From Eledone cirrhosa (Eukaryota), in contig OZ024740.1 in NCBI GenBank assembly GCA_964016885.1, forward strand, positions 5,022,001 to 5,086,000: 64,000 nucleotides of DNA, given 5' to 3'. Of this stretch, positions 1 through 64,000 are shown piece by piece (the stretch's first letter is position 1; each line of letters starts with the position of its first letter). The notes beneath the pieces are model-generated. The model had not been told where the DNA came from. It saw nothing but the letters and a program-made list of their open reading frames with translations, and ran no database searches. A program made the position numbers and the translations under genes.

Positions 1-214
1 GATGATGATGATATATATATATGCATATATACATTCATATATACATATATACATGCAAGCATATACACATAGAGGCATATATAGATATAGTAATTATTAT
101 CAAGAGAAACAGTTGCCTTTGCAGCTATTCTGACCTACTTCTGTGGAGCCTCTCTATAAAAGACATAAAACAGCCAATCAGAATAATGATGGCAGATTCT
201 GGTTAGGTAATGAT

Positions 215-407
215 ATAATTGTTTCTACTTTAGGCACAAGGCCAGCAATTACTCAGTACATTACTGGTACTTTATTTTATCGACCCCGTAAGGATGAAAG
301 GCAAAGTTAACCTCGGCGGGATTTGAACTCAGATCATAAAGCGACGTAACTCTATGCTAGAAAGCATGGGGTCCAACCCTCTACCAATACTGCCAATCCA
401 CCACCTA
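215..407 (-). mobile_element. tRNA-derived SINE (family A); its 5' head seeds the adjacent satellite
   Basis: Minus strand has A box TGGCAGTATTGG and B box GAGTTCAAATCC, body GCCTTTCATCCTTACGGGGTCGATAAAATAAAGTACCAG (resembles Meta/MESC-type central domain, from memory), A/T tail; about 10 homologous copies in window. Confidence 0.85.
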
Positions 408-3400
408 CCATGGCGTCCAACCCTCTACCTATACTGCCAATCCAGCACCCTACCATGGTGTCAGACCCTCTACCAATACTGCCAATCCACCACCCTAACA
501 TGGCGTCCAACCCTCTACCTATACTGCCAATCCACCACCTACCATGGCGTCCAACCCTCTACCAATACTGCCAATCCACCACCCTACCATGGTGTCAGAC
601 CTTCTACCAATACTGCCAATCCACCACCTAACATCGTGTCAGACCCTCTACCTATACTGCCAATCCACCACCCTACCATGGTGTCAGACCCTCTACCAAT
701 ACTGCCAATCCCCCACCCTAACATGGCGTCCAACCCTCTACCAATACTGCCAATCCCCCACCCTAACATGGCGTCCAACCCTCTACCGATACTGCCAATC
801 CCCCACCCTAACATGGCGTCCAACCCTCTACCGATACTACCAATCCACCACCCTAACATGGTGTCAGACCCTCTACCAATACCACCAATCCACCACCCTA
901 GCATGATGTCAGACCCTCTACCTATACTGCCAATCCACCACCCTAACATGGTGTCAGACCCTCTACCAATACTACCAATCCACCACCTAACATGGTGTCA
1001 GACCCTCTACCAATACTACCAATCCACCACCTACCATGGCTTCCAACCCTCTACCAATACTACCAATCCACCACCCTACCATGGCATCCAACCCTCTACC
1101 AATACTACCAATCCACCACCCTAACATGGTGTCAGACCCTCTACCTATACTGCCAATCCAGCACACTAACATGGTGTCGGACCCTCTTCCAATACTACCA
1201 ATCCACCACCCTAGCATGGTGTCAGACCCTCTACCAATACTGCCAATCCACCACCTAACATGGTGTCAGACCCTCTACCAATACTACCAATCCACCACCC
1301 TAACATGGTGTCAGACCCTCTACCAATACTGCCAATCCACCACCTAAGATGGTGTCAGACCCTCTACCAATACTGCCAATCCACCACCTAACATGGTGTC
1401 AGACCCTCTACCAATACTGCCAATCCACCAGCTAACATGGCGTCAGACCCTCTACCAATACTACCAATCCACCACCTAACATGGTGTCAGACCCTCTACC
1501 AATACTGCCAATACACCACGCTAGCATGGTGTCAGACCCTCTACCAATACTACCAATCCACCACCTAACATGGTGTCAGACCCTCTACCAATACTGCCAA
1601 TCCACCACCTAACATGGTGTCAGACCCTCTACCAATACTGCCAATCCAGCACACTAACATGGTGTCCAACCCTCTACCAATATTGCCAATCCACCACCTA
1701 CCATGGTATCAGACCCTCTACCAATACTACCAATCCACCACCCTAGCATGGTGTCAGACCCTCTACCAATACTGCCAATCCACCACCTAACATGGTGTCA
1801 GACCCTCTACCAATACTACCAATCCACCACCCTAACATGGTGTCAGACCCTCTACCAATACTGCCAATCCACCACCTAAGATGGTGTCAGACCCTCTACC
1901 AATACTGCCAATCCACCACCTAACATGGTGTCAGACCCTCTACCAATACTGCCAATCCACCAGCTAACATGGCGTCAGACCCTCTACCAATACTACCAAT
2001 CCACCACCTAACATGGTGTCAGACCCTCTACCAATACTGCCAATACACCACGCTAGCATGGTGTCAGACCCTCTACCAATACTACCAATCCACCACCTAA
2101 CATGGTGTCAGACCCTCTACCAATACTGCCAATCCACCACCTAACATGGTGTCAGACCCTCTACCAATACTGCCAATCCAGCACACTAACATGGTGTCCA
2201 ACCCTCTACCAATATTGCCAATCCACCACCTACCATGGTATCAGACCCTCTACCAATACTGCCAATCCAGCACACTAACATGGTGTCAGACCCTCTACCA
2301 ATACTGCCAATCCACCAGCTAACATGGTGTGAGACCCTCTACCAATACTGCCAATCCAGCACACTAACATGGCATCCAACCCTCTACCAATACTGCCAAT
2401 CCACCACCCTAACATGGTGTCAGACACTCTACCGATACTGCCAATCCACCACCCTAACATGGCGTCCAACCCTCTATCGATACTGCCAATCCACCAGCTA
2501 ACATGGTGTCCAACCCTCTACCAATACTGCCAATCCAGCACCTACCATGGCGTCCAACCCTCTACCTATACTACCAATCCAGCACCTACCATGGCGTCCA
2601 ACCCTCTACCAATACTGCCAATCCAGCACCTACCATGGCGTCCAACCCTCTACCAATACTGCCAATCCATCACCTACCATGGTGTCCAACCCTCTACCGA
2701 TACTACCAATCCACCACCTAACATGGTGTCAGACCCTCTACCAATACTGCCAATCCAGCACCTACCATGGCGTCCAACCCTCTACCTATACTACCAATCC
2801 ACCACCTAACATGGTGTCAGACCCTCTACCAATACTGCCAATCCACCACCCTAACATGGCGTCCAACCCTCTACCGATACTGACAATCCACCACTCTAAC
2901 ACGGTGTCCAACCCTCTACCAATACTGCCAATCCAGCACCCTAAAATGGCGTCCAACCCTCTACCAATACTGCCAATCCACCACCCTAACAAGGTGTCCA
3001 ACCCTCTACCAATACTGCCAATCCACCCCCCTAGCATGGTGTCAGACCCTCTACCAATACTGCCAATCCACCACCCTAACATGGTGTCAGACCCTCTACC
3101 AATACTGCCAATCCACCACCCTAACATGGTGTCAGACCCTCTAACAATACAACCAATCCACCACCTAGCATGGTGTCAGACCCTCTACCTATACTACCAA
3201 TCCACCACCTAACATGGTGTCAGACCCTCTACCAATACTGCCAATCCACCACCTAGCATGGTGTCAGACCCTCTACCAATACTGCCAATACACCACCCTA
3301 GCATGGTGTCAGACCCTCTACCTATACTACCAATCCACCACCCTAGCATGGTGTCAGACCCTCTACCAATACTGCCAATCCACCACCCTACCATGGTGTC

Positions 3401-5790
3401 AGACGCTCTACCAATACTGCCAATCCACCACCCTACCATGGTGTCAGACCCTCTACCAATACTGCCAATCCAACACCTAACATGGTGTCAGACCCTCTAC
3501 CAATACTACCAATCCACCACCTAACATGGTGTCAGACCCTCTACCAATACTGCCAATACACCACCCTAGCATGGTGTCAGACCCTCTACCTATACTACCA
3601 ATCCACCACCTAACATGGTGTCAGACCCTCTACCAATACTGCCAATCCACCACCTACCATGGCGTCCAACCCTCTACCTATACTACCAATCCACCACCTA
3701 ACATGGTGTCAGACCCTCTACCAATACTGCCAATCCACCACTCTAACATGGTGTCCAACCCTCTACCAATATTGCCTATCCACCACTTAACGTGGTGTCA
3801 GACCCTCTACCAATACTGACAATCCACCACCTAACATGGTGTCAGACCCTCTACCAATACTGCCATTCCACTACCCTAACATGGTGTCAGACCCTCTTAC
3901 AATACTGCCAATCCACCAGCTAACATGGTGTCAGACCCTCTACCAATACTGCCTTCCAGCACACTAACATGGTGTCAGACCCTCTACCAATACTGCCAAT
4001 CCAGCACACTAACATGGTGTCCAACCCTCTACCAATACTGCCAATCCAGCACACTAACATGGTGTCCAACCCTCTACCAATAATGCCAATCCACCAGCTA
4101 ACATGGTGTCAGACCCTCTACCAATACTGCCAATCCAGCACCCTACCATGGTGTCAGACCCTCTACCAATACTGCCAATCCAGCACACTAACATGTTGTC
4201 CAACCCTCTACCAATACTACCAATCCACCACCCTAACATGGTGTCAGACCCTCTACCAATACTACCAATCCACCACCCTAACATGGCATCAGACCCTCTA
4301 CCAATACTGCCAATCCACCACCTAACATGGCGTCAGACCCCTCTACCAATACTGCCAATCCAGCACACTAACATGGCATCAAACCCTCTACCAATACTGC
4401 CAATCCACCACCATAACATGGTGTCAGACACTCTACCAATACTGCCAATCCACCACCTAACATGGCGTCAGACCCTCTACCAATACTGCCAATCCACCAC
4501 CTAACATGGCGTCAGACCCTCTACCAATACTGCCAATCCAGCACACTAACATGGCATCAAACCCTCTACCAATACTGCCAATCCACCACCTAACATGGCG
4601 TCAGACCCTCTACCAATACTGCCAATCCACCACCTAACATGGCGTCAGACCCTCTACCAATACTGCCAATCCAGCACACTAACATGGCATCAAACCCTCT
4701 ACCAATACTGCCAATCCACCACCATAACATGGTGTCAGACACTCTACCAATACTGCCAATCCACCACCTAACATGGCGTCAGACCCTCTACCAATACTGC
4801 CAATCCACCACCCTAACATGGCATCCAACCCTCTATCGATACTGCCAATCCACCAGCTAACATGGCGTCCAACCCTCTACCGATACTGCCAATCCATCAC
4901 CTACCATGGTGTCCAACCCTCTATCTATACTATCAATCCACCACCTAACATGGTGTCAGACCCTCTACCAATACTGCCAATCCACCACCTACCATGGCGT
5001 CCAACCCTCTACCTATACTACCAATCCACCACCTAACATGGTGTCAGACCCTCTACCAATACTGCCAATCCACCACCCTAACATGGCGTCCAACCCTCTA
5101 CCGATACTGCCAATCCACCACTCTAACATGGTGTCCAACCCTCTACCAATACTGCCAATTCACCACCCTAACATGGCGTCCAACCCTCTACCAATACTGC
5201 CAATCCACCACCCTAACATGGTGTCAGACCCTCTACCAATACTGCCAATCCACCACCCTAACATGGCGTCCAACCCTCTACCGATACTGCCAATCCACCA
5301 CTCTAACATGGTGTCCAACCCTCTACCAATACTGCCAATTCACCACCCTAACATGGCGTCCAACCCTCTACCAATACTGCCAATCCACCACCCTAACATG
5401 GTGTCAGACCCTCTACCAATACTGCCAATCCACCACTCTAACATGGTGTCCAACCCTCTACCAATACTGCCAATCCACCACCCTAACATGGCGTCCAACC
5501 CTCTACCAATACTGCCAATCCACCACCCTAGCATGGTGTCAGACCCTCTACCAATACTGCCAATCCACCACACTAACATGGCGTTCAACCCTCTGCCGAT
5601 ACTGCCAATCCACCACCCTAACATGGCGTCCAACCCTCTACCGATACTGCCAATCCACCACCCTAACATGGCGTCCAACCCTCTACCGATACTGCCAATC
5701 CACCACCCTAACATGGCGTCCAACCCTCTACCGATACTGCCAATCCAGCACCCTAACATGGCGTTCAACCCTCTACCGATACTGCCAATC
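365..5790. repeat. 44/45-bp minisatellite (~120 units) derived from the SINE 5' head
   Basis: Unit CATGGTGTCAGACCCTCTACCAATACTGCCAATCCACCAC(C)CTAA; matches the reverse complement of SINE heads at 6320-6360, 9359-9398 and the + strand at 36769-36808. Confidence 0.95.
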
Positions 5791-6317
5791 AATGATATAA
5801 TGATCTTCTCACATTTTATGACTGGATTTCTAACAAAAATAGGATTTTAGACCTTGAGGTATGCTAAATGTTTGGACATTTGTCTCCATGGCTACAAAAG
5901 AAGAAAACATCCTACAGCTCTGACCTAGGTGTTGAGTCTGTCTCCCCCTCTCCTTTCTTCTTTTGTCTAATAGCTTTTGCTCTTTTCACCCTTTTCCTCT
6001 CACTTATGGCATGTATAGTGCTTTCAAATATTGCTTTCTTTTCTTTATGTTTGACCAACTTATAGTTATATCAACAATAAATGTATTCCTATTTATTGAA
6101 AAATTCCTTGTTCTGAGTAAAGAAGAATTTTAAAAATTGAAGTTTTATATTTAAAAAAAATGGTACAACAATCAGAATCATTTATTTATTACCTTATCTG
6201 GGGCTAAGCTGAGATTAAACAACAGCAACAATAAACTCTACCAATTTTCAGTATATATACACAGCTGGGAGGGCTGAGTCATTCAGAGGTAGATACTTCA
6301 CCTTTCATTATTTTATA

Positions 6318-6512
6318 GGGGTGGTGGATTGGCAGTATCGGTAGAGGGGCGGACACCATGCTTTGACGTATAGAGTTACGGCCCTTTATAGTCTCAGTTC
6401 AAATCCCACCAACGTTAACTTTGTCTTTCATCCTTACAGGGTCGATAAAATAAAGTACCTGTAATACACTGGGATAATTGCTGGCCTTGTGCCAATAGTG
6501 AATAGAATTATT
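6318..6512 (+). mobile_element. tRNA-derived SINE family A, full length
   Basis: GGTGGTGGATTGGCAGTATCGGTAGAG...GTTCAAATCC...CTTTCATCCTTACAGGGTCGATAAAATAAAGTACC. Confidence 0.85.
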
Positions 6513-6802
6513 GTAGAGTAAATAAATTAAACATACTGAAACTCACTAGGAAAGCATGAGGGTAGTTGCTCCAGACTGGCCATTAACTTTTCAAACTGAC
6601 ATTATTTTTACAATTTAGTTTGAGAAGCAAGGACAGTATCTCTGATCTAAGAGTGGTGCAATGAAGGGAGGAAATTATGCTCAAATGAAAGACCTGGTTG
6701 AAATGTTTGTCACAGAATGAGCTCTGCTGATGGCACTCGGAGACCTGATGGCACTCAGGGACCTGATGGCTGATAAAAAACAAGTAATTAATGCAGTTTA
6801 CC

Positions 6803-9346
6803 ATTCGTGGACATGTTTATAAAATCAGAAAACAGCACAGCTCCCATGACATTCAGAATCATTTTTACATGCTCAGAGTTGCTGAAGCATGGAACAAACT
6901 ACCTACATCAGTTATTAGCTGTCGAGACACTGCATCCTTTAAAACCTCCATGGAACAAACTACCTACATCAGTTATTAGCTGTCGAGACACTGCAACCTT
7001 TAAAACCTCCATGGAACAAACTATCTGCATCAGTTATTAGCTGTCGAGACACTGCATCCTTTAAAACCTCCATGGAACAAACTACCTGCATCAGTTATTA
7101 GCTGTCGAGACACTGCAACCTTTAAAACCTCCATGGAACAAACTATCTGCATCAGTTATTAGCTGTCGAGACACTGCATCCTTTAAAACCTCCATGGAAC
7201 AAACTACCTACATCAGTTGTTAGCTGTCGAGACACTGCATCCTTTAAAACCTCCATGGAACAAACTACCTACATCAGTTATTAGCTGTCGAGATACTGCA
7301 TCCTTTAAAACCTCCATGGAACAAACTACCTACATCAGTTATTAGCTGTCGAGACACTGCAACCTTTAAAACCTCCATGGAACAAACTACCTACATCAGT
7401 TATTAGCTGTCGAGACACTGCAACCTTTAAAACCTCCATGGAACAAACTATCTGCATCAGTTATTAGCTGTCGAGACACTGCATCCTTTAAAACCTCCAT
7501 GGAACAAACTACCTACATCAGTTGTTAGCTGTTGAGACACTGCATCCTTTAAAACCTCCATGGAACAAACTACCTACATCAGTTATTAGTTGTCGAGACA
7601 CTGCAACCTTTAAAACCTCCATGGAACAAACTACCTGCATCAGTTATTAGCTGTCGAGACACTGCAACCTTTAAAACCTCCATGGAACAAACTACCTGCA
7701 TCAGTTGTTAGCTGTCGAGACACTGCAACCTTTAAAACCTCCATGGAACAAACTACCTGCATCAGTTGTTAGCTGTCGAGACACTGCAACCTTTAAAACC
7801 TCCATGGAACAAACTACCTGCATCAGTTATTAGCTGTCGAGACACTGCATCCTTAAAAACCTCCATGGAACAAACTACTTACATCAGTTATTAGCTGTCG
7901 AGACACTGCATCCTTTAAAACCTCCATGGAACAAACTACTTACATCAGTTATTAGCTGTCGAGACACTGCAACCTTTAAAACCTCCATGGAACAAACTAC
8001 TTACATCAGTTATTAGCTGTCGAGACACTGCAACCTTTAAAACCTCCATGGAACAAACTACTTACATCAGTTGTTAGCTGTCAAGACACTGCAACCTTTA
8101 AAACCTCCATGGAACAAACTACCTGCATCAGTTATTAGCTGTCGAGACACTGCATCCTTTAAAACCTCCATGGAACAAACTACCTACATCAGTTATTAGC
8201 TGTCGAGACACTGCAACCTTTAAAACCTCCATGGAACAAACTATCTGCATCAGTTATTAGCTGTCGAGACACTGCATCCTTTAAAACCTCCATGGAACAA
8301 ACTACCTGCATCAGTTATTAGCTGTCGAGACACTGCAACCTTTAAAACCTCCATGGAACAAACTATCTGCATCAGTTATTAGCTGTCGAGACACTGCATC
8401 CTTTAAAACCTCCATGGAACAAACTACCTACATCAGTTGTTAGCTGTTGAGACACTGCATCCTTTAAAACCTCCATGGAACAAACTACCTACATCAGTTA
8501 TTAGTTGTCGAGACACTGCAACCTTTAAAACCTCCATGGAACAAACTACTTACATCAGTTGTTAGCTGTCGAGACACTGCAACCTTTAAAACCTCCATGG
8601 AACAAACTACCTGCATCAGTTATTAGCTGTCGAGACACTGCATCCTTAAAAACCTCCATGGAACAAACTACTTACATCAGTTATTAGCTGTCGAGACACT
8701 GCATCCTTTAAAACCTCCATGGAACAAACTACTTACATCAGTTATTAGCTGTCGAGACACTGCAACCTTTAAAACCTCCATGGAACAAACTACTTACATC
8801 AGTTATTAGCTGTCGAGACACTGCAACTTTTAAAACCTCCATGGAACAAACTACTTACATCAGTTGTTAGCTGTCAAGACACTGCAACCTTTAAAACCTC
8901 CATGGAACAAACTACCTGCATCAGTTATTAGCTGTCGAGACACTGCATCCTTAAAAACCTCCATGGAACAAACTCCCTGCATCAGTTGTTAGCTGTCGAG
9001 ACACTGCATCCTTTAAAACCTCCATGGAACAAACTACCTGCATGAGTTGCTAGCTGTCGAGACACTGCATCCTTTAAAACCTCCATGGAACAAACTACCT
9101 GCATCAGTTGTTAGCTGTCGAGACACTGCATCCTTTAAAACCTCCATACTTCCCGAGATTCGCCAACACTACACCTAATATTTCCCCTCCATACACATAC
9201 ACACATGCATATCATGACTCATACACTATTCACTTCTCTGACACTTGTACATTATTCTACGTACTATACATGCACCTTTGATGAGTTGTAGTGCACCTGA
9301 GTACTGTACTCAATCATTTTCATTATTATTATTATTATTATTATTA
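6803..9346 (+). mobile_element. CR1-clade LINE 3' end interrupted by internal tandem amplification
   Basis: RGHVYKIRKQ...RVAEAWNKLPTSVISCRDTASFKTS is a typical CR1 ORF2 C-terminus; after the array the frame resumes (ILPEIRQHYT*), then 3' UTR and (ATT)n tail at ~9322-9346. Confidence 0.75.
6888..9147. repeat. 61-bp minisatellite, 37 units
   Basis: Unit CATGGAACAAACTACCTACATCAGTTATTAGCTGTCGAGACACTGCATCCTTTAAAACCTC; (9145-6888)/61=37. Confidence 0.95.
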
Positions 9347-9358
9347 CTTTATTATCAA

Positions 9359-9560
9359 GGTGGTGGATTGACGGTATCGGTAGAGCGTCAGACGCCATGC
9401 TTTCCAGCATAGTTACGTCCCTTTACGATCTGAGTTCAAATCCCGCCGAGGTTAACTTTGCCTTTCATCCTTACAGGGTCTATAAAATAAAGTACCAGTA
9501 ATGCATTGGGTATTTGCTGGCCTTGTGCCTAACGTAGAAACAATTATTACTTTATTATTA
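9359..9560 (+). mobile_element. SINE family A
   Basis: Same head, B box and body as 6318-6512; inserted in the CR1 ATT tail. Confidence 0.85.
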
Positions 9561-9581
9561 TTTTCATTATTATTACTTACG

Positions 9582-9739
9582 GCCATGCTTTGAAGCATAG
9601 AGTTACCTCCCTTCATGATCTGAGTTCAAATCCAGCCGAGGTTAACTTTGCCTTTCCTCCTTACGGGGTCGATAAAATAAAGTACCAGTAATACACTGGA
9701 ATAATTGCTGGCCTTGTGCCAAAAAGTAGAAACAATTAT
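9582..9739 (+). mobile_element. SINE family A, 5'-truncated
   Basis: B box GAGTTCAAATCC, body and tail present; head missing. Confidence 0.8.
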
Positions 9740-10699
9740 AAAAAAACTAGGACAAACACCACAACACATCTCAACTGATGCTCTACTAATTCTGCCTATC
9801 CACTACTTTGGACTGATACTATTGACTCTGAACGACAAGTAAAGTTGACCATGGTAAGATTTGAACTGAGAACGTAAAAAGAACAAATGCTACAGGATAT
9901 TTTATCTTCCACTCTAACAACTTTGTATTAATCTGTAATATAATAAAGTACCAGTAATGCACTGGCATAATTGCTGGTCTTGTGCCAAAAGTAGAAACAA
10001 TTAATCTGTAATATAATATCTATGTTTATCAAGGGAAGTGTTTAGCAATAAAACATGAGAGGATTAAAATATGAGAATTGTAAAGAAGGATATAGAGTGG
10101 ACATGTTTTTCTAAGTGTATCAGCTGGAACTGAGGAGGGAAAGTTGTCATAAAACTACGGTAAATAATTACTTGTTTCTCTTATAACAATAATTATTGAT
10201 CAGAATTTAAAGTCTATCCCCCCCCCCCCCCACACACACACACACACCCACACACACTATATTGATTGTTGTTAGTTCAATAAGCGTAACATATGTTTGT
10301 TAATGCCAGATAGATTATAAAGATAGTGTTATTGAAATATTGGGATCACTACGTAAGTTGACCCCTTAGATATTGAAGCAGGCCTTTACTAAAACACTTC
10401 ACCTAATTCTTTGAACTGCTCTTTTCCAGAACTACATTTCCCCAGATGAATCAACAAGGGAGCCTTCATGTGGTCCCTAGAAATAGCAGCAAAATCTTAC
10501 TCAATATATAATTAAACATTAGTTATTTAATATCTAGTTAATCTGTTTATGTAGTGGAACCATGGTCCATGAATGTCTCTCATCACAAACAACTCTCAAC
10601 TGATAAACAGCATCTCAAGTAATAAGCACAGAGCTAGCAACAACGGTTGACAAGCTGGGAGTATCAGCAGACAAGTGTCACTGTCTGTGTAGTTAGTTA

Positions 10700-12660
10700 C
10701 TATGGTGATATCTACCTTTGGTGATATCTATCTATAGTGATATCTATCCATAGTGATATCTATCTTTGGTGATATCTATCTATGGTGATTTTTATATTTG
10801 GTGATATCTATCGATGGTGATATCTATCTATAGTGATATCTATCTATGGTGATATCTATCTATGGTGATATCTATCTTTGATGATATCAATCTATGGTGA
10901 TATGAATCTATGGTGACATGAATCTATGGTGATATCAATCTATGGTGATATCAATCTTTGGTGATATCAATCTATGGTGATACCAATCTATGGTGATATC
11001 AATCTTTGGTGATACCAATCTATGGTGATATCAATCTTTGGTGATATCAATCTATGGTGGTATCAATCTTTGGTGACATCAATCTTTGGTGACATCAATC
11101 TTTGGTAATATCAATCTATGGTGATATCAATCTTTGGTGATTCAATCTATGGTGATATCTTTCTATGGTGATATCAATCTTTGGTGATATCTTTCTATGG
11201 TCACATCTATCTTTGGCGATATCAATCTATGGCGATATCAATCTTTGGTGATATCAATCTATGGTGATATCAATCTTTGGTGATATCAATCTATGGTGAT
11301 ATCAATCTATGGTGATATCAATCTTTGGTGATATCAATCTATGGTGATATATTTATATGGTGATATCAATGTTTGGTGATATCAGTCTATGGTGATATCA
11401 ATCTTTGGTGATATCAATCTTTGGTGATATCAATCTATGGTGATATCTTTCTAGTGTGATATCTATCTTTGATGATATGAATCTATGGTGATATCAATCT
11501 ATGGTGATATCAATCTATGGTGATATCAATCTATGGTGATACCAATCTACGGTGATATCAATCTTTGGTGATATCAATCTATGGTGGTATCAACCTTGGG
11601 GATATCAATCTTTGGTGACATCAATCTTTGGTAATATCAATCTATGGTGATATCTTTCTATGGTGATATCAATCTTTGGTGATTCAATCTATGATGATAT
11701 CTTTCTATGGTGATATCAATCTTTGGTGATATCAATCTATGGTGATATCTATCTATTGTGATATCTATTTTGATATGTTTCTATGGTGACATCAATCTAT
11801 GGTGATTTCAGTCTTTGGTGATATCAATCTTTGGTGATATCAATCTATGGTGATAGGAATCTATGGTGACATCTTTCTATGGTGATATCAATCTTTGGTG
11901 ATATCTATCTATAGTGATATCTTTCTATGGTGATATCAATCTTTGGTGATATCTTTCTATGGTCACATCTATCTTTGGCGATATCAATCTATGGTGATAT
12001 CAATCTTTGGTGATATCTATCTATGGTAATTTCTATATTTGGTGATAGCTATCTATAGTGATATCTATCTATGGTGATATCAATCTATGGTGATATCAAT
12101 CTTTGGTTATATCAATCTTTGGTGATATCAATCTTTGGTGATATCAATCTATGGTGATATCTTTCTATGGTGATATCTATCTTTGATGATATCAATCTAT
12201 GGTGATATGAATCTATGGTGATATCAATCTATGGTGATATCAATCTATGGTGATATCAATCTATGGTGATATCAATCTATGGTGATACCAATCCATGCTG
12301 ATATCAATCTTTGGTGATACCAATCTATGGTGATATCAGTCTTTGGTGATATCAATCTATGGTGATATCAATCTATGGTGATATCAATCTTTGGTGATAT
12401 CAATCTATGGTGATATATTTATATGGTGATATATTTCTATGGTGATATCAATCTTTGGTGATATCAATCTATGGTGATATATAACTATGGTGATATCTAT
12501 CTATGGTGATATATATCTATGGTGATATCTTTCTATGGTGATATCTATCTTTGGTGATATCTATCTATGGTGATATCTATCTATGGTGATATCTATCTAT
12601 GGTGATATATTTATATGGTGATATCAATCTATGGTGATATCTATCTATGGTGATATCTTT
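10700..12660. repeat. 16-bp minisatellite (~120 units)
   Basis: Unit TATGGTGATATCAATC with variants; contains the GATATC palindrome. Confidence 0.95.
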
Positions 12661-12781
12661 CACACTCAGTCTCTCTCTCATGCTATTTTGTTCATAACAT
12701 TTCATATGGAAAAACTAGTTTAATTTACAAACGTGATGCATGTCCTTCATGAACTGAGGCTCCTCTCTCAATATTTTTGTT

Positions 12782-13195
12782 GGATCAATCAACAAAGGAG
12801 CCTCTATGTGGATGCTAGAAATAGCAGCAATATATAATTAAACACTATTTTAACTATTCTATCTTTAATATTCAGTTAATATGTCTGTTTATATAATGAT
12901 TTCTACTATAAACATTGATCCTAGTGCATTACTGGTACTTTATTTTATCGACACCGTTGGGATGAAAGACAAAGCTAACCATGGCTGGATTTGAACTCAG
13001 AATGTAAAGGGCCGTAACTCTGTGTTGCAAAGCATGTTGTTCGAAACTATACCGATACTGGCAATTCTATATAATAAATGTTTTTATGTGATCAATCAAC
13101 AAGGGCGCCTCAATGTGGATGCTAGAAATAGCAGCAATATATAAACATATTAGTTACTCCATCTTTAATATCTGTTAATCTGTTTGTTTATATAA
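12782..13195 (+). repeat. Short dispersed repeat (copies ~10449-10550, 12782-12895, 13089-13195)
   Basis: Shared AATCAACAA(G/A)GG..CCT..ATGTGG....TAGAAATAGCAGCAA motif. Confidence 0.65.
12922..13066 (-). mobile_element. SINE family A, diverged
   Basis: CTGGTACTTTATTTTATCGAC...GGATTTGAACTCAG...CTATACCGATACTGGCAAT. Confidence 0.75.
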
Positions 13196-13250
13196 TGTTT
13201 TTAGGGGATAAAACAATGATTAGATTCTATATATTCCTTTTATATAACAA

Positions 13251-13485
13251 TTGGTTGTTGTTGTTGTTACTGTTGCTGTTACTGTTGCTGTTACTGTTGT
13301 TGTTGTTACTGTTGTTGTTACTGTTGTGTTGTTGTTGTTACTGTTGTTGTTGTTACTGTTGTATTGTTGTTGTTACTGTTGTTGTTGTTACTGTTGTGTT
13401 GTTGTTACTGTTGTTGTGTTGTTTTTACTGTTGTGTTGTTATTGTTACTGTTGTTGTAGTTATTACTGTTGTGTTGTTATTGTTG
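13251..13485. repeat. (GTT)n-type microsatellite
   Basis: GTT/GTTACT iterations. Confidence 0.9.
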
Positions 13486-13677
13486 TGGCAGCCACACCTC
13501 TTGTCATGGCCAATATTTAACAAAAAACCAAATAAACTGGTGACCTACTACTTTCCTCCGTTAATCAAGGTCACCTCGTTAACATTGCCCCGGGCAACCA
13601 CTGTTTCATGATTAACAGAAAACAGATTATAAAATTTGATGAGCTTAAAGTTGAAAATCTTGACCAATTATATCTCA

Positions 13678-13985
13678 CTAGCAGTGGTACCCGTCGTTGC
13701 ACGGATAAGGTATTTTGGAACGCGGGCAGCCAACACACCTAATCGGGGAAAAACTGCATGCCTGGACAATATGTAAAGAAAATAAATCGAATACTCTGAT
13801 GGCTGGATAATCTTTAAGATTTTACTCGATGAAGTAGGAAAAATGCAGGTTTTCACCTAATGCGGGCCCTAGGGGATCAAAAAGTTGAATTTTTTATGTG
13901 CCTAACACTCCCTGAAACATAAGTAATACACATGTAAAGTTTGAAAAAGGTCGATTGGGTATTTCTCGAGTTTTAGGAATTCAAA

Positions 13986-14069
<84 letters not shown>

Positions 14070-14462
14070 TCCTCAGGGAAGTGACGTAATGCGACGTTAT
14101 ATGTATGTATCTATCTAAAAAGAGAAAGACTAAGAATTATAGAGAGAGATTGCTAAATCGCTTAATGCATTGAAAATTCAAACTCACACACACACACACA
14201 CACAGACATCCTCAGGGAAGTGACGTAATGCGACGTTATAACTATATATCTATCTAAAAAGAGAAAGACTAAGAATTATAGAGAGAGATTGCTAAATCGC
14301 TTAGGGCATTGAAAATTTGAATTTCATTTTGCTCAGAACACTCCCTGAAACATAAGTATTACATGTGTAGAATTTGAAAACAGTCGGTTTGGTGGTTCTC
14401 GAGTTTTAGGGATTCAAACTCACACACACACAGACAGGCATCCTCAGTTTTATATATATAGA
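13678..14462 (-). mobile_element. Non-autonomous Helitron
   Basis: Minus strand begins A|TCTATATATATAAAAC and ends hairpin CCGTGCAACGACGG ... CTAG|T: canonical 5'-TC, 3'-CTAG, A/T target, no TSD; internal (CA)n and subrepeat duplications. Confidence 0.75.
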
Positions 14463-14550
14463 TTACAACAACAATTGCTGCTACTGGCCACCAATTATGT
14501 TATTACAACAACAAATCCGCAATCAGTATGTTGATTTTGGTATGGTCCGA

Positions 14551-15522
14551 TTACCTGTACTAGACACAGAGCTCTGGTTAGATACCATTAACAACAAAAA
14601 ACAAATCCTCCATTCCCATTATGCCAAACCCATGACTTCCAAATATCTGATCCACCGAAACTCGGCCGTTTCGGACCATACCAAAATCAACATACTGATT
14701 GCGGATTTGGTACGGGTGATGAGAAATGTGTCCCGCATGTGCAACCCCGAAGAACTAGAGAGACACATACAACACTTCATCCACCGTATGCAGTTCTCTG
14801 GCTACAATCAGATAGATAAAATCAGAGTGTATAGAGGAGCCAGAACCAAATGGGAAAAAATGGTAAATAATGACATAAATGGGACCTGCCCCTTGTATAG
14901 GAGCAAATTTTGGAATAGAATAGAAAGAACTAGGAACAAGGCTAATAGAATAAACTCATGGTATGATAGCAATAAATACCAGAGTGTAATGTTCATCGAT
15001 ACAACCCCTAGAGGTGAATTAGCTTACAAATTTAGAAGGGCTCTAAATAAACATAAACTCAATATTAAGATAGTAGAAAGACCAGGTACCTCCGTAAAAA
15101 CACTTATTAGCAAGACATACCCTTTTCAAAGACCCTCATGTATAGATAAGAAATGTATAACCTGTAAATTAAGCCCCCATATTAACTGTAAAACTAGAAA
15201 TGTAGTGTATAGCATAAGATGTACTGAAGGACAATGTAGAGACAAAAATATAGTGTACATAGGTGAGACAGCTCGTAGTGTAGGGGAACGGATAAATGAA
15301 CACTGGCGGGACCTTCAAGATAGTAAAGAATCATCTGTACTCTACCAACATGCTAAAATAGAACACAAGGGTAAATTAGAGAACATAGAAATAAAAATAG
15401 AATCTACACACAGAAAAGACGCAATGTTTAGACAAATTACAGAGGCAATAAACATAAAAGAATTACAACCAAAATTAAATAGAAAATATGAGTGGAACAG
15501 CAACATCACAACTTACAATTAA
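14551..15522 (+). pseudogene. PLE RT C-terminal part + GIY-YIG endonuclease (5'-truncated, frame open)
   Basis: LPVLDTEL...HYAKPM (RT motif 7/thumb); CIDKKCITC..C linker; NVVYSIRC...YIGETARSVGERINEH; RQITEAINI; LNRKYE. Confidence 0.9.
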
Positions 15523-15721
15523 GGACAAAATGAAAACACACACACACATAGAACAAACAACCAACCAGTAACATGTAAATAAACAAATAAATAAATGAAC
15601 ATAAACACACAGACACCCGGATGTGGCGCATGCGCAGACTGAGCACACAACACACACACAGAAACAAAATGGCGTAGGACAGAACAAAGGAGAGGCACAG
15701 AAACAAAGAAAGGAGTCCCCA

Positions 15722-15764
15722 GTCACTGAAGAGGTCACAGAGTGTGTGACGAAAGAACTATGAC
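15722..15764 (+). ncRNA. Minimal type I hammerhead ribozyme
   Basis: GTCA-CTGAAGA-G-GTCACA(GAGTG)TGTGAC-GAAA-GAAC-TA-TGAC; predicted CUA cleavage. Confidence 0.75.
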
Positions 15765-16084
15765 AATATATAAACAACTATCTGGTTGTGGAACCAACCA
15801 AACAACCAGAAATTTATAAATTTATAAATTTATTATAATAAATTGAAGTGAAAGCAACTGGTGCGTGTGTTTCTTATTGGCAACATGACCCTCCCAAAGT
15901 ATAACAATATCGGTTTCAACACACGATTTCAGATAAAGAATCTTGCTAAACAAATTCAGAAACGAAATATATATAGTAATAATAATAAATTTGAAGACTA
16001 AAATCCAAAGAGGGCTCGATAACGATAAATATATATCAAATATATAAGAACCGTAGAGCAAATATTTATTAAATGGAAACTTCA

Positions 16085-16133
<49 letters not shown>

Positions 16134-16491
16134 AAATTAAAGATCAAAATCAAAAACAAAACAAAGTAAAAAAGAGGGACGTGTTGACAACGATAGGCGT
16201 GAGTGTGTGGGGGAGAGGGGGCGGGGGATAAATAAAAACAACTTAAATATAAACAAGTACACAAAATATGCATATACATATATATATATACACATACATA
16301 CACATATACAAATATACATGCATATATACCTATACACACATGCAAACACACACACATATATGTGTCTATATATATATATAAAATAAATATACGTACACAT
16401 ACACATACATGTACATACATATATATATATACATATATAAATATAAATATATATATATATAAATACATATATACACACACACATACAATAC

Positions 16492-16522
<31 letters not shown>

Positions 16523-16852
16523 TATATATACACATACATATATATACACACATGCATACATACATATACACACACATCCACATGCATACACATACAAAAA
16601 CACATTGCACACACTCAACTACGCGCATATACTAAAAAGTACGTAGAAGTATACTTTCTCACATAAGGGTATTTGCGTCTACATAGAAATACGGACAGGA
16701 ACATAAATACATACACATACATAAATACATACACATACATATACACAGATATATACACAGATATATATGCACTCAAAAATGTACACACAGATACGGGCAG
16801 TAGTTAGGAAGCAGGAATAACTAAATAAATAAATAAAACAAAAAATACAACA

Positions 16853-16983
16853 GGCATACGTCAAAACGGCCGGTCTCAAAAGTGAAACTAATTTTTGACA
16901 GTTACGTACACGTTATAAGAGTTATTTAAATTTATATATATAAAATAAAGGAGCAAATAAGAGCATGATATGAAGTCAGTCAC

Positions 16984-17017
<34 letters not shown>

Positions 17018-17325
17018 AAACGAATGTAAAAGAATATATGTAGGGCATAGATAAGGTTTCCTAGAATTTTACACACACACACACATATACACACACACGT
17101 GTATATATTATAGTGTGTATGTGTGCATATATAAGTGTATATGTGTGTGTACTTTTACATTCGTTTACACACACACACACATATATACAGACACATGACT
17201 GACTTCATATCATGCTCTTATTTGCTCCTTTATTTTATATATATAAATTTAAATAACTCTTATAACGTGTACGTAACTGTCAACAATTAGTTTCACTTTT
17301 GAGACCGGCCGTTTTGACGTATGCC
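16853..17325. mobile_element. Merlin-type MITE with ~175-bp inverted arms
   Basis: TIR GGCATACGTCAAAACGGCCGGTCTCAAAAGTGAAACTAA; 9-bp flanks AATACAACA/TATACAACA (8/9); TIR related to the element at 22774. Confidence 0.7.
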
Positions 17326-17328
17326 TAT

Positions 17329-17399
<71 letters not shown>

Positions 17400-17948
17400 G
17401 AGATTCAGTGATTACATCAAAGAATGAGTTTTACACATTTTACACATTTATAATGTGTTTTATAATGAGTTTTACACATTTTACAAATGAGTTTTACAAA
17501 TTTTAAACATTTATAAAATTTATAAAAGTAATACAACTAACCATCAACTTTTAAAACCTAAAATTTTGATTCTTTACCCTAAAATAACATAAATTAAATA
17601 TTTTGAATTTTAACCGCCATGGCTATACATGTTTATATGTGTCCGATGAAAATCCGAGCATAAATTGCTCCCCTTTATCTTTCCCTCTCTTTAATTATCT
17701 ATCAGTTGCATTCTCACGCCAAATACGTCTTCTTCTATAGTCCTATAGTAGTATTTCAGACTTTAAAAACTCTATAACTGTTACATTAAGACGATGTTTT
17801 TCTTACTCACACCCTCTCTATTGATTCTATTACGCTTTCCCATGTTCTCAATATTAGGGTATAAATATTGAGTTTTTCTCATAAATTAATCACTACTTTG
17901 ATTAAATCTTAACCATCTACCATGCCAGGGTATGTCATGTATCATATT

Positions 17949-18013
17949 ATTTTATCTGATGGGGACGTACTGTTGAACCTGATTCAAGTACCTCTGAAAT
18001 ATGTATAATAAAA
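17949..18013 (+). ncRNA. Degenerate hammerhead motif at an orphan PLE-type tail
   Basis: ATTTTAT-CTGATGG-stem II-GAAA-TATGTA-TA-ATAAAAT; one core mismatch; followed by (TA)n. Confidence 0.5.
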
Positions 18014-18054
18014 TTTAATTGATCACAAGAATATCTATTTTGTTAATATTTGAA

Positions 18055-18155
<101 letters not shown>

Positions 18156-18240
18156 ATAATAATAAATTTGAAGACTAAAATCCAAAGAGGGCTCGATAAG
18201 GAAAATATATATCAAATATATAAGAACCGTAGAGCAAATA

Positions 18241-20870
18241 TTTATTAAAATAACAGATTAAAGTTTAAGCAAAGAATCGCTGCTTTCACCCTTAACGGGA
18301 TCTTCTGAAACTAACCCCTCTATTCGGCTTATTAACCCTACGAAGTCCGATTTAGGTAGACTTAGTTAAACGATTCTTGATAGAATTATACCTGAAATTA
18401 GAAGTTTGGCCCCTCTCGCACTGTGGAACAATTCTTTCGCGGTGATTGATTGGTTCAACGGCATATGTAACAAGGAACATTGCCGTTTTATCCAATTCGA
18501 CATCAACAATTACTACTCCTCCATCACTTTACCACTTCTCCTTAGAGCTATCAATTTCGCTAAAACACTCACAGTGGTTAAGGATTTTGAAGTTGATGTC
18601 ATCCTTAATGCCCGAAAGTCGGTGATTAATTTCGACGACTCTATTTGGATTAAAAAATCCAATAGTACCCCATTCGACGTGAGTATGGGCGCCAGTAACT
18701 CTGCGGAGGTTACTGATATTATTGGCCTTTTCATTCTTTTCTCTATCAAGGACGAATTCCCCAACGCGGGCGGTGGTTCGTACCGTGACGATGGTCTTTT
18801 GACCATGACTAAGTGCGGACCTCGTGCTTGCGACAGGTTCAGAAAAGAACTCACAGCCGTCTTTAAAGGCTTCAACCTCTCTATACAGGTTGAGGCCAAT
18901 CTCTCGGTCGTTAATTACCTCGACGTTACCCTCAATTTATTGAATGGGTTGTATTACCCGTATAGAAAGCCGAATGATACGCTTAATTACATAAGTAAGC
19001 ATTCCAACCATCCTGCCAGCATAACCAAGAACCTGGTAAGAAACGTTTCGTTGAGGCTTTCCCGTCTTTCCACCAACGAGCGCATTTTCAACGACCATTC
19101 CACTTATTACAATGAAGCTCTTGCTCGAAGTGGATTTGTCGATAAGGTAGCATATACAGAGTACGAAAATAGACCTAGAAGAAATAGATCCCGTCGCATT
19201 TGTTGGTTTAACCCACCATATAATATGGAGGTGGCCACACCATTAGCTAAGATCTTTCTTTCCCTTATTACGAAGCATTTTCCCCCTACACATAAATATA
19301 GTAACATTTTTAATAGAAATACTATTAAAATTTGTTACTCTACGACTCCTAACCTTGCACATAACATGACAGCTTCAAATTTAGCTAAACTACCTAGCCG
19401 TAGGAACACGTGCAACCCTGTAGTTAGTACTAACTGTAATTGTATGAATCGGGCTGATTGCCCCCTATCCGGGAAATGCCTCTCTAATAACATTGTCTAC
19501 AAATGTAAGGTTGTAACACCCACGTCCCGTAGGGCCTACATAGGGTTAACCGCCAATAGTTTCAAGCAGCGTCTTTACATGTATACCCATTCTTTTCGTT
19601 ACCCTCTAAGAAGGAATATGACGTCACTTTCAGCTTATATCTGGAGTCTAAAAGACAACCACACCCAATATAAGTTACACTGGGAGATCCTAGCTAGGAC
19701 TAGATCGTATAACGGAAATAAAAGACCATGTGACCTCTGCGCCGCTGAGGCCCTGGAAATACTCTACGCTACAGACCACATCTTAAACAAAAAATCTGAG
19801 GCAATTTCGGCTTGTAAACATAAATTGCACAAAACTTTCCTGTATTACAGCCCCACGTTATACCCTAACGGATAGCACGATCTATACGTGGATATTTTAC
19901 GTCTTGATGTGGGAGCTAAGTATATGTTTTGTTTATTCCTTTACTTATTTGCATAGGTAAGTATATATTACCCGTATGTTTTGTGAAGGTATGTATACCT
20001 TCTCGTACGTATGTTTGACTGTTATAGCGTATAATTTTTACATATTCTGGTATTTAGGGTTTGGCTATGTGTATACGGGAGTTTTGCGTCCGCGTGAGTG
20101 TGCAGGTTCGTACGTATGGTGGGTGTGTGTATATCTGTACTTCTTGTTTTAGTTGACTTACGTCACCGAACATTCGTGTATTTATATGTAGGTATGCGTG
20201 TGCGCTTGTTATATACGTATTTATTTACTTATATACGTTTATATAATTATTTATTTATTTGTACACAAGCATACACACACACACATATTTATATGTGCGT
20301 GGTTTTGTATACCCATGGTAAGGCTTTGCGTATGCTTGTGTATGTACGTATCTGTTTGCGTGTATGTATTTATTTGTTTCTATTACTTCTGTATTGTATT
20401 TATTTACTTTGTTCTTAACTCTGTAGCGGAGATTCATTTGGTCTCCTAGTTAGAATTTTAGTCTACGATTTCTGCTATACCATTTACGTGGTTTTGTCTT
20501 TGCGTGCTATTGTTCTCCACGCTCCACATATGACTTATTATCTTCGTGTTTTCGTTCATTGCCAGAGAACGTCTCTATGCACCACCTAAGAGAACATTAG
20601 TCTACGACCTCTTTTATACCATAAACGTGGTTTTGTATTTGCGCGTAATTGTTTTTCACCGCTCCTATTAATGACGTATTATTCGTTTTTTCCCGTTCTT
20701 TGCCAGCGAACGTTACCACGAACCAAAGTATCGTCTTCCTGTCTTCCCCCGGTTGCAACGTTTTTTGAAATATCCAGTTCTGCGTTTACAGATTGACTTT
20801 GTTAGTTTCAGAAGATCCCGTTAAGGGTGAAAGCAGCGATTCTTTGCTTAAACTTTAATCTGTTATTTTA

Positions 20871-20875
<5 letters not shown>
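18241..20875 (+). mobile_element. Penelope-like element (Hydra-like family), 5'-truncated, with inverted 3' terminus at its 5' end
   Basis: 18241-18315 is the reverse complement of ~20801-20875; RT + GIY-YIG; ~1-kb 3' UTR ending AATAAA-(TA)n. Confidence 0.85.
18316..19875 (+). pseudogene. PLE RT + GIY-YIG
   Basis: RLINPTKSDLG (then a stop), FIQFDINNYYSSI, MGA, YRDDGL, YLDVTLNL, WFNPPY, CNC..CPL..C, IVY...YIGLT, CDLC. Confidence 0.9.
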
Positions 20876-20908
<33 letters not shown>

Positions 20909-20914
20909 GTATAT

Positions 20915-21116
<202 letters not shown>

Positions 21117-21158
21117 AAGTATATACTTTCGAACGTTCAACTATCTGGCAGATGGGTA

Positions 21159-21203
21159 AACGGTGCTGATGATAGCTAACAAGCTTGAAACTAGTACATC
21201 GTT
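21159..21203 (+). ncRNA. Type I hammerhead ribozyme
   Basis: AACGGTG-CTGATGA-TAGCT(AACA)AGCTT-GAAA-CTAG-TA-CATCGTT; 7-bp stem I, palindromic stem III, GUA site. Confidence 0.85.
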
Positions 21204-21372
21204 CCTGTGTCAGTGTTGAACAAAAAGGTGACGTGGTTGCCTTAACACCGTATGGCATAAATTCAGGCTGTTCTGTTTGTTGACAAACAAACGAACAAAG
21301 CTGCGTTATAATAAACGTCGGCTAAACTGATGCGTGCATATATGTATGTGTACCTGTGTGCATATATGTATA

Positions 21373-21452
<80 letters not shown>

Positions 21453-21696
21453 CATATATGCATGCTACTGTACGTCTGTATACATATATGTATGTACGTA
21501 TACATACATACTTACATTTAAGTAAGTGCCATACTAAGAGTGAGAAATGAAATTTCGTTTTCATTTTTTTCAACTTATCGTTTTCGGTATGCCTGACCGA
21601 TTTAACTCACTCAATATGCAAATTAGGCTGCTCAGCCGTTAATTTTCATAAGGAAAGTATATACTTTCGAACGTTCAACTATCTGGCAGATGGGTA

Positions 21697-21741
21697 AACG
21701 GTGCTGATGATAGCTAACAAGCTTGAAACTAGTACATCGTT
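21697..21741 (+). ncRNA. Type I hammerhead ribozyme (identical second copy)
   Basis: Same sequence 538 nt downstream. Confidence 0.85.
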
Positions 21742-21910
21742 CCTGTGTCAGTGTTGAACAAAAAGGTGACGTGGTTGCCTTAACACCGTATGGCATAAAT
21801 TCAGGCTGTTCTGTTTATTGACAAACAAACGAACAAAGCTGCGTTATAATAAACGTCGGCTAAACTGATGCGTGCATATATGTATGTGTACCTGTGTGCA
21901 TATATGTATA

Positions 21911-21956
<46 letters not shown>

Positions 21957-22074
21957 TGCATGCTACTGTACGTCTGTATACATATATGTATGTACGTATA
22001 CATACATACTTACATTTAAGTAAGTGCCATACTAAGAGTGAGAAATGAAATTTCGTTTTCATTTTTTTTCAACT

Positions 22075-22162
<88 letters not shown>

Positions 22163-22444
22163 AAAGTAAAGATAAAAATAAAAAATGAAATAAAGTAAAA
22201 AAGGAGGGACGTGTTAACAACGATAAGTGTGAGTGTGTGTGTGTGGGGGATAAATAAAAACAACTTAAATATAAACAAATACACAAGATAAGCATATACA
22301 TATATATATACACATACATACACATTTTCAAATATACATGCATATATACCTATACACACATGCAAACAGACACACGTATATATGTCTATATATATATATA
22401 AAATAAATATACGTACACATACATGTGCATATATATATATATAC

Positions 22445-22499
<55 letters not shown>

Positions 22500-22773
22500 T
22501 ACACACACACACACACACATATATATACACACATACATATACACACACATCCACATGCATACACATACAAAAAAACACTACAATAAATTAGATAAATGAA
22601 TCTCAAAGGTACATAACCCCCGTACATACGTACACATACGCGTGCGCCCACACGCTCGCAATAAGAAATCAACACACGCTTACAAATAAACATATACGTA
22701 AATCCATACACATATATATACACATATATACACATATACACAAAAACATATATACAAACACATACATACATAT

Positions 22774-23314
22774 GGCATAGGTAAAATATAACGTTCGAGA
22801 AAGTGAAACTAATTTTTATGACAAGTGAATGTGTTTGTTTTTTAGTATTGCGTGTGTGATTATTTTTCTTTTTCTTTTTTTGTGTATTGTGTGTACGGAA
22901 AATTAGACGTACCTTATCAACATCCTTATTGGACCGTATAAATAGCTGAAATACAGTTGATCATCTCGCCAACCTAATGTGCACACACAACTCATAGAGA
23001 ACACTTGGAGCCGTGCGAAGAAAAAGCTCCGTCGACAACATGGGACAAGCGACGATTTATTCCCCTCGTATTTAGCTGAATTTCTTTGGCGGCAGAGAGT
23101 TGGTGCCAACAAATTTGGCGAGATGATCAACTGTATTTCAGCTATTTATACGGTCTAATAAGGATGTTGATAAGGTACGTCTAATTTTCCGTACACACAA
23201 TACACAAAAAAAGAAAAAGAAAAAATAATCACACACGCAATACTAAAAAACAAACACATTCACTTGTCATAAAAATTAGTTTCACTTTCTCGAACATAAT
23301 ATTTTACTTATGTC
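22774..23314. mobile_element. Merlin (IS1595/ISXO2-like) foldback MITE
   Basis: ~200-bp inverted arms starting GGCATAGGTAAAATATAACGTTCGAGAAAGTGAAACTAA; 9-bp direct flanks CATACATAT; transposase remnant inside. Confidence 0.75.
22973..23158 (+). pseudogene. Merlin/ISXO2-like transposase C-terminal remnant (absent from the ORF track)
   Basis: Manual translation PNVHTQLIENTWSRAKKKLRRQHGTSDDLFPSYLAEFLWRQRVGANKFGEMINCISAIYTV*; HT..IE..W and YL.EF.WR motifs. Confidence 0.8.
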
Positions 23315-23329
23315 CATACATATATACAA

Positions 23330-24112
23330 ATACATATAAACAAATATATACATACATATATATATGTATATATACACACACACACATACATAAATATAAA
23401 AACACGTATATATGTAAGTACACATAAGCCTGTCTGCAGATGCACCCACATATAACCTTATGCGAGTACACTTAAAAACCGAGTGGGTAAGTAAGGACAA
23501 GGGGGAGTAAGAAATAAAATAATAAAAACAATTATTAAGAACAGGTAAGGGAGAAAAGGGGTGTAAAAGTTGTAGTAGAGAGTAAGTGTTTATGATGAGA
23601 TCTGGATAAGGGTATATAGTTAAAAAGTGATCTAGGTAAAGGATAAAGGTGGTGGGTGTGTATGTATTAAAGGTATGGTAGATAGGAGGGGGTGGAATAT
23701 AAGACAAATGATATATAGAAAGAGATGAGGGAGAAAAAGTATATATCGGTAGAAAGTATGTGTTCATAAGATGATGATATTGGTAGTGAATGGAAGGCGT
23801 GATAAGTAAAGAAGAAGCTCAAGGTGGTTGAGTAATCGTTGGTATGTTAATCCAGTTAAAAAGTAGATGCGATTTCAGGTGCGGACAACATCTAAAGATC
23901 TCGGTCTTAGAGTTGAGACAAGTGGGAGGGGTTTTCAAGTTTTGGAGTATTCTAAATTTTTCCGTAGTACACAAAGAACATTTTTTGTGCCCCTTTGGTA
24001 TTCTCTTGAATGGTCTAAAATAGACCAATCAATAGTGTACGGAAGGTTTTGTCTTTGAACTCCCACACTCTATTTGCCAGTGCCGTTGCTGTTCTTTTTT
24101 CAGGGTGTTTGA
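23330..24112 (-). mobile_element. PLE 3' fragment (end of GIY-YIG + 3' UTR)
   Basis: CSLCTTEK...LNSKTEIFRCCPH; diverged paralogue of 24800-25090. Confidence 0.7.
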
Positions 24113-25300
24113 AAGAAGGGAGAAAGAGAATACGAGAGTACAGAAGGTGAATTCAGAAGGTAAAAAAACCGTAGTGGATGTGAGGCGTAGATATATAGAC
24201 AAAGAGTCTTGCCATCCCCCTATAGTTTTAAAAAATCTTATTCCCAACATTAGCCGCAGGATTTCCACCTTATCTTCGTCTCTAGACATTTTTAATAAAG
24301 CCGCCCCTTATTATAATAAAGCCCTTAATAACAGCGGATTTATAGAACAAATTAATTATTTACCTACTCCGCCCCCCCCCCTAAAACTAACCACAATAAT
24401 AGGAAAAGGAAAAGAAAATGATTTGGTTTCCACCCCCCTTCTCTCTAACTGTCAAAACTAATGTAGAAAGGAAATTCCTTGACCTCTTAGATAAACATTT
24501 TCCTCCTAATCATAGATATTATAAGATATTTAATAGAAATGTAGTTAAGATCAGTTACTCTTGTTGCTCATCAATGAAGTCTAAGATCACTAATTCAAAT
24601 CGTACGAGAACAAATCCAGGATGCAGTTGCAGGAAGCCGGATGAATGCCCATTACAGGGCAAATGTAACACCAAATCCGTTGTATATGAGGCCAAAGTGA
24701 CACCTTTAATCAACAACCAGCCAGCCAGGAGTGAGCGATATGTTAGCATGACCCAGGACAGGTTTAAAACCAGGTTTTATGCACATGTCGCTTCTTTTAA
24801 GCACTCCGATAAAAGAACAGCAACGGCCCACGCAAGTAAGGTGCGGTAATTCAAGGATAAAAATATCCCGTACTCTATCGATTGGTCTATTTTAGACCAT
24901 TCGAGGGATTACCAAAGGGGCACAAAGAATGTTCTTTGTGTACCACTGAAAAATATAGGATTTTACAAAACTTGAAAGCCACTTCTGCTTGCCTGAACTC
25001 AAAGACCGAGATCTTCAGATGTTGTCCTCACCTGAAATCACATCTGATCTGTAACTGGATTGACATTCCTACGATAACTCAACCACCTTGAACTCCTTCT
25101 CTGCCCTCTACGCCTCATATCCACTACGGTTTTTTTACCTTCTGAATTCACTTTCTGAACTCTCGTATTCTCTTTCTCCCTTATCTCCCCTTATATTTAA
25201 ACAGTTTCCTATGTCATTTATTTTCCTTATTTTCCCCCTACTTTCTGCCTTACTCTTCACATACCCAATTTATTTATTTTTTTATTTTTATATATTTATT
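24113..25300 (+). mobile_element. Degenerate PLE fragment (Hydra-like) with a 5' inverted piece
   Basis: HPPIVLKN...APYYNKAL, IWFPPPFS, CSC..CPL..C, VVYEAKV; frameshifted; 24113-24190 is the reverse complement of ~25105-25180. Confidence 0.8.
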
Positions 25301-25337
25301 TTTGTGTGTGTGCGTGTGTGTTGCGTATATGTGTGTA

Positions 25338-25409
<72 letters not shown>

Positions 25410-26170
25410 AGTATATATATATGTGTATGTATATGTGTGTGTATGTATGTTTATATTTATCTGTATGTATATATATATGTATATATAATTGTATTTTATA
25501 TGCTTATGTTGTATTTGTGCGTGTGGGTATATATATATATATATGTATATGTATGTGTATATATATATATATGTATATATATGTGTGTATGTATGTGTGT
25601 ATATATAGATTTAATGTGTGTGTGTGGGCGTGTGTATATTTGTGCGTGTATATGTATTTTTATATAATGGTTTTGTGTGTATTTATATAATAGCCTCAGA
25701 AACGGCTTGAGCTCTTTTTCCTATGTGTGTGTATATATATATGCGTATATGTATGTATGTGTATGTATGTGTGCGTTTATTTATGTGGTTGTGTTTGTGT
25801 GTGTATGTATATATATGTGTATATGTATATATATATGTATATGTATGTGTGTGTGTATATGCATAATTTACATACAGTGATTTAATGCTTATTTTCATTG
25901 ATCAATTGCTCCAGGAACTTGTTGAGTGCTCTAAATCAGCTATAAATATTTATACCCTTTTCTAATTATTCTTTTATTTGTTATTTGTCGTATTCCCAAC
26001 TTTTTTTTTTTTTATATATACAATATTTATGTTTGTTTATATATATAATATTTATGTTTTTTCTTATATATATATATGTGTGTGTGTGTGTATATGTATG
26101 CATGTGTGTGTGTATATATATATGTGTGTGTAGGTATATATATATATATATATATATGTTTGTGTATATA

Positions 26171-26210
<40 letters not shown>

Positions 26211-26335
26211 AGAGTTAAACAAGGTTCATATGAATACATCTAAGAATGAGTTTTACACACACACATATGTGTGTGTTTGTTTTTGTATGTGTGTGTTTGT
26301 GTTATGTATGTATATGTATGTGTATGTATGTATGG

Positions 26336-26423
<88 letters not shown>

Positions 26424-26812
26424 ATATATGTATATGTGTGTGTGTGTGTATATATATATGTGTATGCGTATGTATGTGTATGTGTGAGAGTGTGTGTATG
26501 TATTTATTTTTACGTATGTATGTGTACGTGCAATTGTGTGTGTTCATTTATTTGTTGTCTGTATCGCTGTCAACACTATAATAATTTTTATATTCATTTT
26601 TATTCTTATGTGACGGTAGTTTTATTATATTTTTATTATAATTATTTGTGTGTGTGAGTATGTAGGTGTGTGTACATATTTCTATATTTGTGCATGCGTA
26701 TGTATGCGTGTATATATGTGTGTATGTATGTGTATGTATGTACGTGTGTATATATGTATGATTGTGTGTATGTATGTGTATATATATATATATGTATGTA
26801 TGTGTTTGTATG

Positions 26813-26887
<75 letters not shown>

Positions 26888-27274
26888 ATATATATGTATG
26901 TGTGTGTATGTATGTATATATATGTTTATATATATATATATATGCATGTATATGTGTCTGTGTGTGTGTGTATGCATGTTTGTGTATTTGTATGTATGTG
27001 TATGTATGGATATGTTGATAATTATGTGTGTATGTATGTATGTGTATATGTATGTATATGTATATATATACACATATGTGTGTGTGTATATGTGTGTGTG
27101 TATGTATGTGTGTATGTATATATATATGTGTATGTATATAATTGTGTGTGTGTGTGTGCGTGTGCGTGTGCATGTGTGTTTATTTTTCCTTTCCTTCTTC
27201 CTTTTCCAGCCTCACTTTCATATAGATTATATTTTTGTTTTTAAAATCCAATGCCAATAAATACACCAGGATTT

Positions 27275-27332
27275 TTTCATTCTGATTGAAAGCAAAATTT
27301 GTTTGCTTTTAAGAAACCACTGGTAAATGAAA
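27275..27332 (+). ncRNA. Hammerhead motif with a 1-nt core insertion
   Basis: TTTCATT-CTGATTGA-AAGCAAA..TTTGCTT-GAAA-CCACTGG-TA-AATGAAA; same tail family as 32617. Confidence 0.55.
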
Positions 27333-27419
27333 TAATTGCCTTATGTTGTTTATTACATAACTATATATATATAGCGATATGTGCTTTTACGATTCTCTAG
27401 AGAGGCCGGAAGATAGGTA

Positions 27420-27464
27420 AATATTGCTGATGAGTTGTAACAACAACGAAACTAGTTCAATATT
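27420..27464 (+). ncRNA. Type I hammerhead ribozyme
   Basis: AATATTG-CTGATGA-GTTGT(AACA)ACAAC-GAAA-CTAG-TT-CAATATT; GUU site. Confidence 0.85.
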
Positions 27465-27686
27465 CCTTGTCTGGCTTTCTGGAGAATAGAGGAAAGGTGT
27501 TTCCTCAAAAACCAGTATGACTCTAAAAACCGGTTTGTCTGTGTGTTTACATACAGAATAGCTGGCCACTCACAGTAAAGTGATCAGTGAAAAAAAAACT
27601 TGGTACATCTACATATGTATACGTGTGTGTATTCATATACATACTAGTATTTCAGTATACATATATGGATGTACATCTTTGACTTA

Positions 27687-27717
<31 letters not shown>

Positions 27718-27848
27718 AATGTAGGAGGTGAGTTTTATTGTAGTACAATAAAGCAATGCAGATATCAGATAAGAAGCACTCTACAGTTTGTAGGACTGGA
27801 GTATACATAATATATTAGAACAAAAGATGGTTAAAAGAGTTCCATGTA

Positions 27849-27915
27849 TTTTATTATGCGCATTTCAAAAACAAATATCATCATGCAATAATATTTGTGT
27901 TTTCATCAGATAAAA
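27849..27915 (-). ncRNA. Hammerhead ribozyme in the inverted pLTR
   Basis: Reverse complement of 28036-28102. Confidence 0.7.
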
Positions 27916-28035
27916 CAGGAAGACATGATATGAAGATTAAAAAACACTTGTGGATAGTTCAGTTTTAAATCAACATATGAGAAGTAGTTTTAGATTGATG
28001 TGTGATATTGGGAAAAATATTTTATTATTTTCCTG

Positions 28036-28102
28036 TTTTATCTGATGAAAACACAAATATTATTGCATGATGATATTTGTTTTTGAAATGCGCATAATAA
28101 AA
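28036..28102 (+). ncRNA. Type I hammerhead ribozyme in the 5' pLTR
   Basis: TTTTAT-CTGATGA-long stem II (ACAAATATTAT..ATGATATTTGT)-GAAA-TGCGCA-TA-ATAAAA; AUA site. Confidence 0.75.
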
Positions 28103-28314
28103 TACATGTAACTCTTTTAACCATCTTTTGTTCTTATATATTATGTATACTCCAGTCCTACAAACTGTAGAGTGCTTCTTATCCGATATCTGCATTGCTT
28201 TATTGTACTACAATAAAACTCACTTCCTACATTAACTTGCTCCTTAACGGTTGAGCGCTTACTCTCATATTGGATACCTTTTGATGGTCTTTTACTTCTT
28301 TCTTCTTCTACAAC

Positions 28315-30673
28315 ATGGGTTATTACAACATAACCAATTCAACTAAAGACATTCCTATACCTGGTAAATCTGAATTCACCAAACTTCTAATTGAAAAAAC
28401 TGATTCCTTCGTAAGAAGACTTAGATGGATAGCCTATTTCTATGACCAGCGCCTAAAAGGGAACTTCTATACCAAAGAACATAACTTCCTCGATCATCTA
28501 TTTAATTCTAGAAGAAATCCTCCTTCCAACAAAAATCTAGTGCAATTCGAGGAAGAGTTAACTAAAATTATAAAAAATCTTAAATTCAAGAGATACCCTT
28601 ACAAAGGACAAGAGCACCTTGTAAATCTCAAGAACACAATTTCCAACCTAAATTCCTCAAAAAATGTTTTAGTCCACTCTGACAAAACCAATAACTTATA
28701 TGGTATTTCCAAGGATAATTATAACAACCTTATCCTAAAGGAACTTAGGAAAAAATATCGTAAAACCAACCATGAAAATTTAGAATACATAAACTTTGAA
28801 GCCTCTGAGATTATGTCAAAACTTGGCATTGAAAAAAAGACAGAACCATTCCTCCCAAGAACTCCGAAGATAAATCTCAAGGATCACAAAAACAATTTTC
28901 GCACTGAACTACCTGTTAGATTAATCGCCCCCTCTAAATCAGATCTGGGGGTTGTTAGTAAAGCCATCTTGGATAGAATTATCCCACAGGTTCGTTCTAA
29001 TTGCTCTTCTTTGAATCTAAATTTATGGTTTGGTACTTCTGAAGTGATTAGCTGGTTCAACAAATTGAATAATAAAAACAAACTAAATTTTGTTCAATTT
29101 GATATTGCCAGCTACTATTCTTCCATTTCGCCTTCACTTCTCAATAATGCTCTATCTTTCGCACTTAAATATTCTGACATCACCACAGATGAACTTCACA
29201 TCATTCTCACCATCCTAGAGTTCAACAACGAATATTGGACCAGAGCCGATACCTCTAACAACTTCGACATCACAATGGGAGCATCCGATTCATCCCAATT
29301 GACTGATTTAATTGGTATCTTTATTTTGAACTCTTTGAGTCGGAAAATTCCTCAACTTCGCGGTGGAATTTATCGTGACGATGGACTCTTTACTATCTTA
29401 AATTGCAACATAGTTAACCTTAATATTATTAAGAACAATATACGTAATCTCTTTAACCAACATAACATAAAAATTGAATTTGATAACAGCATCAAACTAG
29501 CTAATTTCTTGGATGTATCTCTTAATCTTGACACTGGCCTATATTACCCTTACCATAAAAACAATGAGAACCTAAATTATGTTAACTTTAAATCTAGCCA
29601 TCCTACTAATATCAAGAATGCTATAGTTAGTAATATTGGAAAAAGAATATCTAACCTATCTTCTAATAAAAACATCTTTGATGCTAACGCCAATTACTAT
29701 AATAACGCGCTTTCTAAAGCCGGCTATCCTGATAAAATCAAATATAGTAAAGAAACAAATTCTAGAAGAAATTACAGTCGAATAATTAATCTTGATCATT
29801 CCAATAACTTTAATAAAAGACCTAGATACAAAAACATAATCTGGTATAATGCTCCTTTCTCCATCTCTATTAATAACAATATTCCTAAATTATTCTTTAA
29901 TGCCTTAAATAATTGCTTCCCTCCCTCACATATCTATAGTAAAATATTTAACAAACACACTATAAAATTTTCCTATTCTACATCCTCCAACATTTCCAAC
30001 ATTATCTCTAAACACAACAATAAAATACTAAATACTAAATCTCTTCCTTCCAACACTGAATATCATAATAATAGTACTCCCGACGTCATTGTAAACCTTA
30101 GGCTAATTTCTACAAACCCAAATACAACGTCAAACACAACTTCGCTAGATGTTCTTAATCCCATTCTAAATCAAGAAACTATTATTCCTATTGCAAATAA
30201 CTTCTCCAATCCAATTCCTTCTATAGATAACACTAGGTCACTCATTAATAATCTCTCTAATTGCAATTGCAATTGCCCTATTAAAAATAAATGTCCTCTC
30301 AACAACCATTGTCTTGATAAAAACTTAATTTACGAATGTAAAGTTATAACTGACACCGATTCCTTCACCTATTTTGGCTCCACTTCCACCTCTTTTAAAG
30401 CTCGTCTTTATAACCATCATTCGTCTTTTAAATACAAACTTAAAAGAACCAACACGGCTCTCTCAGAACTCATATGGTCCTTGAAAGACAAAAAATATTA
30501 AATATAGCATCTTTTGGAAGAAGGTTTCTTCTGCGTCTCCATACTTGAACAGTTCTCTATCCAAAATTTGCAATCTCTGTCTAAATGAAAAAATTGCCAT
30601 TATTTCTAATCTAGATTCTATAATAAATAGACGCACTGACTTGTTTTCTATCTGCTTGCATAAATTCCATTAA
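28315..30673 (+). CDS. PLE polyprotein RT + GIY-YIG (728-aa ORF; one +1 frameshift at an A-run near 30490 restores the C-terminus)
   Basis: KDIPIP..RRLRWIAYF N-terminus, SDKTNN, VQFDIASYYSSI, MGA, YRDDGL, FLDV, CNC..CPL..C, LIY..YFGST; shifted frame continues NIKYSIFWKK...CNLCLNEK...INRRTDLFSICLHKFH*. Confidence 0.9.
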
Positions 30674-31369
30674 ACATTTCACAAAGTATACAGCTAATAT
30701 TCAATTCTTTATCAATTTAGAATCTTTTTCTCAAAGGCATATATATATATATACACTTCTTTTAAAAATATACCCATGTCTAACTCCTAATCTGTACCTT
30801 TTCTCACTCTTGCCTAACATAGAATCAATTATTACATAATACAATACATTCTTACTCTATATCACCTTGTAAAAATCCTTCGTAAACATATACATTTTTT
30901 GACGTTAGATTATTCATCCTCAATTCATTATTCTTTTCTCCCCTTCATCTAACTCATTATTCTCAATACATATTAACATTTTCTTTTTCTTCGCACATAT
31001 TATCAAACCCCTCAATATACAAACCTTAACTTTACATTATTTTTCTCTTCGTTAATTTTCAAATTCTTTTAATTTATACATTATCTTCCAACGGTTTTCA
31101 ACCTCTCTATGTAAAACAATATATCTTTCTCAGCTATAAAAGCTATCTCTCTCTCTCTATCACCCATCTCTCCTCCTATCTCATCCTTCCTCCTTATACT
31201 CCTCCCTCTCCATCTTTTACTCTCATCTCCTCCTCTTTTTTTTCACCCCCCCCCTCTAAATAAAATATTTTTCCCAATATCACACATCAATCTAAAACTA
31301 CTTCTCATATGTTGATTTAAAACTGAACTATCCACAAGTGTTTTTTAATCTCCATATCATGTCTTCCTG

Positions 31370-31436
31370 TTTTATCTGATGAAAACACAAATATTATTGC
31401 ATGATGATATTTGTTTTTGAAATGCGCATAATAAAA
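31370..31436 (+). ncRNA. Hammerhead ribozyme in the 3' pLTR
   Basis: Same as 28036-28102. Confidence 0.75.
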
Positions 31437-32616
31437 TACACGGAACTCTTTTAACCATCTTTTGTTCTTATATATTATATATATATATATATGTATTGAA
31501 GTTTCCATTGAAAATTGAAAAGGTCATAGGAGTGAAGAGTGCTCTATGTAAGTACCAGAGCTAAATTTAATTTATAATAGACACTACAATATAATTACCT
31601 CATTACCAGAGGTTTCCCGAATAAGACGAATACAAAAAAAACCATCGGACAAGGCAATTTAAAACAGTGAAATATTTGAAAGATCTCCTCAAGAAAGGCA
31701 AAAGTTTAACGGGCAAAAAATATATATAAATAAAAGTAATGCAAGAGATATATAAAAAAAATAAGGAAATATAGTTAGGGTATGTGTATAAATGTGTGTA
31801 TATTCACTCACAAATGTACATATGTGTGTATGTACAAATGCATGTGTATAGTGAAAAAATGTGTGCGTAAGTACATATATGAGGTCAGGCATATCAGTGT
31901 ATGTGTGGCCACAAATACGTATATAATATATGTTGAAAAAGAAATTGTAAGATAATATAGTTAATATACATCCAGATTCAGGTATTAAGGAATGAAATAT
32001 ATACACATACAAGTATGAAAGCACGCGTATAAACACACACACACGCCCGACCACATACATGCGAGTGATATACAGGGAAGGGAGTGTATTAGTCAAAGCA
32101 GTGTGAGTCTGAGGCTCGATACATGTATAAAAATGAAACAATATATAAGAATGAAACATTTTTTAAATCATAGAGAAAGTAAGAGGGAGGGGTTATCAAT
32201 TATAAATTAGCACTAGAAAAAAAATATATATATATATTGTATTTTTTGTTCTTATTTATTTATTTAGTTATTCCTAACTACTGCCCGTATCTGTGTGTAC
32301 ATTTTTGAGTGCATATATATCTGTGTATATGAATGTGTATGTATTTATGTACATATCTGTGTATATGTATGTGTATGTATTTATGTTCCTGTCCTGACGA
32401 AAATATCCTTGTGAGAAAGTATAAGTCTACGTACTTTTTAGTATATGCGCGTAGTTGAGTGTGTGCATGTTTACGTTCTGGATATTTATATTTTTATTTA
32501 TATATATATATTTTTTTCCCCTATTTCCTTTTCGCCCATTTTTTTCAGCCTCACTTTCATATTTCCTAAATTTTGTTTTCAAATCCATATTTAATAAATA
32601 CACCATGTTTTTTTAT

Positions 32617-32671
32617 TCATTCTGACGACTGAAGACAGACACATCTGTCTTCAAGAAACCACTTGTAAATT
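32617..32671 (+). ncRNA. Hammerhead motif at an orphan PLE-type tail
   Basis: CTGACGA-C-TGAAGACAGA(CACA)TCTGTCTTCA-A-GAAA-CCACTTG-TA; stem I weak. Confidence 0.55.
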
Positions 32672-32728
32672 ATTTTATATTGTTTATTACATAACTATAT
32701 ATACATATATACATATATACCAAAATAC

Positions 32729-33049
32729 TTAATGAAAGAGTTACAAGCCGTTAAAACACACCTTGTATAAAGTTACACGTGTTTCGGCCAATGGGGCTCA
32801 TCTGAGACAGATATTACAAGCAAAGTTTTTAATTACTGACCCTAAAAGGGTTAAATAAAAGTTTTACAAAGGAGTGTAGTTTGCCAAACTACACTCCTTT
32901 TCACCGCGTTTACACTTTTAACATTTAAATTTACTATGCAAGATGATGTAAAACTTTTATTTAATCCTTTTAGGGTCTGTAAATTAAAGACTTTGCTTGT
33001 AATATCTTTAAAAAGATATGTTTTAACGGCTTGTAACTCTTTCATTAAT
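32729..33049. repeat. Imperfect foldback inverted repeat
   Basis: TTAATGAAAGAGTTACAAGCCGTTAAAACA...GTTTTACA mirrored by TGTAAAAC...TGTTTTAACGGCTTGTAACTCTTTCATTAA. Confidence 0.75.
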
Positions 33050-33242
33050 TATTTTGCTATTCACCGCACTGCTCAACCTTACACTAAATATTATCCTTCT
33101 CTAATATTTAACCCTGTTAACCCAAGCATCGAGCACTTACGCATCCACTTTTGGCATGAAATATTCTGTATCGCACCTCTTTATACCTCTTCTTTCTATC
33201 CTCTTTTACGATACTGTAACCTATTATACACACACACACACG

Positions 33243-35452
<2,210 letters not shown>

Positions 35453-35480
35453 CATATATATATACATATATATACATATA

Positions 35481-36060
<580 letters not shown>

Positions 36061-36620
36061 CATATATACTTATATACATATATAAGTATATATATGGTAT
36101 AACAAGTTCTCGTTATAGGTAATCCAGTTAGAGGTTGTGAGTACTCCGTACTATGGATAGTTTTGACGTACGGCGTTGTTTGACTCAACAAGAGGTTTCC
36201 GTAGTTAGGTGACGAGTTTGCGAGAATTCCCATGCAGGTCATTCTTGGAGTAATAGTAGTGAAAGAGGGAGGAATAACATGGTCGGCTGTACAAAAAGGG
36301 TTTTATTTACAGTATTAACAATTGTTTCATTGATCAGGTGAGACTAGAGGCCGCTAATCACTTGAAATTGCGTCACTCGACCTTAAATACAGTGTGTTCC
36401 TCTGATCAATTTATCGGAATACTGGGGGGTGTAACACATGGCACTGGTATTTATAGATACATCGGAGAATCAAGTGAATGAAAACAATAACACCAACAAT
36501 AAAAGATAATAAACAATAATAAAAGTATAAAGAAGTAAAAATGAAAATGATAAAGATGTAAAAAATAAGTACAAAATACAGTTGCTGATAATAGTAGTAG
36601 TGGTGGTGGTAGTTGAAGTT

Positions 36621-36810
36621 ATAATTGTTTCTACTTTAGGCACAGGGCCAGCAATTACCCAGTGCATTACTGGTACTTTATTTTATCGACCCCGTAAGGA
36701 TGAAAGGCAAAGTCAACCTCGGCAGGATTTGAACTCAGATCGTAAAGGGACGTAACTATGCTGGAAAGCATGGCGTCCGACCCTCTACCGATACTGCCAA
36801 TCCACCGCCC
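36621..36810 (-). mobile_element. SINE family A, full length
   Basis: A and B boxes; flanked by direct repeat GTAGTTGAAGTTATAAT (candidate TSD). Confidence 0.9.
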
Positions 36811-37425
36811 GTAGTTGAAGTTATAATGGTGAGTAAATAGATTGACAGTAATGATAGCAATAACTTGAAAAGAAATACGAAATATATATGTGGTATATAG
36901 AGTTTATAAATTGGCGAAATAAAAATGCAAGAGGTACAATAAAATATCAGAGGATTAAATAAAAAATAAAAAGTAAGAGAGAACGAGATAAGGAACAGGA
37001 GACAGAGAATAAGAATAAGGAATCGAGGATGAGAAATAAAGAGGACTAAGGACGGGGAAGGAGTAAATAGACAGATAGAGAATAAAAAGTGAAAGGGACA
37101 GTGATGATATATGGGTGATTAAGGTCTGGTAGACCAATTGTTTTATCTTAATGGAGGTGATGTGGCTATAGAGAGAAAGTGTGAAAGAAAGGTTGGGTGA
37201 TTCATGATGTTGATTTGTTGATTTAATGATCAGTTGACAGCTAATAACAGTGGAGTAGTGTGGAATAGTACATTTAAATCCGGGTGGTTTTGACTGAATT
37301 CCGAGATTTCTGGATCGAATCATGCCGGTTTGTGGTTTGAAGCTAGAGAACTTCGTGGCGGCGTTATTCTTCACTCTTTCACTGCATATATATCATCATC
37401 ACCGTTTTACGTCCGTTCTTCCATG

Positions 37426-37490
<65 letters not shown>

Positions 37491-37827
37491 TACAGTTAGT
37501 AGGCACCTCTTAACCCAATATAAACCTCACCCCACAACCCTACTTCATCCTCCCACTTCCGTCCACTATAAAGTGGTTGTGTAGGTGACATGCAAAAAGC
37601 ACCCAGTTCACACTGTAAATGTGGTTGGTGTTAGGGAGGGCATCCAGCCATAGAAAACATGCCAGAAATAGTTCTATACGAGTGAGACATGGTCACCTGA
37701 CTAATTTGCCTCAAGTAACCCCAAGGAACTTCCAAAGATCTACATGTTAAGAAGCCAGTTAAAGGTATGAGCTGTAAATTTCCATATTTAAACATTTCAG
37801 ATCAGATACGACTGTCATACAAAAAAT

Positions 37828-38022
37828 AATGATTTCTACTATAGACACAATGCCAGCAATTTGGGGGAGGGGAAAGTCGATTAAATCAACCCCAGTGCGT
37901 GACTGGCACTTTATTTTATTGACCCCGTAAGGATGAAAGGCAAAGTTAACCTCAGCAGGATTTGAACTCAGATTATAAAGGACCGTAACTCTATGCTGCG
38001 AAGGGTGGCGTCCGACCCGCTA
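37828..38022 (-). mobile_element. SINE family A
   Basis: Body and B box homologous to other copies. Confidence 0.75.
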
Positions 38023-38162
38023 CTGTATGAAATAGTTTTAGAGACACTATCTCCGAAATAAGGGTTGGTGACAGCTGGATCACCTTAATCTGTTGTGTTA
38101 CAGCATCCCTAGGGCTAAACAGCAACACAACCACCACCACATACAACAACACCACCAACAGC

Positions 38163-38784
38163 CACGATGAAATGCACCCAGTACACTCTGTAAAGTAATG
38201 GTGTTGGTTTCACGATAAAATGCACCCAGTACACTCTGTAAAGTAATAGTTTGGTTCCACGATAAAATGCACCCAGTACACTCTGTAAAGTAATGGTGTT
38301 GGTGCCACGATAAAATGCACCCAGTACACTCTGTAAAGTAATAGTATTAGTAACACAATAAGATGCACCCAGTACACTCTGAAGTAATAGTGTTAGTAAC
38401 ACAATAAAATGCACCCAGTGCACTCTGAAGTAATCGTGTTAGTAACACAATAAGATGCACCCAGTACACTCTGAAGTAATAGTGTTAGTAACACAATAAG
38501 ATGCATCCAGTACACTCTGAAGTAATAGTGTTGGTAACACAATAAGATGCACCCAGTACACTCTGAAGTAATAGTGTTAGTAACACAATAAAATGCACCC
38601 AGTAGACTCTGAAGTAATAGTGTTAGTAAAACAATAAAATGCACCCAGTACACTCTGAAGTAATAGTGTTAGTAACACAATAAGATACACCCAGTACACT
38701 CTGAAGTAATAGTGTTAGTAACACAATAAGATGCACCCAGTACACTCTGAAGTAATAGTGTTAGTAACACAATAAGATGCACCC
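38163..38784. repeat. 46-48-bp minisatellite (~13 units)
   Basis: Unit ACACAATAAGATGCACCCAGTACACTCTGAAGTAATAGTGTTAGTA; first units resemble the SINE/RTE motif GCACCCAG..CACACTGTAAA at 37599 and 58391. Confidence 0.9.
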
Positions 38785-38964
38785 ATATATATTATAATAA
38801 CAACATTATCAAAAGCAGTGAAGTATGTTGAAATAGCAGCCAAATTAAATGACACTAGAGTCTGAAAGGCAGCAAACTGAGCAATACTGGCTTAGAAACA
38901 GTGAATATAAGTCAGGATGGTCACATCTGGAACACCTTTTATTATAGGTTCCACTGGAACTAAA

Positions 38965-39921
38965 CAACCACAACATCAACCACAACACCACCACCACCAT
39001 ATCAACCACAACATCAACCACAACATCAACAACCACCGCAACCACTATATCAACAACTACAACCACAACCACCACCACATCAACCACCACAACCACCACA
39101 ACCACTATATCAACAACTACAACCACAACCACCACCACATCAACCACCACCACAACCACCACCACATCAACCACCACCACAACCACCACAACTACAACCA
39201 CAACCGCCACCACAATCACCCCCCACAACCACACCACCACCACCACAACCACCACCACGACCACAACCACCACAACCACGACCACAACCACCACAACCAT
39301 CTCCACATCAACCACCACCACCACCACAACTACAACCACAACCACCACCACATCAACCACCACAACCACCACCACAACGACCACAACTACAACCACAACC
39401 GCCACCACAACCACCACCACATCAACCATCACAACCACCACCACAACCACCACAACTACAACCACAACCGCAACCACAACCACCACCACAACAACCACCA
39501 CAACCACAACTACTACCACCACCACCACAACCACCACCACATCAACCACCACCACAACCACCAACACAACCACCACAACTACAACCACAACCACAACCAC
39601 AACCACCACCACCACAACTACTACCACCACCACCACAACCACCACCACAACCAACACCACCACAACCACCACCACTGCCACAACTACCACCACATCAACC
39701 ACCACTACCACCACCACAACCACCACCACCACAACCACCACCACTGCCACAACTACCACCACATCAACCACCACCACCACCACAACCACCACCACAACCA
39801 CCACCACAACCACCACCACCACCACCACAACCACCACCACTGCCACAACTACCACCACATCAACCACCACCACCACTACAACCTACACCACAACCACCAC
39901 CACAGCTACCACCACATCACC
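38965..39921. repeat. (CAC/AAC)n trinucleotide low-complexity tract
   Basis: In-phase CAC/AAC/TAC triplets for ~950 bp. Confidence 0.9.
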
Positions 39922-40397
39922 AATCAATCTTTGAAATATACAGGTAGTTTATATAAGAGAGAAGTAGTTTATAGGATCTGAGTGAAAGCCTCTCCTTCAC
40001 AGTCTAAACATGCAATAGCTGCTGCTATGGTGATGATAAAAATATGTTAAACAAATGATGACTTCACACACAAATCCACAGAAAGACAGTTTTTTTTTGT
40101 TTTTTGGTAGTTTAATGAAATTAACCAGATAGAAATAGAAACGAGAAAATGATTCTATATTAACAGGATTTCACATCTATTGTATTGAGTAAAAGAATGG
40201 AATTCTATGCCAAAATGTTAGCACAACAAAATCTATTGTTACGGCTCATTATGAAAACATTACTGTGTTTCTGTGAAGAATTTATAAAGTCCTTCTCTAC
40301 CAAACTACCATTGTAAATAGTCTGAATATATTGAAAGTTCAAGCTAGAACAGATAACATTTATAGAATATCTTCTTCATTGTCAATATATTCTTTAG

Positions 40398-40480
<83 letters not shown>

Positions 40481-40524
40481 GGTTAGTGGTTAATTCAATT
40501 GGGAACTGTGATAATTGATGAAGG

Positions 40525-41956
40525 TGTTGGTCTATATAATGGTGTTACATGGCAGTGTTGGTCTATATAGTGTTACATGGCAGTGTTGGTCTATATGGTG
40601 TTACATGGCAGTGTTGGTCTATACGATGGTGTTACATGGCAATGTTGGTCTATATAATGGTGTTACATGGCAGTGTTGGTCTATATAGTGTTACATGGCA
40701 GTGTTGGTCTATATGGTGTTACGTGGCAGTGTTGGTCTATATGGTATTACATGACAGTGTTGGTCTATATGGTGTTACATGGCAGTGTTGGTCTATATGG
40801 TGTTACATGACAGTGTTAGTCTATATGGTGTTACATGACAGTGTTGGTCTATATAATGGTGTTACATGGCAGTGTTGGTCTATATAGTGTTACATGGCAG
40901 TGTTGGTCTATATGATGTTACATGACAGTGTTAGTCTATATGGTGTTACATGGCAGTGTCGGTCTATATGGTGTTACACGACAGTGTTGGTCTATATGGT
41001 GTTACATGGCAGTGTTGGTCTATACGATGGTATTACATTGCAGTGTTGGTCTATATGGTGTTACATGACGGTGTTGATCTATATGGTGTTACATGGCAGT
41101 GTTGGTCTATATGGTGTTACATGGCAGTGTTGGTCTATATGGTGTTACATGGCAGTGTTGGTCTATATGGTGTTACATGGCAGTGTTGGTCTATATGGTG
41201 TTACATGACAGTGTTGGTCTCTATGGTGTTACATGACAGTGTTGGTCTCTATGGTGTTACATGACAGTGTTGGTCTATATGGTGTTACATGGCAGTGTTG
41301 GTCTATTTAGTGTTACATGACAGTGTTGGTCTATATGGTGTTACATGGCAGTGTTGGTCTATACGATGGTGTTACATGGCAGTGTTGGTCTATATGGTGT
41401 TACATGGTAGTGTTGGTCTATATGGTGTTACATGACAGTGTTGGTCTATATGGTGTTACATGGCAGTGTTGGTCTATATGGTGTTACATGGTAGTGTTGG
41501 TCTATATGGTGTTACATGACAGTGTTGGTCTATATGGTGTTACATGGCAGTGTTGGTCTATATGGTGTTACATGACAGTGTTGGTCTATATGGTGTTACA
41601 TGGCAGTGTTGGTCTATATGCTGTTACATGACAGTGTTGGTCTATATGGTGTTACAGGACAGTGTTGGTCTATATGGTGTTACAAGGCAGTGTTGGTCTG
41701 TATGGTGTTACAAGGCAGTGTTGGTCTATACGATGGTGTTACATGACAGTGTTGATCTATATGGTGTTACATGACAATGTTGGTCTATATGGTGTTACAT
41801 GACAGTGTTGGTCTATACGATGGTGTTACATGACAGTGTTGGTCTAAATAGTGTTACATGGCAGTGTTGGTCTATATGGTGTTACATGGCAGTGTTGGTC
41901 TATATGGTGTTACATGGCAGTGTTGGTCTATATGGTGTTACATGACAGTGTTGGTG
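40525..41956. repeat. 28-bp minisatellite (~50 units)
   Basis: Unit GTGTTGGTCTATATGGTGTTACATG(G/A)CA with occasional slightly longer variants. Confidence 0.95.
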
Positions 41957-43210
41957 GGTACTTCCTTCTGCACCAGCTATCACTCTTCTTCCAATTATGT
42001 CTTAACAATGGTGTTACTACGGAGCAGTGGAAAACTGCCAGTGTCATTCCTCTGTTCAAAAAGGGTGACCGCACATCACCTGTGAACTACCGTCCAGTCA
42101 GTCTTACTAGTTGCATTGCCAAACTGATGGAATCCTGCGTCAGAGAAACACTTTGGAACTTCTGGAACTCTCACAGTCTTATCCGGCTCTCGCAATTTGG
42201 ATTTATCCCCAACTCCAGCTGCCGTGATCAACTTATCGAGTTCCTTGAAGACACCACCCGGATCACTGATGACGGCTCATGGGTGGATGTTGTTTACTTT
42301 GACTTTGCTAAAGCTTTTAATTCTGTGCCACACAAGAGACTTATGACAAAACTCTCTGCAATGGGTGTGAAGGATGATCTTTTTAACTGGTTGAAGTCCT
42401 TCATTCTCAGTCAAAGAGAGGTAGTCACGGTTCTAGGACAGCATTCCTCACCATATGAGATGTCATCTGGTGTACCACAGGGATCTGTTCTTGGTCCCCT
42501 TTTGTTTGTGGCATATATTAATGACATAGATACCAACTTAAAGAATGCCACAGTACTGAAATACGCAGATGACATCAAGCTGTACCTTGAGATAAAAAGG
42601 ACAGATCCTGAATACTATAGATCTTTCCTGTAATCAGACCTGGACACAATGCAACAATGGATCACAGACTGGCAACTCAAGCTAGCTGTGGACAAGTGCA
42701 CCACCATGCATTTTGGGAGTAAAAACCCAGCGTCCACGTATTCCCTCCACGACACTAATATCAAGAAGTCTTGTGAACGTGACCAAGGCATTACTATCAG
42801 CAGCGATTTGTGTTGGATGAAGCACGTCTCTAAAATTGTCAAGAGGGCCGAGGGTGTCTTAGCATCGCTCAGCAAGACCTTTGTCAGCCGCTCTCCAGCT
42901 ATCTATTTAAAGCAGTATGTAGCTATGGTGTGGCCACACTTAGAATTTGCATCACCAGTCTGGAACCACTATCTTTCTCAGGATATTGACCTCCTGGAAA
43001 CTGTTCAGACGTGCAGCCAAGCGAATACCCTCCATCAGGCATCTACCATACTCTGAACGCCTTGCTTCCCTGGGCATGGATACATTGAAGCTTCGACGCC
43101 TGGCAACTGACTTGGTAAACACCCACAACATTATAAGCCATCTTGCCAACAACAACCTGCGCACCTTTTTCATTTCCATGTGTCTAACACACATGGGTAT
43201 GCCTACAAAA
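41957..43210 (+). pseudogene. CR1-clade LINE ORF2 RT fragment
   Basis: PLFKKGD..NYRPVSLTS, QFGF, DFAKAFNSVPH, GVPQGSVLGPLLF, YADDIKL, LEFASPVWN; stop and frameshifts. Confidence 0.9.
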
Positions 43211-43308
43211 CAGGGTCGATAAAATAAAGTACCAGTAATGCACTGGATTTAATCGATTTTCCCCTCCCTCAAAATTACTGGCCTTGTGCCTATACAAGAA
43301 ACCATTAT
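43211..43308 (+). mobile_element. SINE family A 3' half fused to the CR1 break
   Basis: CAGGGTCGATAAAATAAAGTACCAG...GGCCTTGTGCC. Confidence 0.7.
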
Positions 43309-43442
43309 TATATAGACTTATCTATGTAATTAAATATACGCATATATGTATATATGTAAGTATGTATTTATCTATGCATGCATGTGTGTATAGTATGCAT
43401 GTATATTTGTAAGAATGTATATATGTGTATGTATATATATAG

Positions 43443-43521
<79 letters not shown>

Positions 43522-43679
43522 TAACGAAGGAAATGTGGTAAGGAACCAGGTGGACCATAACGCATATATGGAATTACCCCTTGAGAAGATCGGCTATTTA
43601 AATACCAGGATAAATTTTCATTTAGTCCAGAATTAGCCGTCGAAACGGCTTGAGCTCAGCTGTCGGGGTCTTACTAGTT

Positions 43680-43730
<51 letters not shown>

Positions 43731-43745
43731 ATATATATATACCTA

Positions 43746-43777
<32 letters not shown>

Positions 43778-43803
43778 GGTATATATATAGGTATATATAT
43801 AGG

Positions 43804-43840
<37 letters not shown>

Positions 43841-44490
43841 CATCATCATCATCATCGTTTAACGTCTATCTTCCACGCTTTCATGGGTTTGGACGGGAGT
43901 TTTCCCACTTGAGGCAAGAGTGGTTGTCTTGCTCGCATAGGACTGTCTGGCGGGTTTTCTACGGCTGGATCCCTTCCTAACACCAACCACATTTACAGTG
44001 TGGACTGGAAGGTTTTTACCGTGTTATCTACACGGCCACATTACAGCGTGGACTGTGTGTTTTTTTTGTCGTGACACCTACACGACCTCATTTATTTCGG
44101 ACTGGATGTTGTGGTACCAACATAGCTTTACATCGAAAGGGGTGGTGTGGATGGGGTGGCGGTAGTGGGACGGGGTGTGTATTTTGTTAGAGGTGCCTAC
44201 TGACTGTAGGTTTCGCTTTGTACTTAGGCAAGGCGGGTCTTCTCTATTACTGTGTAGCGCCAAAGATCTCGGTCCAGTGACATTGTCTTGGAGAGGTGTA
44301 AGTGTGTGAGGTGGGAATTTATCAAGTCGTCCCAGGTTTTTCTGGGTCTGCCTACTCCGTGGCTACCGTCTATTTTTATCGCCCTGCACATGTTTATACA
44401 GTTGTCGTCTTTCATGCGTATCGCGTGACCATACCAACGTAGTTTTCTCTCGAGTAAACAACATCTGATCCCTCTTATTCCTAATTTCTA
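43841..44490 (-). mobile_element. RTE LINE 3' fragment with (TGA)n tail
   Basis: GRPRKTWDD...DRDLWR; 3' region contains TTAGGAAGGGATCCAGCCGTAG; ends GACGTTAAACGATGATG. Confidence 0.75.
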
Positions 44491-44491
44491 C

Positions 44492-44656
44492 TTATTAAAA
44501 TAACAGATTACAGTTTAAGCAAAGGATCGGTGCTTTCACCCTTAACGGGATCTTCTGAAACTAAAAAAATCAATCTGTGGACGCAGAAGTGAATATTTCG
44601 AAAAACGTTGCAACCGAAGGAAGATGGGAAGACGATACTTTGGTTCGTGGAAACGT
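44492..44656 (-). mobile_element. Solo 3' terminus of the 18241-20875 PLE family
   Basis: Reverse complement homologous to ~20710-20873. Confidence 0.75.
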
Positions 44657-44662
44657 GCCCTA

Positions 44663-46110
44663 CGGTGTGTTTATATTCGTTTATTTATTTGTTTTTTTAC
44701 ATGTTACTGGTTGGTTGTTTGTTCTATGTGCGCGTCTGTTTTCATTTTGTCCTTAATTGTAAGTTGTGATGTGGCTGTTCCACTCATGTGTTCTATTCAA
44801 TTTTGGTTGGAGTTCATTTATGTTTATTGCCTCTGTAATTTGTCTAAACATTGCGTCTTTTCTGTGTGTAGATTCTATTTTTATTTCTATGTTCTCTAAT
44901 TTACCCTTATGTTCTATTTTAGCATGTTGGTGGAGTACAGATGATTCTTTACTATCTTGAAGGTCTCGCCAGTATATAGAGTATATAGAGGAGCCAGAAC
45001 CAAATGGGAAAAAATGGTAAATAATGACACAAATGGGACCCGCCCCTTGTATAAGAGCAAATTTTGGAATAGAATAGAAAGAACTAGGAATAAGGCTAAT
45101 AGAATAAACTCATGGTATGATAGCAATAAATACCAGAGTGTAATGTTCATCGATACAACCCCTAGAGGTGAATTAGCTTACAAATTTAGAAGGGCCCTAG
45201 ATAAACATAAACTCAATATTAAGATAGTAGAAAGACCAGGTACCTCCATAAAAACACTTATTAGCAATACATACCCTTTTCAAAGACCTCCCTGTATACT
45301 TAAGAAATGTATCATCTGTAAATTAAGCCCCCATATTAACTGTAAAACTAGAAATGTAGTATATAGCATAAGATGTACTGAAGGACAATGTAGAGATAAA
45401 AATATAGTGTGCATAGGTGAGACAGCTCGTAGTATAGGGGAACGGATAAATGAACACTGGCGAGAGCTTCAAGATAGTAAAGAATCATCTGTACTCTACC
45501 AACATGCTAAAATAGAACACAAGGGTAAATTAGAGAACATAGAAATAAAAATAGAATCTACACACAGAAAAGACGCAATGTTTAGACAAATCACAGAGGC
45601 AATAAACATAAATGAACTCCAACCAAAATTGAATAGAACACATGAGTGGAACAGTAACATCACAACTTACAATTAAGGACAAAATGAAAACACACACGCA
45701 CATAGAACAAACAACCAACCAGTAAATAAACAAATAAATAAACGAATATAAACACACACAGACCCGGATGTAACACATGCGCAAACTAAGTACACAACAC
45801 ACACACTAAAACAAGATGGCGTAGGACAGAACAAAGGAGAGGCACAAAACAAAGAAAAGAATCCCCAGTCACTGAAGAGGTCACAGAATGTGTGACGAAA
45901 GAACTTTGACAATATATAAACAATCATCTGGTTGTGGAACCAACCAACCAACCGGAAATTTATTATAATAAATTTATTATAATAAATTGAAGTGAAAGCA
46001 ACTGGTGCGTGTGTTTCTTATTGGCAACCTGACCCTCCCAAAGTATAACAATATCGGTTTCAACACGCGTTTTGAGATAAAGAATCTTGCTAAACAAATT
46101 CAGAAACGAA
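44663..46110 (+). mobile_element. Second Naiad-like PLE copy with a ~310-bp 5' inversion
   Basis: 44974-45676 encodes thumb end + GIY-YIG, close to 14824-15522; 44663-44973 is an inverted copy of ~45455-45760; same 3' end CAGAAACGAA-(TA)n. Confidence 0.85.
45868..45910 (+). ncRNA. Minimal hammerhead ribozyme
   Basis: GTCA-CTGAAGA-G-GTCACA(GAATG)TGTGAC-GAAA-GAAC-TT-TGAC. Confidence 0.7.
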
Positions 46111-46389
46111 ATATATATATATATATATATATATATTTTGGAGGTACGAAATGTCAGCATGATAATCAAGAAACTAAGAAGTCTTTACATCTTTACATGT
46201 TCTGCACTAAATTACCGACACTTCCTTCTCATGTCATCAATACAGACAACCATCGATTGATTTATTGAAAACCTATAACCAATAATGGAAGAGTTCATTA
46301 ACTGGAATATAGAATTAATACAATATAGAAGATAAGTATTTGTAAGATGTTACAACTAATGACAACAAAGGGATTCCAGTGTATTGTTT

Positions 46390-46404
46390 TAGAGAGAGAG
46401 TGTG

Positions 46405-46496
<92 letters not shown>

Positions 46497-46653
46497 AGAG
46501 AGGTGTGAGTGAGAGAGAGTGTGCGTGTGAAAGAGAGAGAGTGAGAGAGAGTGAGAGAGAGTGAGAGAGAGTGAGAGAGAGTGAGAGAGAGTGAGAGAGA
46601 GAAAGTGAGTGAAAGAGAGAGAGAGAGTGAAAAAGATAGACAGAGAGTGAGTT

Positions 46654-46707
<54 letters not shown>

Positions 46708-46760
46708 AGAGATAGAGAGTGAGTGAGTGAAAGAGAGCGAGAGAAAGAGAGAGTGAGAGA
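46390..46760. repeat. (GA)n / GAGT microsatellite
   Basis: Direct reading. Confidence 0.95.
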
Positions 46761-46807
46761 TTATATTATCTTGTGTTCTCTATTATTCCATTTATACATA
46801 CATATAT

Positions 46808-49800
46808 ATCATCATCATCATCATCATCATCATTTTACGTCCGCTTTTCCCTGCTTGCAAGGGTGGGATGGGTCCTATTCAGCTCAGCATTTCTCCACTT
46901 GTCACGGTCCTTCATCTCCTCCGTGAGTTTCAGTGATCTGAGGTCTGCTCTCACCACCTCCGGCCATGTTTTTCATGGTCTACCTCTACTGCGTCTTACT
47001 TCTACTGGGATTTCTTGGCACTTCTTTACCCATCGGTCATCCTCCATGCGCATCACATGTCCATACCATCGCACTCTCCCCTCTCGCACACAATAATTTA
47101 TCCCTCTCAGACACAGTTTCTCTCTCAACACATCCATGCTCAGTCGTTCACGCACATTGACATTGCACATCCAACGGAGCATGTTTGCCTCATTAATCTC
47201 CAGCCGTCGCATATCCTCTGCAGTTGCTGCCCAAGTCTCACTACCATGCAGCATCACGCATCTCACACAGGCATCATATAACTCTCCTTTTGTACGCAGG
47301 GCGAAACCCTTCTTTGTTAACAGAGGAAGCAGCTCCCTAAAATTCTCCAAACCCGTCCTTATTCTAGATACTATGACCACGGAAGACCCCCCCCCCCCCT
47401 TGCCCATGCTAACTGATCACCTAGGTACCGGAAGTTATCCACCACTTCTATAGAACCCACCTGCATTGGAAAAATGTGTATATCACTGCAATTACTACTG
47501 CCAACTTTCCCTGTACATCTACTGCATAGGTAGTTTTCCCTACCTGTTAGTTTGCCTGTATGCCACTATATCTCTTGTGTACCCAAGAGCTACATTGCGT
47601 ACATTTTATGGAATTTATGCCAGTTCCTTTTCTGCATATCGAACATGGCCATTTCCCTGACGGAATCAGGGTTTTGTCCTCTCTTCTATTCATCAACACT
47701 TTAGTCTTAGCTAGGTTCACTCTCAGGCCTTTTGATTCCAACTGCTGTTTCCATAGCCATAATTTATTCTCTAGCTCCTCTACTGATTCTGCTATAAGAA
47801 CCAGATCATCAGCCAAGAGAAGTTCCCATGGGCAGCCAGTCATAAACTCCTCTGGTATGGCTTGGAGGACTATAATGAACAAGAGCGGGCTGAGGACCGA
47901 ACCCTGATGTACACCTACTTGTATCTGGAATTCTTCACTAAACTCCATTCCTATTCTCACTTTACTGACAGCACCCCTGTACATAGCTTGCACTGTCCTC
48001 ACAAGCCATTCCTCTACCCCTAGTTTCGTTAGAGACCACCAGATGACAGATCGGGGTACCCTATCAAATGCCTTCTCTAGGTCAACAAAAGCTAAGTTTA
48101 GTGGCTTATTTTTCTCTAAGAACGTCTCTTGTAGCTGCCTCACTAAGAAGAGTGCATCTGTTGTACTTTTCTGAGGCACAAACCAAACTGCATCTCATCT
48201 AATTTGCCGCTTTCTCTAATCAGTTGGGCTAATATTCTCTTTGCCACTTTCATAACCTGATCCATCAGCTTTATGCCCATATAGTTGCTCCTCTCCAGAG
48301 CATCCCCTTTATCTTTGTAGCAATTTATGAGAATACTGCTGCACCAGTCTTTTGGTATGATACCACGATATATAGCTTGATTAATGATGCATGCAACCAG
48401 TTTAGTGCCTACATCCCCTGATGCCTTCAACATCTCAGCAACTATCCCCGACGGTCCAGCAGCCTTACCATTCTTCATTTCCTTAATTGCCTCTTGTACC
48501 CTATATTCGTCAATCTCAATAGCTGGTCCCTCTGTCAGGTCTACTGGGGTAATTTCTCTCTGTCCCATTCGTTCTCCACATTCATCAGTCTCTCATAATG
48601 ACATTTCCAGGCCTCCTTTTTTTTATCATTCTTGACACTAAGTACACCGGCATCATCCCGGACACATTTATCTCCAACAACATCCTGATTTGCATTGACA
48701 CACTGCCTTGCAATGTGGAACACCGCACACCTCTGATCTTCCTGTCACAGAACATTGGCAAACCTCCTATTCTCAGCCTCCCTGCATGCTAAGTAGACCT
48801 GACGTCTAGCTTCTCTCTTAGCGGCAGTGTATCCTTCTCTACTCCCACACTTTTTCCAAGCCTTCCATGCCAGTCTTTTGTCTCTAATGGCCTTATCTAG
48901 CGTGCTGTTCCACCACCAGGTCACACTCTGCCTGGTGGAAGCTCTGCCCCAACCACACGTTTCTTCAGTAGCCTGCAGTAAGTTGTCACACAAGAAATTC
49001 CAGTTATCCTCTATGTCATACAACTCTAAATCGTCTTCTTTTTCGTCATACCCATCTTGAAGGGCTTTGTTCAATTTATATTTTAATGAAAGGTCTTTTA
49101 GCTTCCAGACCTTTCTTTTCCACACCTTCCTGTATGTCTCATTCCATCTCTTGCTTACTGAGATGTCACTAACGACTAACCTATGCTGTGGGGTACATTC
49201 TTCCCTGGGGTATGCCTTGGTATTTGACACCATCTGTCTGTCTCGCTGTCTAACTAGCAGGAAGTCAATGTGGCTTATGTGCTCGCCTGATTTGTAGGTT
49301 ATTAGGTGGTTGGTAGGCTTCTAGAAGTTAGTGTTGCAAATGGTTAGTGCATTTGCATCACAAAATTCAAGAAGCCTCACTCCTTCTTCATTTCTTGAAC
49401 CGTAACCGTGCCCACCACGTACCCCAATGTATCCATCCTGGAGCTGTCCAACATGTCCATTGAAGTCCCCCACTAACATAACGATGTCTCTGTCCCCTGT
49501 CATTGAGGCTGTTTGCTCGTAAAAGCCGTCCTTCTCTTCTTTACCTAGGCCTGCCTGGGAGCATAGGCAGAGATGATTGTCAGTAGTCTCTTGTCTACAA
49601 CTAATCTAAGCTTAATTATTCTATTACTAACTCTAACTACCTCTATTCTCTTATTCTTCCACCTCTCAGCCAGTAATATGCCCACCCCACCTAATCCATC
49701 ATCATTACCCACCCAGAAAACTTATAACTACAATGTTTGCCTGCGATTAGTCTTGCAGAGGCACCTCTCCATCTCACCTCTTGCACGCAGCACACATCCA

Positions 49801-50400
49801 CATGCTTTCTCTCAAGCATCTCCGCTATCTCACCAGATCTACCTGTTAGAGTGCCAACATTAAGTGTTACAACTCTGAGATGCGACATCCCGTTCTTTTT
49901 CCTGTTGTCCGATTGCTTGATGACGATCGTGGGGTTCTCACACATGGTCTCACTAGCCACCCCACTACCGTGCGCAGCCCTGACATGGTTAGTGTTATTG
50001 CTGTTTACGCAGTTGTTGCAATTCTTATTTGTTGTGCTCATAATTTTGGCATTTATTATACTGGTTGGATGCCCTTCCTAACACCAGCACCACTTTACAG
50101 CATGGATTGGATGCTTTTATTCGTGCCACCAGCACTAGAGAGGTTGTCTTACTGGACTCAGGGGGCCTATCCACCCCTCCATTTTACAGCATGGACTGGG
50201 TGTTTTTATTCGTGCCACCAGCACTAGGGAAGTGGTCTTACTGGACTTAGCGGACTTCTCTACCCCGCACAAATTTATTCAGAGTGGTAGCTCTTCTAGA
50301 CGAGTTGCTTACATTGCGGCTTACAGAGCCTCCGTCCGCTCCTTGTCTGTTCTATGATATATTCACGAGGGAGTGGTTAGCGTCGGGCATGTATACCGAA
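46808..50400 (-). mobile_element. Near full-length, frameshifted RTE-clade LINE (APE endonuclease + RT + PHD finger)
   Basis: ATG at 50041; TLNVGTL, CVQEVRW, GDFNGHVG (APE); DLEKAFDRVP, GVHQGSVLSP, ADDL (RT); RWYGHVMRM; (TGA)n tail; 5' UTR has a ~93-bp duplication; 5' boundary approximate. Confidence 0.9.
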
Positions 50401-50606
50401 TGTGTGGGGGTGGGGCAGATGGATGGTAAGTGAGAACCATAATGGCTGATACATAGAATTATAACAGTTTCCAAGTCACATACACACAAATATATAAATA
50501 AACAAATACAGCCATCTTTACGAAAATTGAGAGCTTTCACTTTCGTTCAAGCCGTTACATATACTATTTGACATAATTTGGGGGATATGAAGAAAACAAA
50601 ACCTAT

Positions 50607-50760
50607 CTGTGGATTTTCAGTACTGGTAGAGCATTCACCTACATGCTTTGGACATGTAGTTACGACTCTTCACATTCTGAGTTCAAATCCTGCCAAGATT
50701 AGCTTTGCCTTTCATCCTTACAATGTCAATAAAATATAGTACCAGTAATACATTGGGTCA
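50607..50760 (+). mobile_element. SINE family A, diverged
   Basis: CTGAGTTCAAATCC...TTTGCCTTTCATCCTTAC...AGTACCAGTAA. Confidence 0.7.
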
Positions 50761-51115
50761 ATTAACATCTGTCAAATGATGTTGTTGATGATGATAGATA
50801 CTGTATGAAGGAACCAAGATGAAACTTTAACATTCTACCCACCAATATTGAGTACTTCAGTTAATACTTGAATGTTTTCAATACTACAGTATTTTATACT
50901 TCCATTACAGCATGTAATGGAAGCATTTTTCATGGGTAGTGCTGGTGACACACAGAATGTGCCTAGTCCACACTGGTGGTAGGGAGGGTAGCCAGAAATA
51001 GAAGACATGTCCACAAATATGGATGTATGAGACAATAATTCTCATCTTATCTGTTTAGACAAAACATTTCAACATATCTAATCTATGGAGGCATGGAAAT
51101 AGATGTTGATACATG

Positions 51116-51222
<107 letters not shown>

Positions 51223-51339
51223 TTCATCTGAATCATTGAGCGCTTGCAACACATCTCGGAAGTTGTTTTTCGTTAATTCCTAAGCCGAAATACGATTCTC
51301 GCTAATTTATATTTATATATATATATATATTATATATAT

Positions 51340-51384
<45 letters not shown>

Positions 51385-51494
51385 ATATATGTATATATAT
51401 ATTTTATATATATTAAATATATATATATATATATACATATATATACACATATATACACACATCTCTCTCTCTACCCCTATATATATATATATAT

Positions 51495-53170
51495 AGGGAA
51501 ATGAAAAATGGTAAGGCTGCCGGTCCATTGGGAATAGTTGCTGTAGTTGCTGAGATGCCGAAGGCATCAGGGGACGTAGGCACTAAACTGGTTGCACGCA
51601 TCATCAATCAGACTATATATGGTGGTGCCATACCCAAAGACTGGTGCAGCAGTATTCTCATAAATTGCTACAAAGGTAAAGGGGATGCTTTGGAGAGGAG
51701 CAATTATAGGGGTATGAAACTGATAGATCAGGTTATGAAAGTGGCAGAAAGGATATTAGTACAACTAATTAGAGAAAGGGTCAAACTAGATGAGATGCAG
51801 TTTGGTTTTGTGCCTAGGAAGAGTACAACAGATGCCCTCTTTTAGGTGAGACAATTGCAAGAGAGGTTCTTAGAGAAGAATAAGCCACTATACTTAGCCT
51901 TTGTTGACCTAGAGAAGGCCTTTGATAGGGTACCCTGATCTGTCATCTGGTGGTCCCTAAGAAAGCTAGGTGTTGAGGAATGGCTTGTGAGGACAGTGCA
52001 AACTTTGTACAGAGGTACTCTCAGTAAAGTCAGGGTAGGAATGGAGTTTAGTGAGGAATTCCAGATACAAGTAGGAGTACATCAGGGTTCGGTCCTCAGC
52101 TCGCTCTTGTTCATTATAGTCCTCCAAGCCATAACAGAGGAGTTTAAGACTGGCTGTCCATGGGAACTTCTCTATGCTGACGATCTGGTTCTTATAGCAG
52201 AATCAGTAGAGGAGCTGGAGAATAAATTCTGGCTATGGAAACAGCAGTTGGAAGCAAGAGGACTGAGAGTAAATCTAGCTAAGACAAAAGTGTTGATGAG
52301 TAGAAAAGAGGACAAAACCCTGATTCCGTCAGGGAAATGGCCATGTTCGATATGCAGAAAAGGAACTGGCATAAATTCTATAAAATGCACACAATGCAGA
52401 TCCTGGGTTCACAAGAGATGTAGCGGGATAGCAGGCAAACTAACAGGTAGGGAGAAATATGTATGCAGTAGATGTACAGGGAAATTAGACAGTAGAAGTC
52501 GCATTGATAGACACAATTTTCAAATGCAGGAGGACGCTATAGAAGTGGTGGATAGCTTCCGGTACCTAGGAGATCAGATTAGCATGGGAGGAGGGTGTTC
52601 CGAGGCCATAGTATCTAGAATAAGGACGGGTTGGAAGAAGTTTAGGGAGCTGCTTCCTCTGTTGACGAAGAAGGGTTTCTCCCTGTGTACGAAAGACCGG
52701 TTGTATGATGCCTGTGTGAGGAGCGCGATGCTGCATGGTAGTGAGAGATGGGCAGCAACTGCAGAGGATATGTGACGGCTGGAGAGAAATGAGGCAAGCA
52801 TGCTCCGTTGGATGTGCAGTGTAAATGTGCGTCAATGACCCAGCATAAATGTGTTGAGAGAGAAACTGTGTCTGAGAGGGATAGAATGTAGTGTACGGGA
52901 GAGGAGACTGCGGTGGTATGGACATCTGATGCGCATGGAGGCTGACCGATGGGTGAAGAAGTGCCAGGAAATGCCAGTTGAAGGAACACGTGGTAGAGGT
53001 AGACCACGAAAAACATGGGCGGAGGTGGTGAGAACAGACCTCAGATCATTGAAGCTCACAGTGGAGATGATGAGGGACCGCGACAAGTGGAGAGATGCTG
53101 TGCTGAATAAGACCTGTCCCACCCTTGCAAGCAGGGAAAAGCGGACGTAAAATGATGATGATGATGATGA
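51495..53170 (+). mobile_element. RTE LINE, 5'-truncated, same family as 46808-50400
   Basis: MKNGKAAGP, NYRGMKL, YADDLVL, PHD, GRPRKTW; several stops; tail GCGGACGTAAAATGATGATG. Confidence 0.9.
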
Positions 53171-53297
53171 TATATAGGGAGAGAGAGAGATGTGTGTATA
53201 TATGTGTTGGCAAATCACTGATGGGGGACTGATTTTATAATATGTAACCCATGTGCAACCCCGCAGTGTTCCTCTTTCTTCCCATGTTTTTCATATG

Positions 53298-53328
<31 letters not shown>

Positions 53329-53732
53329 CTCCTTTCTGTGTTGGCTCCTCTTCCTCCCCCCTCTACTCTCTCACCATGCCACTTCCTCTCCCAGTTCTAC
53401 TCACCACTCTGCTATTATAATCAAAAGTGAACAGTGACAGTTATCGGAAATCAGAAATAATATAGATGTGTCATAGAGATATACACACACACACACACAT
53501 ATACACACATACATATATATATATGTGTGTGTACACACATATATATACATACATTATATACATATATACACACACACACATACACACATTTATGTATATA
53601 TATATATGTATATATACACATATATATATATGCACACACACATATACTGGGTGTCCCCCAAAAATTATTTAAATGCTGTTGAAGTATGTATACATTTTTC
53701 TGGGACACTGTATATATATATACATCATATAT

Positions 53733-54430
53733 ATCATCATCACAGTTTAACATCCACTTTTCCATGTTGGCATACCTTACAGTGCAGGCTGGCTACTTGT
53801 CACCAACATGACCACTTTGTGGACTGTAGACTTCACTGGATGTATACTTCAGCCTGTCCTCATGGGAGATGTGTGGGTGGGGTGGTGTATACTATATATA
53901 TGCTTCAGCTTTGGCCTGTCCCTGTGGGAAAGCAGGTCTTCTGTATTACTGTGTAACGCCAGAGATCTAAGTCCTGTGTCATTGTCTTTGAGAGGTGTAA
54001 TTGGGCAAGGTAAGCTTTTATCACCTCATCCCAAGTCTTCTTGGGTCTCCCCACTCCGCGGCTTCCATTGACTTTCATAACTCTGTCCCTTTTTAAACAG
54101 CTGTCATCCTTCATATGCATCACATGTCCATACCAGCGCAACCGCCTCTCCTGCACACAGCATTTGATTCCTCTTGTGCTCAGTCTCTCTCTCAATTCAT
54201 TTATCCTTTGCCATTCACATATATCACTATTACACATCCAGCGGAGCATGCAAGCTTCATTTCTTTCTAAGCTATGCAAGTCTTCTGCACGCAGCGCCCA
54301 GGTCTCACTACCATGCAACATTGCTGTTTGTATGCACATATCATACAGTCTGCCTTTCATTTTGAGGAAAAGACCTTTTATAGCCAGCTGTGGCAGTAGC
54401 TCCCTGAACTTCTTCCATCCCATTCTTAAC
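53733..54430 (-). mobile_element. RTE LINE 3' fragment
   Basis: GWKKFRELLP...MLHGSETW...RLRWYGHVM...GRPKKTW. Confidence 0.8.
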
Positions 54431-55188
54431 TGAATCCCATTCTCTCGTCAGATCAATAACTGGTCTCACACATTTGATAATTACATTCTGTCAGTTTGAT
54501 AACTGATCTCCTACATTTCATGTCTTAATAATCTCCAGTCCAGTAATGAGACTAAAGATTATGGAATATTAGAAATAGTTAAAAGATTATTAACTCTTTT
54601 ACCACGATATTGGTCAGTCCTTGGTTATATACTGATAAGTATCTCTGTCTATCACTTGAGAGATCACGAGAAAATGTAATATATGAGCAAGACATAGTCA
54701 TCTGATCTGTCATAGTATCAAAACACAACAACTTGTCCAACCCATGCCAGCATGAAAACTGATGTAACATGGTGATGTAACATATTTGTTTTGAAAGACT
54801 TATTTCTCAGTGACTTCTCAATCAGCCGACACAAACCTACATTTGGCGCAAAATCAATTTTTAACATTCACATGACCTCTACCAACCAATCAAAATTGTT
54901 TTGACCACAAGAATTTTTGCAACACGAATTGGCGCAAAACTTATTTTAATACCGCTGGAGCCACTTTTTTAACATAAAAACAGGTAGAATTCCCCAAACT
55001 AATCAGATCAGAGCAAACATCACGGACGCTCTATCTCAAAATTATTTTTGAAAAGCATTAGAAATGCGCAACCGGTAAAACTTAAAACCAAAACTGAATA
55101 CTAACCAATACTATTACTAATTCTCACTTATTCCTAATTAAACTATTTTTCACTGTGAACAATTTGTCAGCATTTTCTTTTCCGTTTA

Positions 55189-55237
<49 letters not shown>

Positions 55238-55313
55238 CGAAGGAAATGTGGTAAGGAACCAGGTGGACCATAACGCACCAAAGTACTCAATACTTGAGGT
55301 AGTAGAGTGGGTA

Positions 55314-55422
55314 ATAGGAACCAGTAAGACCCCGACAGCTGAGCTCAAGCCGTTTCGACGGCTAATTCTGGAGAATTAGCCGTCGAAACGGCTTGAGCTC
55401 AGCTGTCGGGGTCTTACTGGTT

Positions 55423-55427
<5 letters not shown>
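55314..55427. repeat. 114-bp hairpin palindrome (2-nt loop)
   Basis: ATAGGAACC...GCTAATTCT-GG-AGAATTAGC...GGTTCCTAT; same family at 43523-43685. Confidence 0.9.
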
Positions 55428-55510
<83 letters not shown>

Positions 55511-55511
<1 letters not shown>

Positions 55512-55915
55512 GTAGGAGGTGAGTTTTATTGTAGTACAATAAAGCAATGCAGATATCGGATAAGAAGCACTCTACAATTTGTAGGACATAATATAAGATC
55601 AAAAGATGGTTAAAGGAGTTCCATGTATTTTATTATGCGCATTTCAAAAACAAACATCATCATGCAATAATATTTGTGTTTTCATCAGATAAAACAGGAG
55701 AACATGATATGAAGGCTAAAAAACACTTGTGGATAGTGCAGTTTTAAATCAACATATGTTGATTTAAAACTGCACTATCCACAAGTGTTTTTTAGCCTTC
55801 ATATCATGTTCTCCTGTTTTATCTGATGAAAACACAAATATTATTGCATGATGATGTTTGTTTTTGAAATGCGCATAATAAAATACATGGAACTCCTTTA
55901 ACCATCTTTTCATCT

Positions 55916-55917
<2 letters not shown>
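55511..55917. mobile_element. Solo foldback of the 27718-family pLTR; spacerless palindrome 55601-55910 with an HHR on each strand (55628-55694 -, 55817-55883 +)
   Basis: Centre AATCAACATATGTTGATT; arms homologous to 31305-31465. Confidence 0.85.
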
Positions 55918-55959
<42 letters not shown>

Positions 55960-56066
55960 CAATTTCAGGTTATCAATAATGTAGTGATAATATATCGTCA
56001 CGTTAGAGATGAACAGCGTACGTGTAGGTTTGCTCAACGAGTATAAATTATATTCCGGAGAAAATG

Positions 56067-56706
56067 TAGAAAAGATGAATATAAAATTAAAGTGCTTTTT
56101 TAAAAAGGAATTTATTAGGTATTGACATATGTTTCTGTAACAGAGGGAATACCTATGTATCGCTGCTTGCGTAATCATATAATATTAGCAAGCATTCGAT
56201 AGCAAATGTATAATCAGTTGTCACTTCTTCAGAGATATTGGATAAATTGGAAAAAATCAGAAAAATTGAAGTATTTATATTAATTGTAAGAAAGGAAGAG
56301 AGGGGATAGTATATGACAGATGGCAATTCAATTTACTGGTAAACAAGTATATAAAGGGTTTCTAATGAGTATATGGTTTATTTTATCTAATACTGATTGT
56401 ATTCTCATTAGAAACCCTTTATATACTTGTTTACCAGTAAATTGAATTGCCATCTGTCATATACTATCCCCTCTCTTCCTTTCTTACAATTGATATAAAT
56501 ACTTCAATTTTTCTGATTTTTTCCAATATATCCAATATCTCTGAAGAAGTGACAACTGATTATACATTTGCTATCGAATGCTTGCTAACATTATATGATT
56601 ACGCAAGCAGCGATACATAGGTATTCCGTCTGTTGCAGAAACATATGTCAGTACCTAATAAATTCCTTTTTAAAAAAGCACTTTCATTTTATATTCATCT
56701 TTTCTA
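56067..56706. mobile_element. Solo foldback of the 33362-family PLE tail
   Basis: ~300-bp arms with a ~34-nt spacer; left arm homologous to 33362-33670. Confidence 0.85.
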
Positions 56707-56918
56707 TATATATATATATATATTGCCATATACGGCAACACTCATCTTTTTCCATTTCTCCGAGGGTTATAAACCCCACTATCAGGCTAGAAATTTCTTT
56801 AGCCTAAAATATGGTGGAAGCTTATAATTTCTAATTTCTAATTTCAAACTCGCGCACAGTTTCAAAAACATACTTACATGTTTACGTTTATAATTTGCTT
56901 GTATATATATATATATAT

Positions 56919-57250
56919 GGAGGCACATGGTTTAGTGGTTAGAGCATTGGCCTTGCAATCGAAAGGTTGTGAGTTCAATTCTCAGACCGGGCAATGTGTT
57001 GTTTCCTTAAGCAAGGCACTTTATATTTGAACTCAGACCACACTATAATGTGGTCATTTTGGTGCTACAATAAAAAAACATCCAGTCCACAACTGTAAAT
57101 GTTGGCATTAGGAAGGTTATCCAGTTGTAGAAACCAAGCCTAAACAGTTCTGCATGAACAAGACACAGTAATCTTATCTGACTTGTCTCACAATGTGAAA
57201 ACTCATCTAATCCATGCTAGTATGGAAAAATGGACGTTAAACGATGATGA
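56919..57250 (+). mobile_element. tRNA-derived SINE family B
   Basis: GGAGGCACATGGTTTAGTGG (A box), GAGTTCAATTC (B box), RTE-like tail GGACGTTAAACGATGATG. Confidence 0.75.
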
Positions 57251-57561
57251 TATATATATACAATAGGTTTCTGATGTTCCATCAACTAAACTTCACTGAC
57301 AAGGTATTGGTCCACCTGAGGCTATAGTAGAAGTCACATAGTGAGAGTGAACTCCAAACCATATGGTTATGAAGTGATCATTAATCATACAGCCATATGT
57401 AAAGTATATACTTTATATAAATCTATTGTTATCTATTTCATATTTTCTAGACATAAAATATTGTCATTTGAAGATACATTAATTTTGTTTTAAAATAACT
57501 CAATATTAGCTTATATTGTTATTTCTATTGAAGTTTAATATTCATTTCATAAAATACCAAA

Positions 57562-57895
57562 ATAATTGTTTCTACTTTAGGCACAAGGCCAGCAATTACC
57601 AGTGCATTACTGGTACTTTATTTTATCGACCCCGTAAGGATGAAAGGCAAAGTTAACTTCGGCGGGATTTGAACTCAGATCATGGAGGGAAGTAACTCTA
57701 TGCTTCAAAGCATGGCGCGTGACCCTCTACCGATACTGCCAGGCTTCTAACAAAGCCTAAGGCCAGATATTTTGGCAGAGAAGAATGTTGATTATGTCAA
57801 CCCCAGGACTTGACTGGTACTTTATTTTATTGACCTTGGAAGGATAAAAGGCAGAGTTAACCAAGGCAGGATTTGGACTCAGAAAGTAAAGACTT
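57562..57895 (-). mobile_element. Two adjacent SINE family A copies
   Basis: 57562-57741 near full length; 57755-57895 diverged. Confidence 0.8.
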
Positions 57896-58182
57896 GTAAG
57901 AAAGTAATTTAATTACTCTGCCAATCCAATAACAATATATCATATAAGATCTTATGTTGCCACATGTAAATATTTAGTGCACTCTCTACATTTAAGAGTA
58001 TAGCTCTCCCAGGGATTCTAATCACTTTTAAAGTTCTTTTAAAATTAACAATAAAAACAAATTGGGAGGCAATCGAAAGGTTATGAATTGAAAGACTTCG
58101 CCAGGTGGTGCTATTAAGTTAGACATGGCCTAGGCCAATACTGACCAAAACATTTCAAAGTTATTCAAAGTTATATATAAAT

Positions 58183-58572
58183 GGAGGCACATGGCTTAGT
58201 GGTTAGAGCATTGGCCTTGCAATCGAAAGGTTGTGAGTTCAATTCTCAGACTGGGTGATGTGTTGTTTCCTTGAGCAAGACACTTTATTTCACATTGCTC
58301 CAGTTTACTCAGCTGTAGAAATGAGATGATAGGGACTGGGGTCCATATCATTTCACTGCAAAGTGGACATGTAGGTGTCACGGCAAAAAAGTACCCAGCA
58401 CACACTGTAAAGTTGACGTGTAGGCGCCACAGAAAAAAGCACTCAGCACTCACTGTAAATGAGGTTGATGTTAGGAAGGGCATCCAGCTGTAGAAGTGAG
58501 CCAGAATCAGTTCCTGTCCCACCCTTGCAAGCAGGGAAAAGCGGACGTAAAATGATGATGATGATGATGATG
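58183..58572 (+). mobile_element. tRNA-derived SINE family B with CORE-like body and RTE-derived 3' part
   Basis: A box TGGCTTAGTGG, B box GAGTTCAATTC, CCTTGAGCAAGACACTT..CTCAGCTGTAGAAATG, tail identical to RTE 53113-53170. Confidence 0.85.
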
Positions 58573-58597
58573 ATATATATGTGTATATAAGGATTTT

Positions 58598-58629
<32 letters not shown>

Positions 58630-59009
58630 CATCATCATCATCATCATTATTACAGCCTCTCTTCCAAACAATATTGCAAACTGCTCAAAATAATAAATAA
58701 TATTAAAAATATAGTAAAAGAAAACTAATTCATTGTAATGTGTTAAAATCAGATGGAGGCGTTAATAGCTATTATATAATTAACGGTGACGAGACTTGCA
58801 ATATAAAAATGTTCCGTTGTGAAAATTATGATCAATAATTTGTAAAACTGATTATTAAAAACTAATTTATTTAGAGATTAATTTTAGAAAAAAATATTAT
58901 TTTGGAAATCTGATTCAACATGGAAATAATACTGCAAGAGAAAGCTGAGGATGTTTAGTTGGGTATTAAAGAGATTGGAATATATGAATAGGAAATATAT
59001 ATATATACA

Positions 59010-60392
59010 TATGTATGTATGTGTATATGTATGATTGTAAGCATATGTGTATGTTCTTCTGGGTTTATAATTTCACAAATGTTTACAAATAGAGAGAGAG
59101 TCGGTTTCTAACATAGACACAATACTCTCCCATTGGAATTTACACATTAACTAGGTAGCTATGTATGTCTGCATGCATGCATCTGTAGATATGGATGTTA
59201 TTGTATGTGTGGATGTGTATGTTTTGAGTTGTATGTGTGCATGTGTATATGCTTTGTATCTGTACATGTGTATATGCAGTTATTAGATGCAACATTTTTG
59301 GAATGTTTTACATATTTTTATTGTTCCATTAATGGATTGTACTTGTAATTTCCTAACTAGTTGTGTTCTTTCTGTTCCTGTGAAGCCCAGCTTCTCAAGA
59401 TTTGTATCGAGGCAGTTACTAACATACCCCAGTGCCCCAATAATCACAGGCATAAATCTGAAGGTGTAATCAGGGTGGAGTATCTGCAGATTTCTCATCA
59501 GTTGTGCATAAATATTCTCCTTTTCACTAATCTTTGATATTATATTGGCATCTGCTGGGCAGCTAACTTCCACTACTGTGCATGCCTTCTTTTTCCTGTC
59601 CCATATCATAATATCTGGTCTGTTATGCCTGCATTTTATTGGGGTTTTTACTGGAACATTCCACCAGTACTCTTTCATATTATGTATATGGATGTCTTCC
59701 ACATTGCTGTAGCTTTTAATGTTTTTATTATTGGGGCTATCTTTTCTACGGATTGCATTGTAGTGTTTTGGCCACTACATCATGCCTCATAGGTAGATAG
59801 TACCACGCTGACATCTTTGGACAGCTGCTGATGACATGGGTGATATCCTCGATGTTAGTTCTGCAGAGTCTGCATTTGTTATCACATCTAGGTGTTTTGC
59901 CTGCATCCCTATCTCTTTTGTGAATCAGGTATTTCGTGTTAATCTCCTGCTCTTGGATTGCAAAAGCGTAACCTTCAAAGTGGGAGTCAATATAGCGGTT
60001 ATTGGTCCAAGATAGACTACTTTCCTTATCTATATTACTCTCACTCTGGAGCTTCCTGGCAACATATCCATGCATGATTATTTGCTGATAAGCATGCAGT
60101 TTTTCATCCATGGATTCACTGCGATACTGTTGAGCGACATCACTGGGTGTGAGCTTTTGATTATCACACAGGGAATATCTCTCGAGGAGTTCCTTCCCAA
60201 CTCTCATGATCTTATCTGTTTCATGCAGATAGACTTGCTCGAGAAACGGGCTCCTACACTTTGAGGTTCGTAGATGTTGTCGGAGAGATATGATGCGAAA
60301 TTCAAAGTTGTCTGGACTGATGTTAGGCCTCTGCCTCCCTGCTTACGTTTCAAGTAAAGGCGGTCTATGTCACTGTTGATGTGGAAGTTTCC
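59010..60392 (-). mobile_element. R4/Dong-like non-LTR retrotransposon 3' fragment (restriction-like endonuclease)
   Basis: DRLYLKRKQGGRGL; CRLC..E.ITHVISSC (CCHC); RHD; NRPDIMIWD...VEVSCP; EK..Y; PVIIGALG. Confidence 0.8.
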
Positions 60393-60410
60393 TGTATGTA
60401 TGTATGTTTG

Positions 60411-60444
<34 letters not shown>

Positions 60445-60457
60445 TGTATGTTTGTAT

Positions 60458-61967
60458 GTCGTCACATGGTACCAAAGGCAAAGCACTATGTGTCGATAAT
60501 TGTCACAAGTGTAGTGTTTGTACCAGAGTTTTCAAGTCGCTGGCTGGACTAAAAAGTCACACTCGTTCAGCGCATCGGTAGGGGTTCTCCTACATGGATA
60601 TAAAGTAGTGGCCGTACTCGAAAACGAGTTGGCAACCACCATGTATGTATGTATGTAACTGGTAACATGTATCCCAGTACAACCTGTCTCATGGTCGGGT
60701 CGTTGGCGACTAAACTGACAACCCCACCAAGGTTTCTTGGTGAGGAGGGTGACTTTGGACATCCTGCAGGACTAAAAACAAAACCTGTCAAAGGGCAAAA
60801 AAGCTCTTAAGAGTCAATGGCCATCCAAAATCACCGGGAGAGATGACCCCTTAGCCTTTGTCAAGGCAGAATTCTAGGAGAAGGAAAACTCTGATATAAC
60901 ACCTGCAACTCTGATGGTATCCAATGATGTTGACTTGTTCTTCTTTTTGGTAAATATCATCTTGGTTAAGAGAGTGGGACTGGCTTTGTGCAGTGCCTTT
61001 GCTCACTATAAAAGCTTCACAGCACAGGCATTGCTTTATATCTGGAGATCTCTCTGCACTTGTCGTCACATGGTACCATGGGCCCAGCACTATGTGTCAG
61101 TAATTGTCACAAGTGTACTGTTTGTACCAGACTTTTCAAGTCGCTGGCTGGACTAAAAAGTCACACTCGTTCAGCGCATCGGTAGGAGTTCTCCTACATG
61201 AATATAAAGTAGTGGCCGTACTCGAAAACGAGTTGGCAGCCACCATGTATGTATGTATGTATGTATGTATGTATGTATGTATGTATGTATGTATGTATGT
61301 ATGTATGTATAACCTGTCTCATGGTCGGGTCGTTGGCGACAAAACTGGCAACCCCACCAAGGTTTCTTGGTGAGGAGGATGACTTTGGACATCCTGCAGG
61401 ACTAAAAACAAAGCCTGTCAAAGGTCAAAGGAGCTCGTAAGAGTCAATGGCCATCCAAAATCACCGGGAGAGATGACCCCTTAGCTTTTGTCAAGGCAGA
61501 ATTCTAGGAGAAGGAAAACTCTGATATAACACCTGCAACCCTGATGGTATCCAATGATGTTGACTTGTCCTTCTTTTTGGTAAATATCATCTCTGTTAAG
61601 AGAGTGGGACTGGCTTTGTGCAGTGCCTTTGCTCACTATAAAAGCTTCACGGCACAGGCATTGCTTTATATCTGGAGATCTCTCTGCACTTGTCGTCACA
61701 TGGTACCATGGGCCCAGCACTATGTGTCAATAATTGTCACAAGTGTATTGTTTGTACCAGAGTTTTCAAGTCTCTGGCTGGACTAAAAAGCCGCATTCGT
61801 TCAGCGCATCGGTAGGGATTCTCCTACATGGATACAAAGTAGTGGCCGTACTCGAAAACGAGTTGGCAGCCACCATGTTTGTATGTATGTATGTTTGTAT
61901 GTATGTATGTATGTTTGTATGTTTGTATGTATGTATGTATGTTTGTATGTTTGTATGTATGTATGTA
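60458..61967 (+). mobile_element. Tandem ~630-bp non-autonomous (bipartite) RTE-type units with (TATG)n tails, ~2.3 copies
   Basis: Each unit ends with CSVCTRVFKSLAGLKSHTRSAHR* (C2H2), hairpin ACTCGAAAACGAGT and (TATG)n; no RT; 630-bp period. Confidence 0.7.
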
Positions 61968-62593
61968 TGAATTCTTCAGAAAATAATACTTACACACTGC
62001 TTATGTATATTGAGTATTCATATTGTTAATATCTGACCATTTGTATGTGTGTATATAATATCCCTTCAATATATATCTCTGTATGTGTGTATGAGTGGTG
62101 TGTGTGTGTCTGTGTGTCCATAAAATACTACAAGAACATTCAAGAGAGATGAATAATTAATGTGAAATTTCCACATTTTCTCAACTGTTTTTGATAGTGA
62201 CTATTATTATAGTCACATACATTGGAAGGACTACAATTAAAATTACAAATTTTCTCAATATTTCTTTAGGCTACACATATTTTTTTCAAATAAGATACTG
62301 ATCTTCACATGTTTAAATGCTCAGCATATATAATTAAATATATAATCAGTGAACAATACTCTTAACAATGGAAAGAAGTAGTCAGTAGTTGTGTTGCTGC
62401 TAATGTGCTCAACTGGAGTTCAACAGATATGAAGTTCATGTCCCCAGAGCAGGTACTGCCACTTTATCCATCCATAAAGGTAGTTTACCTCATTTTAAAA
62501 ACTATTGTTATTTATAGTGACTGATTCTTCTTACACTTATTTTCTGCAGTTGGATTCCTACATTTCAAATCATCCAAGTGCCTCAATAAATTG

Positions 62594-62629
<36 letters not shown>

Positions 62630-62667
62630 TATACAAGGGTGTGTATCATTGTGTATAGAAGATTATA

Positions 62668-63031
62668 TTAATAAAAGGAATTCCAACTTTGTCTGACTTA
62701 CTCGTTTTATTTACAATCCTTTAAAATGTATAATGGCATTAGAATGAAATAGTATGTGAGAATATTAAATGTTAAGTGTTAATTGAACAAGTACTTTCAT
62801 GCTTTCGCAATCTTCGGGTTCATATTCTGTGGTGACAGTCAAGTTTGCAATTTTCAACTGTTGAAAACACAGAATATGAACCCGAAGATTGCGAAAGCAT
62901 AAAAGTACTTGTTCAATTAACACTTAACATTTAATATTCTAACATACTATTTCATTCTAATACCATTATACATTTTAAAGGATTGTAAATAAAACGAGTA
63001 AATCAGACAAAGTTGGAATTCCTTTTATTAA
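62668..63031. repeat. Foldback inverted repeat (~164-bp arms, ~36-nt spacer)
   Basis: TTAATAAAAGGAATTCCAAC...TTCTGTG / CACAGAA...GTTGGAATTCCTTTTATTAA. Confidence 0.9.
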
Positions 63032-63032
63032 A

Positions 63033-64000
63033 AACTATAGAGGTATAAAGTTGATGGACCAGGTCATGAAAGTAACAGAAAGAGTTATAGCACAGCTGAT
63101 TAGGGACCGGGTGAAAATAGACGAGATGCAATTTGGGTTTGTACCAGGAAGAGGCACCACTGATGCCCTCTTCCTTGTGAGGCAATTACAGGAAAAGTAC
63201 CTAGCTAAAAGTAAGCCACTCTACTTGGCATTTGTCGACCTTGAGAAAGCCTTTGACAGAGTTCCACGTGCAGTAATCTGGTGGGCTCTTAGAAAACTAG
63301 GAGTAGATGAATGGCTTGTGAAAGCGGTACAAGCCATGTATAGGGGAGCAGTCAGCAAAGTTAGGATTAGCAATGAGTATAGCGAGGAATTTAGCGTACA
63401 GGTTGGGGTCCACCAGGGCTCTGTTCTTAGCCCTCTCCTGTTCATCATAGTCCTGCAGGCAATAACGGAGGAGTTTAAGACCGGATGCTCATGGGAACTC
63501 CTGTATGCTGATGACTTCGCACTCATAGCTGAATCTATGGTAGAACTAGAGAATAAATTCCAAACCTGCAAGCAGGGACTAGAAAGAAAGGGTCTCAAAG
63601 TCAACATGACAAAGACTAAGGTCCTTGTAAGTAGACGAGAAAACAGAACCCAGATCCCCTCAGGGAAATGGCCTTGCTCAGTATGTAGGAAAGGTGTAGG
63701 TAGGAACTCCATTCTATGCCCCAAATGCAAACAATGGGTACACAAGAGATGTAGCGGGATCTCAGGAAGCTTAATTAAGAATGTAGGATTCACATGCAGC
63801 AGCTGTGCTGAAACAGCAAGCAGCAAACAGCCACAGGAAACAAGTACCACCAATCTCTGGGAGGGCCCTGTAGAAACAGTAGACAGCTTCTGCTACCTAG
63901 GTGACCGAATTAGCAACGGAGGTGGGTGTTCAGAAAGTACAATAACTAGGGTAAGAACGGGATGGAAGAAGTTTAGGGAACTACTACCACTGCTAGCTGC
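63033..64000 (+). pseudogene. RTE LINE RT fragment with PHD finger, runs off the window
   Basis: NYRGIKLMDQVMKV, DLEKAFDRVP, GVHQGSVLSP, YADD, CSVC..CPKC..WVHKRC..CSSC, DSFCYLG. Confidence 0.9.

What the first reader, a model, noticed from the sequence alone, without database searches (positions are those of the whole stretch)
27372..27690. Sister HHR element shows compensatory changes in both stems
Seen: GATAGGTAAATATTG-CTGATGA-GTTGT(AACA)ACAAC-GAAA-CTAG-TT-CAATATTCCTTGTC versus GATGGGTAAACGGTG-CTGATGA-TAGCT(AACA)AGCTT-GAAA-CTAG-TA-CATCGTTCCTGTGTC at 21151. Stem I and II sequences differ but still pair, while the core, AACA loop, CTAG and GGTAAA/TTCC flanks are kept. Inference: selection on ribozyme structure, possibly with a loop II to stem I bulge tertiary contact, and a diversified family of small HHR elements.
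Basis: partly seen in the sequence, partly recalled or inferred. Interest (0 to 1): 0.75.

Follow-up and report, generated by a model that had tools for sequence, protein, structure and literature searches.

The report
Covarying hammerhead in Penelope-type retrozyme
This is one truncated copy of a very abundant non-coding repeat in an animal genome whose predicted self-cutting RNA fold (a hammerhead ribozyme) has kept its base pairs while its letters changed, and which likely spreads by borrowing the enzymes of Penelope-type jumping genes, a known kind of element (retrozyme).

Summary
Window 27369-27691 is 323 bases of a 470-base tandem unit with a type I hammerhead (predicted cut 27457|27458); the 21151 element is a homologous family along the whole unit. 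Six stem pairs change on both sides and still pair, but the pair at the base of stem II goes G-C to U·U, the third AACA base and the 5' bulge vary, and loop II is better read as a UAANNA hexaloop. Changes fixed between subfamilies stay paired (9 of 9); changes private to single copies mostly do not (21 of 67 paired). The core pattern occurs 23,400 times in the genome (control 0). Insertions are head-to-head arrays in (TA)n with one short and one long fixed end (28 of 31), the footprint of Penelope-like elements; Hydra-type elements lie in the window. Units carry an octamer-plus-TATA motif like the host's U6 genes. Verdict: a new family of known non-LTR retrozymes; covariation is what a working hammerhead should show. 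Cleavage, expression and circular RNA are untested. This scan reported the same kind of element, probably this family too, on other DNA of this genome.

The parts
27369..27691 (+). Single-armed, 5'-truncated copy (unit positions 1-323) of a 470-base tandem unit (family A); begins at the TATA-like box, lacks the octamer block, ends at the family's short fixed end and runs into (TA)14
27394..27485 (+). Extended stem I enclosing the hammerhead; -33.8 kcal/mol, z -5.2 on the + strand, z -1.4 on the - strand
27415..27426 (+). Stem I 5' strand: 3-bp distal helix, 3-nt bulge, 6-bp proximal helix
27427..27450 (+). Catalytic core C3-A9 (27427-27433), 4-bp stem II with UAACAA hexaloop (27438-27443), G12-A14 (27448-27450)
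27451..27457 (+). Minimal stem III, a 6-base palindrome (2 bp around a 2-nt loop, too tight for a monomer hairpin), then H17 = U; predicted cut between 27457 and 27458
   Evidence: sequence
27458..27467 (+). Stem I 3' strand with invariant U1.7 at 27464, the predicted tertiary partner of the last A of loop II (27443)
   Evidence: invariant in 18 of 18 rows; contact inferred from PMC11875169 passages
21117..22077 (+). Sister family B: about 1.9 tandem units (538-base period, microsatellite inside), hammerhead cores at 21166 and 21704, U·U at the base of stem II, GUA triplet, ends at the family's long fixed end next to (TA)n
21616..21664 (+). Octamer (21616) and TATA (21658) upstream of the second B hammerhead, resembling the host's U6 upstream region
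18370..20870 (+). 5'-truncated Hydra-type Penelope-like element (RT plus C-terminal GIY-YIG, CxCX5C linker), right arm of a two-armed insertion; candidate class of helper, not shown to be the helper
28285..30501 (+). Second Hydra-type Penelope-like ORF (738 aa; RW, DKT and CxCX5C motifs read by eye; no Pfam hit)

Best explanation
The 27k element is a truncated copy of a non-coding 470-base tandem repeat with a covarying type I hammerhead fold, a non-LTR retrozyme, which is predicted to self-cleave and is likely copied into (TA)n sites by Penelope-like reverse transcriptase and endonuclease supplied in trans. Shown: unit size, copy number, homology of the sister families, covariation, two-armed insertions with fixed ends, the U6-like motif. 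Inferred cycle: an internal snRNA-type promoter drives read-through transcripts of tandem arrays; hammerheads cut them, likely as dimers because stem III is a 6-base palindrome, helped by a U1.7 to loop II A contact; units are likely ligated to circles; a Hydra-type enzyme nicks (TA)n and primes cDNA at two fixed AU-rich sites about 72 bases apart, one for each DNA end, and copies across the ribozyme site, often for many rounds. Only source RNAs that keep the fold are amplified, so changes fixed in a subfamily are compensatory while inserted copies such as this one decay neutrally.
For: Covariation: (RNAalifold recovers stems I and II unprompted). Fixed against private changes: 9 of 9 state changes among six recurrent stem haplotypes are paired, 21 of 67 private changes are. 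Copy number: 23,400 pattern matches, reversed control 0; 3,443 more for distant clades. Tandem 468-473-base units with no ORF over 60 codons. 28 of 31 complete two-armed A/C insertions have one end at 321-325 and the other at 391-396, none the same end twice; family B does likewise at about 400 and 459; the window's Hydra element also has two 3' ends; PMC8557442 describes this inverted-plus-tail structure and (TA)n targeting. Inner 5' ends are spread evenly, 1 of 76 within 5 bases of the cut site. Array-private variants run through all covering units of both arms in 7 of 23 distinct arrays, and none marks one whole arm only. Octamer and TATA are kept in clades A, B, C, D and stand at -76 to -78 and -30 of three U6 types, but not before U2.
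Against: No RNA evidence and no cleavage assay; only 1 of 9 predicted Xenopus retrozymes cleaved in the 2026 preprint. GUU, a 2-bp stem III and U·U, C·A or A·A at the base of stem II are suboptimal. No sequence homology was found between units A or B and the 3' ends of the two window PLE families, so the helper is not identified. A read-through transcript of a uniform parent array explains the shared variants as well as a circle does. Loci were fetched by hammerhead-containing queries, which under-samples arms made from cut linear units; a direct pattern test found 3 junctions at the cut site against 0 at a control site, all with microhomology. Octamer-to-TATA spacing is 41-42 against 46-48 in U6, and the units hold T4-T7 runs that would stop Pol III. 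The six A-versus-B double changes come from one comparison of two lineages; R-scape was not available.
Confidence: 0.82

Rival explanations
1. Same element and helper, but the template is an uncut linear multimer, not a circle: the weakened hammerhead cuts slowly, so read-through transcripts survive long enough to be copied; the ribozyme only trims some transcripts.
For: Suboptimal triplet, stem III and stem II base; very uniform arrays make shared variants uninformative; alternating variants in one array suggest a two-unit period.
Against: Arms reach 14 or more units, and one run of 31 same-strand cores at about 466-base spacing appears; array-wide variants are A>G in 6 of 12 distinct cases, three of them in one array, as if one edited molecule was copied repeatedly (small numbers, and one site recurs in four arrays); coral, mussel and axolotl retrozymes form circles (PMC7229834).
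Confidence: 0.35
2. The fold is conserved as a structural signal for the Penelope protein or for RNA stability; catalysis has been lost or is marginal.
For: Three of five clades lack a canonical 10.1-11.1 pair (13 of 18 rows unpaired); the window's Hydra element carries a hammerhead-like motif with a U4A core change in 26 of 26 copies seen; most Xenopus tests failed.
Against: All core residues stay invariant in five clades while the stems turn over, and H17 varies only among U, A and C in recurrent types; U10.1·U11.1 is known in active natural hammerheads (PMC3088659; axolotl Amex2).
Confidence: 0.12
3. A satellite amplified at the DNA level (unequal crossover), with a relic hammerhead whose covariation dates from an ancestral Penelope terminal repeat.
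For: Some long one-strand arrays with mixed variants exist (about 80 listed copies at one locus); the 2026 preprint proposes local amplification.
Against: Hundreds of dispersed, near-identical loci with fixed outer ends, (TA)n targets, and 8-11-base target duplications where the flank is unique; compensatory changes also separate young subfamilies that are 85-95% identical.
Confidence: 0.05

Closest known systems
Metazoan non-LTR retrozymes (Cervera and de la Pena 2020, PMC7229834; parts 2-4 of 6 read)
   Same: Non-coding tandem units of a few hundred bases, one type I hammerhead per unit, thousands of copies, low GC, several families per genome; axolotl HHR_Amex2 has the same U·U at the base of helix II and cleaves better as a dimer.
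   Different: Units of 470-540 bases are at the upper end; head-to-head two-armed insertions with two fixed ends and a U6-like motif are not described in the parts read; expression, cleavage and circles are shown there and untested here.
Retrozymes as non-autonomous PLE derivatives (Li, Clavereau, Pollet 2026, bioRxiv 10.64898/2026.07.22.740005; parts 1-3 of 5 read)
   Same: Proposes Penelope-like elements as origin and helper.
   Different: It rests on pLTR homology in Xenopus and co-occurrence, and favours local amplification of arrays; here no pLTR homology was found but the insertion footprint is Penelope-like.
Hydra-clade Penelope-like elements (Craig et al. 2021, PMC8557442; passages and two supplement rows seen)
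   Same: (TA)n targeting, 5' truncation, inverted partner copy, a tail on one end only, hammerhead near the 3' end.
   Different: The element encodes no protein; its tail is about 72 bases (58 in family B) against 30-40 stated there.
Rfam Hammerhead_HH9 (RF02275) and Schistosoma-type full-length type I hammerheads
   Same: Type I topology, 6-bp proximal stem I, bulge, 4-bp stem II with hexaloop, U at 1.7.
   Different: 37.7 bits against a cut-off of 52; stem III cut down to a 6-base palindrome as in PLE and newt dimer-type ribozymes (PMC6765202 passage); sits in a mobile repeat, not a conserved intron (HH9 context recalled).
Newt satellite 2 and schistosome satellite (via PMC2220036 passage)
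   Same: Hammerhead repeat with an internal snRNA-type or Pol III promoter.
   Different: Promoter here is inferred from likeness to host U6 upstream motifs only.

Membership tests
Type I hammerhead ribozyme | Core C3 U4 G5 A6 N7 G8 A9, G12 A13 A14, A15.1-U16.1, H17 | tested here: met
Type I hammerhead ribozyme | Three stems, open at stem I, supported by covariation | tested here: met
   stems I and II covary; stem III is invariant in its two pairs, so it gives no covariation
Type I hammerhead ribozyme | Canonical R10.1-Y11.1 pair | tested here: met
   G-C in the 27k element; not met in the sister (U·U) nor in clades D, E (A·A); U·U is a known natural variant
Type I hammerhead ribozyme | Loop II to stem I tertiary contact | tested here: inconclusive
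   U1.7 and the last loop A are invariant in 18 of 18 rows, and the base opposite U1.7 varies among A, U, G; no covariation between the partners, no structure
Type I hammerhead ribozyme | Site-specific self-cleavage | not testable with these tools
   needs in vitro assay
Rfam HH9 (RF02275) | Score over the gathering threshold of 52 bits | tested here: not met
   37.7 and 18.5 bits
Non-LTR retrozyme | Tandem non-coding units, each with a type I hammerhead | tested here: met
   met by the family, while the window copy itself is a partial single unit
Non-LTR retrozyme | Dispersed mobile copies without LTR structure; target duplications longer than 4 bases when present | tested here: met
   8-11-base duplications at three unique-flank sites; PBS and PPT were not searched for
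Non-LTR retrozyme | Expressed as linear and circular unit-length RNA | not testable with these tools
   no RNA holder listed; only DNA-type contigs could be laid
Non-autonomous PLE derivative | PLE insertion footprint (inverted truncated partner, one-sided tail, microsatellite target) | tested here: met
   28 of 31
Non-autonomous PLE derivative | Sequence homology to the terminal repeat of an autonomous PLE | tested here: inconclusive
   none to the 3' ends of the two window families and one related copy; other PLE families of the genome were not surveyed

The most novel reading that the evidence does not exclude
These arrays are genomic fossils of rolling-circle retrotransposition: one ribozyme-made, sometimes A-to-I edited RNA circle, transcribed from a captured U6-type promoter, is copied round and round by two Hydra-type reverse transcriptases from both ends of one DNA break; and the lineage has tuned a deliberately weak, dimer-dependent hammerhead (palindromic stem III; G-C, U·U, C·A or A·A at the base of stem II) so that circles survive, which makes it a natural mutational series for hammerhead structure-function work.
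Probability: 0.4. Interest if true: 0.65.

Novelty: new member of a known kind. Interest (0 to 1): 0.4.

Why it matters
The covariation itself is expected of any working hammerhead family. The value is in the set: very young, very abundant subfamilies give ready substrates to test two steps that the papers read propose but do not show, namely that Penelope-like proteins mobilise animal retrozymes and that tandem arrays arise by reverse transcription round a circle. The natural series at the base of stem II (G-C, U·U, C·A, A·A) with a fixed U1.7 and loop A is a simple test of how far a tertiary contact or dimer formation rescues a weak core. At about 470-540 bases a unit, the family is on the order of 10 Mb of this genome (my estimate).

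Tried and rejected
RNA evidence: no RNA holder listed; the four runs laid were contigs, one deep and three very shallow, and gave no independent variation in the stems; a 'goes back 470' joint there is what tandem DNA gives and is no sign of a circle. Metagenome scan with a family pattern: 0 matches. Pfam found nothing in the two PLE ORFs; they were classed by motifs read by eye against PMC8557442. Locus L062 first looked like a retrozyme arm fused head-to-head to a PLE (co-mobilisation); the PLE frame continues on both sides and a 9-base duplication flanks the array, so it is a nested insertion and was dropped as evidence. A first count of private changes (45 of 99 paired) was discarded because a subfamily was mis-assigned and 30 loci came from a pattern that forced a stem II change; one search leaves those 30 loci out. 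My first genome pattern had the wrong spacer and found only 9 length variants. A 5'-end hotspot at the cut site was sought and not found. Similarity of the upstream motif to U2 promoters: none. No covariance model was built, as the genome cannot be searched with one; R-scape is not available. Lunse et al. (PMC5785218) is not held and is known here only through a review passage. The supplement of PMC7229834 could not be read and bioRxiv supplements are closed; either may list this family or its organism. The organism was not determined.

Full report
Observation. The two quoted sequences are present. The window holds 4 matches to a bare core pattern against 0.67 expected; three are these elements, at 27427, 21166 and 21704. 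Rfam gives HH9 for both, below its cut-off (37.7 and 18.5 bits against 52). The 27k region folds well on the + strand only (z -5.2 against -1.4); the 21k hammerhead alone is not exceptional (z -1.4). Between the two, 15 of 30 stem columns differ and 1 of 23 unpaired columns; 14 of 15 pairs hold and 6 are double changes; 9 of 200,000 random placements did as well. The broken pair is the one at the base of stem II, G-C at 27k and U·U at 21k. U10.1·U11.1 is known from natural hammerheads (PMC3088659 passage) and from the axolotl retrozyme Amex2 (PMC7229834).

What the element is. The 27k sequence has 787 candidate places in the 3.0-Gb genome, and the 40 scored are 100% identical; the 21k sequence has 489. 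The loci are arrays of a 468-473-base unit (107 units counted over overlapping loci) with no frame over 60 codons; the window holds its first 323 bases. The 21k element is a near-dimer with a 538-base period, and the two units align end to end. A pattern for core plus palindromic stem III matches 23,400 places, its reversed control 0 (the first 100 rows were listed). These fall into clades A, C (85-95% identical to A) and several B subfamilies. A second pattern gives 3,443 more of two distant clades, D and E; D aligns with A and B over the hammerhead and upstream block.

Covariation. On 12 real copies of A, C and B, 96.9% of cells pair and 7 of 16 pairs change on both sides. With D and E, 18 copies, 93.3% pair, 11 of 15 pairs change on both sides, score 0.616 against 0.218 for shuffles (0 of 500 as high) and at most 0.163 for slid partners; two weaker measures were not exceptional (further pair types 220 of 500). 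Rows are related and were chosen by me to represent subfamilies, so cells are not events. RNAalifold on 14 longer copies recovers stems I and II and two downstream helices without being told. One stem I position takes five pair types. The better test is fixed against private change: among six stem haplotypes that recur four times or more, all 9 state changes stay paired; among 67 changes private to single copies 21 stay paired, 2 as Watson-Crick, 1 double (30 loci from a biased pattern left out; the 10.1 pair, the U-A closing position and the outermost pair were not counted). So the fold is selected in the elements that multiply and decays in inserted copies.

Anatomy. Stem II is best read as 4 positions plus a UAANNA hexaloop, as in the HH9 model: its first U and last A never vary, while the AACA third base does. 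U1.7 never varies and the base opposite it is A, U or G. A Hoogsteen contact of U1.7 with the last loop II A is described for Schistosoma and sTRSV hammerheads (PMC11875169 passages); I infer the same here. Stem III is two pairs around two bases, a 6-base palindrome in A, B, C and a different palindrome in D; two such stretches pair at -4.8 kcal/mol. Palindromic short stems III are reported to work as dimers (PMC6765202 passage). Triplets are GUU, GUA and GUC; GUA is slower than GUC (PMC1636495 passages); that GUU is slower still is recalled.

How it spreads. Of 31 two-armed A/C insertions with both outer ends readable, 28 have one end at unit position 321-325 and the other at 391-396; three have one end elsewhere; none has the same fixed end twice; most flanks are (TA)n (one insertion with an unreadable end and arrays running off the fetched stretch were left out). 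Six independent young B insertions show ends near 400 and 459. At three unique flanks there are 8-11-base duplications. An inverted truncated partner, a tail at one end only and (TA)n targeting are described for Penelope-like elements, and the RW, DKT and CxCX5C motifs of the two window ORFs fit the Hydra clade (PMC8557442 passages). The Hydra family at 18370-20870 has two 3' ends of its own. No homology links the units to these PLE ends, so the helper is inferred by footprint only. I saw the two-armed form before the look-up of earlier notes.

Template. The fixed ends lie about 235 and 305 bases past the cut site, and arms run across the cut site. Of 76 inner ends from 38 junctions, 1 is within 5 bases of the cut (about 1.8 expected if even). 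Because loci were found by their hammerheads, I also asked directly: a pattern for foreign letters just before the cut site gave 4 hits, 3 junctions with microhomology and one deletion, against 0 at a control site. Cut linear units are at most a minor template. In 25 loci (23 distinct arrays, 231 units) 12 distinct array-wide variants were found; in 7 arrays they run through both arms, and no variant marks one whole arm only; 6 of 12 are A>G on the RNA strand against 1 T>C, while single-unit changes show no such bias (4 A>G, 4 T>C of 30). This fits one RNA molecule per insertion, circle or uniform multimer; it does not separate them.

Promoter. Clades A, C, B and D keep an octamer and a TATA-like box 41-42 bases apart in A and B; three U6 gene types carry the octamer or a one-base variant at -76 to -78 and TATA at -30, one sharing 12 identical bases with family B; two U2 loci lack it. 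Newt and schistosome hammerhead satellites have internal snRNA-type or Pol III promoters (PMC2220036 passage). T runs in the unit argue against simple Pol III read-through. The 27k copy starts at the TATA and lacks the octamer, so it is likely a dead end.

Literature. Six-term and shorter full-text searches found no paper on retrozymes with head-to-head arrays and none on cephalopod retrozymes; unread supplements may bear on this. The class, the PLE link and the circle model are in print. Earlier notes of this scan describe 467/468-, 422-, 310- and 518-601-base families in this genome with the same reading; they are unchecked and not independent support.

Verdict. Real, correctly spotted, and a new family of a known kind. 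Interest 0.4: the covariation is expected, the insertion footprint and the natural series of weak stems make good test material, and the scan has already noted the system.

Noticed in passing
window 27717-28234 (cores at 27909 - and 28042 +); also 31376 +, 55688 -, 55823 +: The palindromic element right after the 27k copy is a two-armed repeat with an oversized hammerhead: 36-base stem II, 8-base palindromic stem III, AUA triplet.
   Followed up: partly
window 20809 +, 18307 -, 44557 -: The Hydra-type element carries a hammerhead-like motif with A in place of U4 (CAGAAGA core) and U·U at the base of stem II, kept in 26 of 26 copies seen apart from one further core change; MFE folding does not favour it. 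Either a natural core variant or a dead ribozyme fixed in a young family.
   Followed up: partly
window 27369 and 21117: Both single-armed copies in the window begin at the TATA-like box directly after (TA)n, perhaps by microhomology with the target.
   Followed up: no
L063 (G000:C1:14044300-14051460): A 15-unit arm in which variants alternate between units, pointing to a two-unit template or later local duplication.
   Followed up: no
G000:C3:12272007-12316088: A one-strand array of about 80 listed B-type units with a stem II change and mixed variants, more like a satellite amplified in place.
   Followed up: no
L062:5790-6660: A B-type array inserted antisense inside a Hydra-type ORF with a 9-base duplication; part of it recurs in the inverted arm of that PLE, so the PLE seems to have moved with the passenger.
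   Followed up: partly
L215-L226: This genome's U6 genes have an octamer only about 77 bases upstream of the start, next to the expected PSE position, and a tandem cluster of about 34 listed U6 copies on C19.
   Followed up: partly
window 41848-42630, 47550-48194, 51939-52772: LINE-type RT fragments, two followed by a PHD finger.
   Followed up: no
window 365-5790, 6888-9147, 10700-12657, 40524-41955: Long minisatellites with 45-, 61-, 16- and 28-base units.
   Followed up: no
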